Positions 1 through 64,000 of a stretch of DNA of 64,000 nt are shown here, one piece after another. The notes below the pieces were generated by a model. That model had not been told where the DNA came from. It saw nothing but the letters and a program-made list of their open reading frames with translations, and did not search any database. Each line of letters begins with the position of its first letter. Positions within the stretch are counted from its first letter, which is position 1. The position numbers and the translations under genes are program-made. Source of the DNA: a candidate division Zixibacteria bacterium RBG_16_53_22 (lineage in GTDB: Bacteria; Zixibacteria; MSB-5A5; UBA10806); the NCBI GenBank assembly GCA_001775395.1, contig MEWP01000130.1, positions 74,921 through 138,920 of the forward strand. The letters run 5' to 3'.

Positions 1-555
1 ATGCACGAGCGCCTGCATCTCGATATCCGGACTATCAACCGGATAACCGAGGAATACAGAGTGCCGCGGCCGGACGATTCCGCCGGAATCGAGGGAAAAA
101 TAAAGCCGGAAAAGGAATTTATTTCCTTGCTTCTGGCACACCCGGAACTTATTAATAAATGCGGCGAAGTAAGCAGCAAATTATTTGTAAGCGAAAACAA
201 CGCTCGAATTTTTGGGTTGATCCGCGAGCTATATGTCAAAGGGGATGGCCTTAGAATTGCCGACTTATTCGACAGGATGGAAAGCGATGAGCTACGACGG
301 GTTCTTTCTGAAATAGGCACCATTGAGATAAAAAGAATAGACATTCACAATCTGCTAAGTGAATTTTTGGACGAGTTAGAGATGTTGGCCCAGGACAGAC
401 GAAGAGAAGAATTGAAAAATCTGCTCGACGATGCCGTTAAGAGATCCGACGAAGACAAGATAAAAGAGCTAACCATAGAGTTTGAAAACCTGCAGAGCAG
501 GGGCGCGTGGAACACGGCAAAAAGATCAAGAACAAAAGGCGCAGGGAGGAACTAA
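1..555 (+). CDS. dnaG: DNA primase DnaG, C-terminal helical (DnaB-interacting) region; 5' end cut by window edge; frame-1 ORF stops at 555 but a frame-3 continuation (486..656) ends in an ATGA overlap with rpoD, suggesting a frameshift/indel near 500-525
   Basis: Position immediately upstream of rpoD (conserved dnaG-rpoD arrangement); helical Glu/Leu-rich C-terminal region typical of the primase C-terminal domain; frame-3 ORF encodes a second copy of the '...KIKELTIEFENLQSRG' motif ('...[17 protein letters not shown]') and terminates exactly at rpoD ATG. Confidence 0.55.
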   Translation: MHERLHLDIRTINRITEEYRVPRPDDSAGIEGKIKPEKEFISLLLAHPELINKCGEVSSKLFVSENNARIFGLIRELYVKGDGLRIADLFDRMESDELRRVLSEIGTIEIKRIDIHNLLSEFLDELEMLAQDRRREELKNLLDDAVKRSDEDKIKELTIEFENLQSRGAWNTAKRSRTKGAGRN

Positions 556-652
556 GAAGCCTCATTGTCGAGGCTGAAAATAAGTCTGATCGTGACAGGT
601 TAATTGAGTTGACCCGGGAGTTTAATGAACTTCAAAGCAGAGGTGGGAACGG

Positions 653-2191
653 ATGACACTGGAGGCCGCAAATAACAAATCGAAGAGTACACGCCTCGGG
701 AATGTCAGCGAAAAGATCGACCGGGAATTGACCGCCGGCAATACGACGCCTAAAATCGGCGTCAAAGCGGCGGCAAGACTAACCGGAGGGGCAACAGAAA
801 AATCGGGGCCGAATGCAGTGATCGTTGAAATTGGGACATCGGTGCTGGAGGCCGGCGCCGATCCGGCTTATATCTACTTCAAGGATATGGGGCGGTTTAA
901 GATCCTCACCCGCGACGACGAGGTCAAAGTCGCCAGGAGGATCGAGGGCCACAAACGCGGGATCAAGAAAATAGTATTCTCATCGCTGGTTGTCTTGGAC
1001 CGGCTGATCTGGTGCCAGGATAAACTGCAGTCGAAGGAAGTCAGGCTCGAGGATATTGTATCCCCCGAGACCTGCCGCTGGTTCGCGCCGGAGAACATCA
1101 GACGTGAGAAACTGAAGGTCGCCAACCGGCTCAAGAAAATCCAGGAGCTGCTAAGCCAGAGCCGCCAGGAAAACCTCGACCCGACGATCGAAGGCAATCC
1201 GGAAATTCTGGAAAAAAGGCTAAAATGCCGGCGCAAGCTCTTTACCGAGATCGAGAAGTTCAATTTCAATTTGGAGTTTCTCGATGAGTTGGTGGCCGAG
1301 TTTAAGGCACAGGTGAACGGCGACCGGCGCGCCTACCGTCCGCAAAACGATGCCGCCAGGAAGATGCGTGAGGATTTATCAGATTACTTGTTCGCCGAGG
1401 AGATGCCGCAATCGGAGCTTGATATTATCAAGAACAGGCTCGATTTCCTCGAATCGGAACTGGCCAAAGCCAAGAAAATAATGATCGAAGCCAACATGCG
1501 GCTGGTCATCTCGATTGCGCGCAAGTATATCGGGCGCGGTATGGAATTCATGGATCTGATCCAGGAGGGTAACTCCGGGCTGGTCAAGGCGGTCGACAAA
1601 TTCGATTACCGTAAGGGATTCAAGTTCGGCACCTACGCCTCCTGGTGGATTCGCCAGGCTATCACGCGCGCCCTGTCGGAGCAGGCCAAGACCATCCGCA
1701 CGCCGATGTACCTCAACAGCCAGTACGGACGCGTGGCCAAGGCCACCCAGAGCCTGTTTCAGAAACTCGGCCGCAAGCCAAGCATCACCGAGCTCTCCTC
1801 GCATGTCGGCATACCGCTGGAAAAGGTCGAGGATATTTTAAGTGTCATACCGCAGACCGTTTCGCTTTCCAAGCCGATCGGCGACGACGAAGAAAACCAG
1901 ATATTCAATATTATCGCCGACCCCCAATTTTCCACCCCCAGCGGCAAGGCTTCATTCGTCTATTTGCAGGACCAGGTGGAAAAGATTCTCTCCACCCTGA
2001 CTCAACGCGAGGAGGAGGTCATCAGGCTGCGTTTTGGCATGTCCGACGGTCTTCCGCGGACGCTGGAGGAGGTTGGATTGATATTCAACTTGACCCGCGA
2101 ACGGATACGTCAGATAGAGGCCAAAGCATTGCGTAAGTTGCGTCACAAATCCCGCTGCGAAAAACTGCGCGACTGCGTGGACCTGCTATAA
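653..2191 (+). CDS. rpoD: RNA polymerase primary sigma factor (sigma-70/RpoD)
   Basis: Region 1.2 '[29 protein letters not shown]', region 2 '[60 protein letters not shown]', region 4 HTH '[28 protein letters not shown]'; follows dnaG. Confidence 0.95.
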
Positions 2192-2212
2192 TCAATCCTA
2201 AATTCGTGATTG

Positions 2213-2247
2213 GACGCCGGGCGATGATTGTCCGGCGTTCTTGATTT
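2213..2247 (+). terminator. Putative intrinsic terminator after rpoD (8-bp GC-rich stem GACGCCGG/CCGGCGTT, 11-nt loop, followed by cTTGATTT)
   Basis: Inverted repeat 2213-2220 / 2232-2239 about 22 nt after rpoD stop; convergent with tenA-like gene. Confidence 0.45.
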
Positions 2248-2374
2248 GGAATTCCCGTGGCGTCGGGCCCCCGAACCCGGCGCATTAATTGCTTTAACTT
2301 GGCTGCTGCCGTGAATTACTTCTGCCCTCTGCGCGGCCTCAATCGGCGGCCCGGGGCTGGTATTCGTGAATTTT

Positions 2375-3019
2375 CTACATCCACTTCAGCCTGTTATATG
2401 CCATTTCCCAAAACAGGTATTCGTATCGCACGGTGAGCAGGAATATCTCATCGAGCCTGGCCAGGCGCGACTCGGGATACCCCTCGGTCATTGAATCAAG
2501 CTCAGATCCAAGCCAATCGACATACTGGCGGAATTCCTCGCCGGCCCAATTTTCGATGAAGCTTTCGTATGGGGTCCCCTTCTTGATACCGGTGCGGACC
2601 TTCTTCCAGGCCTCGTGATAGGCCTTCTCAGCTGTATAGAGAATTACGAAATTGGCATCGACATCCTCGTGGTAGGCGCTGGATAGTAAGAAGGAATTGT
2701 AAGCATGGCAAATGGGTGTGGGCTGAACGTTGTCCAGGTCGATCCCCCGCTTCTTGGCATATTCGTGGAATATTTCCAGCTCATGTTCGAGTCCGGCCAG
2801 TGTCTGCTGGAATGGTTTTTGGTATTTTCGCGGAAACCGAGCCATCAGCACGGAGAAGAAGCGGATGGCCTCTCGCACAAAAATGTAATCTTGCATGGCC
2901 CAGAAATCGAATATGGTATCATCGAGCCTGCTTTGACCCAGCTCGGTGATAAAGGGATGCGAGAGCATCTTATCCCACTCGGCAGCATATTTGGCGTGCG
3001 CCCGTTCGGCAAATTTCAT
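2375..3019 (-). CDS. TenA/THI-4/PqqC-family protein (thiaminase II / aminopyrimidine aminohydrolase-like, heme-oxygenase-like fold)
   Basis: 214 aa; 'LSHPFITELGQSRLDDTIFDFWAMQDYIFVREAIRFF' and overall helical TenA-like pattern; typical size. Confidence 0.7.
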   Translation of the reverse strand: MKFAERAHAKYAAEWDKMLSHPFITELGQSRLDDTIFDFWAMQDYIFVREAIRFFSVLMARFPRKYQKPFQQTLAGLEHELEIFHEYAKKRGIDLDNVQPTPICHAYNSFLLSSAYHEDVDANFVILYTAEKAYHEAWKKVRTGIKKGTPYESFIENWAGEEFRQYVDWLGSELDSMTEGYPESRLARLDEIFLLTVRYEYLFWEMAYNRLKWM

Positions 3020-3151
3020 AGTTGTCCTCCGATGTTTATGCAGTCTTTATAGCAAATGAATATCTATCTGACAAGGGATTTATGCCTTGTGCCCCAGTTT
3101 GGTATTATTTCCTTGCGAATTTAAGATAATTTATCTTAAATAGGACACGCC

Positions 3152-3856
3152 ATGCATTTATGGGGTTATATCGCCAATACGGCCACAGTGCTCGCCGGAT
3201 CATCGCTGGGATTTTTGGCCGGATCGCGCCTTCCGGAACCGATCAAGAAGATTATCCTGACAGGCCTCGGCCTTTCCACGATACTCATCGGCGCTCGAAT
3301 GTCCTTCGAAACGAAAAAACTGCTGTTGGTGGTTGGCTCGATCGTGGTCGGCGGCATTATCGGCCAACTGATCGGAATCGAGGAGTGGCTCGAGCATGTT
3401 GGCGAACGCCTGCGTCGAAGATTCGAATCAGGCAAAACTCTCCCGGGCTCCGCCGAGAGCACTTTCGTTCTGGGTTTCGTGACCGCCTCGCTCCTGTTCT
3501 GCACCGGGCCGATGACGATAGTTGGATCGCTGGAGGACGGGTTTGCCCGCAGCGCCGACCTGATTTATATTAAGTCGCTCATGGACGGCGTAGCGGCGGT
3601 AGCCTTGACGGCCTCGCTGGGGATCGGTGTCTTCTTCTCGGCAGCGACTGTGTTTATTTTCCAGGGGCTCTTAACCTACGCCGGTATGGCCATGGGCAGT
3701 TTTATCGGCGAGCCGGTTATGGCCGAAATTTCAGCCACCGGCGGGGCGCTGATCCTGGGGATCGGCTTCAACCTGCTGGGATTCGGACGTATAAAGGTAG
3801 GGAATTTTTTGCCGGCGCTTTTCATGGCCGGGATATTGGCCTGGTGGCTGTTATAG
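3152..3856 (+). CDS. DUF554-family integral membrane protein (YqgA/YdfK-like)
   Basis: 234 aa polytopic membrane protein; strong resemblance to DUF554 consensus ('TGLGLSTILIGARMSF', 'GFVTASLLFCTGPMTIVGSLEDG', 'ISATGGALILGIGFNLLG', 'KVGNFLPALF'). Confidence 0.7.
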   Translation: MHLWGYIANTATVLAGSSLGFLAGSRLPEPIKKIILTGLGLSTILIGARMSFETKKLLLVVGSIVVGGIIGQLIGIEEWLEHVGERLRRRFESGKTLPGSAESTFVLGFVTASLLFCTGPMTIVGSLEDGFARSADLIYIKSLMDGVAAVALTASLGIGVFFSAATVFIFQGLLTYAGMAMGSFIGEPVMAEISATGGALILGIGFNLLGFGRIKVGNFLPALFMAGILAWWLL

Positions 3857-4021
3857 GGGAAATATTGAAAATCACGATGCCGGTTTCAATTGCTGGTATC
3901 CATCAGGATGACGCCTGACCGACCCTTCCATTCTGATGGAACAGGATAGTTGAACTCGGCTGCATTGAAAATTCGACCATGGCGCTAAATAATATCAGGA
4001 AACAAAATAGGAGGAACCACA

Positions 4022-5101
4022 ATGGCGTTCGAAAAACTGCTCGACCACAGGCCCGATAATATCAAACGGAAATTGGGCCGCAAATCCAAGGTATGCCTGC
4101 TCAACAGCCATGACATTTTCAAAAACATCCGCAGTGACAATTTCCTGATCATGGCCTGCAACACGCGCATAAAACATGTCATACCCGGTATAATGAAGGC
4201 CGCCATGGAAACCGATTCGATCGTGGCATTCGAGCTGGCCAAGTCGGAATCCGATTTCAAGGGCGGTTATACCGGCATGACCCCCAAGGATTACTGGGAA
4301 ATTGTCGTGGCCTACGCCGAGGAGACCGGTTTCGACAGGCCCTTCTTCATCCATGCCGACCATATGACGGTCAAAACAAATAAAGAGGAGGAAATCAAGG
4401 ATACCGAGGCCTTGATAGCCGACCAGCTTGATGTCGGATACACCTCTTTCGCCCTTGACGCCTCATTTAATCCTGAAGAGGACAATATCGAAATCACTGC
4501 CCGTATGGCCAAGCCTATCGTGGACCGTGGTCTGGGTCTGGAGACCGAGGTCGGCGAAATCAAGTCAGTCGGTCAGACAGGTGAGATTACCACCGTCGAG
4601 GAGGCCAGAACCTTCATAGAGGGCCTGAAGCAACATGGATTCACTCCCGACCTGCTGGGGATCAACAATGGCTCCAAGCACGGCAACTATCTCGAAGGCG
4701 AGGAGATTTCAATCGATCTGGAGAGAACCGGGCAATGTTACGAAGCTGTTAAGGGGCATGGGGTTAACATAGCCCAGCACGGCATTACCGGCACCCCTCT
4801 TCATCTTGTGGGACGCTTTGCCGATTATGGTATCAGGAAAGGCAATGTCGGCACCGAGTGGCAGAATATCGCCCATCGGCATCTGCCGGCGGATTTGATG
4901 AACCAGATGAAGACCTGGGCCAAGAATTCCAATAAGGATATCAAATTGGCAACCAAGCAGTTCCTGAAAGATATCAATTCCATTCCCGAGAGCCTGAAAA
5001 AATCGATGGCGGAGGAATCCCGCAAGACCGCAACCGAGTTCTTTAAATCATTCAGGTCGGTGGGGTCGGCCTCGCTGGTAGCCCGCAAGATTGCAGGCTA
5101 A
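4022..5101 (+). CDS. Class II (metal-dependent) ketose-bisphosphate aldolase family protein (fructose/tagatose-bisphosphate aldolase-like), divergent
   Basis: 359 aa; motifs alignable to class II FBA: 'IHADHMT' (~LHLDHG), 'GYTSFALDAS' (~GFTSVMIDGS), 'ETEVGEI' (~EAELGxxGG), 'NNGSKHGNY', 'AQHGITG'; AGGAGGAAC SD 6 nt upstream. Confidence 0.55.
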   Translation: MAFEKLLDHRPDNIKRKLGRKSKVCLLNSHDIFKNIRSDNFLIMACNTRIKHVIPGIMKAAMETDSIVAFELAKSESDFKGGYTGMTPKDYWEIVVAYAEETGFDRPFFIHADHMTVKTNKEEEIKDTEALIADQLDVGYTSFALDASFNPEEDNIEITARMAKPIVDRGLGLETEVGEIKSVGQTGEITTVEEARTFIEGLKQHGFTPDLLGINNGSKHGNYLEGEEISIDLERTGQCYEAVKGHGVNIAQHGITGTPLHLVGRFADYGIRKGNVGTEWQNIAHRHLPADLMNQMKTWAKNSNKDIKLATKQFLKDINSIPESLKKSMAEESRKTATEFFKSFRSVGSASLVARKIAG

Positions 5102-5105
5102 AAAT

Positions 5106-5122
5106 GCCTTGACTTTCAAGGC
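5106..5122 (+). terminator. Perfect 7-bp hairpin GCCTTGA-CTT-TCAAGGC right after aldolase stop (weak U-tract)
   Basis: Seen directly in sequence 5106-5122; no strong T-run, so low confidence as terminator. Confidence 0.3.
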
Positions 5123-5308
5123 CTTAATGATATCTTTGGGGTGATTAATTCAGAGGAAAGGAATTGCGTATCGCGATTGGCTAACAGGTTTTTGTAGAAG
5201 AGCGGAATAACTTAAGAATGCATTTTTGCGCTACATTGACCTGATAGCTTTTGTGCTATTTCCGGGCGAATTTACGCCTGGAAATTGAATCGTCGATATG
5301 GAGGCCCG

Positions 5309-8300
5309 ATGAAATACTCCCCTGGATTAATGAAGCTCGCTTTTTCAATCCTGATTACCGGCTTCATAGTTTATGCCCGAAAGACCCAGGCTGAGTCGAT
5401 TTTTGACACCGACATTGAAATAGTTGATTCCGACCGGACGGGGATAACGCTGCGTTACGTTGCCCCCGAGGCTTCATTTTCCCCCATCGGACCGGCCGAA
5501 AAGAATTTCTACCAGATTTCGATATCACGCACCGCCCAAAATGGCAGGGATGGTCAGGTCGAGATACCGATGAAAATTGTGCCTCTTGCCATGCCGCCCG
5601 GCGCCATGCCCAGAATTCAGATCATCGAGGCCGATTACCAGAATGCTCCTTTTAGGAAAGTAACCCCGTATTTTTCTCGCCCGACTCTCGAGGAGTTCAG
5701 CCAGGCGTTTAACACAGCCGCCGCGGAAACACCATCGATACCCCAGTCCAATCCATATGTCGTTAGTATCGATGAAATTCGCGGCTTGACGATAGCGCGC
5801 CTGGCAATTCCAACAGCGCAATATTCGTTAACACCGCCTTCTCTGGCGCTTCTGAAACGGATTACCATGAGGATCAATTTCGTTGGAGGATCGCAGGCCC
5901 TGGCGGCGGGATACAGGAATCCGGGCCAGGTTTTCGATCGCATCTTGCAAAGATCGGTCGCTAACTATGATCAGGGCCGCGACTGGTTCGTGGCCAGGCC
6001 GGCATCGACGCTCACGGCAACCAGCCCCTTCGATTCGGCAACAACCTGGATCAGGATTGAGCTTACGACCGAGGGAATCTATTCATTTGGCTGGACTCAT
6101 TTCAACCTGGCGGGCATCAATCCAGCCGATGTCGACCCATCGAGGATCAGGATGTTCTATGGCGGCGGCCGCGAGCTCCCCACGCGCAACTCTCAACCCA
6201 GACCGACTCTTCGCGAAATCCCGGTGAAGGTTGTCGGAGGCAATGACGGTTCATTCGACGGCAGCGACCAGGTCATCTTCTACGCCGATGCCGCCGACAG
6301 TTGGGAATACTCCGATCAATTTCAAAGATATATGGCCTACAAGAATCATTATGCCGACAGAAACGTTTATTGGCTTACAATCGACGGCAATTTCGGGTCC
6401 CCGCCCAGAAGGCTGTCGACAATCAATGGTTCGCCTGACGGACCCTTTGACGCATCCTATAACTGGTATACGGCCTCGACCCACAGGGAGCAGGACCGGG
6501 ACTTTCAATATCTCACTGTAGGCACCAGCTACTATAATTGGTTCTGGGGTTACAGCCGGGATTTTTCGACCTCGGTTCAGCTCTACGATAATATCGAGGG
6601 ACAGCCGGCCACGGTGGTTGTCAGGAATGAATCCGGCTCCCCTAATCTCTCGGTAAACGGCAATCCGGCGGAATTGGTATCGCGGAACCAGACATATTCG
6701 ACTTTCCGCACGAGCGACCTGGGCGACGGGGCCAACAATTTCGTGATTTCCTCTCTATCGAATTTTTATTTCGATTATATCGATGTCGAGTATCCGCGCT
6801 GGTTGAAAGTACTGGATGGCAGCCTGCTCTTTTCGCAGCCCGATACTTTCGGCAATATCAGGTACTCCCTTACCGACGTGGCCGCGCAGTATACCCTGCT
6901 CGATATCACCGATAAAATGAATCCGGTGGAGATAGTCGGCGCCGCTCTCTCGGGAACCAATTTGACATTCGATGATACCGCCTCGGCGCAATCGCATAAG
7001 AGATTCTTCATATCGAGCAATGCGCGTTTCAAGTCACCGACGGCGATCGAGAACTACGATCGGGACGATCTGCGGAATATCGACGACCCCGAGAACCACG
7101 CCGACGAATTGATTATCACCTACGACGGATTCCACGACCAGGCGGTAAGGTTCGCCCAGCATCGCGAACAGACATATGGCTTGAGGACCCGCGTTATCGA
7201 CGTCTCGGAAATATTCAACCAATTTTCTTTCGGGCCGCTCGATCCGACCGCGATCCGCGATTTCCTGAAATATGCCTACGAGAACTGGCAGGAGCCGGCC
7301 CCGACTTTCGCATTGCTTATCGGCGATGGTAATTATGATTTCAGGAATAATCTCGGCCACAACCTGCGAAATTACGTGCCGCCCTGGGAAAATACCGGAT
7401 TCATGACCGATGAATATTTCATCTATTTCGGCAATGAGTATTTCCTCGATGCCGATCGAGACTCATTGCCCGATATGATCATCGGCCGGCTTAACGCCAG
7501 ATCGGCGCAGGAGGTCGACGACTTTATCACCAAGACCACAGATTACGACTTGAATCCCGATCTCGGCCCCTGGCGGCATAGAGTACTTGTCGTGGCCGAT
7601 GACAACCTGCATCCCCCCAGCAACTCCAACGAAACTCTCCATACTGGACAGGCCGAGATCCTGACAAACAGGCATATACCGGGAAGATTCGAAACGAATA
7701 AGATTTACCTCATTGATTATCTAATGCAGGCGGGAGGCGAAAAGCCCGAGGCCCGAGAGGCCATTGTCAGCGCTTTCAACCAGGGCGCTCTGATTATCAA
7801 CTGGATCGGCCACGGCAGCGCCAATCTCTGGGCCGATGAAAGGGTTTTCCGGCGTATCCAGGATATCCCCCGCCTGACAAATGGCAAGAAGTTGCCTCTG
7901 GTCTTTACAGCCTCGTGCTCGATAGGCAAATTCGATTTCCCGGCCAATGAATGCATGGCCGAGGAATTCATACGCAACAGCGCCAATGGCACCATTTCCG
8001 TAATCTCGGCCACCCGTGATGTTTATGCCCTGCCCAATGCCGAGTTGAACAATCAACTGTTCGACCAACTCCTGGTCTTCGATTCGTCCGGCGTCGGCGA
8101 GTCGCTCTATATGGCCAAGCTGCTCAGAAGCAATTACGGGCCGACCGATAACAACGATATGCTCTACATGGTTTTCGGCGATCCCGCCCAGCTTTTGCAG
8201 TATCCCAAGTTCGATGTCAGCCTGACCCTGGCGCCGGACTCGCTCATGGCACTAACAGTCGATAGCGTCTCCGGGGAAATCGTCGATGATTTCGGAAACG

Positions 8301-9298
8301 TTCGCAACGATTTCACCGGCAATGTCTGGGTGACTGTCAAGGACGGCTCGTCGGTGCGATCGGTAACCCTGCGCAACAGGCTCAATGTCGCATTGCCGCC
8401 GCCCAACACGATTACATATGTTGCAGAAGGCGCCACCATTTTTATCGGCCCCGCCGACGTGCGCAACGGCAGATTCACCAGCCGATTCTTCATCCCCAAG
8501 GATATCTCCTACGGCAGCCGCGGCGCCAAAATCTACGCCTACGCGGAAAACGGGTCGTTCGATGCCCTGGGAGTGCGCGATTCACTTCTGGTTTCAGGAT
8601 CGCTTCCGGCTCTGCGCGACAGCATCGGCCCGACAATCGAGCTCCTGGCCGACGGCCGCCCGTTCGTGGCCGGTGTGACAATTGTGCCCTCGATTTTCGA
8701 CCTGGGCGCAATTATCCGCGACGATCATGGGGTGAATATCACCGGCCAGCTTGGCCACAGCATCGTGGCCAGTATCGATGACGGCGAGGTTTTTGAGGGG
8801 GATGTGACCAGCTATTTCAGGTTTAATCAGGGAGACTATCAGGGGGGCAGGTTGGAGTTCCGCATGCCGGAACTGCCTCTGGGCGAGCATGATATCACCC
8901 TGAAGGCCTGGGATAATTTCAACAACTCCACCATGATCTTGCGGCGGATCGAGGTCGTGGCTAATGGCGAGCTGGCGATTTCCGATGTCATGAACTATCC
9001 CAATCCGGTTAGGAAAGGTGACAACTCGACAGCATTCCAGTACTGCCTCAATAACGATGTCGATAAGGTCACCATAAAGATATTTACCGAGGCCGGGCGT
9101 AAAATCAAGATTTTCGAACTGACATCAACCGACCAAACCCAGATGGGATGCGAACAAGTGCCCTGGAACCTGCTCGACGCCGATACCGATCCCCTGGCCA
9201 ACGGCATCTACTTATACCAGGTGTCCGCGGAGCGGCACAATGCAGGCGGCGGCAAGGAACAGGCGGAGCAGACCGGAAAACTGGTGATATTGCGGTAA
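5309..9298 (+). CDS. Peptidase C25 (gingipain-like) family cysteine protease with T9SS type-A C-terminal sorting domain; ORF track start 5285 is TTG, ATG at 5309 preceded by GGAGG
   Basis: C25 catalytic-domain-like stretches ('ITYDGFHDQAVRFAQHREQTYGLRTRVIDVSEIFNQF', 'NWIGHGSANLWADERVF', 'LPLVFTASCSIGKFD'); signal peptide 'MKLAFSILITGFIVYA'; C-terminal roughly 90 aa 'SDVMNYPNPVRKGDNSTAFQYCL...GIYLYQVSAE...GKLVILR' matches Por_Secre_tail pattern. Confidence 0.85.
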   Translation: MKYSPGLMKLAFSILITGFIVYARKTQAESIFDTDIEIVDSDRTGITLRYVAPEASFSPIGPAEKNFYQISISRTAQNGRDGQVEIPMKIVPLAMPPGAMPRIQIIEADYQNAPFRKVTPYFSRPTLEEFSQAFNTAAAETPSIPQSNPYVVSIDEIRGLTIARLAIPTAQYSLTPPSLALLKRITMRINFVGGSQALAAGYRNPGQVFDRILQRSVANYDQGRDWFVARPASTLTATSPFDSATTWIRIELTTEGIYSFGWTHFNLAGINPADVDPSRIRMFYGGGRELPTRNSQPRPTLREIPVKVVGGNDGSFDGSDQVIFYADAADSWEYSDQFQRYMAYKNHYADRNVYWLTIDGNFGSPPRRLSTINGSPDGPFDASYNWYTASTHREQDRDFQYLTVGTSYYNWFWGYSRDFSTSVQLYDNIEGQPATVVVRNESGSPNLSVNGNPAELVSRNQTYSTFRTSDLGDGANNFVISSLSNFYFDYIDVEYPRWLKVLDGSLLFSQPDTFGNIRYSLTDVAAQYTLLDITDKMNPVEIVGAALSGTNLTFDDTASAQSHKRFFISSNARFKSPTAIENYDRDDLRNIDDPENHADELIITYDGFHDQAVRFAQHREQTYGLRTRVIDVSEIFNQFSFGPLDPTAIRDFLKYAYENWQEPAPTFALLIGDGNYDFRNNLGHNLRNYVPPWENTGFMTDEYFIYFGNEYFLDADRDSLPDMIIGRLNARSAQEVDDFITKTTDYDLNPDLGPWRHRVLVVADDNLHPPSNSNETLHTGQAEILTNRHIPGRFETNKIYLIDYLMQAGGEKPEAREAIVSAFNQGALIINWIGHGSANLWADERVFRRIQDIPRLTNGKKLPLVFTASCSIGKFDFPANECMAEEFIRNSANGTISVISATRDVYALPNAELNNQLFDQLLVFDSSGVGESLYMAKLLRSNYGPTDNNDMLYMVFGDPAQLLQYPKFDVSLTLAPDSLMALTVDSVSGEIVDDFGNVRNDFTGNVWVTVKDGSSVRSVTLRNRLNVALPPPNTITYVAEGATIFIGPADVRNGRFTSRFFIPKDISYGSRGAKIYAYAENGSFDALGVRDSLLVSGSLPALRDSIGPTIELLADGRPFVAGVTIVPSIFDLGAIIRDDHGVNITGQLGHSIVASIDDGEVFEGDVTSYFRFNQGDYQGGRLEFRMPELPLGEHDITLKAWDNFNNSTMILRRIEVVANGELAISDVMNYPNPVRKGDNSTAFQYCLNNDVDKVTIKIFTEAGRKIKIFELTSTDQTQMGCEQVPWNLLDADTDPLANGIYLYQVSAERHNAGGGKEQAEQTGKLVILR

Positions 9299-9354
9299 GC
9301 CTGACGATGATACCATCGACCTATTATTTGATTTCAATATCTGGAGGAACGAAA

Positions 9355-11934
9355 ATGAAGTTGTGCAAACTCGCAGTTGTCCTGACTCTGCTATTGGCCG
9401 GGACAGCATCAGCCCAGGTTGGACGGACAGGCGTGCCGTTTCTATTAATCGCGCCCGGTGCGCGCGCGGCCGGCATGGGCGAGGCCTTCATAGCCATCTC
9501 GGATGATGCCACGGCGGTTCACTGGAATCCTGCCGGGTTGGGCAAATATCCCCTGACTGGCTCCTGGTTGAATTTCAGGGCCGGCGACAATGACACCATA
9601 CAGTCGGTCGTGCTTGTTAAAAATAACCTGCCGGAAAATAACTATCGGCAGTACGACATGTGGGGCCTGGTTAATAGCAGGCTGGCCAAATGGGATGGCC
9701 GAAAATGGGTCATGGGTATCAAGCAGGAACTGAAAAGCGGGCAATCGATGCAGAACCTGGTCACGCGATACACCGGCCTGGACGAAGAGCTGGCCGAGCC
9801 ATATGTCAATAAGCTGGCCAGAGAAAACAATCAAATCGCGCCTGAATCGATTGATTCCCTCAGGGCGATGATAACGCCGGTTCTTCCGGACGAGTACCTT
9901 TATAAGGATGAGATCCAGTTCGGTTTCGACAAACTCCTCAAAGCCTACTATGAGCTTCGAATAGACATGAATGGCTTCAACCAGATCCGCGCCGACGTCT
10001 ACGAGGTGGTTGGAAACCAGGCGCCATCGGAAGACAAGCTCGATAAGATAGCTTTCGGATTCGACCGGGGCATAACCGCCAAGGGCGACAGGAACGTCTG
10101 GATGCCATTTGATCTGGCTCTGCCGGACACTATCACATGCATCGGCTCCGACGATGAAAATGTCTATATCGGCACCGCCGGCGCCCTGTTTCGCCTCGAA
10201 CCCGACAAGCTCAAGTGGTCGATGTTTACGGCATCCGGCGACTCACTGCCATCGGGGAAAATCACGGCTCTGCATAAATTTGGCAAAAAGTCGGCGATGC
10301 TGGTCGGGACCGAAACGGGCCTGGCTAAATTCACCGGCCGTAACTTTATCCCGTTTCCCCCGGATGCTAATGCGCCCAGGGGCCATATTAGCGCCATTTC
10401 CGTCGAGAACGATCGCAACGCCTGGGTGGCGGGTGACGACCAGCTTTTTCACTTCGACGGCTTTAAATGGAGCAACTTTCACGATGAGGAATTCACGATC
10501 GGCGAATCACTCCCAAAATCGGCGGAGCGATTCTATGGCGAGCTTGGCGCCGCCGACCTCGACAATATTCTGGCCGAAATCAGAAATGCCAATCCCGCAC
10601 TTGGCGATACGGTAGCTCCCGGTCAGACCGTAAAGTTCCCTTATAGCCTCGGCTACAGGGGCAACATCACCACCCTCGGCATCGACGACAGGAAACGCCT
10701 CTGGATCGGGACCACCAATGGGGTAGCCAATTTCGATGGCGAGAAATTCCGCTTGTTCGGTTACAGGCTCTATGAGGCCCCGCAGCCAATCACAGTTCAG
10801 GAAATTGCGTCGGGCTTCATTCCCGACAGAAACCCCGAGAAGATCGAGAAGCTGTCAACGCTGATCAGGGAATTCAATCGCCTTGATTCGGACCAGTTAG
10901 AGACCGGCAAGAAGATTCTCGTATATGCCAACGCTCTCGGCTCGGAAGTCAATGCTATCAGCCCGGTCTCCGGCCGTAAGACTATCGTGGCCACCGACCA
11001 GGCCCTGGTCATGTATAACAACGGCAAATGGAATCGCATGCCGGTCGCCGGCACACGCGGTTCCGACGTGGCCGGGATACAAGCGCAGTCCGGCGAACTC
11101 TGGGTCAATGGCAGGAACAAGGTGTCAGTTTATTCGGCGCCGAAAAAGCAGATAACTTTCATGCACTCCAATTACCTGGTCGATCTGGCCGATGACATTT
11201 ATTACGAGTTCTTTTCGTTCGTATATCCAACCAGCGATTGGGGCACGTTCGGTTTGGGAGTAACTTTCCTTTCGTTGGGCAACCAGATCAGAACCGACGA
11301 AATCGGCAGGGTACTTGGAAATTTCTACACCTACGAAATGGCCCTGACCCTTTCCTACGGCACCAAATTGATGAGTAACCTCTACGGCGGCGTCTCGCTT
11401 AAATATATCAATTCGCACTTATCGGATGCCGGCGCCGGCAAGGAACAAGGCAGCGGCTCCGGCTACTCCGTGGCGGTCGACGGCGGCGTGCTGTACGATA
11501 TGACGCGCCGGCTGACACTTGCCGCGACCGTTACAAATATAGGTCCTGATATATCGTACATCGACGCTGACCAGGCAGATCCTCTGCCTCGGAAATTCTC
11601 TTTCGGTTACTCTTTCAAGCTGATCGATTCGCCCTACAACAAGCTTTCGTTCGTGGGTGAGGCCACCAAACTGCTGGTCGACCTGAACGACGATTTCACA
11701 ACCGAAATCGAGGAAATTATACCACACGTGGGCATGGAATACTGGTATTCCAATTTGGCGGGTCTGAGAGCCGGGTACGTCTACGATGACAAGGGCGTTC
11801 AGAAATATATGACTCTGGGAGCTTCTCTGCAGTACAGCAGCTACAGGTTCGATTTCGCCTATATTCCTCCAACCAACGAGGATTACAACAGATTGGGGCG
11901 AACCATCAGATTCTCGATGAACGTGGGGTTTTAG
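9355..11934 (+). CDS. PorV/PorQ-like (UPF0164-type) outer-membrane beta-barrel protein with a large internal beta-propeller-like (two-component-regulator-propeller/Y_Y_Y-like repeats) insertion
   Basis: ATG 9355 with GGAGGA SD; signal peptide 'MKLCKLAVVLTLLLAGTASAQ'; N-terminal signature 'GVPFLLIAPGARAAGMGEAFIAISDDATAVHWNPAGLG'; C-terminal barrel ending '...RFSMNVGF'; middle region with repeated 'NVWMPFD..IGT..GLFR', 'NAWVAGDDQLFHFDGFKW' propeller-blade-like motifs; sits between two T9SS-CTD cargo genes. Confidence 0.65.
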   Translation: MKLCKLAVVLTLLLAGTASAQVGRTGVPFLLIAPGARAAGMGEAFIAISDDATAVHWNPAGLGKYPLTGSWLNFRAGDNDTIQSVVLVKNNLPENNYRQYDMWGLVNSRLAKWDGRKWVMGIKQELKSGQSMQNLVTRYTGLDEELAEPYVNKLARENNQIAPESIDSLRAMITPVLPDEYLYKDEIQFGFDKLLKAYYELRIDMNGFNQIRADVYEVVGNQAPSEDKLDKIAFGFDRGITAKGDRNVWMPFDLALPDTITCIGSDDENVYIGTAGALFRLEPDKLKWSMFTASGDSLPSGKITALHKFGKKSAMLVGTETGLAKFTGRNFIPFPPDANAPRGHISAISVENDRNAWVAGDDQLFHFDGFKWSNFHDEEFTIGESLPKSAERFYGELGAADLDNILAEIRNANPALGDTVAPGQTVKFPYSLGYRGNITTLGIDDRKRLWIGTTNGVANFDGEKFRLFGYRLYEAPQPITVQEIASGFIPDRNPEKIEKLSTLIREFNRLDSDQLETGKKILVYANALGSEVNAISPVSGRKTIVATDQALVMYNNGKWNRMPVAGTRGSDVAGIQAQSGELWVNGRNKVSVYSAPKKQITFMHSNYLVDLADDIYYEFFSFVYPTSDWGTFGLGVTFLSLGNQIRTDEIGRVLGNFYTYEMALTLSYGTKLMSNLYGGVSLKYINSHLSDAGAGKEQGSGSGYSVAVDGGVLYDMTRRLTLAATVTNIGPDISYIDADQADPLPRKFSFGYSFKLIDSPYNKLSFVGEATKLLVDLNDDFTTEIEEIIPHVGMEYWYSNLAGLRAGYVYDDKGVQKYMTLGASLQYSSYRFDFAYIPPTNEDYNRLGRTIRFSMNVGF

Positions 11935-11937
11935 TAA

Positions 11938-14900
11938 GTGCTTGGACGAAGCGCTCTCATTCTTTGGGCAGCGACCGCTTCTTTTCTGATACAACCACAG
12001 GTATCGGCTGACGGGAAGATCATCAAGCCGATTGGCCGTGAGACGATTGAGCCCCCGGCCCAAATCGGCGAATTCGTATCCGATGTCTCCCGGAGAAACC
12101 TGCTCGGCCTCGAAAGACCGACTCCCTTCTCGCTTCCAACCTCCAAGCGTGGCGTATCGCTGGCCGAGGCTGTCCAGGAGGATACGATCCGTGTTCTCGC
12201 GCTCAAGGTTGAATTCCTGACTGAGACTCCGGACAACGGCAAGACCACCGGCAACGGCAATTTCGACCTGCGCACATATGAGGAATTTCAAGCTCAAGAG
12301 GGGCATTATATCGACCCCGCGCCGCATAACTCCGCCTATTTCAATTCGCACCTCGATGCGCTAAATCGCTATTGGCAATCGGTCTCGGATGGTAAACTCA
12401 GCCTCAACTGGGACATCTATCCTCAAATCGAGGACGAGGCTTTCAGGCTTCCGGTATCGATGTCATACTATGGCTCCGAAGGCCCATGGGCCGATTCGTC
12501 TGTCGGTGACAAACTCGGCCACTTTTTCATCGATGCCATCCATTTCGCCGATTCTGCCGCGCCGGAAATAAATTTCGCCGATTTCCAGGCTATCATCGTC
12601 TTTCACGCCGGCTCGGACCAGCAAAACAATATCGCTTTCATCGATGATACTCCGGATGATTTCTGGACCGGCTTTCTGCGCCTGGCCGAACCGCTGGAAG
12701 TCGATGGCGGCTCCGCGTCAGTAATTGATGGCACCATCATGCCGGAGACGGTCAATCAGGATAATCGCCTTAACGCCCTCAACGCCGTCATGGCACATGA
12801 ATTCGGTCATCAGTTGGGATTGGTCGACCTCTACCAGACGCGCAATTTCCTGACACAGATAGGCGATTTCTCGCTCATGGACAACAACGGCATGTCGGTC
12901 GGGGTGATAATCGATGATAACTTCCCGTCGGTGGGCGGCACGATCCCGGTCTACCCCGACGCCTGGTCGCGAGCCTACTTGGGATTCGATATCCCCCGCG
13001 AGGTAACGCTGGGCGATAATGAGCCGGTCTTTGCGGCGGCGCTGCAGCATTCCGATAACGAAATCATCAAGGTGCCGATTACGGAATTCGAATATTTCCT
13101 GGTCGAGAACAGACAGATCGATGCCGATACTCTCGAACCTGGCTTCCCATTCGACAACGTCCTGATCGGCGACCCGCAGACGACTGTTATCCTGGGGCCG
13201 GGCTATGCCTATTTCCAGGGGAATGACACGATTCTGGTTACCGACGCCGAATACGACCGCCTTCTGCCCGGCAATGGCATGCTCATCTTCCATGTCGACG
13301 AATCCGTGGCATATATGAATGAGATGCCCGAGTATGGCCCGAATAATTTTTGGAATAACACGCTTCAGTGGCAGCCGAGCCGGCGTTTCGTGTCGCTGGT
13401 CGAGGCCGATGGTATCATCGATTTTGGAGGCAACTACTATACCGGATTCGGCAGCCAGGCCGATATGTTCAGGCGATTCTATAACTCGCAATTTACGCCC
13501 TTTACAAGTCCTTCGTCACATTCGAATCTCGGCGCCGATACCCATATCTCGATCACAGATATCTCAAGTTCCGATACTATGATGACATCCGATATCAGAA
13601 TCGACTGGTTTATGCCAGGCTGGCCCCAGATGAGTATCCCGGGAAGCGCCAGCGATCCGGTGGTGGCTGATTTGGATGGCGATGACAGCCTCGAGGTCAT
13701 CATGGCCTCCGGTAATCAGCTTCTCATATGGCGTCATGACGGCAGCAAATTCATACCCAACTCCGATTCGATTGGAATTTTAAGATTCGACAGCAGCATC
13801 GCAATCTACCCGCTGGCCGTGGCCGCGGAGTGCGATACAGATATTGTCGGCAGACCGGTGATTTTCCAAGCGGATTCCCCCGCCCCTGACGTCGACGCGC
13901 CCGAGATAGCGGTATCAACAATATCGGGAAGGTTATATGTTTTTGGCATAAATGACGGAAATGGGGATGGCAGAATCGACCCCCTTCCGCTGACCCCCAT
14001 CGAGAATGTGACAACATCGATGGCAGGGCCGATCGCGGCAAATTTCTGGAGCCCACTGGCCGATCAACTAATCACAATAGACAATGAGGGAAGGGTCCAT
14101 CAAATCAGTTGGGGCTATTCCCTCGCTATCCCCATAGACTCGGTGGTTTACAGTTTCGGGGGGCCCGCAGTTCCGGCCTGCGCGTATACCACTGGCGAGA
14201 TGGACCATCTGCAGGTATTAAGGTTAATGCTCGGTGGCCCACCGAGGTTAGTGACGCTCGAGGCCGCAAGCGGAAGCCTTGAATTTAGTGAGACGTCGGT
14301 GCAGGCGGTCCACGCCACTGCCCTCGTCGCGGGCGACTTGTTGCGAGCCGGTTCCGGTGAGCAGGTCGTAGCCACGGATATTGATGAAATCACCCTCGTG
14401 GGCGAAGACGGTCTTGTTATCTGGAGGCGGCAAATCGACAGCCTCAGCGGCCATCCTGCGTTGGGCGATATCAACTCCGACGGCTATCCCGAGATCGTGG
14501 TCGTCGGCGATTCGAAGATTCTTGCCTTCAATCGCGAGGGGGCTTTGCTCTCCGATTTCCCAATAAACCTGCACCTTTATGATTTGAACGGCCTGATCGA
14601 GGCTTCCCCCGTCCTGGCTGATGTCGACTCCGACGGCAATCCCGATATAATTGTGGGACTTCCCGGCGGCGCGGTCTACGCTTTCAACTACCGGGGTGAC
14701 AGGTTAGCAGGATTCCCGCTGCCAACCTCGTTTGGAATAACCAGAGCCGCCGCTGTTGGAGACTTGAATAATGATGGCCAGACCGACCTGCTTGCCGTTG
14801 AAAGCGTCGGCTTCGTGAAAGCCTGGGACATTGGAACAGCGTTTAACTCCCAAAACGCTCCCTGGCCAATGGCCGGCGGCGATGCCAAGAATAGCGGCTA

Positions 14901-15222
14901 CCTGGCGGCGCAATTTCAGAAACCGGTTATGACCACCGACGAGCAACTTCCCGAAAACTCGGTATTCTGTTACCCCAATCCGGCGAAAAATTCGACTACG
15001 ATCAGGTATTACCTGAATAGCGATTCCCAGGTAAGTATCGATATTTATGATTACCTTGGCGAGCGCATACACAAAGCAAATCTCGTGGGTCAGGCCCACG
15101 CCGATAATGAATATGTCTGGAACTGCTCGGATGCGGCATCGGGTGTCTACTATTGCCATATCCAGGCCACGAATGCCGCACGCGAGGTTTGGCGGATGAT
15201 TAAAATTGCGGTCGTGAATTAA
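11938..15222 (+). CDS. M6-family (immune inhibitor A-like) zinc metalloprotease with FG-GAP/VCBS repeats and T9SS type-A C-terminal sorting domain (GTG start)
   Basis: 'MAHEFGHQLGLVDLYQT' matches the M6 HExxHxLGLPDLY zinc-binding signature; FG-GAP-like repeats 'GDINSDGYPEIVVVG', 'ADVDSDGNPDIIVG', 'GDLNNDGQTDLLAV'; C-terminal 'ENSVFCYPNPAKNSTTIRYYL...GVYYCHIQATNAA...IAVVN' CTD. Confidence 0.85.
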   Translation: MLGRSALILWAATASFLIQPQVSADGKIIKPIGRETIEPPAQIGEFVSDVSRRNLLGLERPTPFSLPTSKRGVSLAEAVQEDTIRVLALKVEFLTETPDNGKTTGNGNFDLRTYEEFQAQEGHYIDPAPHNSAYFNSHLDALNRYWQSVSDGKLSLNWDIYPQIEDEAFRLPVSMSYYGSEGPWADSSVGDKLGHFFIDAIHFADSAAPEINFADFQAIIVFHAGSDQQNNIAFIDDTPDDFWTGFLRLAEPLEVDGGSASVIDGTIMPETVNQDNRLNALNAVMAHEFGHQLGLVDLYQTRNFLTQIGDFSLMDNNGMSVGVIIDDNFPSVGGTIPVYPDAWSRAYLGFDIPREVTLGDNEPVFAAALQHSDNEIIKVPITEFEYFLVENRQIDADTLEPGFPFDNVLIGDPQTTVILGPGYAYFQGNDTILVTDAEYDRLLPGNGMLIFHVDESVAYMNEMPEYGPNNFWNNTLQWQPSRRFVSLVEADGIIDFGGNYYTGFGSQADMFRRFYNSQFTPFTSPSSHSNLGADTHISITDISSSDTMMTSDIRIDWFMPGWPQMSIPGSASDPVVADLDGDDSLEVIMASGNQLLIWRHDGSKFIPNSDSIGILRFDSSIAIYPLAVAAECDTDIVGRPVIFQADSPAPDVDAPEIAVSTISGRLYVFGINDGNGDGRIDPLPLTPIENVTTSMAGPIAANFWSPLADQLITIDNEGRVHQISWGYSLAIPIDSVVYSFGGPAVPACAYTTGEMDHLQVLRLMLGGPPRLVTLEAASGSLEFSETSVQAVHATALVAGDLLRAGSGEQVVATDIDEITLVGEDGLVIWRRQIDSLSGHPALGDINSDGYPEIVVVGDSKILAFNREGALLSDFPINLHLYDLNGLIEASPVLADVDSDGNPDIIVGLPGGAVYAFNYRGDRLAGFPLPTSFGITRAAAVGDLNNDGQTDLLAVESVGFVKAWDIGTAFNSQNAPWPMAGGDAKNSGYLAAQFQKPVMTTDEQLPENSVFCYPNPAKNSTTIRYYLNSDSQVSIDIYDYLGERIHKANLVGQAHADNEYVWNCSDAASGVYYCHIQATNAAREVWRMIKIAVVN

Positions 15223-15267
15223 CTTGTCCGCCTAAGGCGGGTAGGCATACCTTTTTCAGGAGGAAAT

Positions 15268-16119
15268 ATGAAGTCAGTATTGAAAGGCTTAATCGCGACG
15301 GCGGTGGTGTTTTCGGCCGGGACGGCTTCGGCCTCCGGCCTGACACGCACCACCACCATCGATGAGGCCTTCCTTGCAAATTCGATCACCATGCAGAACT
15401 TCTTCGCCAAGAAGCTTGAGGTCCGCCAGGGGGAGGACGATTTGCGCGAGGATATCTACGAATTCCATGCCAAATCGCCGCTGAAGGCATTCGCCCTATC
15501 GCTGGCGATTCCCGGGGCCGGTCAATTCTACAACGGCTCGAAAATCAAGGCCGGCACTTTCTTGGCCGCCGATGCCCTCCTGTGGACCGGATATCTCATC
15601 TACCACGGCAAGGGGAATGATCAGGAAAAGAAGTATAGGAAGTTTGCCGATGATAATTATACCGCGTCCAGATATTTCGACTGGTTCGAGACTCTGGGTG
15701 ATTCGGTCAGACAGGTGTTCTCGCATCAAATCTATCCCGATCCAAACGACCCCGAAGGAGTTGTCAGGAATCACGAGTATTATGAAAATATCGGTAAATA
15801 TGATCAATTTCAGCCCGGTTGGAACGACTACGATTCGCTCGGATGGCCGCCCCCGCCTCTGCCCGGCGAGAATAGAGAATATCAGGCTACACCCTATCGT
15901 ATGCAATACCTCGACATGCGCCGGCAGGCCAACGACTACTTTTCCAACGCCTCGACCATGGCCATGATTTCTATTGCCAATCATCTGATTTCGGCTTTCG
16001 ACGCGGCCATCGGGGCCAAGAAATACAACCGCGGCACCAGGCAATATTCTCTGAGGCTCAAATCGAAAAATATCGATGGCAAGGTGGCGCCGTTTATCGT
16101 GGCGGAGGTTAAATTCTAA
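15268..16119 (+). CDS. Secreted protein of unknown function, paralog A (signal peptide; conserved 'L(A/S)xxxPGAGQ[FY]Y' motif; C-terminal '...VAEVKF' suggestive of OM beta-barrel)
   Basis: 283 aa; signal peptide 'MKSVLKGLIATAVVFSAGTASA'; shares 'LPGAGQYY/IPGAGQFY' and 'YYE..(Y)DN/QF' motifs with next gene; ends with aromatic Phe. Confidence 0.55.
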   Translation: MKSVLKGLIATAVVFSAGTASASGLTRTTTIDEAFLANSITMQNFFAKKLEVRQGEDDLREDIYEFHAKSPLKAFALSLAIPGAGQFYNGSKIKAGTFLAADALLWTGYLIYHGKGNDQEKKYRKFADDNYTASRYFDWFETLGDSVRQVFSHQIYPDPNDPEGVVRNHEYYENIGKYDQFQPGWNDYDSLGWPPPPLPGENREYQATPYRMQYLDMRRQANDYFSNASTMAMISIANHLISAFDAAIGAKKYNRGTRQYSLRLKSKNIDGKVAPFIVAEVKF

Positions 16120-16124
16120 CTCTT

Positions 16125-16877
16125 ATGTCAAAATCCATTCCTGTCATAATGCTGTTGTTCCTCCTTGGCTTGTCCCCATTGGCGGGCGCCCAGAGCATTA
16201 CGCAAATGATGGCTTCCTCTGGCAACCTCCTCGATGACGACGATCTCAACTTGCCATCCTATGCCAGCCCCGGCCAGGAGCGGCCTCATGAGAAATCCAG
16301 ATTTCTGGCGTTGGGCCTGTCGTTCGTCCTTCCGGGCGCCGGGCAGTACTATACCGAGAATAAGTCGAAGACGATCATATTCGGCGGTGCCGAAGCGATG
16401 ATATGGGGTGGATTTTTTGGCCTGCGCCAGTACGGCGGCTGGAAGAAGGACGATTATCGGGCCTGGGCCGCATTCCACGCCGGGGCCGATGTCAATGACA
16501 AGCCCGATATCTATTACGAGAAACTGACCTACTACGACAACCTCAACGAATATAATCAACTGGCTCCGCTCTATGATGGAGATGAGGCCACCCTCTTCCC
16601 CGCCACCCGCGACTATTATTGGAACTGGGATTCCGATGGCAGCCGCGATCATTATCGCAGCTTGCGCAACCAGAGCAAGAACGCCTACCGAAGATCGCTA
16701 TTCCTGCTGGGCGCGGCCCTTATCAATCGTGTCCTGGCGGGTATCGACGCCTACCGGGCGGCAAGCTATTACGAGGAAGATTCTGAGTTCGGCCTTGCAG
16801 GATGGAATGCCTACTGCCAGACGAATGGACCGTTATGGGACCACGAGGTCAGAATAGGCATTGCCAGGAAATTCTAA
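16125..16877 (+). CDS. Secreted protein of unknown function, paralog B of 15268-16119
   Basis: 250 aa; signal peptide; 'LGLSFVLPGAGQYYTENKSK'; ends '...RIGIARKF'; 5-nt spacing from paralog A. Confidence 0.55.
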   Translation: MSKSIPVIMLLFLLGLSPLAGAQSITQMMASSGNLLDDDDLNLPSYASPGQERPHEKSRFLALGLSFVLPGAGQYYTENKSKTIIFGGAEAMIWGGFFGLRQYGGWKKDDYRAWAAFHAGADVNDKPDIYYEKLTYYDNLNEYNQLAPLYDGDEATLFPATRDYYWNWDSDGSRDHYRSLRNQSKNAYRRSLFLLGAALINRVLAGIDAYRAASYYEEDSEFGLAGWNAYCQTNGPLWDHEVRIGIARKF

Positions 16878-17987
16878 ATGCCATTGCGATTTGGAAAAAT
16901 AACGTCCGATAAGACTGCCATTAGTCACCTCGGAAACAAGGTTGAGAAATTTGATGTAGGGACGTATTGCAATGCGCTCCAACGCTATATTTGGAAACAT
17001 ATTTGTCGTGGCAAACGAATAATCTCAATTTCGGGTTTGACTGCTTTATCGTCATTTTCGCTGGCGCTTCTTTTTTCATCATGCGCCTCGGGCGGCAGGC
17101 AATCATCTCCTCCCGCTGTTCCGGTCGCGGCTCGATCGATATTGAACGTTCATCAGGTTGGTTCCATCGGGCCGGAGATCGGCGCTCTCGGTAAATTGAT
17201 CGAACCGGCCAGTCTTCTGGTCGACAATCTCGGTGACATATTCATTGCCGACAGGGCCATCAATGCCATCTACAAGCTATCTGCTGATTTGACACCCCTG
17301 AAGCGAGAGGGCGGCCTGGGTGGATTTGGCGGCGGCTTCAACCGGCCCCTGGGTATGGCCTGCGATGCGGCGCTGAATTTATACATCGCCGATGGCGGCA
17401 ACCGCCGAATACAAACCCTGGATCGCAATCTTCGTTTCGTCAAATCGACAGATTCCTACGAGGACCGGGACGGTCAGGTGGTCGAATTCAATTTCCCATC
17501 CGATATCGCTATCGACAACGAGGGGAATATCTGGGTGGCCGACGAGGATAAGGTCCTCAAACTCGACCCATTCTACAAGCTCATCTTCGAGGCCTCCGAC
17601 AAAGGAGCCGGATATTTCATACTCGGACGAGTCTCCTCCATCGAGATTTCGATGGCCGGCAATGTGGCAATTGGCGACGCCGGCAATAGGCGCATCGTGA
17701 TAATGTCGACCTACGGCAACTTCATCGCCGATATTCCCACCGGTTCAGCCTCTGCGGTAACCTGGGATGACAAGGATAATATCTGGGCGATCGAATCGGA
17801 CAGGAACAGGATTTCGTGCTACAATATGACCGGCGACTTGCTGTATACATTCGCCGATATGGGCGGCTCGCGCCCGATCTGGATCGCGTTTGGCCGCGAC
17901 GGTGAACTTCTGGTCCTCGATAGCAATCAGCGCCGCCTCAAAACCTACGAGATAATCCGCGGCGCCGAGGCGCCGGATAAAAAGTAA
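16878..17987 (+). CDS. NHL-repeat beta-propeller lipoprotein (true start probably downstream of track start; lipobox 'LLFSSC')
   Basis: NHL-like repeats 'LYIADGGNRRIQTLD', 'GNIWVADEDKVLKLD', 'NVAIGDAGNRRIVIM', 'DNIWAIESDRNRI'; signal/lipobox 'LALLFSSCASG'. Confidence 0.7.
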   Translation: MPLRFGKITSDKTAISHLGNKVEKFDVGTYCNALQRYIWKHICRGKRIISISGLTALSSFSLALLFSSCASGGRQSSPPAVPVAARSILNVHQVGSIGPEIGALGKLIEPASLLVDNLGDIFIADRAINAIYKLSADLTPLKREGGLGGFGGGFNRPLGMACDAALNLYIADGGNRRIQTLDRNLRFVKSTDSYEDRDGQVVEFNFPSDIAIDNEGNIWVADEDKVLKLDPFYKLIFEASDKGAGYFILGRVSSIEISMAGNVAIGDAGNRRIVIMSTYGNFIADIPTGSASAVTWDDKDNIWAIESDRNRISCYNMTGDLLYTFADMGGSRPIWIAFGRDGELLVLDSNQRRLKTYEIIRGAEAPDKK

Positions 17988-18169
17988 GATGCTTATTAAT
18001 GATGCGGTGGCTTTTCAGGTGGTGTCCGGTCTTCTCTTCGAGCCTGCTGTCGACCTTGAGGGCCGTCAGGCCCGATGGGATGGCCCTTCAGCGCCTCAAC
18101 GACAGAACTGATATTTCAGATCCCTCGTCTCAGCCGGGCCCTCCGCGGAAGGCGAATTCATGGCGGCGC

Positions 18170-21100
18170 ATGATCTATCTCCCCTGTCTTATTCTCCTCG
18201 TCACCCTTCAATCATACGCTCAGGCGCCTGATACCAGCATTACAATCCATGGTGGCGGGACGCGCGGCCCATACCAGCTTGGATTCCACAATCTGGTCAC
18301 CGGCTCGATCTCGCTTTTAAGAAACGGCGCGGTCGTTGAGTCAAATGCCTATACCGTGCAGACCGCCGATGGTATCATCAATCTGAATGAGCCGCTCGGC
18401 CTGAATGACTCAATCCTCGTCAGATTTCAATACATTCCGTTGAATCTAAGATCGCAATATTCGATTCATGCCCTCTCGTCCGAAAACAAGATTCCCGCTA
18501 TCGAGCCGGCCGAGCCCGGATCGTTCCGAGGTTTCGGCTCCGATCTCAAAGTCACCGGCAGCAAGGGATTTTCAGTGCAGACCGATGACGGCACTGCCGG
18601 CGGCCTTTCCCAATCGCTGAATCTGTCGATTTCCGGGGAGCTGGCGCCTGGCCTGAGAACCTCCGCCAATGTCTCGGACAAGTCAAATGCTGTCACCGGG
18701 GCTACGCGCCGCCTGAATGAGCTTGATAAAATATATGTTGTGGCTGAATCGGACCATTTCAAAGGCATTTTCGGGGATTTCGATATCGAACAACGACGCG
18801 ATCCCTTGCTTGGCTATCAAAGAAAACTAACCGGCTTGAATGTGCTATATTCGAAACACGGCAACACTATCACCGGCGCGGCGGCGTTCTTTCCCGGCGA
18901 ATTTAGAGCGATCACGATCAACGGACGCGATGGCCGATTGGGACCATATTATTTAACCGATATAGGCGGCCGCCAGGCAGCGTTGGTCCTTCCCGGCTCA
19001 GAGCGAGTTTATATCGATGGCGCGCTCCAGAGTCGTGGCCCGCAAAACGACTATGAGATCGATTACGAGACCGGCACATTCCAGTTTTCGCCATCGAAAG
19101 TGATCCGCGACGAAACCAGGATCACGATCGACTACGAGGTCGCCAGGGAGGAATACAGCCGTGGTTTCTACACTGCCTCGGGCGACGGCAGCCCCGTACG
19201 GGGACTGAGATTCTTTTCGAGTCTTATCCAGGAGGGTGACAACAGAAACTCCCCGAAGAGTTTCGAACTGACTCCGGAGGCGCGGCAAATTCTCGAGCAG
19301 GCCGGGTCTGACAGGTTGCGGGCGGCCCGCAGCGGAGTACAATTTGTCGGGCCCGGCGCCGGAGATTATGATCTCGATTCCACAGTAACGGTCCATTACG
19401 TATACGCCGGGGTCAACCAGGGAAGCTATGATGTCGCATTCTCATTCATCGGCCAGCGGCTTGGGTCATACAGAGCGCTGGGCGGCGGAATTTTTGAATA
19501 TGCCGGCCAGGGTTTGGCAGACTACGAGCCGGTGATCCTCATCCCAATTCCGGAGACAAGGCGCTACGGCTCGGCCGGCGCGGATTGGCGCTCGCCCGAC
19601 AGCGCAATCGCGATCGGAGGAGAGATGGCCGGCTCCCTTTATGACCGCAATACTCTCTCCAGCCACGATAGCCGTCTTAACGATTTAACATTTCTTGGTT
19701 CCGGCGCCTACAGGCGAAACCTGCTCGGAGGATTTATCGGAATCAAGGCTCTTGGGCGGGCGATCGGCAATAACGCCATCTTCCCGGGACGGATCGACGA
19801 CGTCGAACGCTTCCGGAACTACGACCTCGATAGCCAGGCCTCGCCAAACGGCGAACGCGTGCGGGAAATAGAGCTAACCGGCGGGCTTACTAACGACCGG
19901 CAAATAATGATTGAATTGGGTCATCTCACTAAACCGGGCATCACCAGCCGTGGCCGTCAGGCCGCCAACGCCGGTTGGAGGCTCTTCTCGCCTTTCGATA
20001 TCGTCTCCTCGGTGGAACGCACGCGTGGCGACAGGACGTGGTGGAAATCCATGAATGCCATCAGGGCCGCATTCGAATTTGCTCAGCCCTCATTAGGCTT
20101 GAATTTTGAACGTCGCGACGGTGTTGCGGGATTCAAATACTACGAGTACATAGCACGCATTCCGGCGAATTATGCGCGCGATATATCCGGAGCAACCGAG
20201 GTAACTGTCCGCGATGAGAAATTCCTCGATACCGGCTGGCGAGACAAGTTTATGTCTGGCGCGCTTCAGCAGAGAGTCACTTTCCTGATTGCCGGGACTG
20301 GCTTTTCGGGGGACGCCGCTCTCTCATATTATCGAAAAGACTATAAGGATTTTGCCGGGACCGATACCGAGCAAAAAACCGGCTGGACACGTCTCAGTTA
20401 TTCCGATCCCTCGGGCCGGGGCAGCCTGACTATCGGTGAGCGGCTGGGATCATCCAATGAAAGGCTACAGGCGAAAAATTATGTATTTATCGGCGACGGC
20501 CGGGGCGAGTACAGGCTCGAGGACGGCGAATACATCCGCGACCCTCAGGGCGATTATACGCTGATCATCGAGGAACTCGGCGAGGGCGCCAGGATATCTG
20601 AGATCGGGACCGAGATCGATGCCAGTGTCTCGCCCCTCTTGCTGCTCAACAATACCCCAGCAATTGAACAGAAGGCGGGGCGGCTCAGTGTCGAGGCTAA
20701 CCTTGATTACTCCCTGAGGAAATCGTCCGACCGTCTGATTGCCAGGGATTTTATGCCCTGGAAATTCACAGGCCTCGAAAATGTCGCTTTCCAAATTGGC
20801 GAGCTGAAAATGAGGGCATATTACTATCCTGCGATGCGCGACCACCGCATAAAATATAATTTCTCGCGAGCTTTTGAAAATGGAAGCCAATTTGCCAATG
20901 AGCAGAATGACAACATATCGAGGACCGACGAACTTTCATGGGCATTCCCGGCCGGGAAGAAGATCGATCTCATTATCACCGGCCTTTTGGCGCAAACCAG
21001 GCGCTCGATCAATACACTGAAATACACTGTCGACAGGAAGAGCCTCGGCGCTCTGGCGAATTACCATTTCGCGCGGCAGTGGACACTCTCGGCCGGTCCG

Positions 21101-21427
21101 TCTTTCGAGAGGTCCCGGCAAAGCGATATCGGCCTGCGCGCCGACATGCCGGCTTTAGAATTCGGACTGGCGCGCGACCTCGAGAAATCGGGGCGAATCT
21201 CCACCCGCCTCATCTATACGCGTCTTAACGCCAATCCGCTTGATTCCTACGTGCCGTTCCAGGTTGCCCGAGGCAGAGGCAATGGCGACAATTTTGAGGC
21301 TATTATTTCGGCCCGGATGCCGGTCACCAAAAACGGCCGCTTTGATCTCTCCTACAGGCACGAGAGTTTCGCTCACCGCCCGCAGACAAATAACCTTCGC
21401 CTGGAATTCACGGTGCTGTTCCTATGA
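18170..21427 (+). CDS. Large (about 1085 aa mature) secreted/outer-membrane protein of unknown function, C-terminal beta-strand signature '...LRLEFTVLFL'; possible TamB/AsmA-like partner of downstream Omp85 gene (speculative). Track start 17999; signal peptide begins at ATG 18170
   Basis: Signal peptide 'MIYLPCLILLVTLQSYAQA'; long beta-rich sequence, terminal aromatic; stop overlaps start of Omp85 gene (ATGA at 21424-21427). Confidence 0.55.
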   Translation: MIYLPCLILLVTLQSYAQAPDTSITIHGGGTRGPYQLGFHNLVTGSISLLRNGAVVESNAYTVQTADGIINLNEPLGLNDSILVRFQYIPLNLRSQYSIHALSSENKIPAIEPAEPGSFRGFGSDLKVTGSKGFSVQTDDGTAGGLSQSLNLSISGELAPGLRTSANVSDKSNAVTGATRRLNELDKIYVVAESDHFKGIFGDFDIEQRRDPLLGYQRKLTGLNVLYSKHGNTITGAAAFFPGEFRAITINGRDGRLGPYYLTDIGGRQAALVLPGSERVYIDGALQSRGPQNDYEIDYETGTFQFSPSKVIRDETRITIDYEVAREEYSRGFYTASGDGSPVRGLRFFSSLIQEGDNRNSPKSFELTPEARQILEQAGSDRLRAARSGVQFVGPGAGDYDLDSTVTVHYVYAGVNQGSYDVAFSFIGQRLGSYRALGGGIFEYAGQGLADYEPVILIPIPETRRYGSAGADWRSPDSAIAIGGEMAGSLYDRNTLSSHDSRLNDLTFLGSGAYRRNLLGGFIGIKALGRAIGNNAIFPGRIDDVERFRNYDLDSQASPNGERVREIELTGGLTNDRQIMIELGHLTKPGITSRGRQAANAGWRLFSPFDIVSSVERTRGDRTWWKSMNAIRAAFEFAQPSLGLNFERRDGVAGFKYYEYIARIPANYARDISGATEVTVRDEKFLDTGWRDKFMSGALQQRVTFLIAGTGFSGDAALSYYRKDYKDFAGTDTEQKTGWTRLSYSDPSGRGSLTIGERLGSSNERLQAKNYVFIGDGRGEYRLEDGEYIRDPQGDYTLIIEELGEGARISEIGTEIDASVSPLLLLNNTPAIEQKAGRLSVEANLDYSLRKSSDRLIARDFMPWKFTGLENVAFQIGELKMRAYYYPAMRDHRIKYNFSRAFENGSQFANEQNDNISRTDELSWAFPAGKKIDLIITGLLAQTRRSINTLKYTVDRKSLGALANYHFARQWTLSAGPSFERSRQSDIGLRADMPALEFGLARDLEKSGRISTRLIYTRLNANPLDSYVPFQVARGRGNGDNFEAIISARMPVTKNGRFDLSYRHESFAHRPQTNNLRLEFTVLFL

Positions 21428-23094
21428 GGCGCTTGAAACCGCTATTATTAATTTTATTCATAGTTTGGCCGATGATCAGCGCCCAGGCAATTGAGATTTC
21501 CGGCAACCGCCTCTTCTCCGATGCCCAGATCAAACAACGGATCGCGCAAACGATGTCGGATGACTCGCTCATTTCCCGGATAACTGAGCTCTATAGAAAT
21601 GCCGGCTATTTCAATGTTACTATCGAGAAAACCATCCTCCTCTCCGATGGTGACTGGGAGGTTGTCTTGCGCGAGGGCAAACCGGCCGTGGTGGCCGCCG
21701 TTTCGGTGGAAATCACTCCACCCGATTCGATGCTATCATTCGACGATCTTGCTTCGGAGCTAACCGGTAAAGATGCCTCCGAGGGCAACTTCAATCATTT
21801 CGCCGAGAGATGTATCGGCAGAATGGCGGAGATGGGGCGCCCATTCGCCAGCGGCCGTTGGCGTGAGTTCGAGATGAATCCAGATGGCGGCATAACAGCC
21901 TCCTTGCGCATTTTACCGGGGCCTGTGAGTCGCGTCGCCGGCACGATATTCGAAGGCATGAAGCGAACCAGGCCGAGAAATCTCTATCGAATGCTGACCT
22001 ATGTGCCCGGCCAGCTCTATTCTGAGTCAAGGGCCAGTGAATCGGAGCGATTAATCGACAGAATGCCCTATGTCGATATTGCCGCGCCGTTCGAAATACA
22101 GCCATTCTCCGACGGCGACACCTGCTACGTCGTTTATCATATTCGCGAGGTCCCCTCGACCAGGTTTAACGGCGCCGCCGGATTGGCATCGTCCACAGGC
22201 AAGGAGGCTTTTGTCGGAAGATTGGATATCGAGTTCGGCGATATTCTCGGTACCGGGCGCTCGTTCGGTTTAAGATGGAACAGGAAAGACAGTCATTCAA
22301 GCGAATTGAGCCTCGATTATCTCGAGCCTTACCTGCTCCAGAGCGATTTCGATCTCCGGCTCGAAATTTCGCAGGTCGATCGCGATACTACTTTCATAAA
22401 AACCGCTGGACGAGTTGGCATCCTGCGTTCGTTTCGATCAGGGTTATCCGGAAGCTTGTGGCTTGGTGTCGAGCGAACCGCGCCGGAGTCGACAAGCGAT
22501 ATTCTCCGTTCCAATGCCAGATCAGTTGCGGCCGAATTTGATTATGACAAAACCGATAACCCTCTCAACCCTCGATCCGGTTACGGCATTTCGTCAAGTG
22601 TCGGATACAAATACAGAACCAATATGATATCCGATTCCATCACTTTCGATCCACCTCGGAAAATAACAACCGCCGGTATGGGCGGACGATATCTCCTCGG
22701 GGTGTCACGACGGTTTATATTCGCTCTGGCGTGTCAGGCCTGGGGCGTGGTGTCAAGCGATGGCCTGGTGTCGCGCGACGAATTTGCGTACCTGGGCGGA
22801 TTCGATAATCTGCGCGGCTATGCTGAAAAACGTTTTCCCGCATACCGCTATTTCCTGGCCTCGTTCGAACCCAGAATCATCACCAGCCAGGGCAGCCGCG
22901 TTTATTTGTTCGCCGACCTGGCCCAAATAAAAGACTCGCAAAATCAATCATCCGATTATAAATTTTACCCCGGCTATGGCTTCGGGGCTGTGGCGCCATC
23001 GGCCCTGGGCCAGTTCAAAGTCGAAATAGGCTGGGGTAAGAGCGGATTCCCGGGTGAGGGCGTCTTGAACTTCGGCCTGATCAGTCAATTCTGA
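21424..23094 (+). CDS. Omp85-family outer membrane protein (TamA/BamA-like; POTRA + bacterial surface antigen barrel)
   Basis: Signal peptide; POTRA-like 'ISGNRLFSDAQIKQRI...LYRNAGYFNVTIE'; C-terminal barrel 'YPGYGFGAVAPSALGQFKVEIGWGK...LNFGLISQF' ending in Phe; 556 aa. Confidence 0.8.
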   Translation: MRRLKPLLLILFIVWPMISAQAIEISGNRLFSDAQIKQRIAQTMSDDSLISRITELYRNAGYFNVTIEKTILLSDGDWEVVLREGKPAVVAAVSVEITPPDSMLSFDDLASELTGKDASEGNFNHFAERCIGRMAEMGRPFASGRWREFEMNPDGGITASLRILPGPVSRVAGTIFEGMKRTRPRNLYRMLTYVPGQLYSESRASESERLIDRMPYVDIAAPFEIQPFSDGDTCYVVYHIREVPSTRFNGAAGLASSTGKEAFVGRLDIEFGDILGTGRSFGLRWNRKDSHSSELSLDYLEPYLLQSDFDLRLEISQVDRDTTFIKTAGRVGILRSFRSGLSGSLWLGVERTAPESTSDILRSNARSVAAEFDYDKTDNPLNPRSGYGISSSVGYKYRTNMISDSITFDPPRKITTAGMGGRYLLGVSRRFIFALACQAWGVVSSDGLVSRDEFAYLGGFDNLRGYAEKRFPAYRYFLASFEPRIITSQGSRVYLFADLAQIKDSQNQSSDYKFYPGYGFGAVAPSALGQFKVEIGWGKSGFPGEGVLNFGLISQF

Positions 23095-23132
23095 TTCCTT
23101 GGACAGCCGGTATGGGCCCTTGATATTAACTC

Positions 23133-23975
23133 ATGAAAACATTTACCGAATATTTGAAACTTTCCAGGCCTATCAACTGCATAATCACATTTATGTCGGT
23201 CTGGGTGGCCGCAATTATTGCCGACAATATTTTTTTCTCCCAGCGGATCGTTCTGGCTTCGGTCTCGGCCGGCCTGATCGCCGCTTACGGCAACATTGTT
23301 AACGACATTTTCGATATAAAGGTCGACCGCCTCAGCAAGCCGAATCGCCCGCTGGTGAAAGGCATAGTCGGCAGGCGCGGTGCCTTGATTCTGGCGATAG
23401 TCTTCTGCGTAACAGGCCTGGCCCTGTCGTTCGGGGTTGGCGGCTCGGCCCCCGTTGTCGCGTCCGTGTCGGCACTGCTTCTCTTGTTGTATACCCCTCT
23501 GCTTAAGGGAGTCCCCTTTTTGGGAAACCTGACTGTGGCATTCGTGGCTTCGCTGGCTTTCATATACGGCGGTATGGCGGTCGATAAGCCTTTCGGAGCG
23601 CTGATACTCTCGGTGTTTGCGTTCCTCGTTCATCTTGGACGCGAGCTTGTCAAGGACATCGAGGATCGCCTGGCCGATTCCAGGGTCGGCCATCGAACCG
23701 CGGCCACACTTGGTAATGCGCGGTTCGCGAGGTTAGCGGCCATAGCCGCAATAGTGGCGCTGATTGTGGCCACGTTCATACCGGTGGCGATCGGGCTCTA
23801 TGGCGCCGGATATTTCCTGGTGATATTAATCGGCGTCGATTTCTTCCTGGTGGAGTCGGCCCATCTGCTGGCCCGCACCAAGAACGAGCCCGAGATGCAT
23901 CGCATCGCTGTCTGGCTCAAGATCGCCATGCCGTTGGGGCTTCTGGCCGTGCTCTTGGGGCATTTGGGGTGGTAG
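23133..23975 (+). CDS. UbiA-family prenyltransferase (polytopic membrane)
   Basis: 'GNIVNDIFDIKVDRLSKPNRPLVKG' = NDxxDxxxD UbiA motif; 8-9 TM helices; 280 aa. Confidence 0.8.
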   Translation: MKTFTEYLKLSRPINCIITFMSVWVAAIIADNIFFSQRIVLASVSAGLIAAYGNIVNDIFDIKVDRLSKPNRPLVKGIVGRRGALILAIVFCVTGLALSFGVGGSAPVVASVSALLLLLYTPLLKGVPFLGNLTVAFVASLAFIYGGMAVDKPFGALILSVFAFLVHLGRELVKDIEDRLADSRVGHRTAATLGNARFARLAAIAAIVALIVATFIPVAIGLYGAGYFLVILIGVDFFLVESAHLLARTKNEPEMHRIAVWLKIAMPLGLLAVLLGHLGW

Positions 23976-24157
23976 AGAGGAGGTTAAGACCCCTGCGGCC
24001 TTGACTATTTCTATACTGTCATAATTTCAAATAGCTGAATAATACGAAACCACATCGGTTTCGGCTGAAAAGTGCATTTGTATTACGCACCGCCCAAGTT
24101 CTGATTTTATCGGCGTTATTTTAGCTGACTCATCCATAGATTGTCCCGTCCCCCTTC

Positions 24158-24186
24158 TTGACATCCATCGTCCACTTCCCTATTTT
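24158..24186 (+). promoter_or_regulatory. Sigma-70-like promoter upstream of Bat operon: -35 TTGACA (24158-24163), 17-nt spacer, -10 TATTTT (24181-24186)
   Basis: Hexamers read directly; roughly 100 nt upstream of moxR ATG (24286). Confidence 0.4.
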
Positions 24187-24252
24187 GGCATTTTGCCTAT
24201 GAGCAACCCATCGTTTTGATTCGGAAAAACGGAACAATCGTAGGCTCTTGGC

Positions 24253-24260
24253 TGTATAAT
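24253..24260 (+). promoter_or_regulatory. Alternative/second promoter element: TG-TATAAT (24253-24260) 25 nt upstream of moxR ATG, GGAGG SD at 24275-24279
   Basis: Perfect TATAAT hexamer with adjacent TG; weak -35. Confidence 0.35.
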
Positions 24261-24285
24261 CGAAATTGAACTTTGGAGGTCATAG

Positions 24286-25272
<987 letters not shown>

Positions 25273-25382
25273 TAGCGAGTAGCCAATAGCCAGCAGCGAA
25301 AAATGCAGGGGCGCAGCATGCTGCGCCCGATATTCTGTAAAATATAAACAGATGTGTCAGGTCTGAAGACCCGACACCACCG

Positions 25383-26288
25383 TTGAACCAAGCAAGGTAT
25401 TGCAATATGCTCCCACGGGAGATACTAAAAAAAGTACGACGTATCGAAATCAGAACATCTCGCATGGTAAACGAGGTGTTCTCGGGTGAATACCATTCCA
25501 TCTTCAAGGGGCTGGGGATGGAGTTCTCCGAGGTGCGCGAGTATCAGCCGGGCGATGATATCCGTAATATCGACTGGAATGTCACGGCCCGATATGGACA
25601 TCCGTTCCTGAAGGTCTACCGCGAGGAGCGCGAGCTGACAGTCATGATAATGGTTGACCTTTCGGCCTCGCAGCGGTTCGGCACCGGGGCACGCTTCAAA
25701 ACCGAGGCTGCTGCCGAGATCGCCGCCATCCTGTCGCTGGCCGCGATCAAGAATAACGATAAGGTGGGCCTGCTGATATATACCGATCGGATCGAGAAAT
25801 ATATCCCTCCCAAGAAAGGGCGAAACCATGTCCTGCGGCTGATTCGCGAGATCATCTATTTTAAGCCCGAGGGGCGCGGGACCAATACCGCCGCGGCGCT
25901 GGAATATCTGTTGGGTGTCGTAAAGAAGAGATGCGTCCTGTTCCTGATATCGGACTTTATCGATCAGGATTACGAGAAGCCTCTTTCCCTGGCGGCGCGC
26001 AAGCACGACCTGATCGCTCTCAGGCTCAGTGACCCCCTGGAGATCAAATTCCCAAAGGCCGGCCTGATACGCTTTTTCGACCTGGAAACGGGGCAGGAAC
26101 GATTGATCGACACCTCGAGCGCGGAATTCAAGCGGCAGTTTGTGGCGAGGATCCAGGTGCGCAATATGGCGTTCGATAAAATGACCAAGAAGATGGCGAT
26201 TGACCGGGTCTTCATCCCCGCCGGCGGCGATTACTCAGCGCCCCTGTTCAGGTTTTTCGAAATGAGGGCCAAGAGGATAAGGCATTAG
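25383..26288 (+). CDS. DUF58 family protein (vWA-like, MoxR partner)
   Basis: 'NIDWNVTARYGHPFLKVYREERELTVMIMVDLSASQRFG' DUF58 signature; follows moxR. Confidence 0.9.
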   Translation: MNQARYCNMLPREILKKVRRIEIRTSRMVNEVFSGEYHSIFKGLGMEFSEVREYQPGDDIRNIDWNVTARYGHPFLKVYREERELTVMIMVDLSASQRFGTGARFKTEAAAEIAAILSLAAIKNNDKVGLLIYTDRIEKYIPPKKGRNHVLRLIREIIYFKPEGRGTNTAAALEYLLGVVKKRCVLFLISDFIDQDYEKPLSLAARKHDLIALRLSDPLEIKFPKAGLIRFFDLETGQERLIDTSSAEFKRQFVARIQVRNMAFDKMTKKMAIDRVFIPAGGDYSAPLFRFFEMRAKRIRH

Positions 26289-26291
26289 GAA

Positions 26292-27230
26292 ATGGCAATT
26301 TCCAGATTTAGAAATAGCTTTACGGTTAGCTTAGCATTCCTATGGCCAACAATAGCTTATGCCATATCTATTAAACCATCAATTGATACCAAGAACCTGA
26401 CTGTTGGCGACAAATTCGTTTATAAGAACGAGGTTCCCTCTGTCTCGACAATCGAGCCGATGCCGTTGGAGGAGAAGCTCGGAGATGCGATTGTCCTCTC
26501 CCCAATATTCAAGGTGAAAAAGCCGAAATCGGACGTTGAGGTGTTCGCCTGCACGCTGGCTGTCTATCAGCCGGGCGAGGCCGGGATACCGACCTTTTCC
26601 TTCCGTCATACCAACTCCCCTGACACGACCACCTTTTCCGGCGATACCCTGACTTTGAATATCGCCAGCGTCCTGCCGCCAGATACCACCGGCTTGCAGA
26701 TGGCCGATATCCGCGGCCCCAGGCGCCTGCGCGGCCCGACATGGCCGTATCTTTTAGCCCCGATTGTCGCGGTGCTGATCGCACTTGGTATAATATGGCT
26801 TCGCAAGAAATTCCGGCGAGAAGTTTTAGAACCTTCGGTTCCCCCTATGCCACCGTGGGAGATGGCTTTCAAACGACTCGATCAACTCAAGGCCTCGCGC
26901 CATCTCGATTACGGGCGGTTCAAACAGTTCTATTTTGAGCTCTCGATGATAACCCGGGGCTATATCGAGGGGCGATTCGAAACGCCGGCCGTGGAAAACA
27001 CAACATACGAGCTTGAAAATGACGCCAGGCTCCAGGCATTGGAGCCTCACCTTTACGAGAGGCTATTCGAATTGTTCATTCGCGCCGACCTGGCCAAATT
27101 CGCGAAATCGATACCTACTGTCAAAGAAGCCGAATCCGACCTGACTTTTGCCTATGATTTCGTGATTCGTACCAAGCCGGCGCCGGTTGCGCCCGAGAGC
27201 GAGAAGGTCACAGAGGAGATTAAAGCGTAA
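26292..27230 (+). CDS. Bat-operon membrane protein, DUF4381-like C-terminal half with BatD-like N-terminal extracytoplasmic region
   Basis: Signal peptide, single TM 'WPYLLAPIVAVLIALGIIWL', then 'PPMPPWEMAFKRLDQL...FKQFYFELSMITRGYIEGRFETPAVENTTYEL' resembling DUF4381; operon position between DUF58 and batA. Confidence 0.55.
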   Translation: MAISRFRNSFTVSLAFLWPTIAYAISIKPSIDTKNLTVGDKFVYKNEVPSVSTIEPMPLEEKLGDAIVLSPIFKVKKPKSDVEVFACTLAVYQPGEAGIPTFSFRHTNSPDTTTFSGDTLTLNIASVLPPDTTGLQMADIRGPRRLRGPTWPYLLAPIVAVLIALGIIWLRKKFRREVLEPSVPPMPPWEMAFKRLDQLKASRHLDYGRFKQFYFELSMITRGYIEGRFETPAVENTTYELENDARLQALEPHLYERLFELFIRADLAKFAKSIPTVKEAESDLTFAYDFVIRTKPAPVAPESEKVTEEIKA

Positions 27231-28225
27231 TGTTCCGATTCAAAGACCCGCTCTGGCTTCTGCTCTTGCTGCTTCCGGCGGCATATATCTATATGCGATA
27301 CTTCACCAGCTTTCTCAAGCCGCCGTCGATTCCTTACTCGGATCTGAGGCTGTTCGATCATATCGGCTCATCCTGGCGGACAAGGCTGGCGGCCGCTATG
27401 CCGGTGCTCAAGGCGATCGGTATGGCGCTGCTCATAGTCGCGCTGGCGCGGCCGCAGTCGGGGTATGGCGACTCCAAGCAATCGGTCGAGGGTGTCGATA
27501 TCATGCTGGCGCTCGATATCTCCGGCAGCATGAAGGCCGAGGATTTCAAGCCGAAAAATCGACTTAATGTGGCTAAAGAGGTAATCCGCAATTTCATCAA
27601 GGGGCGCGAAAGCGACAGGCTGGGGCTGGTGGTATTTGCCCGTCGAAGCTTCACTCAATGCCCCCTGACAACAGATTACGACCTCTTAATCAGCCTGCTC
27701 AATCGGGTCGATTTCGGCATGGTTGAGGACCGCACCGCCATCGGCCTGGCGATTGCCAACGCCGCCAATCGACTTAAGGAGTCGAACGCCAAATCGAAGA
27801 TCATAATCCTGCTTACCGATGGCGTCAACAACGTCGATGATCTCAGCCCTCTCGACGCCGCCAAGGCCGCCACCGCTCTCGGGACAAAGATTTATACCAT
27901 TGGCGCCGGAAGGCCCGGGCTGGTCGATATACCGGTTGATGATCCGTTCGGCGGAGTTCGCTATATCCAACAAAAATCGGAAATCGACGAAGAAACTTTA
28001 AAGCAGATAGCCGATATCAGCGGCGGCAAGTTCTATAGGGCTACAGACGAGACAACTCTGCAGGAAATTTATAATCAGATATCGAAGCTGGAGAAAACCA
28101 AAATCGAGGTCCAGCGCTTCTACCGATATAATGAGCTTTTCGGCCAGTTTCTGGTAATGGGGCTTTCGCTCCTCCTTGCTGAGCTCATTTTCTCGAAATC
28201 GATTGTTGGAGGTATTCCCGAATGA
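27230..28225 (+). CDS. batA: BatA (vWA domain membrane protein, aerotolerance operon)
   Basis: 'MFRFKDPLWLLLLLLPAAYIYMRY' characteristic BatA N-terminus, 2 TM, vWA 'LDISGSM', 'ILLTDGVNN'. Confidence 0.9.
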   Translation: MFRFKDPLWLLLLLLPAAYIYMRYFTSFLKPPSIPYSDLRLFDHIGSSWRTRLAAAMPVLKAIGMALLIVALARPQSGYGDSKQSVEGVDIMLALDISGSMKAEDFKPKNRLNVAKEVIRNFIKGRESDRLGLVVFARRSFTQCPLTTDYDLLISLLNRVDFGMVEDRTAIGLAIANAANRLKESNAKSKIIILLTDGVNNVDDLSPLDAAKAATALGTKIYTIGAGRPGLVDIPVDDPFGGVRYIQQKSEIDEETLKQIADISGGKFYRATDETTLQEIYNQISKLEKTKIEVQRFYRYNELFGQFLVMGLSLLLAELIFSKSIVGGIPE

Positions 28226-29226
28226 GATTCTATTCGGTTGGATACCTTTATCTATTGCTGGCGCTACCCCTTTTTCTCGCATTAGCCCTGCTCTTCGGCA
28301 AGGTCCGCAAGGCGCGCGCTAATAGAATAGGCAATCCCGATACTATCGGCAGGCTGTTCGGCCGAGTGCATGTAACCAACGCGAACATGGCCATGATAGT
28401 CTTCCTGGTCGGACTGGCCTTCATCATAGCGGCCATGGCGCGCCCCCAATACCCCGGTGGGGTCGAGCGAGTGGAGGCGCGCGGCGGTAAGGTCGTAATC
28501 GCCCTCGACATATCATTGTCGATGCTGGCCCAGGATTTCCAGCCCAACCGCCTCGAGAAAGCCAAGCGCGAGATAATCGCCCTGGTGGAGAAACTCAAGG
28601 CCCAGTCGATGGGGTTGGTAGTGTTCGCGGGCGAGGCTTTTGTGCAATGCCCGCCGACAATCGATTACTCGGCATTCAGGCTTTTTCTCGATGTGGCATC
28701 CGTGGGCATGATCTCCGATACCGGAACCGACCTGGCCGACGCAATCAATGTTTCGACAGTCCTTCTCGATGACGGCTCGAATGTCGATAAGGCCATAGTA
28801 TTATTCACCGACGGCGAGATTTTCGAGGGCGACCCCGAGAAAGCGGCCTCGGAGGCGGCCGATAAAGGAATCAGGATATTCACGGTCGGCGTGGGAAGCA
28901 ACAGCGGCCGGCCGATACCCGAAATGAAGGGCGCCAGCGGGCTGAAGAAGAACAGCGAGGGCGAGATAGTCATTTCGCGGCTCAACGAGGAGCTCCTTGC
29001 CAGAACTGCCGATAAGGGAAACGGGAAATTCTATCGAGCCACGCCGGGAGAATCGGAGTTAGATGATATCTATGCCGATATCAAAGGCCTGAAAGGCGAG
29101 GAGAAAGAGACCAAATTCCGCACGATATACGCAGAGAAATATCGCTGGTTCCTTCTTCCAGGATTGGCCCTGATAGCGGCGGCTTCATTCATTCCGATGT
29201 CGAGGAGGGATGAATATGACAGTTAA
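28222..29226 (+). CDS. batB: BatB (vWA domain membrane protein)
   Basis: N-terminal TM, vWA 'ALDISLSM', 'IVLFTDGE'; 4-nt overlap with batA. Confidence 0.9.
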   Translation: MRFYSVGYLYLLLALPLFLALALLFGKVRKARANRIGNPDTIGRLFGRVHVTNANMAMIVFLVGLAFIIAAMARPQYPGGVERVEARGGKVVIALDISLSMLAQDFQPNRLEKAKREIIALVEKLKAQSMGLVVFAGEAFVQCPPTIDYSAFRLFLDVASVGMISDTGTDLADAINVSTVLLDDGSNVDKAIVLFTDGEIFEGDPEKAASEAADKGIRIFTVGVGSNSGRPIPEMKGASGLKKNSEGEIVISRLNEELLARTADKGNGKFYRATPGESELDDIYADIKGLKGEEKETKFRTIYAEKYRWFLLPGLALIAAASFIPMSRRDEYDS

Positions 29227-29992
29227 ATCATACAAGACGGGTGGCGTCAGATCCTCAGACCTGAAACATAATGTGCATTTTCTCTTTTATGCCTTGTTAA
29301 TGCTGCCGATACTCTCACATTTGGCATCCGCCGACGAATACCGCAGCAAGATCAATGATGGATTCGACCTATATAAGAACGGTGAGTACGACAAAGCCGC
29401 GCAGAGCTTCAAAGATGCCGGCATCCTGAAACCTGATCACGCGCTCCCGAATTACGATCAGGGGGCGGCTCTGTATAAGTCGAACGATTTCCAGGGCGCC
29501 GCCGACGCATTCGCGACAAGCGTCTCAAAAAACGATCCCAGGCTCAAGGCCGATTCGTATTACAATGCCGGCAACGCTTATGTGAAAGCCCAGCAATATG
29601 ACAAGGCTGTTCAGTCCTATATTAGCGCCCTGAAGATCGATCCCAAAGACGAGGACTACAAGCACAATCTCGAGATGGCCCTCCTGAAAAAGCAGATGCA
29701 ACAGCAGCAACAGCAACAGAACCAGGAACAGAACAAAGACCAGAAGAAGCAACAGCAACAGAAACAGGACCAACAGAAGGAGCAAGAGGAAAAACAGAAC
29801 GAACAGCAACAACAGGCCCAGAATAGAGATGAGAAGAAAGAGCAGCAACAACAGCAAGGCCAGCAGCAAAAGCAGCAAATGAACAAGGAACAAGCCGAAC
29901 AGCTTCTGGCCAGATATGAGGATGATGAGAAGGATACCCAGAAACGGCTTAAGCAAGTGATGATGAAAGGGCGGTCGATCAATGACTGGTAG
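29210..29992 (+). CDS. batC: BatC (TPR-repeat protein with C-terminal Q/E/K-rich low-complexity tract)
   Basis: TPR 'YYNAGNAYVKAQQYDKAVQSYISALKIDP'; poly-Q/E/K tail; operon position. Confidence 0.85.
   Translation: MNMTVKSYKTGGVRSSDLKHNVHFLFYALLMLPILSHLASADEYRSKINDGFDLYKNGEYDKAAQSFKDAGILKPDHALPNYDQGAALYKSNDFQGAADAFATSVSKNDPRLKADSYYNAGNAYVKAQQYDKAVQSYISALKIDPKDEDYKHNLEMALLKKQMQQQQQQQNQEQNKDQKKQQQQKQDQQKEQEEKQNEQQQQAQNRDEKKEQQQQQGQQQKQQMNKEQAEQLLARYEDDEKDTQKRLKQVMMKGRSINDW
29690..29880 (+). repeat. Low-complexity CAG/CAA/GAA/AAG-rich tract encoding the Q/E/K-rich tail of BatC; generates spurious antisense ORFs
   Basis: 'QMQQQQQQQNQEQNKDQKKQQQQKQDQQKEQEEKQNEQQQQAQN...QQQQQGQQQKQQ' directly visible. 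Confidence 0.9.
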
Positions 29993-31790
29993 AAATGCCG
30001 CTCTTTTTTCGCTTTTGTCGATCTTCTATCTGGCCTCGGCGGCCAGGGCACTCGAGATAAGCGCCTCGGTGGATAAACAAGAGGTCGGCGTGGGAGATCC
30101 GATTACGCTGAAGCTTGTTATCTCCGGCAAAGGCGGGACACTCCCCGAACCAACTATGCCCGACCTTTCGGCCTTCGACATTTATTCATCCGGGCGAAGC
30201 CAGAATATCTCGATAGTCAACGGAGCATTCAGCTCATCGCTAAATATGTCATACGTGCTCGTTCCCAAGAAAGTGGGAGATCAACTCATCGGGCCTATTG
30301 TGGTCCGAGACGGCGCCAATATGGCCGCCACAGAACCGATTAAGATAAAGGTCAATCAGCCCGTTGCGAGCCCGTCAGGACAGGGTCAGGGCCCGACGCC
30401 CCAACCACAGACTAAGCAGCCGGGGGGACGGCCTCAGCCACCCGATAAGGGCAGCGACTTCTTCATCGACCAGGTGGTTGATAAGACCTCCCCTTATGTC
30501 GGTGAACAGGTGACATTGACATTCCGATTCTACCAGGCTGTGAATTTATGGGATCAGCCGGCGCTCGAATGGCCCAAGTACAACGGTGTCACCGTCGAGG
30601 ACCTCACGGCCAATCATAGATACTACGAGGTTGTCCGCGGACGACGGTACCTTGTGACTGAAATCAAGAGAGCCCTCTTCCCCATCTCGTCGGGGAAAAT
30701 TCCGATTGATTCGCCGCGCTTGACAATCAAGCCCGATGATTTCGGTGTATCGTTCGATCCATTCGGCTTTTTTGATAAGGACCTTCGCGAGCTTTTCAAG
30801 CGGGGTCAGCCGAAAGTTCTGACTGCCAATGTCATCACATTGAATGTCAGGTCTCTTCCAGAATCCGGTAAGCCGGACAATTTCTCCGGCGCCGTTGGCA
30901 GGTATTCTATTAGCGCCGCGGCCGACAAAGATTCAGTCGGCGTGGATGAGCCGATCACTCTGAAACTCATCTTATCAGGCACCGGTAATATCCGCTCCGT
31001 TCCACCTGTGAAACTTCCCGACCTGCCCGATTTTCGCATTTACGATTCGGGAAATACCGAATCGGTCTCGAATACCAACCTGGTAATCTCCGGCACCAAG
31101 ACTTTCGAGCTAGCCATTATTCCAAGGACTTCGGGGGCCTACACGATACCGGCCATAACGTTCAGTTATTTTGACCCATCGAAGGGCAAGTACCAGACGA
31201 TCGCCACTAACCCTATCCGGATTACTGCCACCGGCGAGGGCCTGGCCGATGTCGGTGGCGCACCCAAGAATATTATCGGGAGCGCGGTTCAGGCCCTGGG
31301 ATATATTGTCACTGATTATCCTAAGAACTCCAGGCCGGTTGATTTATCGCGCAGTTTCTTCTTTTGGTTTTTCCAATTTATTCCGGCCGCGGCCATTATT
31401 GCGGCCATGGTTTACCGCACCAGAACTGCCAGACTCCTGAATGATCGAAGATATGCCCGCAGAGTGGGGGCCAGTCGCCGTTCGAAAGTTCTTTTCGAGA
31501 AGGCCGCCCAGTTGAAATCGCGCGGAGAAACGGAGAGCTTTTACGGGGCGCTGTACGATGCCATCCTGGGGTATGTCGCCGATAGGCTCGATCTGGAAAA
31601 ATCGGGTTTGACCATAGAACAGATCCGCTCAAACGACACGATCCCGGAAAATATCAAGGGCGACCTGGCCGAGTTCCTCGAAAGCTGCCAGAATGCGCGT
31701 TTTGCCCCGGGCGGCGCCGCGGCCAATCACGTCGACAAAATGATGGCCGGCGCCGGCGAGCTAATCGCTCGTTTGGAGACTGAAATATGA
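29982..31790 (+). CDS. batD: BatD (oxygen-tolerance protein; signal peptide, extracytoplasmic domains, TM, cytoplasmic tail)
   Basis: 602 aa; 'ISASVDKQEVGVGDPITLKLVISGKG...PDLSAFDIYSSGRSQNIS' BatD N-domain pattern repeated; TM 'FFFWFFQFIPAAAIIAAMVY'. Confidence 0.85.
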   Translation: MTGRNAALFSLLSIFYLASAARALEISASVDKQEVGVGDPITLKLVISGKGGTLPEPTMPDLSAFDIYSSGRSQNISIVNGAFSSSLNMSYVLVPKKVGDQLIGPIVVRDGANMAATEPIKIKVNQPVASPSGQGQGPTPQPQTKQPGGRPQPPDKGSDFFIDQVVDKTSPYVGEQVTLTFRFYQAVNLWDQPALEWPKYNGVTVEDLTANHRYYEVVRGRRYLVTEIKRALFPISSGKIPIDSPRLTIKPDDFGVSFDPFGFFDKDLRELFKRGQPKVLTANVITLNVRSLPESGKPDNFSGAVGRYSISAAADKDSVGVDEPITLKLILSGTGNIRSVPPVKLPDLPDFRIYDSGNTESVSNTNLVISGTKTFELAIIPRTSGAYTIPAITFSYFDPSKGKYQTIATNPIRITATGEGLADVGGAPKNIIGSAVQALGYIVTDYPKNSRPVDLSRSFFFWFFQFIPAAAIIAAMVYRTRTARLLNDRRYARRVGASRRSKVLFEKAAQLKSRGETESFYGALYDAILGYVADRLDLEKSGLTIEQIRSNDTIPENIKGDLAEFLESCQNARFAPGGAAANHVDKMMAGAGELIARLETEI

Positions 31791-32539
31791 AATCCGTGTT
31801 CGGATATTTCTTCCTGGTGCTGCTCATGGTTTCGACAGTGTCCGCGGCCACTAACGAGGAGCTCTGGAAGCAAGCCGCCGAATATTACGATGGCGGGCAG
31901 TACCAATCGGCAATCGAAAATTATCGAGTCCTTATTGAACGGCAATTTGAGAATGCTCAGGTTTATTACAACCTGGGCAATGCCTATTTCAAGGCCGGAG
32001 AACTGGGTCACGCCATCTGGAGTTTCCGCAAGGCCCTGAGGCTCGACCCCGGTTTCAAGCAAGCTAAGACCAGTCTCGAATATGCCCGCTCGTTTAACAC
32101 CGACCAGGTTTCGATAGAAAGGCGCGGCTTTATTCTCGATATTTGGGATTTTCTGAGCGGCCTGTTGTCGTCGAACGGATACCTGATTGTTTTATCAATA
32201 GCCTGGTGGCTGGCGGCGGCACTGCTCATTTATAAGATGATTCGCCTCGAAAGCCCATCATGGCTCTATTATCTGTTGATAGTTCCCCTGGTAATCATTA
32301 TCTTTGCCTCGGCGTCGGCGGCCAGGCGAATCAGCGAGGACAGATTGACGCGCTGGGGGGTGATCTCGCGGGAGTCCGCGGATATTCGTGAAGGTCCCGG
32401 CGTCGAATTCAATCGCCTCGAGGTCGGGCACGAGGGGCTCGAGTTCAAGATCCTCAACGATAGGGAAAACAGCTTTCTGATTGAGCTGAGGAACGGCCTG
32501 GTGGGCTGGGTCGGCAAAGAAGCTGTGCTGGAAATTTGA
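31787..32539 (+). CDS. batE: BatE-like (TPR + TM helices + C-terminal SH3-like domain)
   Basis: TPR 'YYNLGNAYFKAGELGHAIWSFRKALRLDPGF'; two TM; C-terminal 'LIELRNGLVGWVGKEAVLEI' SH3b-like; 4-nt overlap with batD. Confidence 0.75.
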   Translation: MKSVFGYFFLVLLMVSTVSAATNEELWKQAAEYYDGGQYQSAIENYRVLIERQFENAQVYYNLGNAYFKAGELGHAIWSFRKALRLDPGFKQAKTSLEYARSFNTDQVSIERRGFILDIWDFLSGLLSSNGYLIVLSIAWWLAAALLIYKMIRLESPSWLYYLLIVPLVIIIFASASAARRISEDRLTRWGVISRESADIREGPGVEFNRLEVGHEGLEFKILNDRENSFLIELRNGLVGWVGKEAVLEI

Positions 32540-33585
32540 GACTGCTCAAATCAAAGAGATTCTGGGGCATGCTGCTGACAGTGGCCCTCCTGGTCTACTG
32601 CTTTTACGATTTCAATTTTCACCAGGTGCTGGCCGCCATCTCCCAGATAAACTACTGGTATATTATTCCGCTTATATTCCTCGAGGCCATAATCGCATAT
32701 ATCCGGTCGCTGCGTTTGAAATTTCTCATTGACCCCGTGAAAAAAATTAAGGCCAACGACCTCTACCCCATCTACTGCATCGGCATGATGACCAACCTGC
32801 TGATGCCATATTTGACCGGCCAGCTGGCGCGTATTTACCTTCTCAGTAAGAAGGGGCAGCTTAAGAAAACATTTCTCTTCACAACCACCGTCCTGGAAGT
32901 TCTTTTCGACGGTATGGCGCTTCTGGGGATCACCTTTGTTATGTCGATGTTTTTCGTGCTGCCCGACGAGTTTCGGGCCTGGCATTTTTTTGTCATGGGG
33001 GGCGTTGTCATCGCCGCCTCGTTGGCGCTGATATTCCTCTCGCGCATGAGAAATTTGGGCGCTCGGATTTTCCAGGGGCTGAGTCGCGCCATGCCCTCCG
33101 CGGTGGGGCGAAAAATCAATGATGTGACGCATTCGTTCTTCTCGGCCCTCGAGGCGCTCAAGAGCACCAAGCATTTCTTCCTGGTTTCCACCTTGTCGGT
33201 GATGTCGTGGGTGGCCCAGGCCGGCTTGGTCTATCTCCTGGTCGTGGCCTTCGGATTCAATATCACGCTTTGGGGCGCGGTCATTATCACCGTAATCGTG
33301 ACCATAATGATGATTGTCGTGTTGGCTCCGGCCAATATCGGCACATTTCAGGCCGCCACCATGGCCGCTTTGAAGCCCTTTGACGTAGTCAAGGCGCCGG
33401 CGCTGGCCTTCTCTTTCTTGCTTCATATCGCCGTATATCTCCCGCCGATAATCCTGGGCGCTTTTTTCTCATTTAAGGAAGGACTGACCCTGAAACAACT
33501 CCGGGTCGAGGGGGAAAAGGCTGCCGAGGGAATCGGTTCCATCGAAACAATCGGCCAGACAGATGGAGCGGCGGAATCAAACTGA
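32536..33585 (+). CDS. UPF0104/LPG-synthase-TM family (flippase-like) integral membrane protein, translationally coupled to batE
   Basis: 349 aa, 8 TM; N-terminus 'RFWGMLLTVALLVYCFYDFNFHQVLAAISQINYWYIIPLIFLEAIIAYIRSLRLKFL' typical of flippase-like domain family. Confidence 0.7.
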   Translation: MRLLKSKRFWGMLLTVALLVYCFYDFNFHQVLAAISQINYWYIIPLIFLEAIIAYIRSLRLKFLIDPVKKIKANDLYPIYCIGMMTNLLMPYLTGQLARIYLLSKKGQLKKTFLFTTTVLEVLFDGMALLGITFVMSMFFVLPDEFRAWHFFVMGGVVIAASLALIFLSRMRNLGARIFQGLSRAMPSAVGRKINDVTHSFFSALEALKSTKHFFLVSTLSVMSWVAQAGLVYLLVVAFGFNITLWGAVIITVIVTIMMIVVLAPANIGTFQAATMAALKPFDVVKAPALAFSFLLHIAVYLPPIILGAFFSFKEGLTLKQLRVEGEKAAEGIGSIETIGQTDGAAESN

Positions 33586-33707
33586 GAACCTGAACGATTA
33601 TCGTATATCGGCGGCGTTAGGAGTCGTTTCGGGCGCATTGATGGCGTTATTTAATGTATCGGGGTTCCAGACCTGACTCCTGGCGAAAATAAAAATGAGG
33701 AATTGCC

Positions 33708-34427
33708 GTGACGAATTTCACAAGGCCAACCATAATAAGACGAGCCAGAGTCATCGATAAAATACTGGCCGTGAAATATGGCCCCAAATCGCTTGTGAGG
33801 AGGTCCGAGCCGACCTCCGAGCTTATCTGCACTATCCTTTCGCAGAATACCAACGACATTAACCGTGACAAGGCATTCGCCGGGCTTCGGCGCAGATTCC
33901 CCAGCTGGCGGGATGTCGCCGGCGCCAGGCCGAACGAAATAGCGAAAGCGATCAAAGTAGGTGGGCTTTCGAAGATCAAATCCGCTCGAATCAAGAATAT
34001 CCTCAGTCAAATTGCCGAAAAGTCATCCGATCTGACTCTTTCGTTTTTGGAAAGCATGCCGGACAATGAAATCTGGGACTACCTGATTTCATTCAAGGGA
34101 GTCGGCCCGAAAACGGCCTCATGCGTCCTGCTGTTTTCACTGGGCCGGCATGCCATGCCTGTCGATACCCATGTCCATCGTGTCGGCCGGCGCCTGGGTC
34201 TGATTCCTGAAAAGTTGAATCCCGAAAAGGCGCACCACTGGTTTCTGCAGTTAAACCTGCCCCTGAATATCTACCAACTTCACATAAATATGATATGGCA
34301 CGGCCGACAGCTTTGCAGACCGCGCAATCCCAAGTGCCCGCCATGCCCGCTAAAAAAAATGTGCCTTTACTATAGGCAGAATCCTCCCCAGGAAAAGGGG
34401 CGGGAAATCAAACGGTTAGTAATTTAA
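33708..34427 (+). CDS. nth: Endonuclease III-like HhH-GPD DNA glycosylase with [4Fe-4S] cluster loop
   Basis: 'LICTILSQNTNDINRDKAF', HhH 'FKGVGPKTASCVLLFSLGRHAMPVDTHVHRVGRRLGL', Cys cluster 'CRPRNPKCPPCPLKKMC'. Confidence 0.85.
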   Translation: MTNFTRPTIIRRARVIDKILAVKYGPKSLVRRSEPTSELICTILSQNTNDINRDKAFAGLRRRFPSWRDVAGARPNEIAKAIKVGGLSKIKSARIKNILSQIAEKSSDLTLSFLESMPDNEIWDYLISFKGVGPKTASCVLLFSLGRHAMPVDTHVHRVGRRLGLIPEKLNPEKAHHWFLQLNLPLNIYQLHINMIWHGRQLCRPRNPKCPPCPLKKMCLYYRQNPPQEKGREIKRLVI

Positions 34428-34524
34428 CGATATGCAATGGCGCAATTTTAGCCCCCAAGTAATGGTTGACACAGACTGGCCCGATGTTTATTATTCCTCG
34501 CGAGAAAATTAGGCGAAGGTTGTA

Positions 34525-35004
34525 ATGGATAATGTCAATGTGCTCAGAACCGGATTTTACGCGCTCGATTTTGCGCTCCCCGATACCAACGGCGATATTT
34601 ATAAATTGAGCGATCACCTCAAAAGCAATTTCGTCGCCGCCTGCTTTTTCCCGAATGGCGAAAATGAGAAGGTGAACGCCTTCTTGAAAGACTTGAACCA
34701 GGGCCTGCCTAACACGGCCTCGGGATTGCCTGTAAACGTAGTCGGCATATGCCCCAAGCGGGTCGACAACCTCAAGGCGTTCAAGGTTAAGCTGAAATTG
34801 AGCTTTCCGGTCCTCTCCGACCATCAACTCCTGGTTGCGACCAGATACCATGTGGTCGATAGCTATGGCATCAGGCCGGCGGTATACTTTTCGATTTTCG
34901 TCATCGATGATTACTGCCTGATCAGATTCAGGGCGAGCGAGGTACCGGGTCTTTCGAAATATCTGCCCGAGGAATTCCGGGCGGAAGTGGCCAAAATTGT
35001 GTAA
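34525..35004 (+). CDS. Thioredoxin-fold AhpC/TSA (peroxiredoxin)-like protein lacking the peroxidatic cysteine
   Basis: 'GFYALDFALPDTNGDIYKLSDHLKSNFVAACFFPNG...' aligns to Prx 'PDFTL..G..V.LSD..GK.VVL.FYP' but the FTPxCT motif is replaced by 'NGENEKVN'; chosen over overlapping antisense ORF 34408-35013 which has no recognisable features. Confidence 0.5.
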   Translation: MDNVNVLRTGFYALDFALPDTNGDIYKLSDHLKSNFVAACFFPNGENEKVNAFLKDLNQGLPNTASGLPVNVVGICPKRVDNLKAFKVKLKLSFPVLSDHQLLVATRYHVVDSYGIRPAVYFSIFVIDDYCLIRFRASEVPGLSKYLPEEFRAEVAKIV

Positions 35005-35071
35005 TTTTTGCAAAACAATTGGCTAAATACCCCGTAATCGTTTCTGTATAAGGGCCCCTGGCCCATATTTT

Positions 35072-36442
35072 GTGACTGAAATGAGGAGTATGATAAAAAT
35101 CATAAATATGCGGAAAATTATAATAGGACTGACACTAAGCATCGTTTTCGGGGGCGCCCCCGACATCTTGGCCAAGGATACGCTGGTCATCGACCTAACC
35201 AAGGCCTTCGACCTGGCCCTGGAAAGAAACGAGTCGATACTCATTGCCAAGAAGGAGATGGACAGGGCCAATGCCGGAATCATGGAGGCGGTAGCGGGAG
35301 CCCTCCCCCAAGTCACCGGCGGCATAACTTACTTAAGGAATTGGGAGATACCCACCGGAGTCTTCCAAATGGACAATGAGGAGGTTCGCTTCAAATTCGG
35401 TACCGAGAACAATTTCACGGCCGGAATAACCTTGAATCAGCCTCTATACTCAGGCGGCAGAACACTGACGGCCCTGCAGATTGCCTCGTTGGCTAAGAAA
35501 CTCGTCAGGCATTCGATCAGGCAGGCTACCCAGGATTTAAAATTCCAGGTTTACAGTACTTTCTATGGCACCCTCCTGGCTCAAGACGTATTGGAGGTTA
35601 ATCTCGAATCATTGCAACTGGCCGAGGATAACCTCGACCAGGTCCAGAAAATGTACGACCAAGGCGTATCCGCCGAATTCGACCTTCTGCGCGCCAGGGT
35701 GGCGGTGGCCAACCTTCAACCGGCCGTGATCAAGGCCAGGAACGACGCTAAGGTTGCAATGGATGCGTTTAAGAATATGCTCGGGATCGAGTTGGGCATG
35801 CCGGTCGATCTGGTGGCCGATCTCGACTCATCTAATTTCATACTCCCACCGGTCGATCACGAGACGGCTGAGCAAGAGCTGATGAAAAACAGGCCCGAGT
35901 TGAATATGAGCGAAATGAATACCTCCATAAACAAGAAGCTCATTACGATGGCGAGCGCCGGCTATAAGCCGATTCTGAATTTCTCGACATCTCTTCAGTA
36001 TCAAAGGCAATTCGATCGCGGCGGAGTCTTCGACCGCAGTTGGGATCGCAGCCTCAACAGCGTGGTTTCGCTTCAAATCCCGATTTTCGATTCCTGGAGA
36101 ACTCCCAGCCAGGTAAAACAGGCCAGGGTCGAATATGCTCAAAGCATGCTCCAGGATCAGGCCGTGCGCAAGGCCTTGATACTCGATTTCGAGCAGAGCC
36201 TGGGGCGCTATCTCGAATCCAGGAATCGCCTGGCCGCGCAGGGAGATGCGGTGGAATTGGCGCGACGAGGCCTATCGATTGCCAACGTTAGATTCGAAAA
36301 CGGCGTAGGCACCCAGCTCGAGGTGGCCGACGCCCGCTTATCGTTATCGGTAGCAGAGATAAACAGGGCATCTGCCTACCATGACCTGGCCATAAGTTAT
36401 GCGGCCCTCCTGAGATCATTGGGCAGAGATATAAATCCGTGA
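35072..36442 (+). CDS. TolC-like outer membrane efflux protein (OMF)
   Basis: 456 aa; signal peptide; two-repeat OMF pattern ('LDLTKAFDLALERNESILIAKKEMDRA', 'LQPAVIKARNDAKVAMDAFKNMLG', 'GTQLEVADARLSLSVAEINRASAYHDL'). Confidence 0.85.
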   Translation: MTEMRSMIKIINMRKIIIGLTLSIVFGGAPDILAKDTLVIDLTKAFDLALERNESILIAKKEMDRANAGIMEAVAGALPQVTGGITYLRNWEIPTGVFQMDNEEVRFKFGTENNFTAGITLNQPLYSGGRTLTALQIASLAKKLVRHSIRQATQDLKFQVYSTFYGTLLAQDVLEVNLESLQLAEDNLDQVQKMYDQGVSAEFDLLRARVAVANLQPAVIKARNDAKVAMDAFKNMLGIELGMPVDLVADLDSSNFILPPVDHETAEQELMKNRPELNMSEMNTSINKKLITMASAGYKPILNFSTSLQYQRQFDRGGVFDRSWDRSLNSVVSLQIPIFDSWRTPSQVKQARVEYAQSMLQDQAVRKALILDFEQSLGRYLESRNRLAAQGDAVELARRGLSIANVRFENGVGTQLEVADARLSLSVAEINRASAYHDLAISYAALLRSLGRDINP

Positions 36443-36445
36443 TGC

Positions 36446-37540
36446 ATGAGAACGAGGAATGACATGAAAAGACTGAATAATATCATAATATTGAATCTGC
36501 TGGCGATGGCGATATTATCTTGCGGCGGTAAAAAGCGGGAGGTCGCGGTCGAAGAAAAGGCGGTGCCCGTTACTGTGGCGCCGGCCGCCTTCTCGGATAT
36601 CACCGTCAGCAAAACCTATACCGGCAGCCTCGAGGGCTGGAAACAGGCCAGAATCTACGCCTCGATACCCGAAGCCGTGGTGGAATTACCGTTCGCGGAG
36701 GGCAGCGAGGTGCAAGCAGGGCAGGCAGTCATTGTGCTGGATCGGGAAGGGCCGGCCTCGCAACTCAGGCAGGCTACGGCTGTCTATCAGGATGCCAAGG
36801 ATAATTTCGACAAGATGTCGCGCCTCTACGAGCAGGGCGCCATCTCCGAACAGACTTTTAATAACATGAAAACCAATCTCGATGTCGCCAGGGCCAATTA
36901 CGAGGCCGCCCGCCAGCAGGTCGAATTGACCAGTCCCATCTCCGGCATCCTGACCGATCTGGCCGTAAATATCGGTCAATATGTGCCGCTCGGCGTGCCG
37001 TTGGCAACCATTGCCGAGACCGGCAAGATGCGCATGACCGTTTATGTCGATGGCCGTAGCGCCCCTTTCCTCAAGGCCGGCCAGAAAGCGCAAATCTCCA
37101 TCTCCTCGGTCGGCGGCGTCGATACCTCCATCGAAGGCTCTGTTCGGGAGGTGGCCCGCTCGGCCGATCCCGAGACAAGGCTGTTTCGAACCGAGCTTCA
37201 TATTGATAATAGACAAGGCAGGTTGAGCCCCGGTATGTTCGCGCGCGCCGTCATCGTGGTCGAGAAGCTGACAAACGTGCTTACGGTGCCCCGAGAGGCG
37301 GTATTCTTCACCGAGGGCATTCCCAAAGTCTTCGTTATTGATGAGAAAAATCGGGCCAGAGAACTGGGCCTCGAGGTCGGCCAGAGTACGCTCGAGCGAT
37401 ATCAGGTCATCTCGGGTCTTAATGAAGGCCAAAATGTCATCGTCCTTGGCCGCAATCAGGTCGAGAATGGAAGCCTCGTGAAAGTGATGGAGGATTTAAA
37501 CGCCGTCACCGACGCACCAGAGGAAACCAGGGAAAGTTAG
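36446..37540 (+). CDS. RND efflux periplasmic adaptor (membrane fusion protein, HlyD/AcrA family)
   Basis: Lipoprotein-like N-terminus 'LAMAILSCGG'; coiled-coil/lipoyl/beta-barrel MFP pattern ('YTGSLEGWKQARIYASIPEAVVELPFAEGSEVQAGQAVIVLD', 'SPISGILTDLAVNIGQYV'). Confidence 0.9.
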   Translation: MRTRNDMKRLNNIIILNLLAMAILSCGGKKREVAVEEKAVPVTVAPAAFSDITVSKTYTGSLEGWKQARIYASIPEAVVELPFAEGSEVQAGQAVIVLDREGPASQLRQATAVYQDAKDNFDKMSRLYEQGAISEQTFNNMKTNLDVARANYEAARQQVELTSPISGILTDLAVNIGQYVPLGVPLATIAETGKMRMTVYVDGRSAPFLKAGQKAQISISSVGGVDTSIEGSVREVARSADPETRLFRTELHIDNRQGRLSPGMFARAVIVVEKLTNVLTVPREAVFFTEGIPKVFVIDEKNRARELGLEVGQSTLERYQVISGLNEGQNVIVLGRNQVENGSLVKVMEDLNAVTDAPEETRES

Positions 37541-37543
37541 AAT

Positions 37544-40500
37544 ATGTATTTATCCAATACCGCAATAAAACGTCCGGTTTTCGCCACCATGGTTATCCTG
37601 GCCCTGGTGGTACTCGGAATGGTGTCGTACAATCAGATGAATGTCGACCTGTTCCCGGATATCGAATTTCCGTTCGTAGTGGTCACGACCATTTACCCCG
37701 GCGCGGCCCCGGAGGCGGTGGCCACCGATGTTACTCAGAAAATAGAAGACGCCGTCAATCCTATCGCCGGAGTCAACCATATCACGTCGACCTCATTTGA
37801 GAGCGTTTCCCAGATATTCATAGAATTCACTCTGGAAACGAGAGCTCCAGAGGCGGCCCAGGAGGTCCGCGAAAAAGTCGCGGCTATCAGATCAGACCTA
37901 CCCCAGGATATTGAAACTCCCTTGATTCAGCGCTTCGACCCCGAGAGCAGACCGATAATATCGCTGGTCATGTCGGGCAACCGCTCGCAAAGGGAGTTGA
38001 CCACGATTGCCGACAAGGTTGTCAAACGGCAGTTGGAATCAATCGAGGGCGTGGGAGCAGTCGAGATTGTCGGCGGCAGCGAGCGTCAATTCCAGGTCCT
38101 GCTTGACCTGGATGCTATGAATGCACGGATGATAACCTTTCAGGATGTCTCCTCGGCCATTGCCGCATCAAATTTCGAGCTCCCCGCCGGCAGATTGGAC
38201 CGTCCGGGAAGCGAGATCCTCGTGCGCACCATGGGGCGTTTTTCCTCCATCGATGATATCAAGGATGTGGTCGTTAAGAATACCAATGGTAAGGTCATCA
38301 GGCTTGCCGACATTGCCGGCATCTACGACGGTATAAAAGACCAGCGCAGCCTATCGCGATATAACGGCGCCGAGGCTGTCACTCTGCAGATATCACGGCA
38401 ATCCGGGGCCAACACGGTCAAGGTCGCCGAATCAGTCAAGGAGGAGCTAAGCAGCATTCGCAAGCAACTCCCCGTCGGAGTCGGTGTCGATGTCGCCCAG
38501 GATAACTCGATCTGGATCGAAGACTCGCTGCTGGACGTGCAAATGACTATCCTCTACGGCGGCGCCCTGGCAATTTTGTGTATATTCCTTTTCCTGGCCA
38601 ATATCCCGGCTACGATTATCTCGGCCATCGCTATCCCCACCTCGATTATCTCGACCTTCATATTCATGAGGGCGTTGGGATTCACTCTCAACATCATGTC
38701 GCTTCTGGGGCTGTCGCTGGCGGTCGGGCTCCTGATCGATGATGCCATCGTGGTCATAGAGAATATCTACCGCCACATGGCTCATGGTGAGTCACCGATC
38801 GAGGCCGCCCGCAATGGGACATCCGAAATCGGCCTGGCGGTCATGGCGACTACCTTCTCGATAGTTGTGGTGTTTGTGCCGGTGGCATTCATGTCGGGTA
38901 TCGTGGGAAGGTTTTTCTACCAATTCGGACTGACCGTGGCCGTGGCGGTAATGGCATCGCTGTTCGTGGCATTCACGTTGACTCCGATGATGTCATCGCG
39001 CTTCTTAAGGCAGGAAAAGCACCTGTCAAAGGACACCCGAAATCCCATAAAGCTCGCTCTTTACTATTGGAATCACGCTTTTCAACTAATGGGTAATTAC
39101 TACCGGACGACTTTGGCCTGGGTATTGCGTCACCGTTTTATAACTCTGGTTGGAGCTTTCGCCGGATTTGCCATATCGATGTATCTGGCGCGGTTCCTGG
39201 GATTCGAATTCCTTCCACAACAAGACCAATCGCAATTCTATATCACATTCGAGGCCGCCGCCGGCTCTTCTCTTCAGCAGACTTCCGACCTGTCTTCGAA
39301 AATCGAGGATATCATCGCATCGCACGACGATGTCCTCAAGTATCAACTCCTCACTATCGGCGGCGAGTTGACTCCTGTTAATGAGGGATCAATATATGTC
39401 AAGATGCGCGATCGTGGCGATCGCGACGTCTCGGTTTTCGATTTTACACCGACCCTGCGAAAAGAGCTCGCAACTGTTCCCGGCTTAACCACCAGCGTCC
39501 AAATCGAGGAGAGCGAGGGTGGCGGCTCCAAGCCGGTCGAATATTCTATCCGGGGCCAGGATTACGAAAAGCTTACCTGGATTGCAGGCCAGATCGAGGC
39601 CGTTGTCAAGCAGGCCCCGGGCGCGGTCGAGGTCGAGAACAGCGAAAAACAAGCGCGTCCGGAATTGCGTATCGGCGTCGATCGCGAGCTGGCCGACGAC
39701 CTCGGGCTTAACCTTGCCCTGATCGGCGGCACTGTCAGGAGCCTCGTCGATGGCGCCGAGGTCAGCCGTTTCAAGGAAGGTGACGAGGAATACGAGATTA
39801 ATGTCCAGTTAGCTCCCGAGTATAGAGTCGACGAGGAGAACTTGAACAGCATTTATATACCCTCCTCCAAGAAGGTCAATGGCCAAGATATATTGGTCCC
39901 TTTGCGGCAGGTGGCGACTATTTACCAGTCCACCGCGCCAACCGAGATAAAGAGGTTTGACAGGCAACGCGAGATCAGGGTCGGCGCTAATATCGGCGCC
40001 GGACATGTCATGAGCGACATTCTGCAGTACACGGAAAGCCGACGATCGGAGATCGATCTGCCGCCGGGCTATACATTCACGCCTGTCGGCGAGGCGGAAA
40101 TACAGCAGGAGTCGTTCCAGAATATTTTCGCCGCCCTGTTCTTGGCGATCATCTTTATCTACATATTGCTGGCTTCTCAATTCGAATCGTTTGCCGATCC
40201 CTTCTCGATGGGTATGTCGCTGCTGATGGCGCCGGTTGGCGCCATCCTGGCTCTACTCATTTTCAATACCCCCAATTCGATCATGTCGATGATCGGCATC
40301 GTTCTCCTCATGGGGCTTGTGACCAAGAACGCCATATTACTGATAGATTTCATAAAACAGGCCCGGCGTCGCGGCATGGACCGCACCGAGGCGATCCTGC
40401 AGGCCGGCCCGATCCGCCTTCGCCCAATCATGATGACGACTCTGGCCATGATCTTCGCCATGCTGCCTCTGGCGTTCGCTTTCGGTCCTGGCGCCGAGCT

Positions 40501-40699
40501 GCGCGCTCCGATGGCGCAGGCGGTGATCGGTGGACTGATGTCATCAACGGCCCTGACTCTCATCATCGTGCCGATTGTTTATACCCTGCTCGATGACCTC
40601 GTGGCTTTCGTAACGGGCAAGAAAAGAAGGGCTAAACGGGCTCTGAAATACGGCCCCTCTGCAGGAACCAACGATAGGTCGCCTGCGGTTGAAGATTGA
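37544..40699 (+). CDS. RND family efflux transporter (AcrB/HAE1-like), 12 TM, two large periplasmic loops
   Basis: 1051 aa; N-terminus '[50 protein letters not shown]'; conserved '[11 protein letters not shown]' in TM4. Confidence 0.95.
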
Positions 40700-42327
40700 T
40701 TATGCATGAGGTTGAATTCGATAAGATAACTGGCACGTCAAAGCTGTTCCTGGACTACATCAATTGCCGACAACCCGCCTGTCGTTACTTCGGATACGAT
40801 TTTACCGAAATCTCGGCGTACCGGACGGTAGCGGAACAAGTCACCCGCAAAAAATACGATCGCGAGAAGCTGGCCTCCATCATCACGGGGGCCGCTTCTC
40901 GTTTTTATATCTCTGAAAACGCCCGGAAAAATATCGAAAAGCTGAAGCAACCCGATTCCCTTTGCGTCTTCGCCGGCCAGCAAGCGGGGCTGCTGCTTGG
41001 CCCAATGTATACTGTCCTGAAAGCTCTGACCGCCTATAAGCTGGCCGAGTCGCTTGAAAAAGAGCTTGGACAGCCGGTGGTACCTTGTTTCTGGACAGCC
41101 TCCGATGACCACGATTTCGATGAGATCAAAACGGTTTCTTTTCTCAATCGAGATGGCGAATGTAAGAGCGCATCCTTCATCCCCGAGAGCAGTCATCCCG
41201 GCGCGCCGATGGCAGACATCGCGTTGGATGGCAATATCGACTTATTTCTATCTCAGGTCGATGAGAGCCTGACTCAGACCGAATTCACCTCCGACATAAA
41301 GAAACTCGTCCGCAATTCCTACAGGGCCGGCAGATCGATATCCGAGGCATTTATCGACCTGTTTAATCGGCTTCTTGGCGGATTCGGGATAGTCCCGGTC
41401 GACCCTAATTTCCCCGGCATGAAGGCCATGTTTAAGCCGATGTTTAGAAGGGAAATCGAGGACCACACTCGCATATTCGAGCTATTCAAATCGCGCTCGC
41501 GCGAGATTGTCTCTGACGGCTACCACAGACAGGTGCATAAATCCGCCGACACCCTGAACCTCTTCTATAATGACGGCCAGAGACGGAATATCATATTCGA
41601 TGGCGAGGGGTATCGGCCCGATGGGGCCGAGCCGCGCCTTTCGCAAGATGAATTGACTGGATTGCTCGAGAGGGAACCTGACAAATTCTCGGCCAACGTG
41701 ACACTCAGGCCGATTGCTCAAAACTTCGCCTTCCCGACAATCGCCCAAATTGCGGGGCCATCGGAAGCCGCATACTTCGCTCAGATACAGCCGCTGTTCG
41801 AATTTCATGAAGTACCCTGGCCGGTTGTCAGGCCGAGAATTTTCGCCTCCCTGCTCGAGCCTCACATCGCCAAAATAATGGCAAAGCTGGGGATTGAATT
41901 CGCCGGCCTGGCCAACGACCTCGAGTTCGAAGTGGGCCGCGTGATTGGAAAGAATTTCCCGGCCGAGATCCAGCAGCAGGCCGATGCCCTGCGCACGAAG
42001 ATGGAAGAGCCACTCGCGAAGCTGGCCGAGGAAGTAAAAAAGACTGACCTGGAGAGTTATCAGGCAATAGACCACACGCGGCGGCGTATCGACCATGAGT
42101 TGAATCACCTCTCGAAAAAGTTATTTATGGCTCATAAGAAGAAACATGAGGACGCCAGGAAAAGAATTTATAAAGTGGCCGCCTTTCTTCTGCCCGGCGG
42201 CAAATTTCAGGAGAGGGTTCTCTCGCCCGTTTATTTCGCGAATAAATTCGGGCCTGACCTGTTAAAAGGGATCGAGGCAAAATTGCAGCTCGATTCCCGG
42301 GCGCACCAATTGGTGGAGATAGCCTGA
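40696..42327 (+). CDS. bshC: Bacillithiol biosynthesis cysteine-adding enzyme BshC
   Basis: 543 aa; 'KLKQPDSLCVFAGQQAGLLLGPMYTVLKALTAYKLAESLEKELGQPVVPCFWTASDDHDFDEI' closely matches Bacillus BshC (YllA) 'KLKDPSSAAVVGGQQAGLLTGPLYTIHK...KELQVPVIPIFWVAGEDHDLDEI'; 4-nt overlap with RND gene. Confidence 0.85.
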   Translation: MIMHEVEFDKITGTSKLFLDYINCRQPACRYFGYDFTEISAYRTVAEQVTRKKYDREKLASIITGAASRFYISENARKNIEKLKQPDSLCVFAGQQAGLLLGPMYTVLKALTAYKLAESLEKELGQPVVPCFWTASDDHDFDEIKTVSFLNRDGECKSASFIPESSHPGAPMADIALDGNIDLFLSQVDESLTQTEFTSDIKKLVRNSYRAGRSISEAFIDLFNRLLGGFGIVPVDPNFPGMKAMFKPMFRREIEDHTRIFELFKSRSREIVSDGYHRQVHKSADTLNLFYNDGQRRNIIFDGEGYRPDGAEPRLSQDELTGLLEREPDKFSANVTLRPIAQNFAFPTIAQIAGPSEAAYFAQIQPLFEFHEVPWPVVRPRIFASLLEPHIAKIMAKLGIEFAGLANDLEFEVGRVIGKNFPAEIQQQADALRTKMEEPLAKLAEEVKKTDLESYQAIDHTRRRIDHELNHLSKKLFMAHKKKHEDARKRIYKVAAFLLPGGKFQERVLSPVYFANKFGPDLLKGIEAKLQLDSRAHQLVEIA

Positions 42328-43451
42328 TGAAGATCGGCATTGTCTGTTATCCGGTCAAGGGCGGTTCCGGCGTGGTGGCCTCCGAGCTTGGATTGGCACT
42401 GTCGGCCATTGGTGTGGAGGTGCATTTCTTTTCGTATGCCTTGCCGTTCCGCCTCACCGGCTTCGACGAGAAATTCATCTTTCATCAGGTCGAGGTCTCC
42501 GATTACCCCCTCTTTCAGCATTCCCCGTACACTCTAACCCTGGCCACCAGGCTTGCGGACGAGTCGCGGCGCGTCGGGCTCGACATAATTCACGCCCATT
42601 ACGCCATTCCGCACGCCGTCAGCGGCTATATCGCTAAACAGATTCTTGGAGGCAGGCTGCCCAAACTTATCACGACATTACACGGCACAGATATAACTCT
42701 GGTTGGGCTTGATCCTTCCTTTTTTGCCGTCACGAAATTCTCCATGGAGGTCAGCGACGCGCTGACTACGGTAAGCAGATATATTTACGATAAGACCTAT
42801 GAGTCATTCGGCATCACCAAACCTATCAAGGTCATTCACAACTTTGTGGACAACGAACGTTTTAAGCCAAGCCAGAAAGGGTGCGATCGTTCGATTTTTG
42901 CCCGGCCGGATGAGAAGATAATCATGCATATGTCGAATTACAGGCCGGTCAAGAATGCCACTGACGTCGTCCGCGTTTTCAAGATGATAAACGATCAGAT
43001 ATCATCACGGTTAGTTCTCATCGGCGACGGCCCCGACGCGCCAAATGTGCTTCGGTTGGCCGACAAGCTCGGCCTCAAGGATCGCACGCTATTTCTCGGC
43101 GGACAGGATACTGTTGAAACCATACTCTGCAAGGCGGACCTGTTCTTGTTGCCGTCGGCCTCCGAGGCGTTCGGCCTGGCGGCCCTGGAGGCGCTGGCCT
43201 CGGGCGTGCCGGTCGTTGGTTCCATCGTTGGAGGGCTGCCCGAGCTGGTGAAGGATGGAGAGGTCGGTTACCTGGCGCCAATTGCCGATGTTGAGACCAT
43301 GGCCAGCCGTTCTCTGGAGATACTATCGAACCCCGACCTGCATCGCAAGATGGCTGAAAATGCCAGAAAACTGACAGTCGAAAAATTCGATACCAAAGCA
43401 GTGGTGAAGCAGTATTATGATTTTTATGAAGAGGTGCTGGCGAGAGATTAA
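42327..43451 (+). CDS. bshA: BshA, N-acetyl-alpha-D-glucosaminyl L-malate synthase (GT4 glycosyltransferase)
   Basis: 'MKIGIVCYPVKGGSGVVASELGLALSAIGVEVHFFSYALPFRL...DIIHAHYAIPHAVSGYIAKQ...TTLHGTDITLVGLDPS' near-colinear with B. subtilis BshA; 1-nt overlap with bshC. Confidence 0.9.
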   Translation: MKIGIVCYPVKGGSGVVASELGLALSAIGVEVHFFSYALPFRLTGFDEKFIFHQVEVSDYPLFQHSPYTLTLATRLADESRRVGLDIIHAHYAIPHAVSGYIAKQILGGRLPKLITTLHGTDITLVGLDPSFFAVTKFSMEVSDALTTVSRYIYDKTYESFGITKPIKVIHNFVDNERFKPSQKGCDRSIFARPDEKIIMHMSNYRPVKNATDVVRVFKMINDQISSRLVLIGDGPDAPNVLRLADKLGLKDRTLFLGGQDTVETILCKADLFLLPSASEAFGLAALEALASGVPVVGSIVGGLPELVKDGEVGYLAPIADVETMASRSLEILSNPDLHRKMAENARKLTVEKFDTKAVVKQYYDFYEEVLARD

Positions 43452-43484
43452 AGCGGCGGCCGGAATGAATCAGGGCTTTTCTCA

Positions 43485-44300
43485 TTGACAGTCGCTGGAT
43501 GTTATTTGAAAGATAGCGTTCCATTAAACATGACCGAATTCTCAAGCGATCAGCTCGAAAACCCAAGAAATGATATGAAACTCGAACACATCAAACTGCA
43601 TGTCCTGGCCATCGCCGCTCACAGGGATGATACCGAGATCACATGCGGCGGAACTATCATTAAACTGGTCGATCTCGGCTATTCGGTCGGTATTCTGGAT
43701 CTGACCGCCGGCGAATCCGGCAGCCGCGGAAATGCCGACACGAGAGCCGATGAGGCCAGGTGCGCCTCTGGAATCATGGGTTTGAAATTCCGCCATAACC
43801 TGGAATTGCCCGACGCCGGCCTTTTCCTGACACAGGAGAATGCCCTTAAGATCGCCGAGGTTGTCAGGCAGACAACTCCCGAGCTTGTCATCCTGCCCTA
43901 CTGGAAACAACGCCATCCCGATCACGCTACCGCCTCCGACCTGGGCTACCGGGGATGTTTTCTCGCGGGGCTTTCGAAAATGCCGATTCCGGGGGACGCA
44001 TATCGGCCCAGGAAGATAATTTACACGACCTCTTTCCATGATATCGAGCATAATTTTGTGGTGGACATCACAAGCCAGTTCGAGCGCAAGTGCCGGGCCG
44101 TGGCCTGTTATAAGACTCAATTCGAGGAACGTCCGGATGTCCGCGAGGTCTACCCGCCCGCCAGAAATATATTTGACTATATGGAAATCAGGGCTCGCCA
44201 GTATGGCTACATGATCGGTGTCAAATACGCGGAGTGTTTTGTCCAGAAGGAGAAACTCGCTGTCGATGATCCCTTGAAATTACCGGGCAAATCGATATGA
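43485..44300 (+). CDS. bshB: BshB-type PIG-L/LmbE family deacetylase (N-acetylglucosaminyl-malate deacetylase)
   Basis: 'HVLAIAAHRDDTEITCGGTIIKLVDLGYSVGILDLTAGESGSRG' (AHPDDE-like metal site), 'RHPDHATAS'; follows bshA. Confidence 0.85.
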   Translation: MTVAGCYLKDSVPLNMTEFSSDQLENPRNDMKLEHIKLHVLAIAAHRDDTEITCGGTIIKLVDLGYSVGILDLTAGESGSRGNADTRADEARCASGIMGLKFRHNLELPDAGLFLTQENALKIAEVVRQTTPELVILPYWKQRHPDHATASDLGYRGCFLAGLSKMPIPGDAYRPRKIIYTTSFHDIEHNFVVDITSQFERKCRAVACYKTQFEERPDVREVYPPARNIFDYMEIRARQYGYMIGVKYAECFVQKEKLAVDDPLKLPGKSI

Positions 44301-44405
44301 ACCAGTTTTGGGACGCTATCGCGAGCGTGGAAAATTGCCGGTCAACCGTGCCAGGCTGCCATCGCGGCCTCAAGTGGAACAAGAGCCAGGACTCGTTTAT
44401 CCGCT

Positions 44406-45689
44406 CTAAATTAGCGAATGAACAATCTCCCCGCCCACTATTGTCATAACCGCCCTGCCGGTGAGCTTGCGGCCGATAAAGGGTGAGTTTTTCGAAAGCG
44501 ACCGGAAATCGTCCTTACTTACGACCCATTCCAGAGTGGGATCGATGACAGTGAAGTCGGCCGGCGCGCCGACTTCGAACGTGCCGCCGGGCAGATTGAG
44601 GATACGGGCCGGGTTGACCGTCATTTTGGCCACTGCCTCCGGCCACGATAGAATCCGCTTCTTAATCAACTCTGTCACTACAAGGCCTATCGCTGTTTCC
44701 AGGCCGATCATTCCGCAAGGCGCATAATCGAACTCCATCTCTTTCTCTTCGATAGAGTGCGGGGCGTGGTCGGTGGCGATAACATCGATGATGCCCTCTT
44801 TCAGGCCTTTCTTAATGGCGTCGACATCTTTCCTGGTCCGCAAAGGCGGATTGACCTTGAGGTTGGTATTGAATGATCTTATCAGCTCGTCGGTCAATGT
44901 GAAGTGATGCGGCGTGGCCTCAGCCGTTACTCTTACCCTGGCCCGTTTTGCCCGCCGAATCAGCTCCACAGATCCGCATGTCGAGACATGCGCGATATGT
45001 ACTCGTCCGCCGGTGTATTCGGCCAGCATTATATCGCGGGCGACCATCAGCTCCTCGGCGATTGGCGGAATACCTTTCATGCCCAGCACAGTCGAGGTAA
45101 AACTCTCGTTCATCACGCCGCCCGAGGCCAAATCGGAGTACTCGCAATGCGAGATTATCGGCAAATCGATGGCGCGGAGATATTCCAGCGCGCGGCGCAT
45201 GAGGTGGCCGTTCTGCAGCCCGCTGCCGTCATCCGAGAAAGCCACGGCGCCCGTATCCGCCATCTCCAGCATCGGGGCCAGCGTCTCCCCCTTCCGCCCG
45301 ACTGTGATCGCGCCCACCGGGTATACCCGGGCCCTGGCCGCCCGAGCACGCTCGATTACAAATTTTATCCCTTCAGCGCTGTCGAGCGCTGGTTCGGTAT
45401 TGGGCATACAGGCTACGGCGGTGAATCCACCGGCGACCGCGGCCTCAGCGCCCGATTGAATCGTCTCCTCGTCCTCCCTGCCGGGCTCGCGCAGGTGGAC
45501 GTGCATATCGATAAAACCCGGGCAGAGGTAGAGGCCTTTGAGGTTCATGGCGCCTTTTGCAGAGGCCCTTTTCTTCTTCTTATCCACCCTGAAAATCTTA
45601 TGGTCGGCGATATGTATATCAGCCGGACCAAAATACCCGGTCACCGGATCGACAATCTTCGCGCCTGTCAGTACCATCTCATTATTCAT
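44406..45689 (-). CDS. pyrC: Dihydroorotase (multifunctional-type); start moved to internal ATG 45689 (MNNEMVL..., GGGAGG SD), giving 8-nt ATGAATAA overlap with pyrB stop
   Basis: 'GFIDMHVHLREPGREDEETIQSG', 'ATDHAPHS'; track ORF extends to 45770 but overlaps pyrB by 89 nt. Confidence 0.9.
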   Translation of the reverse strand: MNNEMVLTGAKIVDPVTGYFGPADIHIADHKIFRVDKKKKRASAKGAMNLKGLYLCPGFIDMHVHLREPGREDEETIQSGAEAAVAGGFTAVACMPNTEPALDSAEGIKFVIERARAARARVYPVGAITVGRKGETLAPMLEMADTGAVAFSDDGSGLQNGHLMRRALEYLRAIDLPIISHCEYSDLASGGVMNESFTSTVLGMKGIPPIAEELMVARDIMLAEYTGGRVHIAHVSTCGSVELIRRAKRARVRVTAEATPHHFTLTDELIRSFNTNLKVNPPLRTRKDVDAIKKGLKEGIIDVIATDHAPHSIEEKEMEFDYAPCGMIGLETAIGLVVTELIKKRILSWPEAVAKMTVNPARILNLPGGTFEVGAPADFTVIDPTLEWVVSKDDFRSLSKNSPFIGRKLTGRAVMTIVGGEIVHSLI

Positions 45690-46638
45690 CGACTTTGCCT
45701 CCCGTGGTCGGGTCTTTTCGACTTCCGCCTGACAACAGGTAAAGCACCGCCATCCTGATCGCCACGCCATTGGTGACCTGCGGCAGAATCACCGAATATG
45801 TCCCCTCGGCCACCTCCGATGATATCTCCACGCCGCGATTCATCGGGCCGGGATGCATGATGGTGAAATTCTCATTGAGCTTTCCGAGCCGCTCCTTCGT
45901 GATCCCCCAATAGCGGCTGTATTCGCGAAGCGACGGCAGGAGGCCCGACTGCTGCCTTTCGCGCTGGAGGCGAAGGACATTGACGATATCAACGCCATCC
46001 AAAGCCTCATCGAGATCGTCAAAAACCTTGATCCCGAATTTCTCCATCTCGACCGGAAGCAATGTTGGCGGGCCGCAGACGCTGACCTTGGCCCCGAGTG
46101 TCAAAAGGCCCCAGATATTGGAGCGGGCCACGCGGGAATGCTTGATATCGCCGACAATCACGACTTTGAGCCCGTCGATTTTGCCGTACTTCTCCCGCAT
46201 GGTGAAAATGTCCAGCAGCCCTTGCGTCGGATGCTCATGAGCGCCATCGCCGGCGTTGATAACGATCGACTGGCAGCATGTTGTCAGGTAATGTGGCGAG
46301 CCCGCCGCCGAATGGCGTATTACCACCATGTCAATCTTCATAGCTTCGATATTTTGAAGCGTGTCTTTCAGGGTCTCCCCTTTTGAAACCGAGGAACCCG
46401 AGGCCGAAAAATTCACGGTGTCGGCCGAAAGCCTCTTTTCGGCCAGCTCGAACGATATCCGTGTCCGGGTCGATGGCTCATAGAAGAGATTGACTATGGT
46501 CATGCCTCGAAGGGTGGGCACCTTGGGGATTCTGCGCGACAGGACTTCTTTGAATGAAATGGCGGTATCTAAAATGAGATTTATGTCTTCGGCGGGCATG
46601 CCCTCCAGGCCAAGCAAATGGCGTGAGCGCAAGCTCAT
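45682..46638 (-). CDS. pyrB: Aspartate carbamoyltransferase catalytic subunit
   Basis: '[22 protein letters not shown]', 'HPTQGLLD', '[11 protein letters not shown]'. Confidence 0.95.
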
Positions 46639-47192
46639 ACGCCTCCCCTTCCGCTTCGGTCGATTATGACCTCATCGACTCCGTCCTGCTCGATGAGATG
46701 GACCTCCACCCTCTCGTTGCGCGAGGTCGGCACGACTTTTCCGATGAAGTCGGGCCCGATCGGGAGTTCGCGATGTCCGCGGTCGATCAGCACCGCCAGT
46801 TGTATGGCGCGCGGACGCCCGAAATCGATGATCGCATCGAGGGCGGCCCTGATTGTGCGGCCGGTGTAAATGACATCATCGACTAACACCACAACTTTGT
46901 CGACGATATCGAAGAGAAGGTCGGTCTTCTGCACGACCGGCTGATCGAGCTTGTCCTGGACATCGTCGCGGTAAAGCGTGATATCGATAACGCCTACCGG
47001 CAGGGCGACCTTGCCGATCTTGCTTAGGTTCTCCGCCAACCGCTCGGCCAGGATCGCGCCGCGCGTGCGGATTCCGATGATGACGATATTATCGGTTCCT
47101 TTATTGCGCTCGATGATCTCATGCGATATGCGAGTCAATGCCAAGGCGATCGATTTCTCATTCATAATTCTCACGGTTGTATCTTTTGGCAT
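46635..47192 (-). CDS. pyrR: PyrR bifunctional pyrimidine operon regulator / uracil phosphoribosyltransferase
   Basis: 185 aa; PRTase motif '[21 protein letters not shown]'; precedes pyrB with 4-nt overlap. Confidence 0.9.
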
Positions 47193-47231
47193 GTATCCTC
47201 CAGTCTGATCCCCTGTTCGGTCGCGCCCGTT

Positions 47232-47258
47232 ATAAAAAAGCCGCCGGCGGGGGCGGAC
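47232..47258 (-). terminator. Intrinsic terminator / possible pyr leader attenuator hairpin on minus strand (RNA: GUCCGCC-CCCGCC-GGCGGC followed by UUUUUUAU) in dtxR-pyrR intergenic region
   Basis: GC-rich palindrome 47240-47258 with A6 (minus-strand U6) at 47234-47239, about 40 nt upstream of pyrR ATG; no recognisable PyrR binding loop (ARUCCNGNGAGGYU) found, so attenuator role unproven. Confidence 0.45.
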
Positions 47259-47485
47259 TTTCTCGTTTAATGGCGATTCGGCTTCATCTTCAATACGAAT
47301 TTTCTATGCTTCGAACTTAGGATAAATAAGCGGAAAGCAAACGAATGTCAAGGAAAAATGAAATAGGAACCCTGGGGAATTTTCCCTCAAAAAGCTGGGA
47401 ATAGGAGTTTATATTCGTCTTTGCATCCAAGGAGCCCGCATGCCGGGGGCGACCCCGAGATAAGCGCCATCGCAGGGAAGTCGAG

Positions 47486-48145
47486 CTATTCCATTTTCCG
47501 CACAAATATCTCGCTGGCAATCTGCTCATCGATTGCCACCTCCGTGGCGCCAAGGCGAAGCAGAAACGAGGGCCGCTTCTGATGCAGGAAAATCCTGCCG
47601 CCCGGGACCACGCCGAGATTGACCAGGCGGCTGAGCCGCTGATGGTATGGCGTTGTTATGAAAACTATTCGGGCATTTGAGCCAACCGGGAGATCTTTGA
47701 GCGGTATCACAATCGGCGCTACCTCACGTCGCGACTCGCGGCAGCATTCGCCCGGCGGGATACGCTTGCCGTGCGGGCAGGTCGGCGGATGGCCAAGCAT
47801 TGTACACACCGATTCCGTGACTGCGGGGTCCAGGACGTGCTCGAATGAACAACTGGTCGAATGCAGGCCATTGTCGTTCAAATCGAGAATCTCGGAGAAA
47901 AGCCGCTCGGCCAGCCGATGGCGCCGCACCAGCAACTCGGCTATGGCATTTCCTTCGGGGGTGAGCTCCACCTTGCCATTATGATAGTTCAGAAGGTGGC
48001 GCTCGATGAAAGTATTCATCTCGGTCTTGGTGGGGATCGTGGCCAATGGCAGGCTCGATGGCTCTATCGGGGTCCGGCCATCCTCACGAGCCTTATATAA
48101 GGCCTCCAGCAACTCCTCCAGCGCATGTTCCCTATGGTCTTCCAC
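47486..48145 (-). CDS. DtxR/MntR-family metal-dependent transcriptional repressor with C-terminal FeoA/SH3-like domain; start uncertain (track start 48307 overlaps upstream small ORF; GTG at 48145 proposed)
   Basis: 'LEELLEALYKAREDG...IATIP..', 'LTPEGNAIAELLVRRHRLAERLFSEIL' (DtxR dimerisation/HRLxExFL motif), C-terminal 'IVIPLKDLPVGSNARIVFI...LGVVPGGRIFLHQKRPSFLLRLGATEVAIDEQIASEIFV' FeoA-like. Confidence 0.65.
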   Translation of the reverse strand: MEDHREHALEELLEALYKAREDGRTPIEPSSLPLATIPTKTEMNTFIERHLLNYHNGKVELTPEGNAIAELLVRRHRLAERLFSEILDLNDNGLHSTSCSFEHVLDPAVTESVCTMLGHPPTCPHGKRIPPGECCRESRREVAPIVIPLKDLPVGSNARIVFITTPYHQRLSRLVNLGVVPGGRIFLHQKRPSFLLRLGATEVAIDEQIASEIFVRKME

Positions 48146-48329
48146 GGGACGCCCCCTTTCGGGTGAATCTAATGAATTTGTCCACAAGCGAGGTCTTCTC
48201 CACCCAGGAGTAATGGCAATTGGGGCAGCAAATCTTGTCGCAATTGCGGCCGATTGGGCAACTCGAGCAAAGGCCCCTGGCGCTCTTGGTGTCAAATCGG
48301 TAACCACAAAGCTGGCACTTGGCTACCAT
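48132..48329 (-). CDS. Small Cys-rich protein with FeoC-like cysteine cluster ('GLCSSCPIGRNC' cf. E. coli FeoC 'GSCKSCPEGKAC'), start codon overlapping feoB stop (ATATGGTAG)
   Basis: 65 aa, 9 Cys in CxxC/CSSCP/CCPNC arrangement; translational-coupling geometry with feoB. Confidence 0.5.
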   Translation of the reverse strand: MVAKCQLCGYRFDTKSARGLCSSCPIGRNCDKICCPNCHYSWVEKTSLVDKFIRFTRKGASRGRP

Positions 48330-50278
48330 ATCTTGATTCCCCTTAAAAGGAGATTAAGCAGGCCACCGACCGTGATGGCAAAGGGAATAATGAAGAGAAC
48401 CATTCCGAGCGCGGTCTTGAGTCCCCGCTCTTTAATAATGATGAAGAAATTGGCTATACAAGGAACGAATAGCGTAATGACAGTCATAGCGACAACCGTG
48501 CTGATCGGATCGAGCAGACCCTGGTCGAATAGCCCCTTGAATCCGGCAGCGCCGTAGTCACGCCGCAAGAATCCTAAAATGAAAGCCTCTGACGACTTGG
48601 CCGGCAGTCCCAGGATATTTACTACAACGGGGCTGAATGCCTTTTCGAGAATTTTCAGCGCGCCCAGCCTGTCGAGCGTGAAAAGTATCAGCGTGCCCAG
48701 GACAAAAAGCGGCACAGCCTCCCTCAGATACCATTCAAGACGCATAAGGGTCTTGACAACAACGTTTCTGGCCTGTGGTAACCGGAGCGGCGGAATTTCG
48801 AGGATGAAGTCTGATGACCGGCCGGGTATTACTTTCGAAGAAATGTAGCCGACTATGAATAGCACCATCAGGATGACCCCCAGCCAGATCATCACGGCCA
48901 GGCCCGATATTGCGCCGAGGATACCGAGCGTGACTCCCAGTTGAGCGGAGCACGGTATGGCCAGGGCCAGCAGGAAAGTCACAAGGACCTTCTCCTTCTT
49001 GGTGGAGAGGATTCTGGTGGTTAGGACAGCCATGGTATCGCAACCAAGTCCCAGGACCATGGGTAACACGGCACGGCCGTTGAGGCCAATCTTCTTGAAA
49101 ATGCGATCGACCATGAATGCCAGCCGCGGCAGATAGCCGGAATCCTCGAGAATGCCGAAAGCCAGGAAAAAGGTGGTGACTATGGGCAAGATCAGGGCCA
49201 GGGCGTAAGTCAAGGCCATGGTGATAATTCCATACTCGCCTACGAATAGATCGCGCAAGAACGCCCAGGGAATATACGAGAATAACTTTGTAAACAGCGG
49301 ATTGATCAAGGAGCCGAACAGCCTGTTCTCGAATAAGCCGACCAGCGTCTGGGCGCCGAAAACGCCCACGAAATAATAAAGGCCGATTATGACAAGCATC
49401 AAAATCGGCACGCCGTAAACCGGGTGCTGAGAGGTTATGCCAAGCGCTCGGAAAAACCGTGTTGCCGGTGAACCCTTCGCGGACACCACCCGTTGCACGA
49501 GGCGCTGGGCCTCCTCATTTCTGGCCTTGGCGATTATGAAACCGATAGGCTCCGCGAGCGAGCGCTCGAGCTGCTTCTTATAATTCTCCAGTCGTTTAAT
49601 CGTATCGGCCGGATAGATTGACTTGATTGATGGCGGCAGGCCATTGTCGCCGCTCAAAAAGCTGAGAAGAATTCCCCGGGAATTTCCGTTAGTCGAGGCC
49701 AGCTCGCGCGACAGCACCTCGAGGGCATCTTCGATAACCGCTCCAAAGCCGAAATTCAGGCTTGGCACGGCCGCCTTTTTCAGCGAGCGCTTGAGTTCCT
49801 CGATTCCGGCCCGCTGTGTGGCGATAGTCGGAATTACCGGCACTCCTACCGCCTGTGATAAGGCAGGAATATTGATCTTGATGCCTGAGGAGGAAGCCTC
49901 ATCGGCCATGTTGAGAGCTACTACCGCCTTGCGCTTGAACTCCGCCAGTTGCGACAGGAGCACCAATCCCCGCAACAGATTCTTGGAATCTATAACGCAG
50001 ATGACTGTCGAATCGGGGTGGCTCAGGATTAAATCCCTGGTGACAATCTCGTCATCGGAGATTGGCGAAAGTGTATCCGCCCCGGGAGAATCGAAAATCT
50101 CCCGCGGGACACCATCGATTCTCATCCAGCCTACGGCGTAATCAACCGTCGTGCCAGGGTAATTGGAAACCTCGACGTATCTCCCTGAAAGGACTCCGAA
50201 TAGCGCCGATTTGCCGACATTGGGATTACCAACGAGTAATACCGGTGGCAGAGTTGATTTAGTCTGGCGAGTTGTCAT
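48323..50278 (-). CDS. feoB: Ferrous iron transporter FeoB (N-terminal G-domain + polytopic permease)
   Basis: 'VLLVGNPNVGKSALFGVLSG' G1, 'YPGTTVD', 'DSPG'; 651 aa, about 10 TM. Confidence 0.95.
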   Translation of the reverse strand: MTTRQTKSTLPPVLLVGNPNVGKSALFGVLSGRYVEVSNYPGTTVDYAVGWMRIDGVPREIFDSPGADTLSPISDDEIVTRDLILSHPDSTVICVIDSKNLLRGLVLLSQLAEFKRKAVVALNMADEASSSGIKINIPALSQAVGVPVIPTIATQRAGIEELKRSLKKAAVPSLNFGFGAVIEDALEVLSRELASTNGNSRGILLSFLSGDNGLPPSIKSIYPADTIKRLENYKKQLERSLAEPIGFIIAKARNEEAQRLVQRVVSAKGSPATRFFRALGITSQHPVYGVPILMLVIIGLYYFVGVFGAQTLVGLFENRLFGSLINPLFTKLFSYIPWAFLRDLFVGEYGIITMALTYALALILPIVTTFFLAFGILEDSGYLPRLAFMVDRIFKKIGLNGRAVLPMVLGLGCDTMAVLTTRILSTKKEKVLVTFLLALAIPCSAQLGVTLGILGAISGLAVMIWLGVILMVLFIVGYISSKVIPGRSSDFILEIPPLRLPQARNVVVKTLMRLEWYLREAVPLFVLGTLILFTLDRLGALKILEKAFSPVVVNILGLPAKSSEAFILGFLRRDYGAAGFKGLFDQGLLDPISTVVAMTVITLFVPCIANFFIIIKERGLKTALGMVLFIIPFAITVGGLLNLLLRGIKIW

Positions 50279-50357
50279 GATACAACATTAGAACAAGCCA
50301 CGGGGCTTTATGGTAACCGTTTTTTGATCCCTTGATGCGAAAATGGCCCCAAAAAGC

Positions 50358-50783
50358 CTATTGGCATTTTTTGCAGAGGCCGTAGACCTCAAGGCGATGC
50401 CCCATCGGCTTGAATCCCACTCCCGAGGAGACTTGTTTGATGGCCTTGTCGATTGCGCCAACCACAAATTCCTCTGTCTTGCCGCAACTGGTGCATATCA
50501 GATGCCCATGCTGGCCCTTGTCGAATGCCTTCTCGAATCGGGCTCTGCCATCGCCGAAATTAACCTCCCGGGCCAACCCGGCCTCGGTAAGCAGTCTTAA
50601 AGTGCGATAGACCGTGGAGAAGCCAATTCTGGGGTCGGATTTTCTGATAATGGCATGAAGCTCATCGGCGGAAACGTGCTTCATGTTGGCCAGGAAAACC
50701 TCGAGGATCTTCTCGCGCTGTCCCGTCTGCTTCAGACCCTTCTGCTTGAGGAAATTTACCAGTAGTTCTTGTTCTCGTTTCAT
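50358..50783 (-). CDS. fur: Fur-family transcriptional regulator (Fur/Zur/PerR)
   Basis: 141 aa; 'GQREKILEVFLANMKHVSADELHAI...STVYRTLRLLTEAGL', 'HGHLICTSCGKTEEF', C-terminal 'CKKC'. Confidence 0.9.
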   Translation of the reverse strand: MKREQELLVNFLKQKGLKQTGQREKILEVFLANMKHVSADELHAIIRKSDPRIGFSTVYRTLRLLTEAGLAREVNFGDGRARFEKAFDKGQHGHLICTSCGKTEEFVVGAIDKAIKQVSSGVGFKPMGHRLEVYGLCKKCQ

Positions 50784-50848
50784 ATTCTTCCTTCAACTGT
50801 TATTGGCCCACAAATCCTGTTCAAATCCCATTCACGTTACTGACATTG

Positions 50849-50890
50849 AATATCAAATTCAAGGATATTAAAAATAACTACTGTTGTCAA
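50849..50890 (-). promoter_or_regulatory. Candidate fur promoter/operator: minus-strand -35 TTGACA (50890-50885) and AT-rich inverted repeat AATATC-N9-GATATT (50849-50869) overlapping the predicted -10
   Basis: Read directly; Fur-box-like AT-rich palindrome about 80 nt upstream of fur ATG. Confidence 0.3.
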
Positions 50891-50967
50891 GTAAATTTTG
50901 TGGAATTTTTCACAAGGTAGGGGGCGCATTTCGCTTGACGCCTCAGCGAGGGCTTTGTTAGCGGCTC

Positions 50968-52422
50968 TTAGTCCATGGTCCTGTAATTAGGCGCCTCCTT
51001 CATGATCTTGACATCATGGGGGTGGCTCTCGCGGAGCCCCGCGCCCGTGATACGCAAAAATCTGGCTTTCGATTTGAGGGTAGCTATATCTTTGGCGCCG
51101 CAGATACCCATGCCGGCCCTCAGGCCACCCATAAGCTGAAACACCGAATCGGCCACCGAACCCTTGAACGGCACCCTCCCCACTATACCCTCAGGCACCA
51201 TCTTGCCCGATTCGGTCTGTTGGAAATACCTGTCGGCGCTCCCCTTTCGCATCGACTCGATCGAACCCATCCCCTGATAAACCTTGTAAGAGCGACCCTC
51301 GATGAGTATGGTTTCGCCGGGCGATTCCTCGGTCCCGGCCAAAAGCGAGCCAATCATGACAGAATCGGCCCCGGCTGCCAGAGCCTTGGTGATATCCCCT
51401 GAGTATTTGATTCCGCCATCGGCGACCAGCGGGACATTATGTTTCTGGCAGACCGGCGCGCAATCCATGATTGCAGTGATCTGCGGGATTCCGGCTCCGG
51501 TAACGACCCTGGTGGTGCAGATCGATCCCGGGCCGATTCCGACCTTGACCGCTGAAACGCCGGCCGAAATCAGGTCCGCGGCGCCCTCGGCGGTGCCGAC
51601 ATTGCCTCCCATAATATCGATATTCGAGAACTTCGCGCGCAGCTTTTCTATCGCCGTGATGACACCCTCGGAGTGGCCATGCGATGAATCAATCGCGATA
51701 AGGTCTGCGCCAGCCTCGATAAGAGCCTGGGCGCGATCGAGCATGTCGCCGGTCACCCCTACCGCCGCCCCCACCCGCAGGCGCCCGCGCTGGTCCTTGC
51801 AGGCGTTGGGATATTGGATCCGTTTCATGATATCCTTGACAGTAATCATCCCCTTGAGATTACCCTCGGAGTCGACTATGAGGAGCTTTTCGATCCGATG
51901 TTTGTGCAGAAGCTCCTTGGCGCTTTCGAGGTCAGTACCCTCGGTGACAGTGATAAGATTGTCCTTAGTCATTACATCGGAGATGGGCACCGCGGGGTTG
52001 TTATGAAATCTCAGGTCGCGATTGGTGAGGATACCTACCAGTTTTCCTTGGCGGGTTATTGGTATGCCGGAAATTGAGAATTTTTTCATGGTCTCCAGGG
52101 CCTGGCCCAGGGGAGCGTCGGGGGGAAGCGTGATGGGATCAACAATCATGCCCGATTCGGAGCGCTTGACCTTGTCGATTTCGAATGCCTGTTCCTGGAT
52201 CGAGAGATTCTTATGAACAATGCCGACCCCGCCCTGCCGCGCCAGCGCGATTGCCAATGCCGATTCGGTGACGGTGTCCATGGCCGCGGAGACCAGCGGA
52301 ATATTCATGGCGATGTTCCTGGTCAAACTGGTGCCAAGGCCTATCTGGTGAGGCAGGACCGATGACTTGGCTGGAATCAGTAGAACATCGTCAAACGTTA
52401 AAGCCTCTCTAATAGGTTCCAT
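50968..52422 (-). CDS. guaB: Inosine-5'-monophosphate dehydrogenase with CBS pair
   Basis: '[16 protein letters not shown]', CBS region, '[11 protein letters not shown]' catalytic loop, '[12 protein letters not shown]'. Confidence 0.95.
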
Positions 52423-52509
52423 TACTGCAAACCTCCTATATGATGAAAAGCGACTTCCCCGTTCCGGCCCGATCGAACAAGAGGAAGCGCGCTTTCCGAA
52501 ACGACTATT

Positions 52510-53232
52510 CTAATTACTTTCTTCCTCGGTCCAGGTCAGGATTCTGCCGCAACTGTCACACGAGAAAATGCGGTCGCCCCGCCTGATCTCCTGGATCCGC
52601 TGGGGAGGAATCTGCTTGAAGCAGCCGCTGCAAGCTCTTTTGCGAATCGGCACGACCGCCATGCCGCCCTTGCCCTTGCGGACACGCTCGTAGACCCCGA
52701 CCACCTGCTTGTTGATATCCTTGATGAGGTCTCGGCGCTTTTCGAGCTTATCCTCGATCTTGGCCTGCAGGGTCGATTCCTGGGCCCGCAGTTGGATAAG
52801 CTGTTCGCCATTTCTCGACTGGACTTCCTTGAGCGAATTCTGCAGCACGGCCAACTTTTCCCTGGCCTCATCGGCCGAGGACATCAAGGCCAGGATCTTC
52901 TCTTCCTTGTCGGCGATGCTCAACTTCTTGGAGTCGATCTCGGCCGTCAGCGCGTCGTATTCCTTGTTGGTCTTTATAACCCGCATTTGCTTTTGATACT
53001 TTTCAAGCTCCTGCTTTTCGGATTCGATCTCAAGCTCCCATAACTTCTGTTGGCGCTGGCTTTCCTCGAGTATCTTTTCATTCTCCGCCACCGCCTGGCC
53101 CATGCCGGCAACCTCCATTTCGAGATTGCCGATCATTTCGGGCAAGTATATTTTCGAGCGCTCCAATTCGCCCAACTGATCATCGATTTCCTGAAGACTC
53201 AAAAGCAACGTAAGGTCCTTCTGCAAAGTCAA
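52510..53232 (-). CDS. COG1579-type coiled-coil protein with C-terminal C4 zinc ribbon
   Basis: 240 aa; long coiled-coil; 'CSGCFKQIPPQRIQEIRRGDRIFSCDSCGRIL'. Confidence 0.8.
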   Translation of the reverse strand: MTLQKDLTLLLSLQEIDDQLGELERSKIYLPEMIGNLEMEVAGMGQAVAENEKILEESQRQQKLWELEIESEKQELEKYQKQMRVIKTNKEYDALTAEIDSKKLSIADKEEKILALMSSADEAREKLAVLQNSLKEVQSRNGEQLIQLRAQESTLQAKIEDKLEKRRDLIKDINKQVVGVYERVRKGKGGMAVVPIRKRACSGCFKQIPPQRIQEIRRGDRIFSCDSCGRILTWTEEESN

Positions 53233-53387
53233 CCTCCATTTATAGATAAAAAAATGCGCCCAAATGGACGCATGACATTGCCGCGGTTCCTCATTTCGTA
53301 TCCCCCACTAATCCGGCAATACTCGGCCGGAGAGGGGTCAATATTGACTGCGGGAATCGTACACCTGCCTTTTTTCATATTATCAAA

Positions 53388-53464
53388 TGGTGGGCAATAC
53401 TGGACTCGAACCAGTGACCTTTCGGATGTGAACCGAACGCTCTAACCAACTGAGCTAATCGCCC
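53388..53464 (-). tRNA. tRNA-Val (anticodon CAC), CCA encoded
   Basis: Reverse complement GGGCGATTAGCTCAGTTGGTTAGAGCGTTCGGTTCACATCCGAAAGGTCACTGGTTCGAGTCCAGTATTGCCCACCA folds as cloverleaf; anticodon loop TTCACAT. Confidence 0.85.
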
Positions 53465-53484
53465 ATTACCAATTAGCTAAAACA

Positions 53485-53558
53485 TGGGCCCACCAGGGCT
53501 CGAACCTGGGACCCACAGATTATGAGTCTGTTGCTCTAACCAACTGAGCTATGGGCCC
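53485..53558 (-). tRNA. tRNA-Met (anticodon CAT; elongator Met or Ile2-lysidine type, not initiator-like), no encoded CCA
   Basis: Reverse complement GGGCCCATAGCTCAGTTGGTTAGAGCAACAGACTCATAATCTGTGGGTCCCAGGTTCGAGCCCTGGTGGGCCCA; anticodon stem ACAGA/TCTGT lacks the 3 GC pairs of initiator tRNA. Confidence 0.8.
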
Positions 53559-53915
53559 GTAACTCTTGGCCTTATATTATTCGCCGGCGATGGTTGTGTC
53601 AAGTCTTTTCACCGCCATGTATCTATGGGGGAATAATGTGCGATTTCCATTGTTCGGCCATCATCCCGCATCGACGCAAGGAAAAAGCAAGAGCCGGAAT
53701 GCTCAATCCGACAAATGCTTAAGATGACCTATTGCGACTATTGAAATCCACCAATGGTGCCGACTCGAGGCCTTGCAAATGCGGTCGCCGGCAGTTTCAG
53801 GGTCGCGGCGAATTATGTCGGGCGCCTGTCACCATTGCCTGAAAGCAACAATATCCTTTTTCGAAACCCTCGATTGTCTGTAGAGTATCTTTCATCTCCA
53901 CATAGACTTACTGCA

Positions 53916-55031
53916 TCAACTGCAAGCGACTCGAACACGCTGGTCGTACTTGAGCAAGATCAAGAGAGCATAATAGGTTATCCATTTCGAGGGTTTGCCC
54001 TTTTCTTCTATCTCGACCCACATCTTGTTGTTGAGAGAGAATTCCAGATTCCAACGGCCGTCCGGCTTCATCTTGCCTCGTATGGCATTTATGGCGTCGT
54101 CCATGCGCGGATCATATTCTATATTGGCCTCTAACAACGAGCGCATCGCTTCGAGAACGTCGGAATTGTAGTCCAGGGGAAAGCCGAAACGCAGCCATAT
54201 GTCCTTTGGATTATTATCCTCGCCCGGCCTCCTGAATTTCTCTCTTTCCTTCAAGAGAGCTTCGGCAATCGCCGATCTCGTTTCAGATTGCAGGGACGCC
54301 CGTCGAATTTTCCTCTCGCGACTTTTTTTATAATCAATCCATTCCTTTTGAAGCTTGGGAACGTAAAAATAAACGCGTTTATCCAGAAGCTGCCTTACGC
54401 AAATGTCCTTGGCCCGCTCGATTATCGGATTGGCCTCGGGATATTTGGCGAGCGCCATCAATACTTTGGGCAGCGCCAAATGACATTTCGGAACCAATGA
54501 GAATTCGACATCTCTGCAATCTATACCCTCATGTCTGATTATGGATCTGCCGATATTTTCGATAATCCCCTTCACCCTGATATCCAAATTGTATCCCAGG
54601 TTGGCAAGCCCTCTCGATATATTGGCCATCAAACACGCCCAGCCGGTGCTTTCCTTGGCAAGGGCCTCCTGCCAGGTTTGATCGTTCAAAATGTATTCGC
54701 ATCCATCTCTGATAGCCGGTTCGCCGCCATCGGCATTCAAGTCGCCGAGAAATATTATCTGCCAATACCCTCCTTTGTATTTTCGATATAGCCTCGTGTC
54801 GCTCTTCCAGAATATATCCCGCTTTCTGAGTATTCCCTGGATAGCGGGATAGGAATTCAGCTTGCTTCTCTCTTCTACCAGGTTTTCCTCCGGCATCATC
54901 AAGATATTCTTCATTGTGAGGTATCTGACAGGTGGATTATCCCTCTGGCAAAGCCAGTCGACTACTTCGGACGGGATCGACACAATGCCGTCCACCTGTC
55001 TAATCCCGTTCTTAAGGCGCGCTATTTTCAT
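53916..55031 (-). CDS. Hypothetical protein (no family recognised); probable start at internal ATG 55031 preceded by GAGGAGGAG (track start 55112 is TTG)
   Basis: Long ORF with good coding character; strong SD 6 nt upstream of internal ATG; 16-nt overlap with bioY end. Confidence 0.45.
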   Translation of the reverse strand: MKIARLKNGIRQVDGIVSIPSEVVDWLCQRDNPPVRYLTMKNILMMPEENLVEERSKLNSYPAIQGILRKRDIFWKSDTRLYRKYKGGYWQIIFLGDLNADGGEPAIRDGCEYILNDQTWQEALAKESTGWACLMANISRGLANLGYNLDIRVKGIIENIGRSIIRHEGIDCRDVEFSLVPKCHLALPKVLMALAKYPEANPIIERAKDICVRQLLDKRVYFYVPKLQKEWIDYKKSRERKIRRASLQSETRSAIAEALLKEREKFRRPGEDNNPKDIWLRFGFPLDYNSDVLEAMRSLLEANIEYDPRMDDAINAIRGKMKPDGRWNLEFSLNNKMWVEIEEKGKPSKWITYYALLILLKYDQRVRVACS

Positions 55032-55045
55032 ACGAATTCTCCTCC

Positions 55046-55690
55046 TCAACACCCGATTTTGCCGAAATTGGCTGGGCGCCCTTTTCGACAATGATAGATA
55101 AGGCTTGAACAAAATGATATTTTTAATAAATCGTGAAAAACAAACGGCAACGCCCCGAGCCGGAGCAGATCCGGAACCGATGGATCAACCCCATTGATAT
55201 TGGCTACCCACGCGCGCAATTGAATCAAGCCGGGGATATAAATTAAAATGAAATTGGCGGCCGAGGTTGTTACCACTATTTTCAACACCGTTGGCTTCCT
55301 CATCCGATGAAATGCCTCTCCCATAAAAAGCGCCGCCAGGACGAATCCGATTAGGTAACCCGAGGTGGGACCCGAAAATACGGCCAGGCCCCCTTTCCAT
55401 TCGCTGAACCAGGGAATACCGCCAACGCCCCCGACCAGGTAAATCAACTGGCTTACTCCTCCCCACCATCTTCCCAACAAGTATCCCGATACAAGGACAG
55501 CGATCGTCTGCCCGGTCAACGGCACGGGAGTCCACGGAAGCTGCACGCGAATTTGCGCAAGCGCCCCTGTCATAATGGCCATGAAAAAGGCATAATAGAG
55601 ACATCGGTGAATACCGGCGGTTCTTGTTTGGCCGCCGATAAGTCTCGCTCCAAACTCATTATCGCAGCAGATTCGGCCGTTATACCTCAT
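55046..55690 (-). CDS. bioY: BioY-family biotin transporter (ECF S-component-like)
   Basis: 'LPWTPVPLTGQTIAVLVSGYLLG', 'GGIPWF..GGLAVFSGPTSGYLIGFVLAALFMG' typical BioY; start may be at a later Met. Confidence 0.8.
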   Translation of the reverse strand: MRYNGRICCDNEFGARLIGGQTRTAGIHRCLYYAFFMAIMTGALAQIRVQLPWTPVPLTGQTIAVLVSGYLLGRWWGGVSQLIYLVGGVGGIPWFSEWKGGLAVFSGPTSGYLIGFVLAALFMGEAFHRMRKPTVLKIVVTTSAANFILIYIPGLIQLRAWVANINGVDPSVPDLLRLGALPFVFHDLLKISFCSSLIYHCRKGRPANFGKIGC

Positions 55691-55853
55691 ATCTCTCCGG
55701 GCAAATTACCGTATTAATAGAGAACTCCCTTGTGAAATATAATGGACCGACCTCCCCATTGATTGCCGATGCGGGTGACTCGTGCATTGGGGAAGTTATC
55801 AGATGAGGAGGCCGATACCATATCTTTCCTTGCTCAATTACCAACTCTGACGA

Positions 55854-56228
55854 TCAAACAAATTGTTTGCATGCCTTAATATGCCCTCTTATCCCGGCAA
55901 ATTCCTCCCGACCACATGCGATAGCGGACAGCATCTCTGCCGCGGCCAGGCCGGCTTCAGGCGATCTATTCGGTGCCGCAGGATAAATCACGTGTCGGCC
56001 CTGCGGGATGGGCCTTGAGTAATTTTCCCGCGGCTCCCGAATTTCATCAATTAACTGCTTCCTTTTCAACGGTCCTGACCTGTTGCGATACAGAATGATC
56101 GTGCTCGATAAGGGCCACGATTCAATCTCCTGGACCATGGTCGGCTCGTATGCTTCATCACAAAGTTGCCCCGGCTGTACCTGGCCCCATGAGTTTAACA
56201 CAGGGCCGCTGAAAACAGGAGTTGCCAC
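55854..56228 (-). CDS. Hypothetical protein (weak call)
   Basis: 124-aa ORF in otherwise empty 650-nt interval; no recognisable motifs. Confidence 0.25.
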   Translation of the reverse strand: MATPVFSGPVLNSWGQVQPGQLCDEAYEPTMVQEIESWPLSSTIILYRNRSGPLKRKQLIDEIREPRENYSRPIPQGRHVIYPAAPNRSPEAGLAAAEMLSAIACGREEFAGIRGHIKACKQFV

Positions 56229-56336
56229 CAGGTAATGTTCCTGAAGATCTGTCGCAGGAATTTCAGATCAACTGTAAAGCCCTTGTGACGAATCGACTCG
56301 CTTGCACGTCGTTTGGCGCCCGGCTTGTATAGCATG

Positions 56337-56963
56337 TCAGTTCTCTGGCACTTTTGTCTCCTTCTTGGTTATCCTCAATTCGGTTGTAATTCGGGCAATC
56401 TCAATGCTCGGATCAAGCTGCAGCGAATCCGGAGATAGGTATTTTCCCAACGATGCCAATTGATCGCGATCTAAGACCTTACTGGCATTGGTGATACATT
56501 CCAAATCCGCCGTGATGTAATCCGAAAGGAATCCATAATATTCTTTGATAAGGCTTTTGATCGCCAGGCCGTTGATGTCCGACCAGTCCGTGGAAACCTT
56601 GCTTATCTCTTGAAGCCGGATCTCGGCTTGAGCCCGAGCCTCGAGCATCTTTCGTTGTCCCAGTTGTACCACTGATTTAAGGCGCCTGGCCTGCGATTCG
56701 GAAAGACCAAGATCTTCTCGGCGGTCCAGAATCTGGCATACCCGAGTCCTGGGTAATGGCGGCACAGTCTGGGCAACGCCTATTGCCGAGAAACTCCAGA
56801 CTCCAAGCGCCGCTATGACAAAAATTAATAGCTGTTCAACGATTTTGCTTTTTGCAGTGCAGGACATCCTCTCGAGATATCCCTCATAAAGATTCCCTTG
56901 CTTAATGGCTGCGTAAGTCGCTTGCAACAACATCGAATAACCCTCCGCCCCCCGGTAGTCCAA
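56337..56963 (-). CDS. Hypothetical exported/periplasmic protein (N-terminal hydrophobic segment; Spy/CpxP-like 'LSESQARRLK...' helix pattern, tentative)
   Basis: 208 aa; TM/signal 'LLIFVIAALGVWSFSAIGVA'; helical repeats. Confidence 0.4.
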   Translation of the reverse strand: MDYRGAEGYSMLLQATYAAIKQGNLYEGYLERMSCTAKSKIVEQLLIFVIAALGVWSFSAIGVAQTVPPLPRTRVCQILDRREDLGLSESQARRLKSVVQLGQRKMLEARAQAEIRLQEISKVSTDWSDINGLAIKSLIKEYYGFLSDYITADLECITNASKVLDRDQLASLGKYLSPDSLQLDPSIEIARITTELRITKKETKVPEN

Positions 56964-57055
56964 ACACGATTGTCACTCGTTCGCCTCTAATACGAATATG
57001 TAGCTCGGAAGTGACAATAAATAATCAACTGAAATTCCATTTCTCTCGTCCGCCT

Positions 57056-57074
57056 ATTGACAGTAATTGACAGT
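57056..57074. promoter_or_regulatory. Tandem direct repeat ATTGACAGT-a-ATTGACAGT (10-bp periodicity) in the 480-nt intergenic region upstream of minus-strand gene 56337-56963
   Basis: Read directly at 57056-57064 and 57066-57074; contains two TTGACA hexamers. Confidence 0.3.
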
Positions 57075-57440
57075 TTGAATTAACCGCAATCCTACCGGCA
57101 GCCGGCCTGCGCGAGTGACCCCGGCAGGCCGCGTCATCGGACTGACAAGAACGATTACGCTCGCTTCCGATATGACCCGGCGAATCAAATTATGCGATTT
57201 CCCTTAGAACGGTTCGCCGGAGTCTCCATAATCAGCTCCTCCGCAAATACAGTTGCGACTTCAATCCTGTATCGATTGTTAAGCGTTATATTTGCCAGGG
57301 CCCCCTCCCTCCAGGGTGCCCCGGCCACGCGCCTCCTTTGATTGCCGCCGGAGACGCTTCTCAGACTTTCTCTCGCCGAAAATTGGCGTAACTATCATCA
57401 ATGACAATTAAGTCAGGCTGCCTATTTTCAATCCTCATCT

Positions 57441-57716
57441 TCATTGTATTGGCGGGCAGTCCTCGCACCATCGCAGCGCCGGCTGTACCTGCTTGAGATA
57501 GGCCACGTAGTAGGTGATATCGACCCCGTTAAACCTGCAGTCCCCATTGACATCGCCGGCCGCAAAGAACGGGTCTGTCACCCAGGTGCAGGGTGGAACG
57601 CAATCGACCAGCGGTTGATTGGCGCCTTTGAAATAGGCTACCCCATAAGTAACGTCAAGACCATTGGCGCGCCCATCGTCGTTTATATCTCCTACAATGT
57701 AGTCACAGCCTGCAGG
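57441..57716 (-). repeat. Copy 1 of a roughly 270-nt conserved 3'-terminal gene segment (Cys-rich dockerin-like module), roughly 80-85% nt identity among copies (by eye); coordinates approximate
   Basis: Compare 57470-57540 with 59010-59070 and 60860-60930 (e.g. 'cttgagataggccacgtagtaggtgatatcgaccccgtt'). Confidence 0.7.
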
Positions 57717-58760
57717 CGGCCAGCCTCCTCTTCGAGTATATAAAACGGTCCCGGAATCACCCACCGCGTAGGCAATGCCGGGGCTGAGCATTTTCACGCG
57801 ACGCAGGGTCACGGTGGTGCCGCTCTCCTGCAAAGTCCAGTTCTCTCCCCCGTTGGTCGTGGCCACTATGGTCCCGTTCTGCCCCACTGCCAGGCCTGTC
57901 ATGTTATCGAAAAACGAAACCCCACAGAGCGCATCGCCAGTATTGCTTCTCTGATTCTCCCAGGTTTCGCCCGTGTCGGTCGACCTGTATATCATCCCGA
58001 AATCGCCGACCACGTAAACCATGTCAATCGAGGGGCAATCAACGCCATATAGCGAGTGATCGTCAACCCAATAGACTGTCGGCCACGAATATGCGCCATC
58101 CGTAGTGCGAGCGATGGCGCCGTCCCCGTCCAGGATACCGGCCGCGATGAATCCTGTGTACGAATCGGCAAATGCCATATCATTCGGAAAGCCCGGATCA
58201 TCGTGTCCGTCAGCCTCATGGCGGTAGTCGAAAAGCGATGCCTGCGCATATTCCCAACCCCAATAAGTGGTCAAGACCCTTGACATGGTATGGATAGTGT
58301 TGCCTGACATAAATCCATCGGTTGCGTTGTACATTCTTATTCTTGTGGCGCTCGTCATCGTGTCCACTCTGATAAGCGTCCAGGTCGTTCCGCCGTCGTA
58401 AGTTCGTATTGTCGCTGGAAATGCGTCAATGTAGCTGTTACCGATCGCAAAAGAAGTGTCGGGATTGACCATGCTGATATCCTTCAAACAGAGTGACGGC
58501 GAGTTGGCCTGCATCGTCCACGTTCGGCCGGAATCAGTGGTGTGGAGAATGATATTCGAATCTCCGACCACAAAACCGCTCGAAAACTCGCAAAAATCCA
58601 ATGACAGCAGATTTTGAGTTGTGCCGCTTGTCTGCCTGTGCCATCCGCTCTGGGCATACGACATCAAGAAAGGAATGATAGCGATAATGATCATCAGCGA
58701 CGCCGTCCTGCGGATCTGATTAATGGAAATTATCTTGGAAAAGCTCGTCGGAGTTTTCAT
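57441..58760 (-). CDS. Secreted BNR/Asp-box beta-propeller (Ycf48-like) protein with conserved Cys-rich dockerin-like C-terminal module
   Basis: Signal peptide; Asp-box repeats 'TTDSGRTWT','TYDGGTTWT','STDTGETWE','TTNGGENWT'; C-terminus 'GCDYIVGDINDDGRANGLDVTYGVAYFKG...VDCVPPC...GDVNGDCRFNGVDITYYVAYLK...RWCEDCPP'. Confidence 0.8.
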   Translation of the reverse strand: MKTPTSFSKIISINQIRRTASLMIIIAIIPFLMSYAQSGWHRQTSGTTQNLLSLDFCEFSSGFVVGDSNIILHTTDSGRTWTMQANSPSLCLKDISMVNPDTSFAIGNSYIDAFPATIRTYDGGTTWTLIRVDTMTSATRIRMYNATDGFMSGNTIHTMSRVLTTYWGWEYAQASLFDYRHEADGHDDPGFPNDMAFADSYTGFIAAGILDGDGAIARTTDGAYSWPTVYWVDDHSLYGVDCPSIDMVYVVGDFGMIYRSTDTGETWENQRSNTGDALCGVSFFDNMTGLAVGQNGTIVATTNGGENWTLQESGTTVTLRRVKMLSPGIAYAVGDSGTVLYTRRGGWPPAGCDYIVGDINDDGRANGLDVTYGVAYFKGANQPLVDCVPPCTWVTDPFFAAGDVNGDCRFNGVDITYYVAYLKQVQPALRWCEDCPPIQ

Positions 58761-58970
58761 AACTGACTCCTCTTCAAATGATTTTTGGACTGCATTTTAA
58801 GGTTGGTGTTTTCATCTTGACTTTCGCCAGCGGCCCCCTCCATATAAGTGCCCCTGGCTTGGCGCCCCCTTCGATTGGTTCATGACGATTCCTCTCCGGC
58901 TGTCCGTCGTCGAAAATCGCCGTGATTTTAGATTGCGATGATGAGCTCGCGACGCGCAAACTCATAAGTC

Positions 58971-59250
58971 TCATCTAACCCCGGTTGGCGGACAGTCGGC
59001 ACACCACCGTAGCCTCGGCTGCAGCCCCTTGAGGTAGGCCACGTAGCAAGTGAGATCGATCCCATTGAACCGGCAGCCGCCATTTACATCACCGGGCGCA
59101 TAAAACGGCGAGAGCTGTGGGCAGGGGCCGTCAGGCGCGCCGCAGTCGACAGCGGGAACAGCGCCCCCCTTGAAAAAAGAAATCCCATATAAAATATCGA
59201 TCCCGTTGGAGCTCCCGTCGCCATTGATATCGCCCACCGTATATTCACAG
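58971..59250 (-). repeat. Copy 2 of conserved 3'-terminal gene segment (coordinates approximate)
   Basis: As above. Confidence 0.7.
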
Positions 59251-60266
59251 CCCAGGGGAGGCCGGCCACCTGTATTGGTATAGAGGATTGTCCCGGAATC
59301 GCCTACTACATAAGCCACATCGGGGCTTAACATCTGCACCCTTCTCAACGATCGGGACGCCCCACTCTCTTGCCTCGACCAGTTTAATCCGGCGTCGGTG
59401 GTGCTAATTATGGTCCCGGCCTCCCCCACCGCTAATCCGACCAAATTATTTGCAAATGAGATCGCATAAAGGGTATCATCGATGCCGCTCCATAGACTTT
59501 CCCAGCTTTCACCCTGGTCAGTCGACCGATAAATCGCTCCAGACATCCCTGCGACGAAAATGGTATCATGTGACGGGCAATCGACAGCAAAGAGCAGGAC
59601 GTCGTCACACCAGAAATTGGTCGACCATGTGATCCCGCCATCGTCGCAACGACCGACAGCTCCGTCGCCATCCCATATGCCCGCCGCAATAAACCCGAGC
59701 ATGCTGTCGGAGAATGCCCTGTCAAATGATATGCTTTCGTCATAATGCCCTTCGGGATCAAGGAACTCGAAATTTGTGACCTCTAAAGTACCCCAGCCAT
59801 CGCAGGTCCTCAAGACACGGGTACCAAAAAAACCCGAGTTACCTGAAATAAATCCCTTCATCGCGCTGCACATTCTTATTCGAGTGAAACTCGCCATCAT
59901 TTCCTGATAAATAACAGCCCAGGCGTTTCCACCATCGTTGGTCCTGATAATCGTGGCATAAAACGGGTCGACACTCATCATTCCTATGGCAAACAGAGTG
60001 TCCGGACCCGCCGAGCAGATATCCTTGAGAGATAGGAAAGGAACGGTGGTCTGCGCCACCCAGGTTTCGCCCGAGTCGGTGGTATGGAGGATGATATTTG
60101 AATCCCCGACCACAGTTCCGGTCGTCAGCTCTGTGAATTTCAACGAATTTAATGTATGCGAGGTACCGCTGACCTGGCGATGCCAACCCTGCTGGGCAAG
60201 CGGGGCCGCCGTGGGAATGAAAATAATCATACCCGCTGACAAGATGGCGCCTATGAGAATATTCAT
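58971..60266 (-). CDS. Paralogous secreted BNR/Ycf48-like beta-propeller protein with the same Cys-rich dockerin-like C-terminal module
   Basis: Signal peptide; 'TTDSGETWV','TNDGGNAWA','STDQGESWE','TTDAGLNWS'; C-terminus 'GCEYTVGDINGDGSSNGIDILYGISFFKG...VDC...GDVNGGCRFNGIDLTCYVAYLK...RWCADCPP'. Confidence 0.8.
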   Translation of the reverse strand: MNILIGAILSAGMIIFIPTAAPLAQQGWHRQVSGTSHTLNSLKFTELTTGTVVGDSNIILHTTDSGETWVAQTTVPFLSLKDICSAGPDTLFAIGMMSVDPFYATIIRTNDGGNAWAVIYQEMMASFTRIRMCSAMKGFISGNSGFFGTRVLRTCDGWGTLEVTNFEFLDPEGHYDESISFDRAFSDSMLGFIAAGIWDGDGAVGRCDDGGITWSTNFWCDDVLLFAVDCPSHDTIFVAGMSGAIYRSTDQGESWESLWSGIDDTLYAISFANNLVGLAVGEAGTIISTTDAGLNWSRQESGASRSLRRVQMLSPDVAYVVGDSGTILYTNTGGRPPLGCEYTVGDINGDGSSNGIDILYGISFFKGGAVPAVDCGAPDGPCPQLSPFYAPGDVNGGCRFNGIDLTCYVAYLKGLQPRLRWCADCPPTGVR

Positions 60267-60745
60267 GCGTCCCCAATGTTCATCAGCCGCCGAGAAATTC
60301 GTATGATATTCCCCCCCCGAATCTCCTCCACAGGTATTTCCGCCTTTCCATCGTGATCTTCCACCTCTTAATTGCCTTGGCCGAGGATTATCTCAGGCTG
60401 CTCGACAACGACCCTATCATCATAGCTTGCGAAATCCACCTAAAGATGCTCCCCGGTGCTTTATGCATCGTGCCGTTGAATCGTCGCTCACTTGATAATT
60501 TCTGCCTCATCGAGCAGCCTTTTCACCTGATTTCCTTGTTGTCAATTCGTTTACATCGCTCGTTCTATTGCCTGTCGATTATGTTTCGTACTCTACGTCA
60601 ATATCGCCTCCTTTGGTGTACCCGTCGGATGATATCAGCAACCTTGAATAACCCTCTCCTTCAGATACATGCCATTTTCCTGCCCCGGCCTTGCTGTCAA
60701 GACCGGGGCTGCCAACCAATCAAAAGGAGACTCGCATGCGCGAAG

Positions 60746-63700
60746 TCATTTTGAATCAAGGCCCCCTCGCCTTTCAAGCTGGCGAGGCTCCGGCCTCACT
60801 TTGGTAATTTCGTCGGTCCTGATTCTCTCGAAAGCCCCCGCTGGTGGGCAGTCCTCACACCACCGAAGCATCGGCTGCAGGCTCTTGAGATAGGCTACGT
60901 AGTAAGTGATATCTATCCCGTTGAATCGGCAGTCGCCATTGACATCGCCGGCCCCATAGAAAGGATCCGGGACCCCTATACATGGCGGAACGCAGTCGAC
61001 CGGCGGCAGATTGCCGCCCTTGAAGTAGGCCACCCCGAACGTAACATCGATGCCATTGGCATGCCCCTCTCCGTTGATATCCCCCGGGACATATATACAG
61101 CCTGTTGCCACTTCAAATTCGACCGGAACCGTGAATTCCGGAGTATTATGGTCGTTTGAATAGATGCGCAAATTCCCAAAATACGATCCTTCAGGCAAAT
61201 CGGCCGCGTCCATATGAACGGTTATGGGCAATGGAGGATCGTCGCCGGCGAGTTCCCCTTCATTTATGTCAATGGATAGCCATGGCGCCTGAGTATCGAT
61301 CCGGAGACAATACCTCTTCGGGCATGGAGAGCCGCTCCAGAATATGGGCCTGACCAAAAGCCAGTAGCTGCCAGGCCGGAGAATAAGGCCGATTCTGGCC
61401 GTATCGCAGGCCTCGGCGCTGGCCGAGCCGATAATTTGATAATCTTGACAGTTTCCCGACCCAACATCGAATAGAGTCATCATTGCAGGAAGGTCCGCCA
61501 CCAACTTGCAGTTTATATTCGAAAAGGAAGTCAGTGTAAAATTATACCAGTCATTATCCACCCAGGCATCATCGAACGTTCCCGTCCGGCCGCTGAGCCA
61601 TCGCCCAAGTTCGATATCGGAAAAAACAGGTGGAATCGCGTAACAACCAGCGTTGAAGTGAGCGATGTATCCCGGGCCGCAATCCGGTTCTCCCTCTATA
61701 GCGGAATTAGGAGGAATCTCCACCGTGCAGAGTGACGAATGTATTATGTTGAGTGAGTAGTCGCCCGCGGCATCGTCAAAGCCATCCACAACGATGTAAT
61801 AGGTATTGCCCGGTCTGACGATAAGGTCGTTGATTTCGGATAACGAATTGCCGCATCCGTCGTCATCGCACGCCACCGGATTGGACACGACATTTTCGAA
61901 AACATATATGCGCGAATCCCATTCATACGGAGTCGAACAGAGACCAACGCTCAAAGTTTCTTCCCGAGAAGGGCTGTACGCATAGACGACATCGGGCGCG
62001 CCATTATCAATCCCGCAGGATCCCTGATAGTCATCGAGATATGCAACCGTAGTCCCCTCGTCGGAATAAGGAATAGAGGCTATCGGCGTCGCAGTGGAGA
62101 TATCATCTCCGCCCTGCATGAGCTTGGAGGCTCCGGCTTGATTCCCGGCCGTGACTGCGGCCTTTCCATTCTTGCCTTTTGCGGGCCGCGTGGAGACTGA
62201 CGATATCGGCAACTGCGTTTGATCGACAACGATCCGAAAATCCAAAATTCCTCCGCCGGTATTGTCGATAGCAAGGATTTCATCATCGTATCCTCCCGGG
62301 CGCGCCGACCCGTTTATTGCTGAAGGTGTAACGGCCAGACTTGGAGTGCCAATCTGACAGTCGACAAACGCCACATAACTCCTGGGGCAGGGCCAGGCGG
62401 CGCAGGAGGTGGGAGAAATCCAGAGCCAATAAACTCCTGCCTCCACTTCGGCGGAGACTTCCGCCGTATCGCATGGTAGATTATTCGCCATGCTTATTAC
62501 TTCGAAATCAGAGCAGTCTTCGGAACCGGCGTCGATAAGGCATATCGATACGGGGAAACCGGCAACCGCCTTCCAATTGATGAGCCCCTGGCTCGCTATC
62601 TGAATCCTATACCAATCGGTGTCACGGAGGTAATTGCCGGCCGACTCATAGGTGCCGCTTTCTCCGTATACGATATCGCCGGGGTCAATCGACTGAAAAA
62701 TAGCCGGCTCGGAATTGCAGCCGCCGTTATAAATGTCGATATAATCGGGCCCGCAATTTTCCTCGCCCTCGTTAATCGCCGAGGGCGGGGCAACTACTTC
62801 GCACGCCGGGGCGTCATAAATATCCAGCCGATATTCCCCGCACGCGCCCATAAATCCGTCGACAACGATATAGTAAACGCCGGGATCGAGAATTCCCCTG
62901 ACCTCCGACTGGCTTCCGCACCCTTCATCGTCATATAGAAATTCCGTCGAGGGGCCGGAACAGCAGATTTCCCGATACACCGCCAGTTTGGTGTCGTAGC
63001 TGGAGGCGCAAAGCGACATCACCAGACTCTTCTGCTGCGATATATTCAATTGATAAATAATATCCCGGCTGTCGGGAGCCTCCAGGGCGCACTGGTCCGT
63101 GAATTGACAGGAATTTCCCGAATCGCTGAATGGTATCTGATCGATAGGAAATGGATCATCGCACCAGTCGCCCGGCCGCAGGGGAGACGCTGCTTGTATG
63201 ATCAGATTGAATTCCGATATGCAATAAGGTTCGGGCCAGCTGTCTATCATGATGTAGTAGGTCCCCGCCTGGAGCAAAAGCGATTCGAAACCATAAGGGT
63301 CGCCACTCCCATCACCGGCCTCGGCTATGCAAGACGAAAGACTGGGGGGGAAAGAATTATCGATTAACATGCCTGTCCACTGGGTTCCCAGCGGATCTAT
63401 GCTGATGTCAAGCAACACCTGGCTGGCGACATCAAGTTCATAGACGATCTCCTCTCCTTCGTCATATCCGCCAAGGCAGGTGCGATGCAGGTCGTTTCCC
63501 TTTCCGCACGTGGTCTGGAAACTGTCCGCATAAGGCAATTGATCCGGCAGGTCAATTTGAATGTCGGGGGTGAGCGAGAATGGCGCCGTCCCGATGCTGG
63601 CGACGTAGTCACGCGGGCACGCCCAGCCGGAGAACTCCCACGGCCCGATCCAGAGCCAATAGACGCCCGGCTCGACCAGCGCCGTCACCGATATCGAATC

Positions 63701-64000
63701 GCACGACACGGAACTTCTCATTTCGAGTTCTTGCCAATCCTGGCAATCTTCGGAACCCGCGTCCATTATGCATATCAGCGGGTGGAAATCGGCGATCACA
63801 CTCCAGGTCAATAAGCTTCTGCTGTCGATTTGAATTCTATACCAGTCGGTATCCCTGTATTCTTCGCCGTTAAAAATATAGGTTCCGCTCGTTCCGAATA
63901 TGATATCTCCGCTGTTTACATCCTGGAAAACAGGGGGAACGGAATAACAGCCGCCATTATGAGTGTCGATATATTCCAGTCCGCAATCAGGCTCGCCCTC
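60746..64000 (-). CDS. Giant secreted protein (over 1084 aa, N-terminus beyond window edge) built of repeated PPC (pre-peptidase C-terminal)-like Cys-containing modules, ending in the same Cys-rich dockerin-like module
   Basis: Reading frame open to 64000 (track start 63811 is an internal TTG); repeats 'RDTDWYRIQIASQGLINWKAVAGFPVSICLIDAGSEDCSDFE...GVYWLWISP...PCPRSY' (at least 3 copies, DxDWY PPC-like motif); C-terminus 'GDINGEGHANGIDVTFGVAYFKGG...VDCVPPC...GDVNGDCRFNGIDITYYVAYLK...RWCEDCPP'. Confidence 0.75.
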   Translation of the reverse strand, partial: EGEPDCGLEYIDTHNGGCYSVPPVFQDVNSGDIIFGTSGTYIFNGEEYRDTDWYRIQIDSRSLLTWSVIADFHPLICIMDAGSEDCQDWQELEMRSSVSCDSISVTALVEPGVYWLWIGPWEFSGWACPRDYVASIGTAPFSLTPDIQIDLPDQLPYADSFQTTCGKGNDLHRTCLGGYDEGEEIVYELDVASQVLLDISIDPLGTQWTGMLIDNSFPPSLSSCIAEAGDGSGDPYGFESLLLQAGTYYIMIDSWPEPYCISEFNLIIQAASPLRPGDWCDDPFPIDQIPFSDSGNSCQFTDQCALEAPDSRDIIYQLNISQQKSLVMSLCASSYDTKLAVYREICCSGPSTEFLYDDEGCGSQSEVRGILDPGVYYIVVDGFMGACGEYRLDIYDAPACEVVAPPSAINEGEENCGPDYIDIYNGGCNSEPAIFQSIDPGDIVYGESGTYESAGNYLRDTDWYRIQIASQGLINWKAVAGFPVSICLIDAGSEDCSDFEVISMANNLPCDTAEVSAEVEAGVYWLWISPTSCAAWPCPRSYVAFVDCQIGTPSLAVTPSAINGSARPGGYDDEILAIDNTGGGILDFRIVVDQTQLPISSVSTRPAKGKNGKAAVTAGNQAGASKLMQGGDDISTATPIASIPYSDEGTTVAYLDDYQGSCGIDNGAPDVVYAYSPSREETLSVGLCSTPYEWDSRIYVFENVVSNPVACDDDGCGNSLSEINDLIVRPGNTYYIVVDGFDDAAGDYSLNIIHSSLCTVEIPPNSAIEGEPDCGPGYIAHFNAGCYAIPPVFSDIELGRWLSGRTGTFDDAWVDNDWYNFTLTSFSNINCKLVADLPAMMTLFDVGSGNCQDYQIIGSASAEACDTARIGLILRPGSYWLLVRPIFWSGSPCPKRYCLRIDTQAPWLSIDINEGELAGDDPPLPITVHMDAADLPEGSYFGNLRIYSNDHNTPEFTVPVEFEVATGCIYVPGDINGEGHANGIDVTFGVAYFKGGNLPPVDCVPPCIGVPDPFYGAGDVNGDCRFNGIDITYYVAYLKSLQPMLRWCEDCPPAGAFERIRTDEITKVRPEPRQLERRGGLDSK
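60840..61110 (-). repeat. Copy 3 of conserved gene segment (followed by a 31-aa unique tail in this gene; coordinates approximate)
   Basis: As above. Confidence 0.7.

Follow-up and report, generated by a model that had tools for sequence, protein, structure and literature searches.

The gene at 9355..11934 (+ strand) of the window, the 64-kb stretch of DNA from Zixibacteria bacterium RBG_16_53_22 that was analysed, very probably encodes a Zixibacterial orthologue of PorV carrying an insert made up of a beta-propeller and LysM-derived units. The PorV carrier itself is already known; what is new is a variant with an insert between the N-terminal tail and the first strand of the barrel. PorV is currently seen as a small, freely diffusing carrier that takes cargo from the SprA translocon to the sortase. 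A whole phylum whose PorV bears what is, by sequence, a large periplasmic domain of peptidoglycan-binding type suggests that the carrier step can be organised otherwise, as a fixed, wall-coupled station. The Zixibacterial PorV is known from genome sequence, and cargo carriage and PorU anchoring are its predicted roles.

Identification of the gene and assignment of its product to PorV

The gene and the main parts of its product are as follows.

9355..11934, + strand: long-form porV, 859 aa, the gene under study (ORF, family scores, AlphaFold2 model)
9355..9417, + strand: signal peptide, residues 1-21 (read by eye from a hydrophobic core followed by ASAQ)
9418..9552, + strand: FadL/PorV-type N-terminal tail, residues 22-66 (alignment to residues 28-64 of F. 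johnsoniae PorV)
9553..11142, + strand: inserted module, predicted to be periplasmic, residues 67-596, a Reg_prop-type beta-propeller of ~7 blades with embedded sub-domains (AlphaFold2, Foldseek)
11143..11934, + strand: 14-stranded PorV barrel with a terminal Phe, residues 597-859, and the stop codon (AlphaFold2, Foldseek)

A GGAGGA ribosome-binding site (9343-9348) lies 7 nt 5' of the ATG at 9355, and the product opens with a signal peptide (MKLCKLAVVLTLLLAGTASAQ). A longer ORF starting at 9148 was ruled out as the gene, because alignments with homologues begin at residue 1. The N-terminal signature (residues 34-63) and the C-terminal ...RFSMNVGF, on which a preliminary description of this DNA had based its proposal of a PorV-family barrel, are both present in the 859 aa protein, and searches with family HMMs bore the proposal out, with scores above cut-off for Pfam PF19572 (85.7 bits, cut-off 27) and the NCBIfam PorV/PorQ family NF033709 (242.7 bits, cut-off 90). 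The NCBIfam PorV equivalog NF033710 scored 181.9 bits in three stretches, under its cut-off of 250, the match being broken up because the insert splits it; this was far higher than the scores of the same barrel against the PorQ (83.6 bits) and PorV2 (42.2 bits) models of NCBIfam.

The best relative of solved structure was F. johnsoniae PorV (PDB 6h3i_F, E = 4e-24), to which the protein aligned in split stretches, residues 11-61 with PorV 10-64 and residues 599-859 with PorV 73-395. Cutting out the insert in silico gave a colinear alignment to the same protein that ran unbroken over the junction (E = 5e-30). An AlphaFold2 model of the 859 aa protein (mean pLDDT 84.4, pTM 0.78) had the PorV chains 8gl6_F (E = 1e-15) and 6h3i_F (E = 5e-13) as its top Foldseek matches, with FadL, TodX and TbuX further down the list. 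Like the PorV proteins of F. johnsoniae (6H3I/8GL6) and P. gingivalis, the Zixibacterial protein thus has a 14-stranded FadL-type barrel, the tail motif, a C-terminal Phe and an adjacent porU; it differs in its ~530 aa propeller/LysM insert, its length (859 aa versus ~390-400 aa), its score under the equivalog cut-off and its host, which belongs to the Zixibacteria and not to the Bacteroidota.

Barrel topology and placement of the insert

The N-terminal tail, which contains GARAAGMGEAF...HWNPAGLG, is the most conserved portion of the protein, with a mean top-residue frequency in the family alignment of 0.86; the barrel reaches 0.68 and the insert 0.48. AlphaFold2 rendered it as a low-confidence coil, and N-terminal tails of the FadL family are known to thread the barrel pore (PMC12611786); the conserved motif belongs to this tail, which is homologous to that of FadL and PorV, and is not a strand. 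All 14 strands lie at residues 599-858, C-terminal to the insert, so that the contribution of barrel strands by both termini, as had been envisaged, does not hold.

The connections between the strands alternate between long loops (9, 5, 13, 17, 15, 4 and 14 aa) and short turns (4, 4, 4, 3, 3 and 2 aa). The first long loop, between strands 1 and 2, carries the motif YLvDLAdDI, matching YLtDLAnDI around Asn87 of F. johnsoniae PorV (shared YLxDLAxDI), and Asn87 aligns with D613. In F. johnsoniae this residue sits in an extracellular loop and contacts the CTD of the cargo inside the SprA pore (PMC10994853); at the level of sequence, the motif at the CTD-contact site is kept in Zixibacterial PorV as a further likeness to the known carrier. 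Since the Asn87 loop is extracellular and aligned to D613, strand 1 would run from the periplasm to the outside, the insert would join its periplasmic end, and the propeller would lie in the periplasm and not at the surface, where PorU receives cargo. We are confident of this periplasmic placement, which was derived from strand order, homology and the topology of outer-membrane barrels with the F. johnsoniae cryo-EM structure as a guide. By the same reasoning, the module would be mounted directly under the mouth of the barrel via linkers of no more than 4 residues.

The picture suggested by the preliminary description is of a surface propeller held in a barrel built from both termini and selecting either the flanking proteases or external sugars. 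A Reg_prop propeller does sit in a PorV barrel flanked by CTD proteins, as that picture requires; however, the strands follow the insert without exception, the junction falls on the periplasmic side by strand order, and the supposed upstream cargo is the PorU sortase (see below), which makes the picture as a whole highly improbable.

The inserted module

The insert of ~530 aa (residues 67-596; earlier put at ~450) lies exactly between the N-terminal tail and barrel strand 1, has a pLDDT of ~90 throughout and is modelled confidently over both junctions. Three sub-domains are embedded in the propeller.

9739..10083, + strand: helical bundle after blade 1, ~residues 129-243 (seven helices in the AlphaFold2 model)
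10477..10650, + strand: LysM-derived module A, ~residues 375-432, between two blades (model fold, Pfam matches of homologues)
10762..10932, + strand: LysM-derived module B, ~residues 470-526, likewise between two blades (matches of homologues; degenerate in the window protein)

The number of blades (~7) was read from the DSSP strand pattern of the AlphaFold2 model. Reg_prop (PF07494) scored 17.1 bits against the window protein, just under the cut-off of 20.4, and up to 54 bits, clearly over it, against homologues; phmmer with the window protein alone retrieved the BT4663 sensor propeller (E = 5e-7). A large insert of Reg_prop type in a PorV barrel, as first proposed from the letters of the DNA, was thereby confirmed, although the Y_Y_Y-like blades described with it were not: a domain search of the 859 aa protein gave no match to Y_Y_Y.

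After PorV, the best Foldseek matches were the periplasmic sensor propellers BT4673/BT4663 (E = 1e-10) and PorZ (5m11; E = 2e-8), and one homologue had a weak match to PorZ_N_b_propeller (E = 0.014). These proteins are the nearest relatives of the blades in sequence and structure, and the sensors are periplasmic and glycan-binding. The propeller of the module may bind sugars, in which case it would do so in the periplasm. The sensors BT4663 and BT4673, which belong to Bacteroides hybrid two-component systems, are joined to a kinase and PorZ to a CTD, and all have paired propellers and Y_Y_Y; unlike the module, they contain no LysM units and do not form part of a barrel protein. The similarity to PorZ and the location of the gene beside porU raise the question of a PorQ/PorZ-like fusion, in which a PorZ-type propeller would provide the PorU sortase with its glycolipid (A-LPS-like) anchor. 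We consider this very unlikely, as PorZ is a surface protein with two propellers and a CTD whereas the module is a single propeller without a CTD on the periplasmic side, and the score of the barrel is much higher with the PorV model (181.9 bits) than with that of PorQ (83.6 bits).

Both LysM-derived units show the beta-alpha-alpha-beta order of LysM, a fold call made from the order of secondary-structure elements in the AlphaFold2 model. By DSSP, module A consists of a strand (375-379), two helices (386-400 and 402-412) and a strand (425-429), and module B of a strand (470-474), two helices (481-488 and 494-508) and a strand (520-524). Full-length homologues scored 42.6, 31.7 and 24.5 bits against Pfam LysM PF01476 (cut-off 20.9), the match falling at the position of module A in homologue P0060 (42.6 bits) and at that of module B in homologue P0085 (31.7 bits). 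Module A has a G[DE][ST]L-like motif in 68 of the 87 family members, reading GESL in the window protein; the GDTL-type motif of module B is found in just 21 of 87 and is gone in the window protein (PQPITVQEIA). The hallmark LysM Asn is nearly invariant in both modules (N413 and N508), and A485 of module B is invariant. The LysM segments of the window protein itself had no significant match to Pfam LysM, 12 of 51 homologous segments matched at E <= 0.01, and a profile built from the family for both modules together found the LysM proteins LytE (E = 5e-9) and 4uz2 (E = 5e-7) among PDB sequences. LysM homology of both units is thus supported at the level of the family. These units, missed in the first reading of the sequence, suggest peptidoglycan or another glycan as the ligand, and not specific cargo, one of the two options of that reading. 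As the GDTL-type motif of module B is gone in this clade, the protein may here bind glycans weakly or no longer at all.

A third LysM unit was considered at residues 121-160, where a GxSL...NN motif occurs in 34 of 87 members, and was rejected: the profile of residues 116-246, which covers the helical bundle, matched neither LysM nor, significantly, any other PDB sequence. The module is composed of a Reg_prop-type propeller, two LysM-derived units and a helical bundle without a known relative.

Conservation and genomic context

When the module alone was searched against 1.84 billion representative proteins, full-length copies were found only in PorV, starting at residue ~58-265 (mostly ~65-72) of proteins of 850-1050 aa. 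More than 100 protein clusters shared the architecture of the window protein, mostly with a length of 856-863 aa, and variants of 920-1057 aa had further helical segments added to the module. Within the protein, sequence is least conserved in the insert (see above); an occupancy of ~1.0 and a near-constant length over the 87 members, the most distant at 34% identity, speak for selection. Each of the 80 related genome loci that were recovered (31-65% identity; nearly all labelled Zixibacteria) has kept both this architecture and the gene order porU-porV-M6, showing that PorV with the insert is fixed across the phylum. A chimeric ORF, whether from misassembly or from the joining of two genes, was rejected on these grounds: apart from the unusual length nothing speaks for such an artefact, and the number of clusters and independent loci, the constant length and synteny and the confident modelling of both junctions leave it a negligible chance.

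The genes surrounding porV are listed below.

5285..9298, + strand: porU, T9SS sortase (C25 family), 1337 aa, with a C-terminal CTD-like domain (NCBIfam, Pfam)
11938..15222, + strand: M6-like metalloprotease with FG-GAP repeats and a type A T9SS CTD (Por_Secre_tail, M6 domain)
15223..15245, + strand: terminator-like hairpin directly after the M6 stop codon (consensus scan, pattern match only)
15268-16119, + strand: DUF5683 paralogue 1 (Pfam)
16125-16877, + strand: DUF5683 paralogue 2 (Pfam)
16878-17987, + strand: NHL-repeat protein (Pfam)
17999/18170-21427, + strand: giant outer-membrane barrel (structure model, Foldseek)
21424-23094, + strand: Omp85-family protein (Pfam)

The product of porU, which ends 56 nt 5' of porV, matched NF033707 T9SS_sortase with 696.9 bits (cut-off 420) over residues 252-1336 and Pfam Peptidase_C25 with E = 1.5e-86. 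In each of the 78 related loci that extend far enough to show it, the gene lies upstream of porV. The PorU sortase is a known partner of PorV. Downstream, the M6 gene starts 3 nt past the porV stop codon and was found at this position in 77/77 loci with room; its product contains an M6 catalytic domain, matches Por_Secre_tail (39.4 bits, cut-off 27) and has an intact HExxH motif (HEFGHQLGLVD) here and in the 74 of 74 related loci. The porU-porV-M6 order thus held wherever there was room to see it. The flanking genes, which had been taken for two proteases carried as CTD cargo, do both have a T9SS CTD, but the upstream C25 protein is the PorU sortase and not ordinary cargo. Assignment of the cluster to the PorU2/PorV2/M6i set of NCBIfam was discarded, as PorU scores as canonical and the PorV2 match is confined to the N-terminal tail; nor does the downstream protein belong to the 'inactivated' M6i family, NF052323 scoring 357 bits, below its cut-off of 600, with the active site intact.

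The hairpin, a 10-pair stem with a T-rich tail behind it, is a possible end of a porU-porV-M6 transcript. Beyond it, the genes at 15268..23094 keep their synteny with porV in the majority of the 80 loci. The model of the giant barrel (pLDDT 82.8) has ~40 strands, and its top four Foldseek matches were SprA chains, with TM-scores of just 0.22-0.26; its sequence profile had no match in the PDB, and a Fluviicola homologue does not have porU or porV nearby. We regard it as a candidate small SprA and claim no more. No further T9SS genes were found in the remainder of the 64-kb window.

Proposed function of the module

The reading that we favour, and to which we give an even chance of being correct, is that of a PorV orthologue that has kept its cargo loop and is tied to peptidoglycan or to periplasmic partners; wall or periplasmic anchoring as the function of the module itself, suggested by its sequence relatives, is put forward more tentatively. 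The barrel would still take type A CTD cargo, for example the co-transcribed M6 protease, and would hold PorU at the surface, while the periplasmic propeller/LysM module would tie the barrel to peptidoglycan, to periplasmic parts of the T9SS, or to both. Such a tether would make translocon, carrier and sortase a stationary unit anchored at the wall, with PorV no longer a freely diffusing shuttle. The shuttle model is established for P. gingivalis PorV and is at odds with a wall-tethered PorV. The low conservation of the insert and the sub-threshold LysM scores of the window protein itself also count against anchoring.

A single polypeptide would in this way do what Bacteroidota do with a FadL-like barrel and the propeller/OmpA_C lipoprotein PorE. 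PorE is a periplasmic propeller and peptidoglycan-binding lipoprotein, and PorP-PorE has been proposed as a wall anchor of the T9SS (PMC7192894; PMC7463736). Its domains are TPR, a 5-bladed propeller, CRD and OmpA_C, and its partner PorP is a FadL-like barrel. In both arrangements, an outer-membrane barrel of the T9SS is combined with a propeller in the periplasm and a domain of peptidoglycan-binding type; they differ in the number of proteins (one versus two), in the wall domain (LysM versus OmpA_C) and in the propeller family. Pfam and NCBIfam searches of the 859 aa protein, which is not a lipoprotein, gave no matches to TPR, CRD or OmpA_C, and since no homology between the insert and PorE was detected, the likeness to PorP-PorE is one of analogy only.

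Two other functions were weighed against anchoring. The module might be a docking adaptor for the periplasmic machinery, such as a GldK/GldN-type ring or a 'dish' of SprE/PorW/Skp type, standing in for separate linker proteins, with LysM a relic. The base of F. johnsoniae PorV contacts SkpA of the periplasmic dish (PMC10994853), the propeller and TPR domains of PorE have been proposed as scaffolds (PMC7192894), and the extra helical segments of the 920-1057 aa variants are as expected of an evolving interaction platform; however, neither the operon nor the 64-kb window holds another recognisable periplasmic T9SS component, and we regard this function as unlikely. Alternatively, the module could be a periplasmic cargo receptor or holding platform whose propeller binds the CTD or the folded passenger and feeds the translocon, LysM being structural only. 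Its position directly under PorV, which in F. johnsoniae adjoins the periplasmic entrance of the translocon (PMC10994853), would suit such a receptor, as would the binding of periplasmic ligands by propellers of this family (BT4663, BT4673) and the translational coupling of porV to a CTD cargo gene across a 3-nt gap. Yet there is no known T9SS step in which PorV acts on the periplasmic side, and the surface of the insert is poorly conserved overall whereas CTDs are a conserved class of ligand, so that a receptor, too, seems improbable.

The long PorV offers a single-polypeptide model in which to study where the outer-membrane parts of the T9SS sit with respect to the cell wall and the machinery of the periplasm, and it extends detailed analysis of T9SS components to an uncultured FCB phylum; full-text searches of the literature that paired Zixibacteria with PorV, T9SS or type IX secretion found no paper. 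A still bolder and rather doubtful proposal is that the cluster encodes a pared-down outer-membrane station for secretion and attachment, comprising PorU, wall-anchored PorV, a CTD protease, a translocon in the form of a half-size SprA-like barrel, and a dedicated Omp85. Within it, the propeller/LysM module may replace linker and anchor proteins, and PorV may be a fixed gate adaptor and no mobile shuttle; if true, this would be a different, possibly ancestral, solution to the carrier step of the T9SS.

An outer-membrane barrel with a periplasmic, peptidoglycan-binding LysM is known from inverse autotransporters of the intimin/invasin type. In these proteins, LysM is N-terminal and not inserted, and the 12-strand barrel family and the export of adhesins are unrelated to those of the protein described here.

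Identity of the long PorV protein

The gene under study, long porV, encodes a protein 100% identical to hypothetical protein A2W25_07955 of Zixibacteria bacterium RBG_16_53_22.

9355-11934, + strand, long porV (ORF, 859 aa)

The start at 9355 lies 7 nt downstream of GGAGGA and gives a typical signal peptide, and homologues match from residue 1; a longer, mechanically called ORF from 9148 was rejected on these grounds. Significant matches were obtained with Pfam PorV (85.7 bits, cut-off 27) and the NCBIfam PorV/PorQ family (242.7 bits, cut-off 90), as the preliminary description had expected; the PorV equivalog model scored 181.9 bits, under its cut-off of 250, and the PorQ model 83.6 bits. The sole strong match among solved structures was F. 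johnsoniae PorV (6h3i_F, E = 4e-24), aligned in two pieces (query 11-61 to PorV 10-64; query 599-859 to PorV 73-395). Removing residues 67-596 in silico produced a single colinear alignment over the junction and improved E to 5e-30. The split match and this colinear alignment indicate that the insert comprises ~530 aa, not the ~450 aa first proposed, and displaces no more than a few residues of the canonical protein; judged by these alignments, long PorV belongs to the PorV family and is cleanly interrupted by the insert.

Predicted structure of the barrel and its orientation

In the AlphaFold2 model (87 homologues as input; mean pLDDT 84.4, pTM 0.78), residues 1-66 formed low-confidence coil, residues 68-594 reached ~90 pLDDT and 14 of 14 barrel strands fell within residues 599-858. 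The barrel is therefore not built from both termini, a possibility raised previously; the N-terminal motif is the counterpart of the FadL-family N-terminal tail, which runs through the barrel pore (PMC12611786). Long loops of 9, 5, 13, 17, 15, 4 and 14 aa alternate with short turns of 4, 4, 4, 3, 3 and 2 aa in connecting the strands, and the C-terminal residue is Phe. Foldseek ranked PorV chains 8gl6_F (E = 1e-15) and 6h3i_F (E = 5e-13) best, with FadL, TodX and TbuX lower.

A conserved lysine of the cargo C-terminal domain (CTD) bonds the PorV main chain at Asn87 and Phe115 (PMC10994853). Asn87 of F. johnsoniae PorV aligns with D613 of long PorV in the strand 1-2 loop, within a motif common to both (YLtDLAnDI and YLvDLAdDI, respectively), from which we infer that strand 1 runs from periplasm to outside. 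Since the insert is joined by linkers of ~4 residues to the start of strand 1 and ~4 residues to the tail, it very probably lies in the periplasm, directly below the barrel mouth, a placement based on topology and homology, that is, on strand order rather than coordinates.

The insert: propeller, LysM-derived units and helical bundle

The modelled strand pattern of the insert is that of a propeller of about seven blades. Reg_prop (Pfam) scored 17.1 bits in long PorV, short of its cut-off of 20.4, and homologues reached 54 bits at most; phmmer matched the BT4663 sensor (E = 5e-7), and Foldseek retrieved BT4673/BT4663 (E = 1e-10) and PorZ (E = 2e-8); the blades are of the Reg_prop type, confirming the propeller originally suspected. 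Between blades, segments ~375-432 and ~470-526 (units A and B) are modelled as strand-helix-helix-strand. Taken alone, neither matched Pfam LysM in long PorV; same-position segments of homologues exceeded the cut-off (42.6, 31.7 and 24.5 bits), 12 of 51 isolated segments matched individually, and a profile of the segments against the PDB found the LysM proteins LytE (E = 5e-9) and 4uz2 (E = 5e-7). The hallmark Asn is near-invariant in both units (N413, N508). The GDTL-type motif occurs in unit A of 68/87 members (GESL in long PorV) and in unit B of only 21/87, being gone from long PorV. A profile search detected no relative of the helical bundle at ~129-243. We regard it as established that the gene encodes the orthologue of PorV and that its product bears a propeller/LysM-type module, assigned to the periplasm by topology.

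Distribution and conservation

The full architecture is common to more than 100 protein clusters. Most measure 856-863 aa, and longer forms (920-1057 aa) bear added helical segments; all clusters with an organism name are labelled Zixibacteria. Used by itself as query against 1.84 billion representative proteins, the insert retrieved 53 clusters at E < 1e-30. The module in full was confined to proteins of long-PorV size, starting mostly at residue ~65-72 and in a few cases elsewhere, up to ~265 in longer variants; weaker matches spanned generic blades only. Conservation fell from tail (0.86) to barrel (0.68) to insert (0.48), the insert being present in every member. Many genome records titled 'uncultured Ignavibacteria' (L005, L006, L012, L015, L017 and others) carry the same long PorV and synteny and are interspersed by identity with Zixibacteria-labelled records. 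These titles are probably placeholder labels; a distribution wider than Zixibacteria is possible.

Genomic context

Genes flanking long porV:

5285-9298, + strand, porU (C25), NF033707 697 bits (cut-off 420)
11938-15222, + strand, M6-like metalloprotease with FG-GAP repeats and type A CTD, 3 nt past the porV stop
15268-16119 and 16125-16877, + strand, two tandem DUF5683 paralogues, each with signal peptide, PGAGQ[FY]Y and C-terminal Phe
16878-17987, + strand, NHL-repeat propeller protein, lipobox-like LLFSSC
17999-21427, + strand, predicted giant outer-membrane barrel, ~1085 aa, ~40 strands in the model (pLDDT 82.8)
21424-23094, + strand, POTRA-containing Omp85/BamA-like protein of 556 aa, 79.5 bits with the BamA model (short of its cut-off)

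The upstream C25 protein, previously taken for a cargo protease, is PorU by its NF033707 score. It has ~250 additional N-terminal residues before the PorU-model region, where the Propeptide_C25 match is weak. Among 80 genome loci (31-65% identity), porU preceded long porV in 78/78 and the M6 gene followed it in 77/77 loci with room, so that the porU-porV-M6 order withstood the synteny check. The best NCBIfam model for the M6-like protein was 'T9SS-dependent M6-like inactivated metalloprotease' (357 bits, short of the 600 required); it looks catalytically competent, judging from HExxHxxGxxD, which is intact (HEFGHQLGLVD) in the window and 74/74 related loci. A terminator-like hairpin follows its stop codon.

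Further downstream, most loci carry the pair of DUF5683 genes, the NHL-repeat gene and the giant barrel, and the window and several loci additionally an Omp85-family gene. The DUF5683 pair is retained in nearly all related loci and the NHL-repeat gene is conserved within the cluster, its annotated start probably being too early. The giant barrel gene likely starts at 18170; its product had no family match and its sequence profile found nothing in the PDB. Its four best Foldseek matches were all SprA (T9SS translocon) chains, at E = 9e-12 to 2e-9 but TM-scores of only 0.22-0.26; a compact translocon and an unrelated large barrel are both possible identities. In most related loci the barrel gene comes after porU-porV; a homologue in Fluviicola (Bacteroidota) has neither porU nor porV nearby. 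The Omp85 gene begins with a 4-nt overlap of the giant barrel's stop and may encode a dedicated insertase. No further T9SS genes were recognisable in the rest of the 64-kb window.

Proposed function

Long PorV proteins are publicly annotated as 'PorV/PorQ family protein' or 'hypothetical'. No paper linking Zixibacteria to PorV, T9SS or type IX secretion came up in full-text searches, and PorV, LysM and propeller co-occurred in a single paper with a different subject, iron deficiency in Bacteroidetes. Because the loop-1 motif is retained and PorU is adjacent, the barrel would have kept its functions as carrier and as holder of PorU. Anchoring is the reading we prefer, tentatively: the module in the periplasm might secure the protein to peptidoglycan, to components of the T9SS there, or to the two together. 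The PorP-PorE pair of Bacteroidota offers a two-protein analogue: PorE, a periplasmic propeller and OmpA_C lipoprotein, binds a peptidoglycan fragment and, with the barrel PorP, was proposed as an anchor of the T9SS (PMC7192894; PMC7463736). In F. johnsoniae the PorV base, too, touches a periplasmic 'dish' (PMC10994853). Against anchoring, LysM units of the RBG_16_53_22 clade are degenerate, conservation is lowest in the insert, and tethering PorV would be at odds with the shuttle model. A periplasmic cargo receptor and an adaptor for periplasmic machinery are less likely alternatives that fit the same observations.

Elsewhere in the window, a MoxR-type ATPase, DUF58, BatA, BatB and BatD form a Bat (aerotolerance-type) operon (24286-31790, + strand), and adjoining BshC, GT4 glycosyltransferase and PIG-L deacetylase genes (40696-44300, + strand) look like a bacillithiol biosynthesis cluster.

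Follow-up and report, generated by a model that had tools for sequence, protein, structure and literature searches.

Why should a multidrug-type efflux operon run directly into a complete bacillithiol pathway? The question is raised by a locus within a 64,000-nt stretch of DNA (the window) from the metagenome-assembled genome of Zixibacteria bacterium RBG_16_53_22 (contig MEWP01000130.1, positions 74,921-138,920), for which a sequence-only reading had proposed six same-direction genes, tolC-mfp-rnd-bshC-bshA-bshB, at 35072-44300. All six ORFs were present there, and the genes and elements of the region are as follows:

33708..34427, + strand, DNA glycosylase of the EndoIII-family HhH-GPD type (Pfam HhH-GPD; C-terminal CX6CX2CX5C Fe-S motif)
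34466..34494, + strand, σ70-type promoter P1, TTGACA-17-TATTAT, 5′ of prxL
34525..35004, + strand, prxL, PrxQ/BCP-fold pseudo-peroxiredoxin (Pfam AhpC-TSA, 50.7 bits)
35052..35072, + strand, GC hairpin GGGCC-cct-GGCCC with a T-rich tail, from a terminator scan, just 5′ of tolC
35072-36442, + strand, tolC, ORF from GTG 35072; the likelier true start is ATG 35108
36446-37540, + strand, mfp ORF; alternative start ATG 36464
37544-40699, + strand, rnd ORF, 1051 aa
40702-42327, + strand, bshC with ATG start; the ORF with the alternative TTG begins at 40696
42327-43451, + strand, bshA ORF
43575-44300, + strand, bshB1, start ambiguous among TTG 43485, ATG 43530 and ATG 43575

As read from the sequence, the tolC/mfp and mfp/rnd gaps are 3 nt each, the former becoming 21 nt if the SD-preceded ATG 36464 is the mfp start. 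The 4-nt overlap proposed between rnd and bshC requires TTG 40696, while bshC orthologues align from ATG 40702, which leaves a 2-nt gap after the rnd stop; the junction is tight either way. The 1-nt bshC/bshA overlap was confirmed (TGATG). Tight packing, claimed for all six genes, holds up to bshA, while the bshA/bshB gap is 33 nt with TTG 43485. Because bshB orthologues align from residues 16-22 of the translation begun at ATG 43530, ATG 43575 (codon 16) is favored as the bshB start, giving a 123-nt spacer to bshA; in relatives the two genes overlap. The six genes are supported as a tight same-strand unit.

The three enzyme calls each scored above the curated NCBIfam equivalog cut-off. BshC, the cysteine-adding enzyme, reached 445.8 bits with TIGR03998 (cut-off 265.8) and matched both Pfam BshC domains; BshA, the GlcNAc-malate synthase, reached 493 bits with TIGR03999 (cut-off 273.7); and BshB proved to be the GlcNAc-Mal deacetylase BshB1, with 241.2 bits for TIGR04001 (cut-off 182.5) and an AHRDD motif in its translation. 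A generic GT4 glycosyltransferase was ruled out for bshA, as the next GT4 model scores 137 vs. 493 bits, and a BshB2 identity was rejected for bshB, that model scoring 27 bits.

The RND/HAE1-type pump call was also borne out by profile search. The outer-membrane factor encoded by tolC, of the TolC/OEP type, has a signal peptide (N-terminus MRKIIIGLTLSIVFGGAPDILA) and matched Pfam OEP at 204.5 bits over two repeats, its TIGR01844 score of 135 bits being under the cut-off. The MFP, a periplasmic adaptor and lipoprotein (lipobox LSCGG), scored 201.8 bits with TIGR01730 vs. a cut-off of 94.9. The RND protein is an HAE1-type permease (Pfam ACR_tran, 956 bits) with E. coli MdtB as its closest solved structure and an intact proton relay (TM4 motif, TM10 Lys, and TM11 Arg/Thr); a search of it for the HME signature found none, and with a score of 890 it fell short of the NCBIfam thresholds (1250) that define named multidrug-permease subfamilies. 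In sequence it matches a protein of Zixibacteria bacterium RBG_16_53_22 at 100% identity. The pump belongs to a generic, not a dedicated, family of TetR-controlled HAE1 pumps.

A neighborhood survey demonstrated that the juxtaposition is not unique to one assembly but conserved across a phylum. The pump→bshCAB string was found in 24 non-redundant loci from independent assemblies, the window counted, with identities down to about 31% for BshC and about 50% for RND. Flanking contexts were of at least four kinds, including a Bat/LPG-synthase block, a COX operon, TPP-enzyme/aldehyde dehydrogenase genes, and a response-regulator gene. For the window-pump clade (outside the sister group), bshC lay directly downstream of the pump in 12/12 contexts looked up, and a bshC-anchored scan added 15 loci with the pump directly upstream of bshC. 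The sister-clade pumps share the TetR-OEP-MFP-RND layout but lack bsh genes, with a PG0541-family gene in place of bshC after rnd in 3/3 (L051, L055, and L059). One sister-clade record is labelled Ignavibacteria. On the full data with AcrB as outgroup, the linked pumps were monophyletic with 64% bootstrap, and 22 alignment columns distinguish them from the sister group; all trees were neighbor-joining and of moderate support. A literature search found no earlier description of the pump-bshCAB arrangement, in agreement with the claim that it was undescribed.

In the BshC tree, pump-less Zixibacteria nest among linked ones, and locus L013 still has, immediately before bshC, a remnant of 300 aa from the RND C-terminus, so that the linkage is read as ancestral with later losses. 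At least three pump losses left bshC in place: three Zixibacteria lineages kept it, two of these also bshA. Of the 24 loci, 17 have rnd and bshC between −29 and +10 nt apart, and in four more the spacing lies at +34 to +53 nt. The remaining three, from lineages that branch early and fall outside the main pump groups, show spacers of 88-199 nt, and the series suggests progressive compaction. The block batD-TPR-lpgS-(CorA)-cassette-bshCAB also occurs as batD-TPR-lpgS-bshCAB (L011 and L016), and L023 has lpgS-CorA-bshC, likewise without the cassette.

Further, the upstream elements bear on how the unit is expressed. In the window's branch, the σ70 promoter, the Prx-like gene without catalytic Cys and the hairpin precede tolC, and no tetR was found within the 64 kb. 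P1 is the region's top promoter-like match (11/12), and TTGAC(A)-N17-TAT(T/A)(A/T)T is retained in 10/10 clade-A genomes, while the surrounding non-coding DNA has diverged. The prxL gene ends at 35004, 67 nt upstream of GTG 35072 as had been noted, but its product, called cysteine-less before, has three Cys; what is missing is the peroxidatic Cys motif (there is no T-x-x-C), and orthologues share no invariant Cys. Its AlphaFold model (pLDDT 89) gave PrxQ/Bcp/AhpE as best Foldseek matches (TM about 0.8), and the family is narrow (33 hits), with L049 and L052 carrying orthologues in the equivalent position. At 44-49 nt past the prxL stop, CGGGC-N4-GCCCG plus a T-run occurs in 10/10 clade-A loci (ΔG −6 to −10 kcal/mol); this pre-tolC hairpin had no match in Rfam and could be an attenuator, a terminator-like element or a palindromic operator. 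The glycosylase gene, whose top NCBIfam matches (DR2438-like monofunctional glycosylase and nth) were both under the cut-off, lies upstream of the pump in L001-L008, L028, L049, L052, and L056, and is an accessory module member in the window's branch.

In one branch, tetR heads the whole string (tetR stop to OEP start, −4 to +10 nt), as it does in L049 and L061; L049 has all nine genes tightly packed in a row (tetR, hhh, prxL, oep, mfp, rnd, and bshCAB), its glycosylase gene overlapping tetR by 4 nt. Five divergent genomes of the tetR-headed branch carry TTGACA-17-TATAAT followed directly by AGATACYnnnCGGTAGGTAT, a palindrome that overlaps the promoter and is a predicted TetR operator; given this promoter and operator, bacillithiol synthesis is predicted to be ligand-inducible. 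Third-codon conservation was not raised in the last 130 rnd codons, which gives no indication of a conserved internal promoter; unconserved ones may be present, and the 88-199 nt spacers of the three early-branching lineages could hold a promoter. With good support from spacing and conserved non-coding elements, on which co-transcription and co-induction rest, we infer a single transcript with translational coupling, as the sequence-only reading had.

The explanation that we favor, held as a whole with about as much confidence as doubt, is that the arrangement is an ancient, phylum-characteristic Zixibacteria operon, in which a tripartite HAE1 RND pump and the full bacillithiol pathway form one co-regulated efflux, thiol, and DNA-repair stress unit. 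A stress signal would turn on a single promoter; the pump would rid the periplasm and inner membrane of amphiphilic or electrophilic toxicants, while the co-translated BshC/A/B would raise the cytoplasmic bacillithiol pool and so quench toxicants that enter, and in many lineages the EndoIII-like glycosylase of the unit would repair the resulting base damage. Pump and thiol would be coupled via regulation, and the pump need not carry bacillithiol species. The linkage most likely ties the removal of toxins to the making of the thiol, and it puts forward a first candidate, from genome data, for an exporter associated with bacillithiol. A damage-response regulon is suggested by the glycosylase and the Prx-fold protein; what induces the operon and what role it has in the cell are our inferences here. 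A housekeeping redox buffer under a repressible efflux promoter would be physiologically odd.

That the pump itself moves bacillithiol species is a tentative and rather doubtful alternative. It would then be an envelope-crossing exporter of BS-conjugates, mercapturic-acid products, BSSB or BSH, encoded with its pathway as biosynthetic clusters carry their own exporter; exported BSH may serve periplasmic/extracellular redox or metal chemistry, the catalytic-Cys-less Prx-fold protein may be a thiol-binding or transferase-like helper, and BshB1 may double as conjugate amidase, as the single BshB of S. aureus does (PMC5790435). A review notes explicitly that no exporter has yet been identified for BSH, BSSB or mercapturic acids (PMC5790435). 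The pump's adjacency to bshCAB in every examined case of the clade is also expected if pump function relied on bacillithiol, and the linkage survives moves to differing genomic contexts, with the sister clade's PG0541-family partner replaced by bshCAB; however, the sister clade lacks bsh genes, and three Zixibacteria lineages retain bshC, two also bshA, without the pump. MdtABC, whose MdtB is the nearest characterized relative, reportedly assists in exporting the anionic siderophore enterobactin out of the periplasm. Pumps of the RND class normally take their substrates from the periplasm or the outer leaflet, and the unit encodes no inner-membrane exporter.

At the putative pocket, a few charge changes common to both linked groups vs. 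the sister group (AcrB 276→Arg, 624→Glu, and 828→Gly) agree with a bacillithiol substrate. Between the two linked pump groups, the pocket nevertheless showed lower conservation than the porter domain on average (0.32 vs. 0.415, p≈0.035), and its conservation did not exceed that in linked-versus-unlinked comparisons, its positions being taken from a low-identity alignment to an AcrB sequence in which 27/27 landmark residues check out. Such variation fits a polyspecific pump and not one dedicated to a single invariant metabolite. Conjugation enzymes are not among the accessory genes, which encode a DNA glycosylase, CorA and TetR, and no S-transferase (DinB/BstA-type) or BshB2/Bca was found in the operon or among window ORFs of at least 110 aa, apart from an edge-cut 184-aa ORF at 1-555 and a 201-aa minus-strand ORF overlapping prxL, which the scan left out. 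Export of bacillithiol or its S-conjugates by the pump is mildly disfavored on these comparisons.

A neutral origin of the regulatory unit favored here is unlikely. By that account, a mobile TetR-OEP-MFP-RND cassette landed between LPG-synthase/CorA genes and an existing bshCAB and was kept by inertia, bshCAB being driven mainly from a promoter of its own, located within rnd or downstream of it, with no functional tie. The cassette is indeed a presence/absence feature in an otherwise conserved block (L011, L016, and L023 lack it), but the nesting of pump-less genomes inside linked clades and the L013 remnant point to loss, not repeated insertion. The long spacers of the early-branching lineages agree with a neutral origin, yet the rnd-bshC junction is compacted to overlap or ≤10 nt in most lineages and shows no sign of a conserved embedded promoter. 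The bsh-less sister clade and the pump losses without bshC loss would be accommodated as well, while adjacency is kept at such low RND and BshC identities, and the unit moves into at least four flanking contexts, something uncommon among neutral neighbors. A chimeric contig joining an efflux operon to a bsh cluster by assembly or binning artefact, in favor of which nothing was found, is ruled out for practical purposes by the recurrence of the junction in the 24 loci from independent projects and assemblers, by the intact unit in three chromosome-level Zixibacteria records (CP070742, CP070813, and LS998015), and by flat GC content across the region.

Compared with known systems, the operon shares the OEP-MFP-RND order, lipoprotein adaptor, and D-D/K/R relay of TetR-controlled HAE1 RND operons (E. 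coli MdtB of MdtABC-TolC being the closest in sequence), and co-directional tetR with a promoter-overlapping palindrome also occurs in relatives of the window locus, whereas the window's branch lost tetR and gained the Prx-fold gene and the hairpin. In layout, the closest match is the FCB-type TetR-OEP-MFP-RND-PG0541 operon of the three sister-clade loci, where rnd is followed by the accessory gene and not, as in the window, by the whole bacillithiol pathway at overlapping or near-zero spacing. MRP/ABCC proteins are eukaryotic GS-X pumps and E. coli CydDC exports GSH/Cys to the periplasm; with these and the mycothiol Mca/mercapturic-acid pathway the likeness is conceptual only (thiol plus export), since the named thiol transporters are ABC-type with cytoplasmic substrates, while here an RND/proton antiporter is encoded, without transferase or dedicated amidase, and the locus is not a member of the MRP/ABCC, CydDC or Mca families. 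P. aeruginosa MexEF-OprN, induced under MexT by electrophile, disulfide or nitrosative stress, resembles the favored explanation in that efflux is induced within a thiol/electrophile stress response, but its thiol-metabolism genes are at other loci and its regulator is LysR-type, while here pump and thiol genes share one operon.

The bsh genes are also contiguous on one strand, as bshC-bshB-bshA or bshCAB, in records labelled Gemmatimonadota, Hydrogenedentota, KSB1, and Ignavibacteriales (L016, L031, L037, and L039-L042). No RND pump was found upstream in the 30 BshC-anchored loci scored unlinked with >3.5 kb of upstream sequence, which include the pump-less L011 and L023, L005, actually linked through a frameshift-split rnd, and the remnant-bearing L013. 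B. subtilis has the same three enzymes, which in the window each score above the equivalog cut-off, but at two loci near CoA and methylglyoxal genes, as had been claimed for Bacillus: bshA, bshB1, and mgsA are in a co-transcribed cluster, while bshC is separate, with its own promoter and co-transcription with panE (ylbQ) (PMC5790435). The loci there are Spx-regulated (PMC5790435), while in Zixibacteria the contiguous C-A-B genes stand behind a pump, with TetR or some other regulator.

A complete bacillithiol (BSH) biosynthesis pathway was found directly behind a tripartite efflux pump in the window, in six co-directional ORFs with the order tolC-mfp-rnd-bshC-bshA-bshB:

35072–36442, + strand: TolC-like outer-membrane efflux protein (OEP) with a signal peptide; Pfam OEP 204.5 bits (cut-off 22), two repeats
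36446–37540, + strand: mfp, adaptor with a lipobox; TIGR01730 201.8 bits (cut-off 94.9)
37544–40699, + strand: rnd, permease; Pfam ACR_tran 956 bits (cut-off 28), residues 4–1016
40696 (TTG start) or 40702 (ATG start) to 42327, + strand: bshC; TIGR03998 445.8 bits (cut-off 265.8)
42327–43451, + strand: bshA; TIGR03999 493 bits (cut-off 273.7)
43485, 43530 or 43575 to 44300, + strand: bshB (BshB1); TIGR04001 241.2 bits (cut-off 182.5)

Read directly from the sequence, the tolC/mfp and mfp/rnd gaps are 3 nt each, and bshC and bshA overlap by 1 nt. At the rnd/bshC junction the genes overlap by 4 nt with the TTG start at 40696, or are separated by 2 nt with the ATG at 40702, from which the bshC orthologues align. 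The bshA/bshB spacing is 33–123 nt depending on the start codon (spacer 43452–43574), whereas the two genes overlap in most relatives; bshB orthologues align from residues 16–22 of the translation that starts at ATG 43530, which fits a start at ATG 43575. A mobile or structured element in this spacer was rejected, as its fold did not exceed that of shuffled sequences (z=+1.17) and no second copy was present in the window; the spacer may instead be part of an N-terminal BshB extension. A convergent pyrC terminates the unit. Same strand, short or overlapping junctions and an adjacency kept across divergent genomes are all features of an operon, and tolC through bshB are probably co-transcribed as a single unit. 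The tight six-gene operon described by the sequence-only reading thus stood as co-directional, compact and conserved, with three minor corrections, for example that the 4-nt rnd/bshC overlap needs the TTG start. GC content is flat across the unit and many assemblies show the same junction, which excluded a chimeric contig, a horizontally transferred island and an assembly artefact.

Judged by their profile scores, BshC, BshA and BshB1 of the window all pass their curated equivalog cut-offs, so the family calls made from the sequence alone held in the HMM searches. Both domains of BshC were matched, the Rossmann-like (PF10079, 312 bits) and the coiled-coil one (PF24850, 89 bits). BshA stands well apart from generic GT4 glycosyltransferases, the second-best GT4 model scoring 137 bits and MshA 84 bits. 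BshB1 has a PIG-L fold with the N-terminal AH(P/R)DD metal motif (LAIAAHRDDTE) and is distinct from BshB2/Bca, as the BshB2 model scored only 27 bits against a cut-off of 195.

The pump is a tripartite RND system, with the adaptor and outer-membrane factor encoded beside the permease. The permease is a full-length HAE1-type (AcrB/MdtB-like) protein, 100% identical to a Zixibacteria bacterium RBG_16_53_22 protein, in which the TM4 Asp-Asp, TM10 Lys and TM11 Arg/Thr residues are intact; the proton-relay segments, including RLRPIMMT, are conserved in all pump groups. The closest solved structure is E. coli MdtB (498 bits). None of the named multidrug RND subfamilies was reached (NF033617 and NF000282, 890 and 623 bits with a cut-off of 1250 each), nor the MdtC (598 vs. 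1774) or MdtB (577 vs. 1584) equivalogs, so that homology does not assign the pump to a substrate class. The pump thus appears to be a functional-looking, generic HAE1 pump. A heavy-metal (HME, CusA/CzcA) RND was rejected from the TIGR00914 score of 503 bits against a cut-off of 701 and from the HAE1-type Asp-Asp motif in TM4. The Pfam names 'BSH_RND' and 'BSH_CzcB' matched on the adaptors refer to barrel-sandwich hybrid domains and are unrelated to the naming of bacillithiol.

The distribution of the linkage was evaluated by a BshC-anchored scan with one genome per species, which yielded 48 loci (numbered with L), and synteny was then mapped by tblastn. The pump preceded bshCAB in 15 of the 48 loci, including L013, which retains a pump remnant only. 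The BshC proteins of the linked loci L001–L008 and L028 were 52–61% identical to that of the window, and those of L009, L010, L012, L019 and L020 about 32% identical. The pump was absent from the loci labelled Melioribacteraceae/Ignavibacteriaceae, KSB1, Hydrogenedentota, Gemmatimonadota, Acidobacteriota, Bacteroidetes and Flavobacteriales; the sole exception among other-phylum labels, L007 ('Ignavibacteria'), clusters inside the Zixibacteria clade. Together, 24 non-redundant intact linked loci were counted including the window, leaving out one duplicate (L050, the same as L049) and the L013 remnant. A neighbourhood survey therefore showed that the juxtaposition, first noticed in this one stretch, is not confined to a single assembly.

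In a neighbor-joining tree, 134 RND homologues formed three groups. bshC lay immediately downstream in 12 of 12 sampled pumps outside the third group, among them the homologues P0090 (locus L056), P0067 (L060) and P0114 (L061), which represent lineages outside the two main linked groups, while bsh genes were absent at all three sampled pumps of the third group (one record labelled Ignavibacteria). In the latter, rnd is followed by a gene for a protein of about 99 aa (L051 11273–11572, L055 11243–11536, L059 10144–10443); the L059 product passes the PG0541-family transporter-associated model (NF045581), and those of L051 and L059 gave weak P-II Pfam matches. This gene sits in the slot held by bshCAB in Zixibacteria. 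On the full data with AcrB as outgroup, the linked pumps were monophyletic with 64% bootstrap support and the unlinked group had 97%, and 22 alignment columns cleanly split linked from unlinked pumps.

Among the low-molecular-weight thiols of bacteria, bacillithiol and its derivatives have been put forward as the most widespread (PMC6282198); this broad phylogenetic survey of the bsh genes is silent on operons, clusters and transporters. Searches of the available literature returned no paper linking bsh genes to RND pumps, and for bacillithiol in Zixibacteria only a passing mention in a mer-gene survey, so the novelty claimed for the pump–bsh architecture was borne out. In B. subtilis the bsh genes lie at two Spx-regulated loci (PMC5790435), whereas in the Zixibacteria unit they are contiguous behind the pump. 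The components all belong, as ordinary members, to known families, and the association is what is new: an operon architecture that spans the phylum and consists of known parts, whose functional implication is testable and as yet unproven. It is the first conserved physical link that we could find between a complete BSH pathway and any transporter, and it extends over an entire candidate phylum of diderm bacteria. To our knowledge, bacillithiol biology is known almost entirely from monoderm Firmicutes, in which the bsh genes are scattered and under Spx control, and Zixibacteria are known only from uncultured, metagenome-assembled genomes.

Conserved cis-elements were found upstream of the pump genes. 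In L010, L012, L053, L054, L057, L058, L061 and L049, that is, the tetR-headed branch plus L049 and L061, a tetR is the first gene of the unit, and the distance between its stop and the start of OEP is −4 to +10 nt in the five loci of this branch that were measured. Upstream of tetR in five divergent genomes, L010, L012, L053, L054 and L058, TTGACA-17-TATAAT has the imperfect palindrome AGATACYnnnCGGTAGGTAT directly behind it (L010 ~3700–3770, with two palindrome copies; L012 ~3640–3670), which is a candidate TetR operator controlling the whole string from tetR to bshB. Autoregulated TetR operators classically show this layout, and so the tetR-oep-mfp-rnd-bshC-bshA-bshB string is predicted to be ligand-inducible. 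This would be a new regulatory logic, with bacillithiol synthesis and efflux under a ligand-responsive TetR. No tetR was found in the 64-kb window by tblastn with the L010 TetR (E<1e-6, ≥40% query coverage); these relatives have the make-up of a TetR-autoregulated efflux operon, and the window's unit does not. In the window's branch (clade A, 10 genomes: the window, L001–L008 and L028), the elements are instead as follows, with prxL, which lies between them, as the third conserved feature:

34466–34494, + strand: σ70-type promoter upstream of the peroxiredoxin-like gene prxL, 11/12 to consensus
35052–35072, + strand: hairpin CGGGC-N4-GCCCG (stem-loop 35052–35064) plus T-run before tolC; 5-bp GC stem, ΔG about −9 kcal/mol

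The window carries rpoD, the housekeeping σ70 gene, which justifies the use of the σ70 consensus. The promoter is kept in 10 of 10 clade-A genomes within a diverged spacer. The hairpin is also found in all 10, 44–49 nt after the prxL stop and 7–25 nt before the next ATG, about where tolC begins, with an invariant stem and a variable loop; its possible roles are those of a weak terminator or attenuator, a 5′-UTR stem or a palindromic DNA operator. Neither the prxL–tolC nor the bshA–bshB spacer matched Rfam at E≤1. A second promoter after the prxL stop (TTGAAA/TTGCAA-17/18-TAnTTA) was plausible in several relatives and weak in the window, and was not counted as a part.

Two accessory genes precede the pump in the window:

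33708–34427, + strand: EndoIII-family glycosylase (hhh) with a CX6CX2CX5C Fe-S motif
34525–35004, + strand: prxL, Prx fold; PF00578 50.7 bits

The glycosylase gene precedes the unit in the window, clade A, L049, L052 and L056, and in many genomes a CorA gene intervenes. L049 carries a tight string of nine genes: tetR, hhh, prxL, oep, mfp, rnd, bshC, bshA and bshB. The predicted PrxL model (pLDDT 89) has a TM-score of about 0.8 to PrxQ, Bcp and AhpE structures. Its peroxidatic region reads FFPNGENEKV without the P-x-x-x-T/S-x-x-C motif, and among 21 orthologues no Cys is invariant and the column aligned to the BCP catalytic Arg is F or S. A functional peroxiredoxin was therefore rejected, and the protein should not be called one. 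The family is narrow (33 matches), with orthologues at the same position in L049 (5116–5580) and L052 (5065–5532) that are 31–32% identical; its invariant features are an N-terminal MDNVNV(I/L)RxGF, D99, Y108, D128/D129 and R136. Its members always lie just upstream of the pump, and annotation pipelines label them 'peroxiredoxin'.

A co-regulated, multi-layer stress operon is the best-supported explanation of the unit, and we hold it with roughly even confidence. One promoter, TetR-gated in one branch, would turn on all layers: the pump would rid the periplasm and membrane of amphiphilic or electrophilic toxicants, BshC, BshA and BshB would make bacillithiol as a cytoplasmic scavenger, and in many lineages the glycosylase would repair oxidised or alkylated bases. 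This conservative explanation needs no new biochemistry. The evidence is genomic throughout, and the inducer and physiology of the unit, like its co-transcription, are put forward on that footing. Even so read, the unit would be a clean case of two independent detoxification layers having been joined by selection in a single operon.

The sequence-only reading had proposed that the pump transports bacillithiol-derived species, such as exported conjugates, which is a plausible minority reading that we consider rather unlikely. The sampled pumps of the linked clade invariably adjoin bshCAB, and no exporter has been identified so far for BSH, bacillithiol disulfide (BSSB) or the mercapturic-acid end-products, BSH and BSSB export being 'not established' (PMC5790435). 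The fusion gives a concrete handle on this open question, and the unit of about 9 kb is a clonable candidate for testing whether RND pumps handle thiol adducts. However, RND pumps take periplasmic substrates, and an inner-membrane exporter, a transferase and Bca are all missing from the unit. The scan for DinB/YfiT-type and BshB2-type genes gave none in it or among window ORFs of at least 110 aa (edge-truncated ORF 1–555 and a minus-strand ORF overlapping prxL excluded), and the unit does not have the composition of a thiol-conjugate detoxification/export module, namely a BstA/DinB transferase, a Bca amidase and an exporter. BshB1 might moonlight as the conjugate amidase. Poor conservation of the pocket across the two linked groups also speaks against transport of bacillithiol species: identity at the pocket positions was 0.32, compared with 0.415 for the porter domain (p≈0.035), and no higher than in linked vs. 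unlinked comparisons; no convincing substrate-pocket signature common to the bshC-linked pumps was found. The positions were assigned by AcrB numbering, for which 27 of 27 landmark residues were verified. An extended form of this reading, which we regard as doubtful, has the OEP-MFP-RND pump exporting bacillithiol conjugates or mercapturates, BSSB or BSH through a diderm envelope, PrxL acting as a bacillithiol-binding or transferase-like partner and TetR sensing a bacillithiol adduct. If true, the unit would be a self-contained 'make thiol, conjugate, expel' module, an RND-based prokaryotic analogue of the eukaryotic GS-X pump.

Neutral juxtaposition, with the bsh genes on an independent promoter, is likewise improbable in our estimate. 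It is favored by the presence/absence pattern of the cassette and by long rnd–bshC spacers in early-branching lineages.

In the BshC tree, Zixibacteria form one clade in which the pump-less L011+L016, L023 and L013 nest among linked members. In L011, L016 and L023, batD-TPR-LPG_synthase-(CorA) runs straight into bshC. In L013 (CP070766.1, 9022–9927) a 300-aa RND C-terminal remnant (residues 727–1027, 57% identical) lies directly upstream of bshC, otherwise without pump and without adjacent bshA or bshB, so that this locus looks like a decaying operon copy. The simplest history has one fusion early in Zixibacteria and at least three later losses. The spacing from rnd to bshC was distributed as follows:

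−29 to +10 nt: 17 of 24 loci
+34 to +53 nt: 4 loci (L002, L004, L006, L008)
+88, +154 and +199 nt: 3 loci (L056, L060, L061)

The three loci with the widest spacers represent the lineages placed outside both main pump groups, a pattern that suggests a stepwise, progressive compaction of the junction. This compaction speaks against neutrality, as do the adjacency retained at ~31–50% protein identity and the movement of the unit as a whole between contexts: it follows a COX/SCO1 cluster in L049/L050, stands beside TPP-enzyme and aldehyde-dehydrogenase genes in L052, follows a response-regulator gene in L056 and, in the remaining units, the Bat aerotolerance/LPG-synthase block. The last 130 codons of rnd gave no signal of a conserved internal promoter (third-codon conservation 0.49–0.68 vs. 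a gene mean of 0.59±0.06), and the σ70 scan found no promoter on the + strand between 37826 and 42976; lineage-specific promoters in the rnd 3′ end are possible.

Several further observations were made. In L005 (~8265–8269) the RND gene was matched as two pieces in different frames, which could reflect either a pseudogene or a frameshift introduced by an error in a long-read assembly. DinB-superfamily genes, a superfamily that includes bacillithiol S-transferases, lie near two of three unlinked sister-clade pumps (L051 940–1389, L055 11540–12064), perhaps by coincidence because such genes are abundant. In the window, a MoxR-DUF58-BatA/B-TPR-BatD-TPR 'aerotolerance' operon and an LPG_synthase_TM gene (24286–33585) lie directly upstream; throughout Zixibacteria this block keeps its synteny with bshCAB, with or without the pump, and the Bat and bacillithiol genes are thus long-standing neighbors. 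Very large secreted proteins are encoded at 5285–15222 (Peptidase_C25, 1337 aa; PorV-domain, 928 aa; FG-GAP/Por_Secre_tail, 1094 aa), a cluster which indicates that this Zixibacterium has a type IX secretion system. Genes for iron homeostasis are clustered on the minus strand (47486–50783) and encode FeoB, a Fur-family regulator and a DtxR-type repressor that carries a fused FeoA domain.

Follow-up and report, generated by a model that had tools for sequence, protein, structure and literature searches.

A cysteine-rich dockerin-like module shared by three adjacent secreted-protein genes of a Zixibacteria bacterium, and a candidate cohesin-fold partner in related genomes

Three adjacent genes with a common C-terminal module

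The window, which is the whole 64-kb stretch of DNA from the Zixibacteria bacterium RBG_16_53_22 that was analysed, ends with three adjacent genes on the minus strand. GuaB encoded in the window is 100% identical to the protein of Zixibacteria RBG_16_53_22, while an exact look-up of protein A matched no record. The genes, their modules and the tail of the third are as follows.

Gene A, 57441..58760, (-) strand: 439 aa; signal peptide, BNR/Ycf48-like beta-propeller and C-terminal cysteine-rich dockerin (ORF, translation, Pfam)
Gene B, 58971..60266, (-) strand: 431 aa; signal peptide, propeller and module; paralog of A (ORF, translation, Pfam)
Gene C, 60746..64000, (-) strand: large PPC-domain repeat protein of >1084 aa, 5'-truncated at the window end (ORF, Pfam)
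Module A, 57450..57710, (-) strand: 87 aa, followed by 2 residues and the stop (translation)
Module B, 58986..59252, (-) strand: 89 aa (translation)
Module C, 60842..61102, (-) strand: 87 aa (translation)
Gene C tail, 60749..60841, (-) strand: 31 aa, charged, after module C (translation): AGAFERIRTDEITKVRPEPRQLERRGGLDSK

The ORFs and translations confirmed that three neighbouring genes of secreted proteins share a C-terminal module of 87–89 aa, and the consensus proposed in the original prediction (GC.Y.VGDINGDG... to ...LRWCEDCPP) accurately describes the alignment of the three copies. The ORF of gene C as listed (60746–63811) runs on without a stop up to base 64000, and the true N-terminus lies outside the window. 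The N-terminal domains were correctly recognized as two BNR/Ycf48-like propellers and a PPC-repeat protein: the Pfam scores are 68 bits (68.3 for gene A) and 59 bits for the PSII_BNR/Ycf48-like propellers of A and B, and 27.1 bits for the PPC domain of gene C. The statement that these domains differ holds for C relative to A and B and fails for A relative to B, which are paralogs from end to end (54% identity, E = 2e-117). Pairwise identity among the three modules is 65–77% for protein and 70–76% for DNA, lower than the 80–85% that had been estimated by eye for the nucleotides. Identity at third codon positions is only 53–59%, which indicates no special conservation at the nucleotide level and rules out recent gene conversion among the modules.

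Extent of the module family and its carriers

With clusters counted at 50% identity, the module family comprises 3831 clusters at E ≤ 1e-3, 1452 at E ≤ 1e-10 and 634 at E ≤ 1e-30, mostly labelled "hypothetical". The modules of the window score 117–125 bits against the family profile (E about 1e-35; A 124.5, B 117.3), values that are partly circular because the profile includes these three modules; likewise, a match of the profile scan at another locus counts as independent only if that locus had been obtained by a route other than the matches used for profile building, as was the case for L001–L003. A contig scan with two narrow patterns (DVNG[DG]CRF and LRWC[EA]DCP) found three loci, in Ignavibacteria and Bacteroidetes MAGs. 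A local duplication artefact, or a chance similarity limited to the three genes, would account for their adjacency and for the clear paralogy of A and B. It is virtually inconceivable given the 634 clusters at the strictest threshold, which come from many metagenomes and MAGs, the matches named as Zixibacteria and Ignavibacteria, and the unrelated N-terminal architecture of gene C; the wider family is thus established.

Proteases, propellers, beta-helix proteins and Ig-repeat proteins are among the carriers, a repertoire typical of exo-proteins. In the 137 best family members the last module ends at most 48 aa before the C-terminus. The module also occurs in N-terminal and internal positions, in every case shortly before a predicted cohesin-fold domain (see below), and there are mini-proteins that consist of a signal peptide and the module alone (P0007, P0012, P0027 and P0042).

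Predicted dockerin fold of the module

The sole domain-level match of the module in Pfam is Dockerin_1 (PF00404), at the threshold: the isolated modules A, B and C score 25.8, 22.0 and 22.6 bits, respectively, where the gathering score is 22.9, and the full-length proteins score 19.2, 16.9 and 15.7 bits. The same model matched 18 of 73 family representatives at E ≤ 0.001. The best sequence matches in the PDB are clostridial dockerins. An AlphaFold (AF2) model of module C (m6a3e2aacab14, window positions 60827–61117) has a pLDDT of 92 and a pTM of 0.82, with two helices at residues 22–32 and 67–77. Foldseek comparison of this model with the PDB gave dockerin chains as all of the top 32 matches, either from cohesin–dockerin complexes or isolated; the first 31 have TM scores of 0.56–0.82 (normalised to the target), and the 32nd is a mere 25-column fragment with an E-value of 4.3. 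By this comparison, the modelled module has the three-dimensional fold of the solved dockerins. Thrombospondin type-3-like calcium repeats were also considered and rejected, with no Pfam match and with fold matches exclusively to dockerins.

The proposed dockerin-like architecture of two calcium-loop/helix repeats was therefore borne out by the model, the PDB matches and the ligand conservation described below. The claim of novelty has to be narrowed: the fold is not new, since Dockerin_1 already reaches the module at threshold, and what stands is a divergent subfamily. The module is probably a divergent, cysteine-stapled, type-I-like dockerin, at the level of confidence given below for the cohesin-docking explanation as a whole.

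Calcium loops and cysteines

The module consists of two EF-hand-like calcium loops with a helix after each, a longer cysteine-containing linker, and a C-terminal CxxCPP motif. Both loops are found in all three modules of the window, with the ligand pattern of dockerins kept. Across 87 modules, the ligands D1, N3 and D12 are conserved at 98–100% and N9 at 95%, while position 5 is mostly D, N or S; module B has Gly for Asp at position 5 of loop 2, and a 2-residue insertion in the cysteine linker. Folding of the module is likely to depend on calcium. In the 87 modules, both repeats show strong conservation of the helix faces (NG[IL]D[VI]TY.V.Y[FL]KG), as expected of a conserved protein–protein interface.

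Six cysteine positions are common to modules A, B and C. Of the "6–7 invariant cysteines" described originally, these six hold and the seventh is present in module B only. The pattern is conserved far beyond the three genes, as all six cysteines are retained in 206 of 252 module copies. Losses among the 252 copies are paired, with C1+C2 lost in 9, C4+C5 in 4 and C3+C6 in 6, although these numbers are low and sensitive to the alignment. The co-losses suggest disulfide pairs C1–C2, C3–C6 and C4–C5, and such bonds, as read from the sequences, would lock the module. A Cys4 zinc-binding site formed by the CxnC...CxxC motifs is disfavoured: the spacing of the first pair varies (1, 2, 3 or 5 residues), and each pair of cysteines that is lost together draws on both motifs rather than on one.

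Comparison with sorting signals and the type IX secretion system

The module had been proposed to behave as a C-terminal sorting tag, distinct from the T9SS type-A C-terminal domains (CTDs) encoded at 5309–15222 in the window. The relevant genes are the following.

Genes at 5285–15222: PorU-like C25 peptidase; PorV; a single Por_Secre_tail cargo protein

The description of 5309–15222 as T9SS CTD proteins is correct for the one Por_Secre_tail cargo protein, whose true CTD was detected at 11938–15222; the others are the PorU-like peptidase and PorV. T9SS CTDs resemble the module in length (~70–100 aa) and in their C-terminal placement on many unrelated secreted proteins of the FCB group, and both occur in the same genome on similar catalytic domains, the M6 peptidase bearing a T9SS CTD in the window and the dockerin module at locus L010. 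The module might thus be a sorting or secretion signal that is read by an export or attachment machine, either as an alternative T9SS CTD or in an exosortase- or sortase-like manner, and possibly removed later. Hundreds of unrelated proteins with signal peptides carry it at or close to the C-terminus, which, like porU and porV in the same window, would fit such a role. Enzyme dockerins of clostridia are typically C-terminal too, however, so this position alone is no sign of sorting.

Several observations make a sorting signal quite improbable. T9SS CTDs are beta-sandwiches and strictly C-terminal, whereas the module is predicted to be a helical EF-hand pair and has N-terminal, internal and stand-alone copies, the last as secreted mini-proteins; such copies do not support the sorting-tag reading. 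Neither Por_Secre_tail (PF18962/TIGR04183) nor any NCBIfam model matched proteins A, B and C or the module, and at E ≤ 1 the module hit none of the NCBIfam sorting-domain families. A hydrophilic tail of 9–48 aa follows the module in about half of the family members, and none of the post-module tails (0–48 aa) has a hydrophobic stretch; a hydrophobic anchor and a basic tail are both absent. The module is accordingly distinct from T9SS type-A CTDs and from PEP-CTERM, LPXTG and GlyGly-CTERM signals, as had been claimed.

A candidate cohesin partner

Every one of the 25 non-terminal modules (25/25) is followed, 11–34 residues downstream and most often after 14, by a domain of ~165 aa with a predicted cohesin fold. 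The AF2 model of this domain (pLDDT 95.7, pTM 0.90) is all-beta, and cohesins of types I, II and III make up its top 47 Foldseek matches in the PDB (E-values down to 1.5e-6). On comparison, the model shows the nine-stranded beta-sandwich jelly-roll fold of cohesins. The profile of the domain gave 0 matches to PDB sequences, and its kinship with cohesins is therefore visible by fold comparison only; a word-indexed homologue search with the profile, which returns mostly short proteins, gave 3 matches. This commoner type (P0116, P0128, P0132 and similar proteins) reached at best 15.8 bits, over part of the model, with Pfam Cohesin (PF00963). Among seven carriers of the main type, six had no Cohesin match and P0132 had a partial one (E = 0.016). 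The scan also took in P0125, P0118 and P0146, the last of which consists of a signal peptide, a Pfam Cohesin domain and the module. Its cohesin (residues 26–157) scored 28.2 bits, above the gathering score of 24.1, over the full model length, and is a variant distinct from the commoner ~165-aa type.

The architectures of these proteins are scaffoldin-like (Doc-Coh-Doc, Doc-Coh-Doc-Coh-Doc and Coh-Doc), and their genes are clustered. At locus L011, three scaffoldin-like Doc/Coh genes lie side by side. At L015, a gene for a signal peptide followed by Doc-Coh-Doc stands between two genes that each encode a signal peptide and a single module. The flanking genes of L015 are 86–94% identical to those of L009, whose RNase G and hydrogenase fall in clusters of at least 90% identity with proteins named in NCBI as Zixibacteria. 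Judged from these sequences, the Doc-Coh-Doc locus is syntenic with a Zixibacteria genome.

The original statement that no cohesin-like partner lies in the window was upheld, as the scan found no cohesin-fold ORF in the 64 kb. None was found either in CP070742.1 and CP070813.1, two complete Zixibacteria genomes, within the 20-kb stretches around module genes that were read (L005, L022 and L023). The cohesin-bearing proteins inspected showed no element for anchoring, be it a T9SS CTD, a lipobox or an SLH domain, and their C-terminal module leaves little room for a T9SS CTD. The suggested cohesin–dockerin-like display system is strengthened, as a predicted cohesin-fold domain is fused or adjacent to the module in relatives; for attachment to the surface, no anchoring element was identified.

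The negative scans of the window and of the stretches read from the two complete genomes would suit a dockerin-like domain that has no partner, i.e. a calcium-binding, disulfide-stabilised domain with a structural or ligand-binding role (e.g. for a surface glycan, mineral or polymer), the module–cohesin fusions in other lineages being a separate specialisation. Dockerins outside cellulosomes commonly occur with no scaffoldin (PMC9012536), and mini-proteins of signal peptide and module would be odd for a pure docking plug. This reading is nevertheless unlikely in view of the fusion of all non-terminal modules to a cohesin-fold domain, the Doc-Coh-Doc gene between stand-alone module genes in a Zixibacteria-syntenic locus, and the strong conservation of the helix faces in both repeats. 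We consider it more probable, at roughly 0.65, that the module is a variant dockerin, rich in disulfides, from a cohesin–dockerin system of the non-cellulosomal kind, and not a sorting signal. The module would then bind the cohesin-fold domain, although the Doc-Coh dyad could also be an intramolecular pair and not a free socket.

Relation to known dockerin systems

Clostridial type I dockerins (PF00404; PDB 4fl4_A, 4dh2_D and 5nrk_B) are about 60–70 aa long, compared with 87–89 aa here, and canonical dockerins have no conserved cysteines, whereas six are near-invariant in the module. The module further differs in having Cys at position 6 of loop 2, where Gly is usual, in a longer inter-repeat linker with CxnC, and in the CxxCPP end. 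The hosts of these clostridial dockerins are Firmicutes and the present host belongs to a diderm candidate phylum of the FCB group; unlike that of clostridial cellulosomes, the cargo is not obviously cellulolytic.

Fungal (Neocallimastigomycota) dockerins of the CBM10 type, too, are rich in cysteines; they contain disulfide bonds and serve secreted enzymes as docking modules. They have an unrelated fold of ~40 aa without EF-hand loops, and the module had no Pfam match to this family at E ≤ 1. The dockerin of Ruminococcus flavefaciens ScaA has an "intramolecular clasp", in which contacts between the termini stabilise the calcium-bound fold (PMC3821032); the Cys before loop 1 and the C-terminal CxxC of the module lie in the same terminal regions. 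Known clasps are non-covalent (Trp–Pro stacking and others), while those of the module would be disulfides, one of them reaching into a calcium loop.

Further parallels are the non-cellulosomal cohesin–dockerin systems of Archaeoglobus fulgidus, ANME archaea and Ca. Stygibacter/Cloacimonadota (PMC9012536, PMC8542988). As here, these involve uncultured anaerobes, non-cellulase cargo (proteases, binding proteins and others) that bears dockerins, and scaffoldin-like proteins that combine dockerin and cohesin, with functions deduced from domains only. They differ in that they were detected by standard Pfam/InterPro models, whereas the main cohesin type here is invisible to sequence search, and in that the dockerin here is apparently cysteine-stapled. 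A Cloacimonadota scaffoldin was reported with a T9SS CTD as anchor (PMC9012536, PMC8542988), unlike the cohesin-bearing proteins inspected here, and many dockerin-bearing genomes lack functional scaffoldins (PMC9012536). In the literature searched, there was no description of a fixed dyad of dockerin, 14 aa and cohesin, and no link of Zixibacteria with dockerins or cohesins.

Proposed assembly and implications

We propose that proteins A, B and C would be exported via their Sec signal peptides, and that the module would fold round two Ca2+ ions and be locked by three disulfides. It would then dock non-covalently on the cohesin-fold domains of scaffoldin-like proteins encoded elsewhere in Zixibacteria genomes, presumably including that of RBG_16_53_22. 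Propellers, proteases, beta-helix enzymes and Ig-repeat proteins may thereby be gathered into multi-protein assemblies, probably in the cell envelope or outside the cell, which would operate alongside the type IX secretion system. A bolder and rather doubtful extension is that Zixibacteria and related FCB lineages build an extracellular lattice unrelated to cellulose, from a stapled dockerin set 14 residues upstream of a cryptic cohesin and polymerised through Doc-Coh-Doc proteins. If true, such units could daisy-chain, and cargo proteins and mini-dockerins, in numbers from dozens to hundreds, could join them in a self-assembling matrix or surface layer beside the T9SS, and the disulfide locking would be an adaptation for extracellular stability.

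Dedicated HMMs of the module and of the cohesin-like domain are usable at once for annotation and would give new names to thousands of proteins now labelled hypothetical. A dockerin stapled in this way and the compact Doc-Coh-Doc unit could be of use where designer protein scaffolds call for parts that are robust and orthogonal. Zixibacteria are widespread, uncultured bacteria of sediments and aquifers, and to our knowledge essentially nothing is known of their surface biology. The module family and the likely cohesin-fold socket in related Zixibacteria point to a cellulosome-like system of protein assembly. A large, unannotated dockerin subfamily gains a candidate socket that standard domain searches had missed. 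If true, this would extend cohesin–dockerin assembly to a diderm phylum with a T9SS and provide a handle on how proteases, glycan-active propellers and adhesin-like proteins are ordered outside the cytoplasm.

Three adjacent genes with a shared C-terminal module

Three adjacent minus-strand genes, designated A, B and C, all close with the same cysteine-rich module as originally noted, and translation confirms the coordinates of the three modules.

Coordinates of the genes and modules (lengths of modules by translation).
57441-58760, minus: gene A, 439 aa
57450-57710, minus: module A, 87 aa
58971-60266, minus: gene B, 431 aa
58986-59252, minus: module B, 89 aa
60746 to beyond 64000, minus: gene C, >1084 aa, 5'-truncated by the window end with the frame open to base 64000
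60842-61102, minus: module C, 87 aa, then a charged tail of 31 aa

Signal-peptide-like segments are present at the N-termini of A and B, and both are recognised by the Pfam model for propellers of the BNR/Ycf48 type, PSII_BNR (68 and 59 bits, respectively), while gene C matches PPC (27 bits). The N-terminal architecture, described as differing among the carriers, is distinct only in C; A and B are paralogs over the entire length (54% identity, E 2e-117). Pairwise identities among the modules are 65–77% for protein and 70–76% for DNA, with 53–59% at third codon positions, so the earlier figure of 80–85% at the nucleotide level was an overestimate. Nothing in these sequences suggests recent gene conversion among the modules. 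Gene C (60746-64000) also contains internal repeats with many conserved Cys and Trp residues, such as '...IDAGSEDC.D...C....V.A.VE.GVYWLWI.P....W.CPR.YV'; just a single repeat region scores high enough for Pfam PPC, and one repeat is cut by the window end.

Predicted dockerin fold and cysteine pattern

The sole match of the isolated modules was Pfam Dockerin_1 (25.8, 22.0 and 22.6 bits for A, B and C; threshold, 22.9). A profile of the three modules gave clostridial dockerins as the best matches among PDB sequences (E 6e-4 and weaker). Each half of the module carries D-x-N-x-(D/N/S)-x-x-x-N-G-(I/L)-D, with conserved Ca-ligand positions, and then a helix (V/I)-T-Y-x-V-x-Y-(F/L)-K-G, a pattern that reads as the dockerin EF-hand-like repeat. 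The AlphaFold2 model of module C (window 60827-61117), built with 76 family sequences, consists of two helices (pLDDT 92, pTM 0.82). Since the top 32 Foldseek matches of this model in the PDB are all dockerin chains, from cohesin-dockerin complexes or isolated dockerins, the fold assignment is firm within the limits of a predicted model, and the dockerin-like character proposed at first is upheld. Compared with canonical dockerins, the module is approximately 20 residues longer and is set apart by six cysteines (C1–C6).

C1 is located three residues before loop 1, C2 and C3 lie in the inter-repeat linker (spacing 1, 2, 3 or 5), C4 occupies position 6 of loop 2, which is normally Gly in EF-hand loops, and C5 and C6 form a C-terminal CxxCPP. 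This pattern, whose conservation in homologues had been set beforehand as a test, recurs in the family: each position is filled in 88–98% of 252 near-full-length copies, and 206 copies have all six. Distant relatives retain only C4 and one C-terminal Cys. Cysteines are missing mostly in pairs (C1 and C2 in 9 copies, C4 and C5 in 4, C3 and C6 in 6), and these losses, though small in number, point to three disulfides, C1–C2, C3–C6 and C4–C5. A Cys4 metal site is disfavoured by the same small counts. The putative disulfides may be a covalent counterpart of the terminal “clasp” that stabilises canonical dockerins (PMC3821032).

Family size and carrier proteins

A word-indexed search found 112 module relatives, several of which are named Candidatus Zixiibacteriota MAG proteins. 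When 1.84 billion cluster representatives were searched exhaustively with an HMM, 3831 matched at E<=1e-3, a tier that probably includes ordinary dockerins, 1452 at E<=1e-10 and 634 at E<=1e-30. The family is thus wide, and its size refutes the notion that the three modules are an artefact of local duplication. Most members are labelled 'hypothetical protein'.

Among the 137 best representatives (P numbers below; L numbers are other genomic loci with module genes), at most 48 residues separate the end of the last module from the C-terminus. Carriers are between about 100 and 3594 aa long and contain CarboxypepD_reg, SdrD_B, Ig-like/BACON, beta-helix/NosD, LVIVD, FG-GAP, propeller and InhA-like MAM domains, subtilase (P0081, P0235) or M6 peptidase (L010). 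Others are mini-proteins of a signal peptide (SP) and the module alone (P0007, P0012, P0019, P0027, P0042), whose genes are often in tandem (L007 9104-10575, L009 9615-10333, L015 2322-4635; about 110–130 aa). At L010 (4318-5563, 8146-10285), two module genes appear to have been broken up, likely by frameshifts or assembly errors, with the module on a short ORF of its own that lacks an SP (P0028, P0017) and the body of the protein upstream; some 'stand-alone' database members are therefore probably fragments. In about half of the carriers, the module is followed by a Pro/Lys-rich tail of 9–48 aa with the loose motif '(A/S)GLLAPPxPGxEPxPAVQPxxxPxLKxK', to which the tail of gene C (60749-60841) shows no clear fit. 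No hydrophobic anchor was found in the post-module tails.

That the module is a C-terminal sorting signal, as first suggested, is very improbable: the predicted fold is that of a dockerin, no NCBIfam model, including the curated sorting-signal models, was matched at E<=1, and N-terminal, internal and free-standing copies exist. The window also encodes components of the type IX secretion system (T9SS).

T9SS-related genes in the window.
5285-9298, plus: PorU-like C25 peptidase (Peptidase_C25) with FlgD_ig-like C-terminus
9148-11934, plus: PorV match
11938-15222, plus: M6-peptidase/FG-GAP cargo protein with canonical Por_Secre_tail C-terminal domain (CTD)

The Por_Secre_tail protein indicates, by sequence, that the RBG_16_53_22 genome uses the classical T9SS CTD too. 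The Cys-dockerin is a separate class of C-terminal module on similar kinds of carrier proteins, in line with the distinction drawn originally. With the coordinates given, the first two ORFs share about 150 bases, and PorV therefore probably starts further downstream. Elsewhere in the window, tRNA-Val(CAC) and tRNA-Met(CAT) genes lie side by side (53388-53558, minus), and no Pfam match at E<=0.001 was obtained for a 1142-aa ORF (17999-21427, plus) or a 398-aa ORF (53916-55112, minus).

A candidate cohesin-fold partner domain

Of the 137 representatives, 22 contain more than one module (two or three), and 28 carry a further domain of about 165 aa. This domain begins '..D.II.GNLD.SPI.A.PGDTV.IPIWVKNDE' and is located between modules in P0115, P0116, P0128, P0132 and others. 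Its profile matched no PDB sequence, and Pfam Cohesin was absent from six of seven scanned carriers (P0132, partial, E 0.016). The AlphaFold2 model is all-beta (pLDDT 95.7, pTM 0.90), and its top 47 PDB matches are cohesins of types I, II and III (E down to 1.5e-6). P0146, outside these seven, has a different cohesin variant above the Pfam threshold (residues 26-157, 28.2 bits against 24.1) between SP and module.

Downstream of each of the 25 non-terminal modules, the ~165-aa domain begins after 11–34 residues, most commonly exactly 14 (P0113-P0133, L011 1003-13078, L013, L014, L015 2750-3949, L018). This fixed spacing suggests a rigid dyad of dockerin (Doc) and cohesin fold (Coh), which could be an intramolecular pair. 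Architectures include SP-Doc-Coh-Doc, X-Doc-Coh-Doc-Coh-Doc, Doc-Coh-Coh-Coh-Doc and SP-Coh-Doc. Internal modules are a lower-scoring subtype (mean 64 bits) relative to terminal ones (about 117–130 bits, including the window's three, which are themselves part of the profile). No T9SS CTD, lipobox or SLH anchor was seen on cohesin-bearing proteins.

Cohesin-bearing genes adjoin module genes, and L011 has three neighbouring scaffoldin-like genes. The order at L015 and L016 is M3 peptidase, SP+Doc (124 aa), SP+Doc-Coh-Doc (399 aa), SP+Doc (120 aa) and phosphatidyltransferase. Two stand-alone module genes also occur at L009, on a 1.9-Mb contig, with flanking genes that share 86% and 94% identity with those of L015; the Doc-Coh-Doc gene between the mini-protein genes of L015 is missing at syntenic L009. 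RNase G and the NiFe-hydrogenase large subunit of L009 share clusters of >=90% identity with NCBI 'candidate division Zixibacteria' proteins. By these matches, a predicted cohesin-fold partner is encoded in Zixibacteria, at a module-gene locus. GuaB of the window (50968-52422) is 100% identical to a Zixibacteria RBG_16_53_22 protein, and its next named relatives are all Zixibacteria.

A profile scan found no cohesin in the 64-kb window, in agreement with the first reading, or in 20-kb stretches sampled from two complete Zixibacteria genomes. A dockerin-like domain without a partner in RBG_16_53_22, binding Ca or a ligand, would suit the negative cohesin results for the window and the 20-kb samples as well as the existence of free-standing SP+module mini-proteins, and is considered unlikely.

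Proposed role and significance

We favour, at a probability of roughly 65%, a reading in which A, B and C are cargo exported via Sec, whose C-terminal dockerin, loaded with Ca and stapled by disulfides, would plug into cohesin-fold domains on scaffoldin-like proteins, so that multi-protein complexes would form at or outside the cell envelope. Non-cellulosomal cohesin-dockerin pairs have been described in archaea, including ANME (PMC9012536), and in an FCB-group candidate phylum (Ca. Stygibacter, Cloacimonadota; PMC8542988). The literature searched gave no link between Zixibacteria and dockerin or cohesin, and a six-cysteine dockerin, a Cys at the EF-loop Gly position and a fixed Doc-Coh dyad are absent from PMC8542988, PMC3821032 and PMC9012536. 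The Cys-dockerins introduce no new principle; they constitute a real, large and so far unnamed dockerin subfamily, whose candidate partner domain has only now become visible and whose scaffold architecture is unusual.
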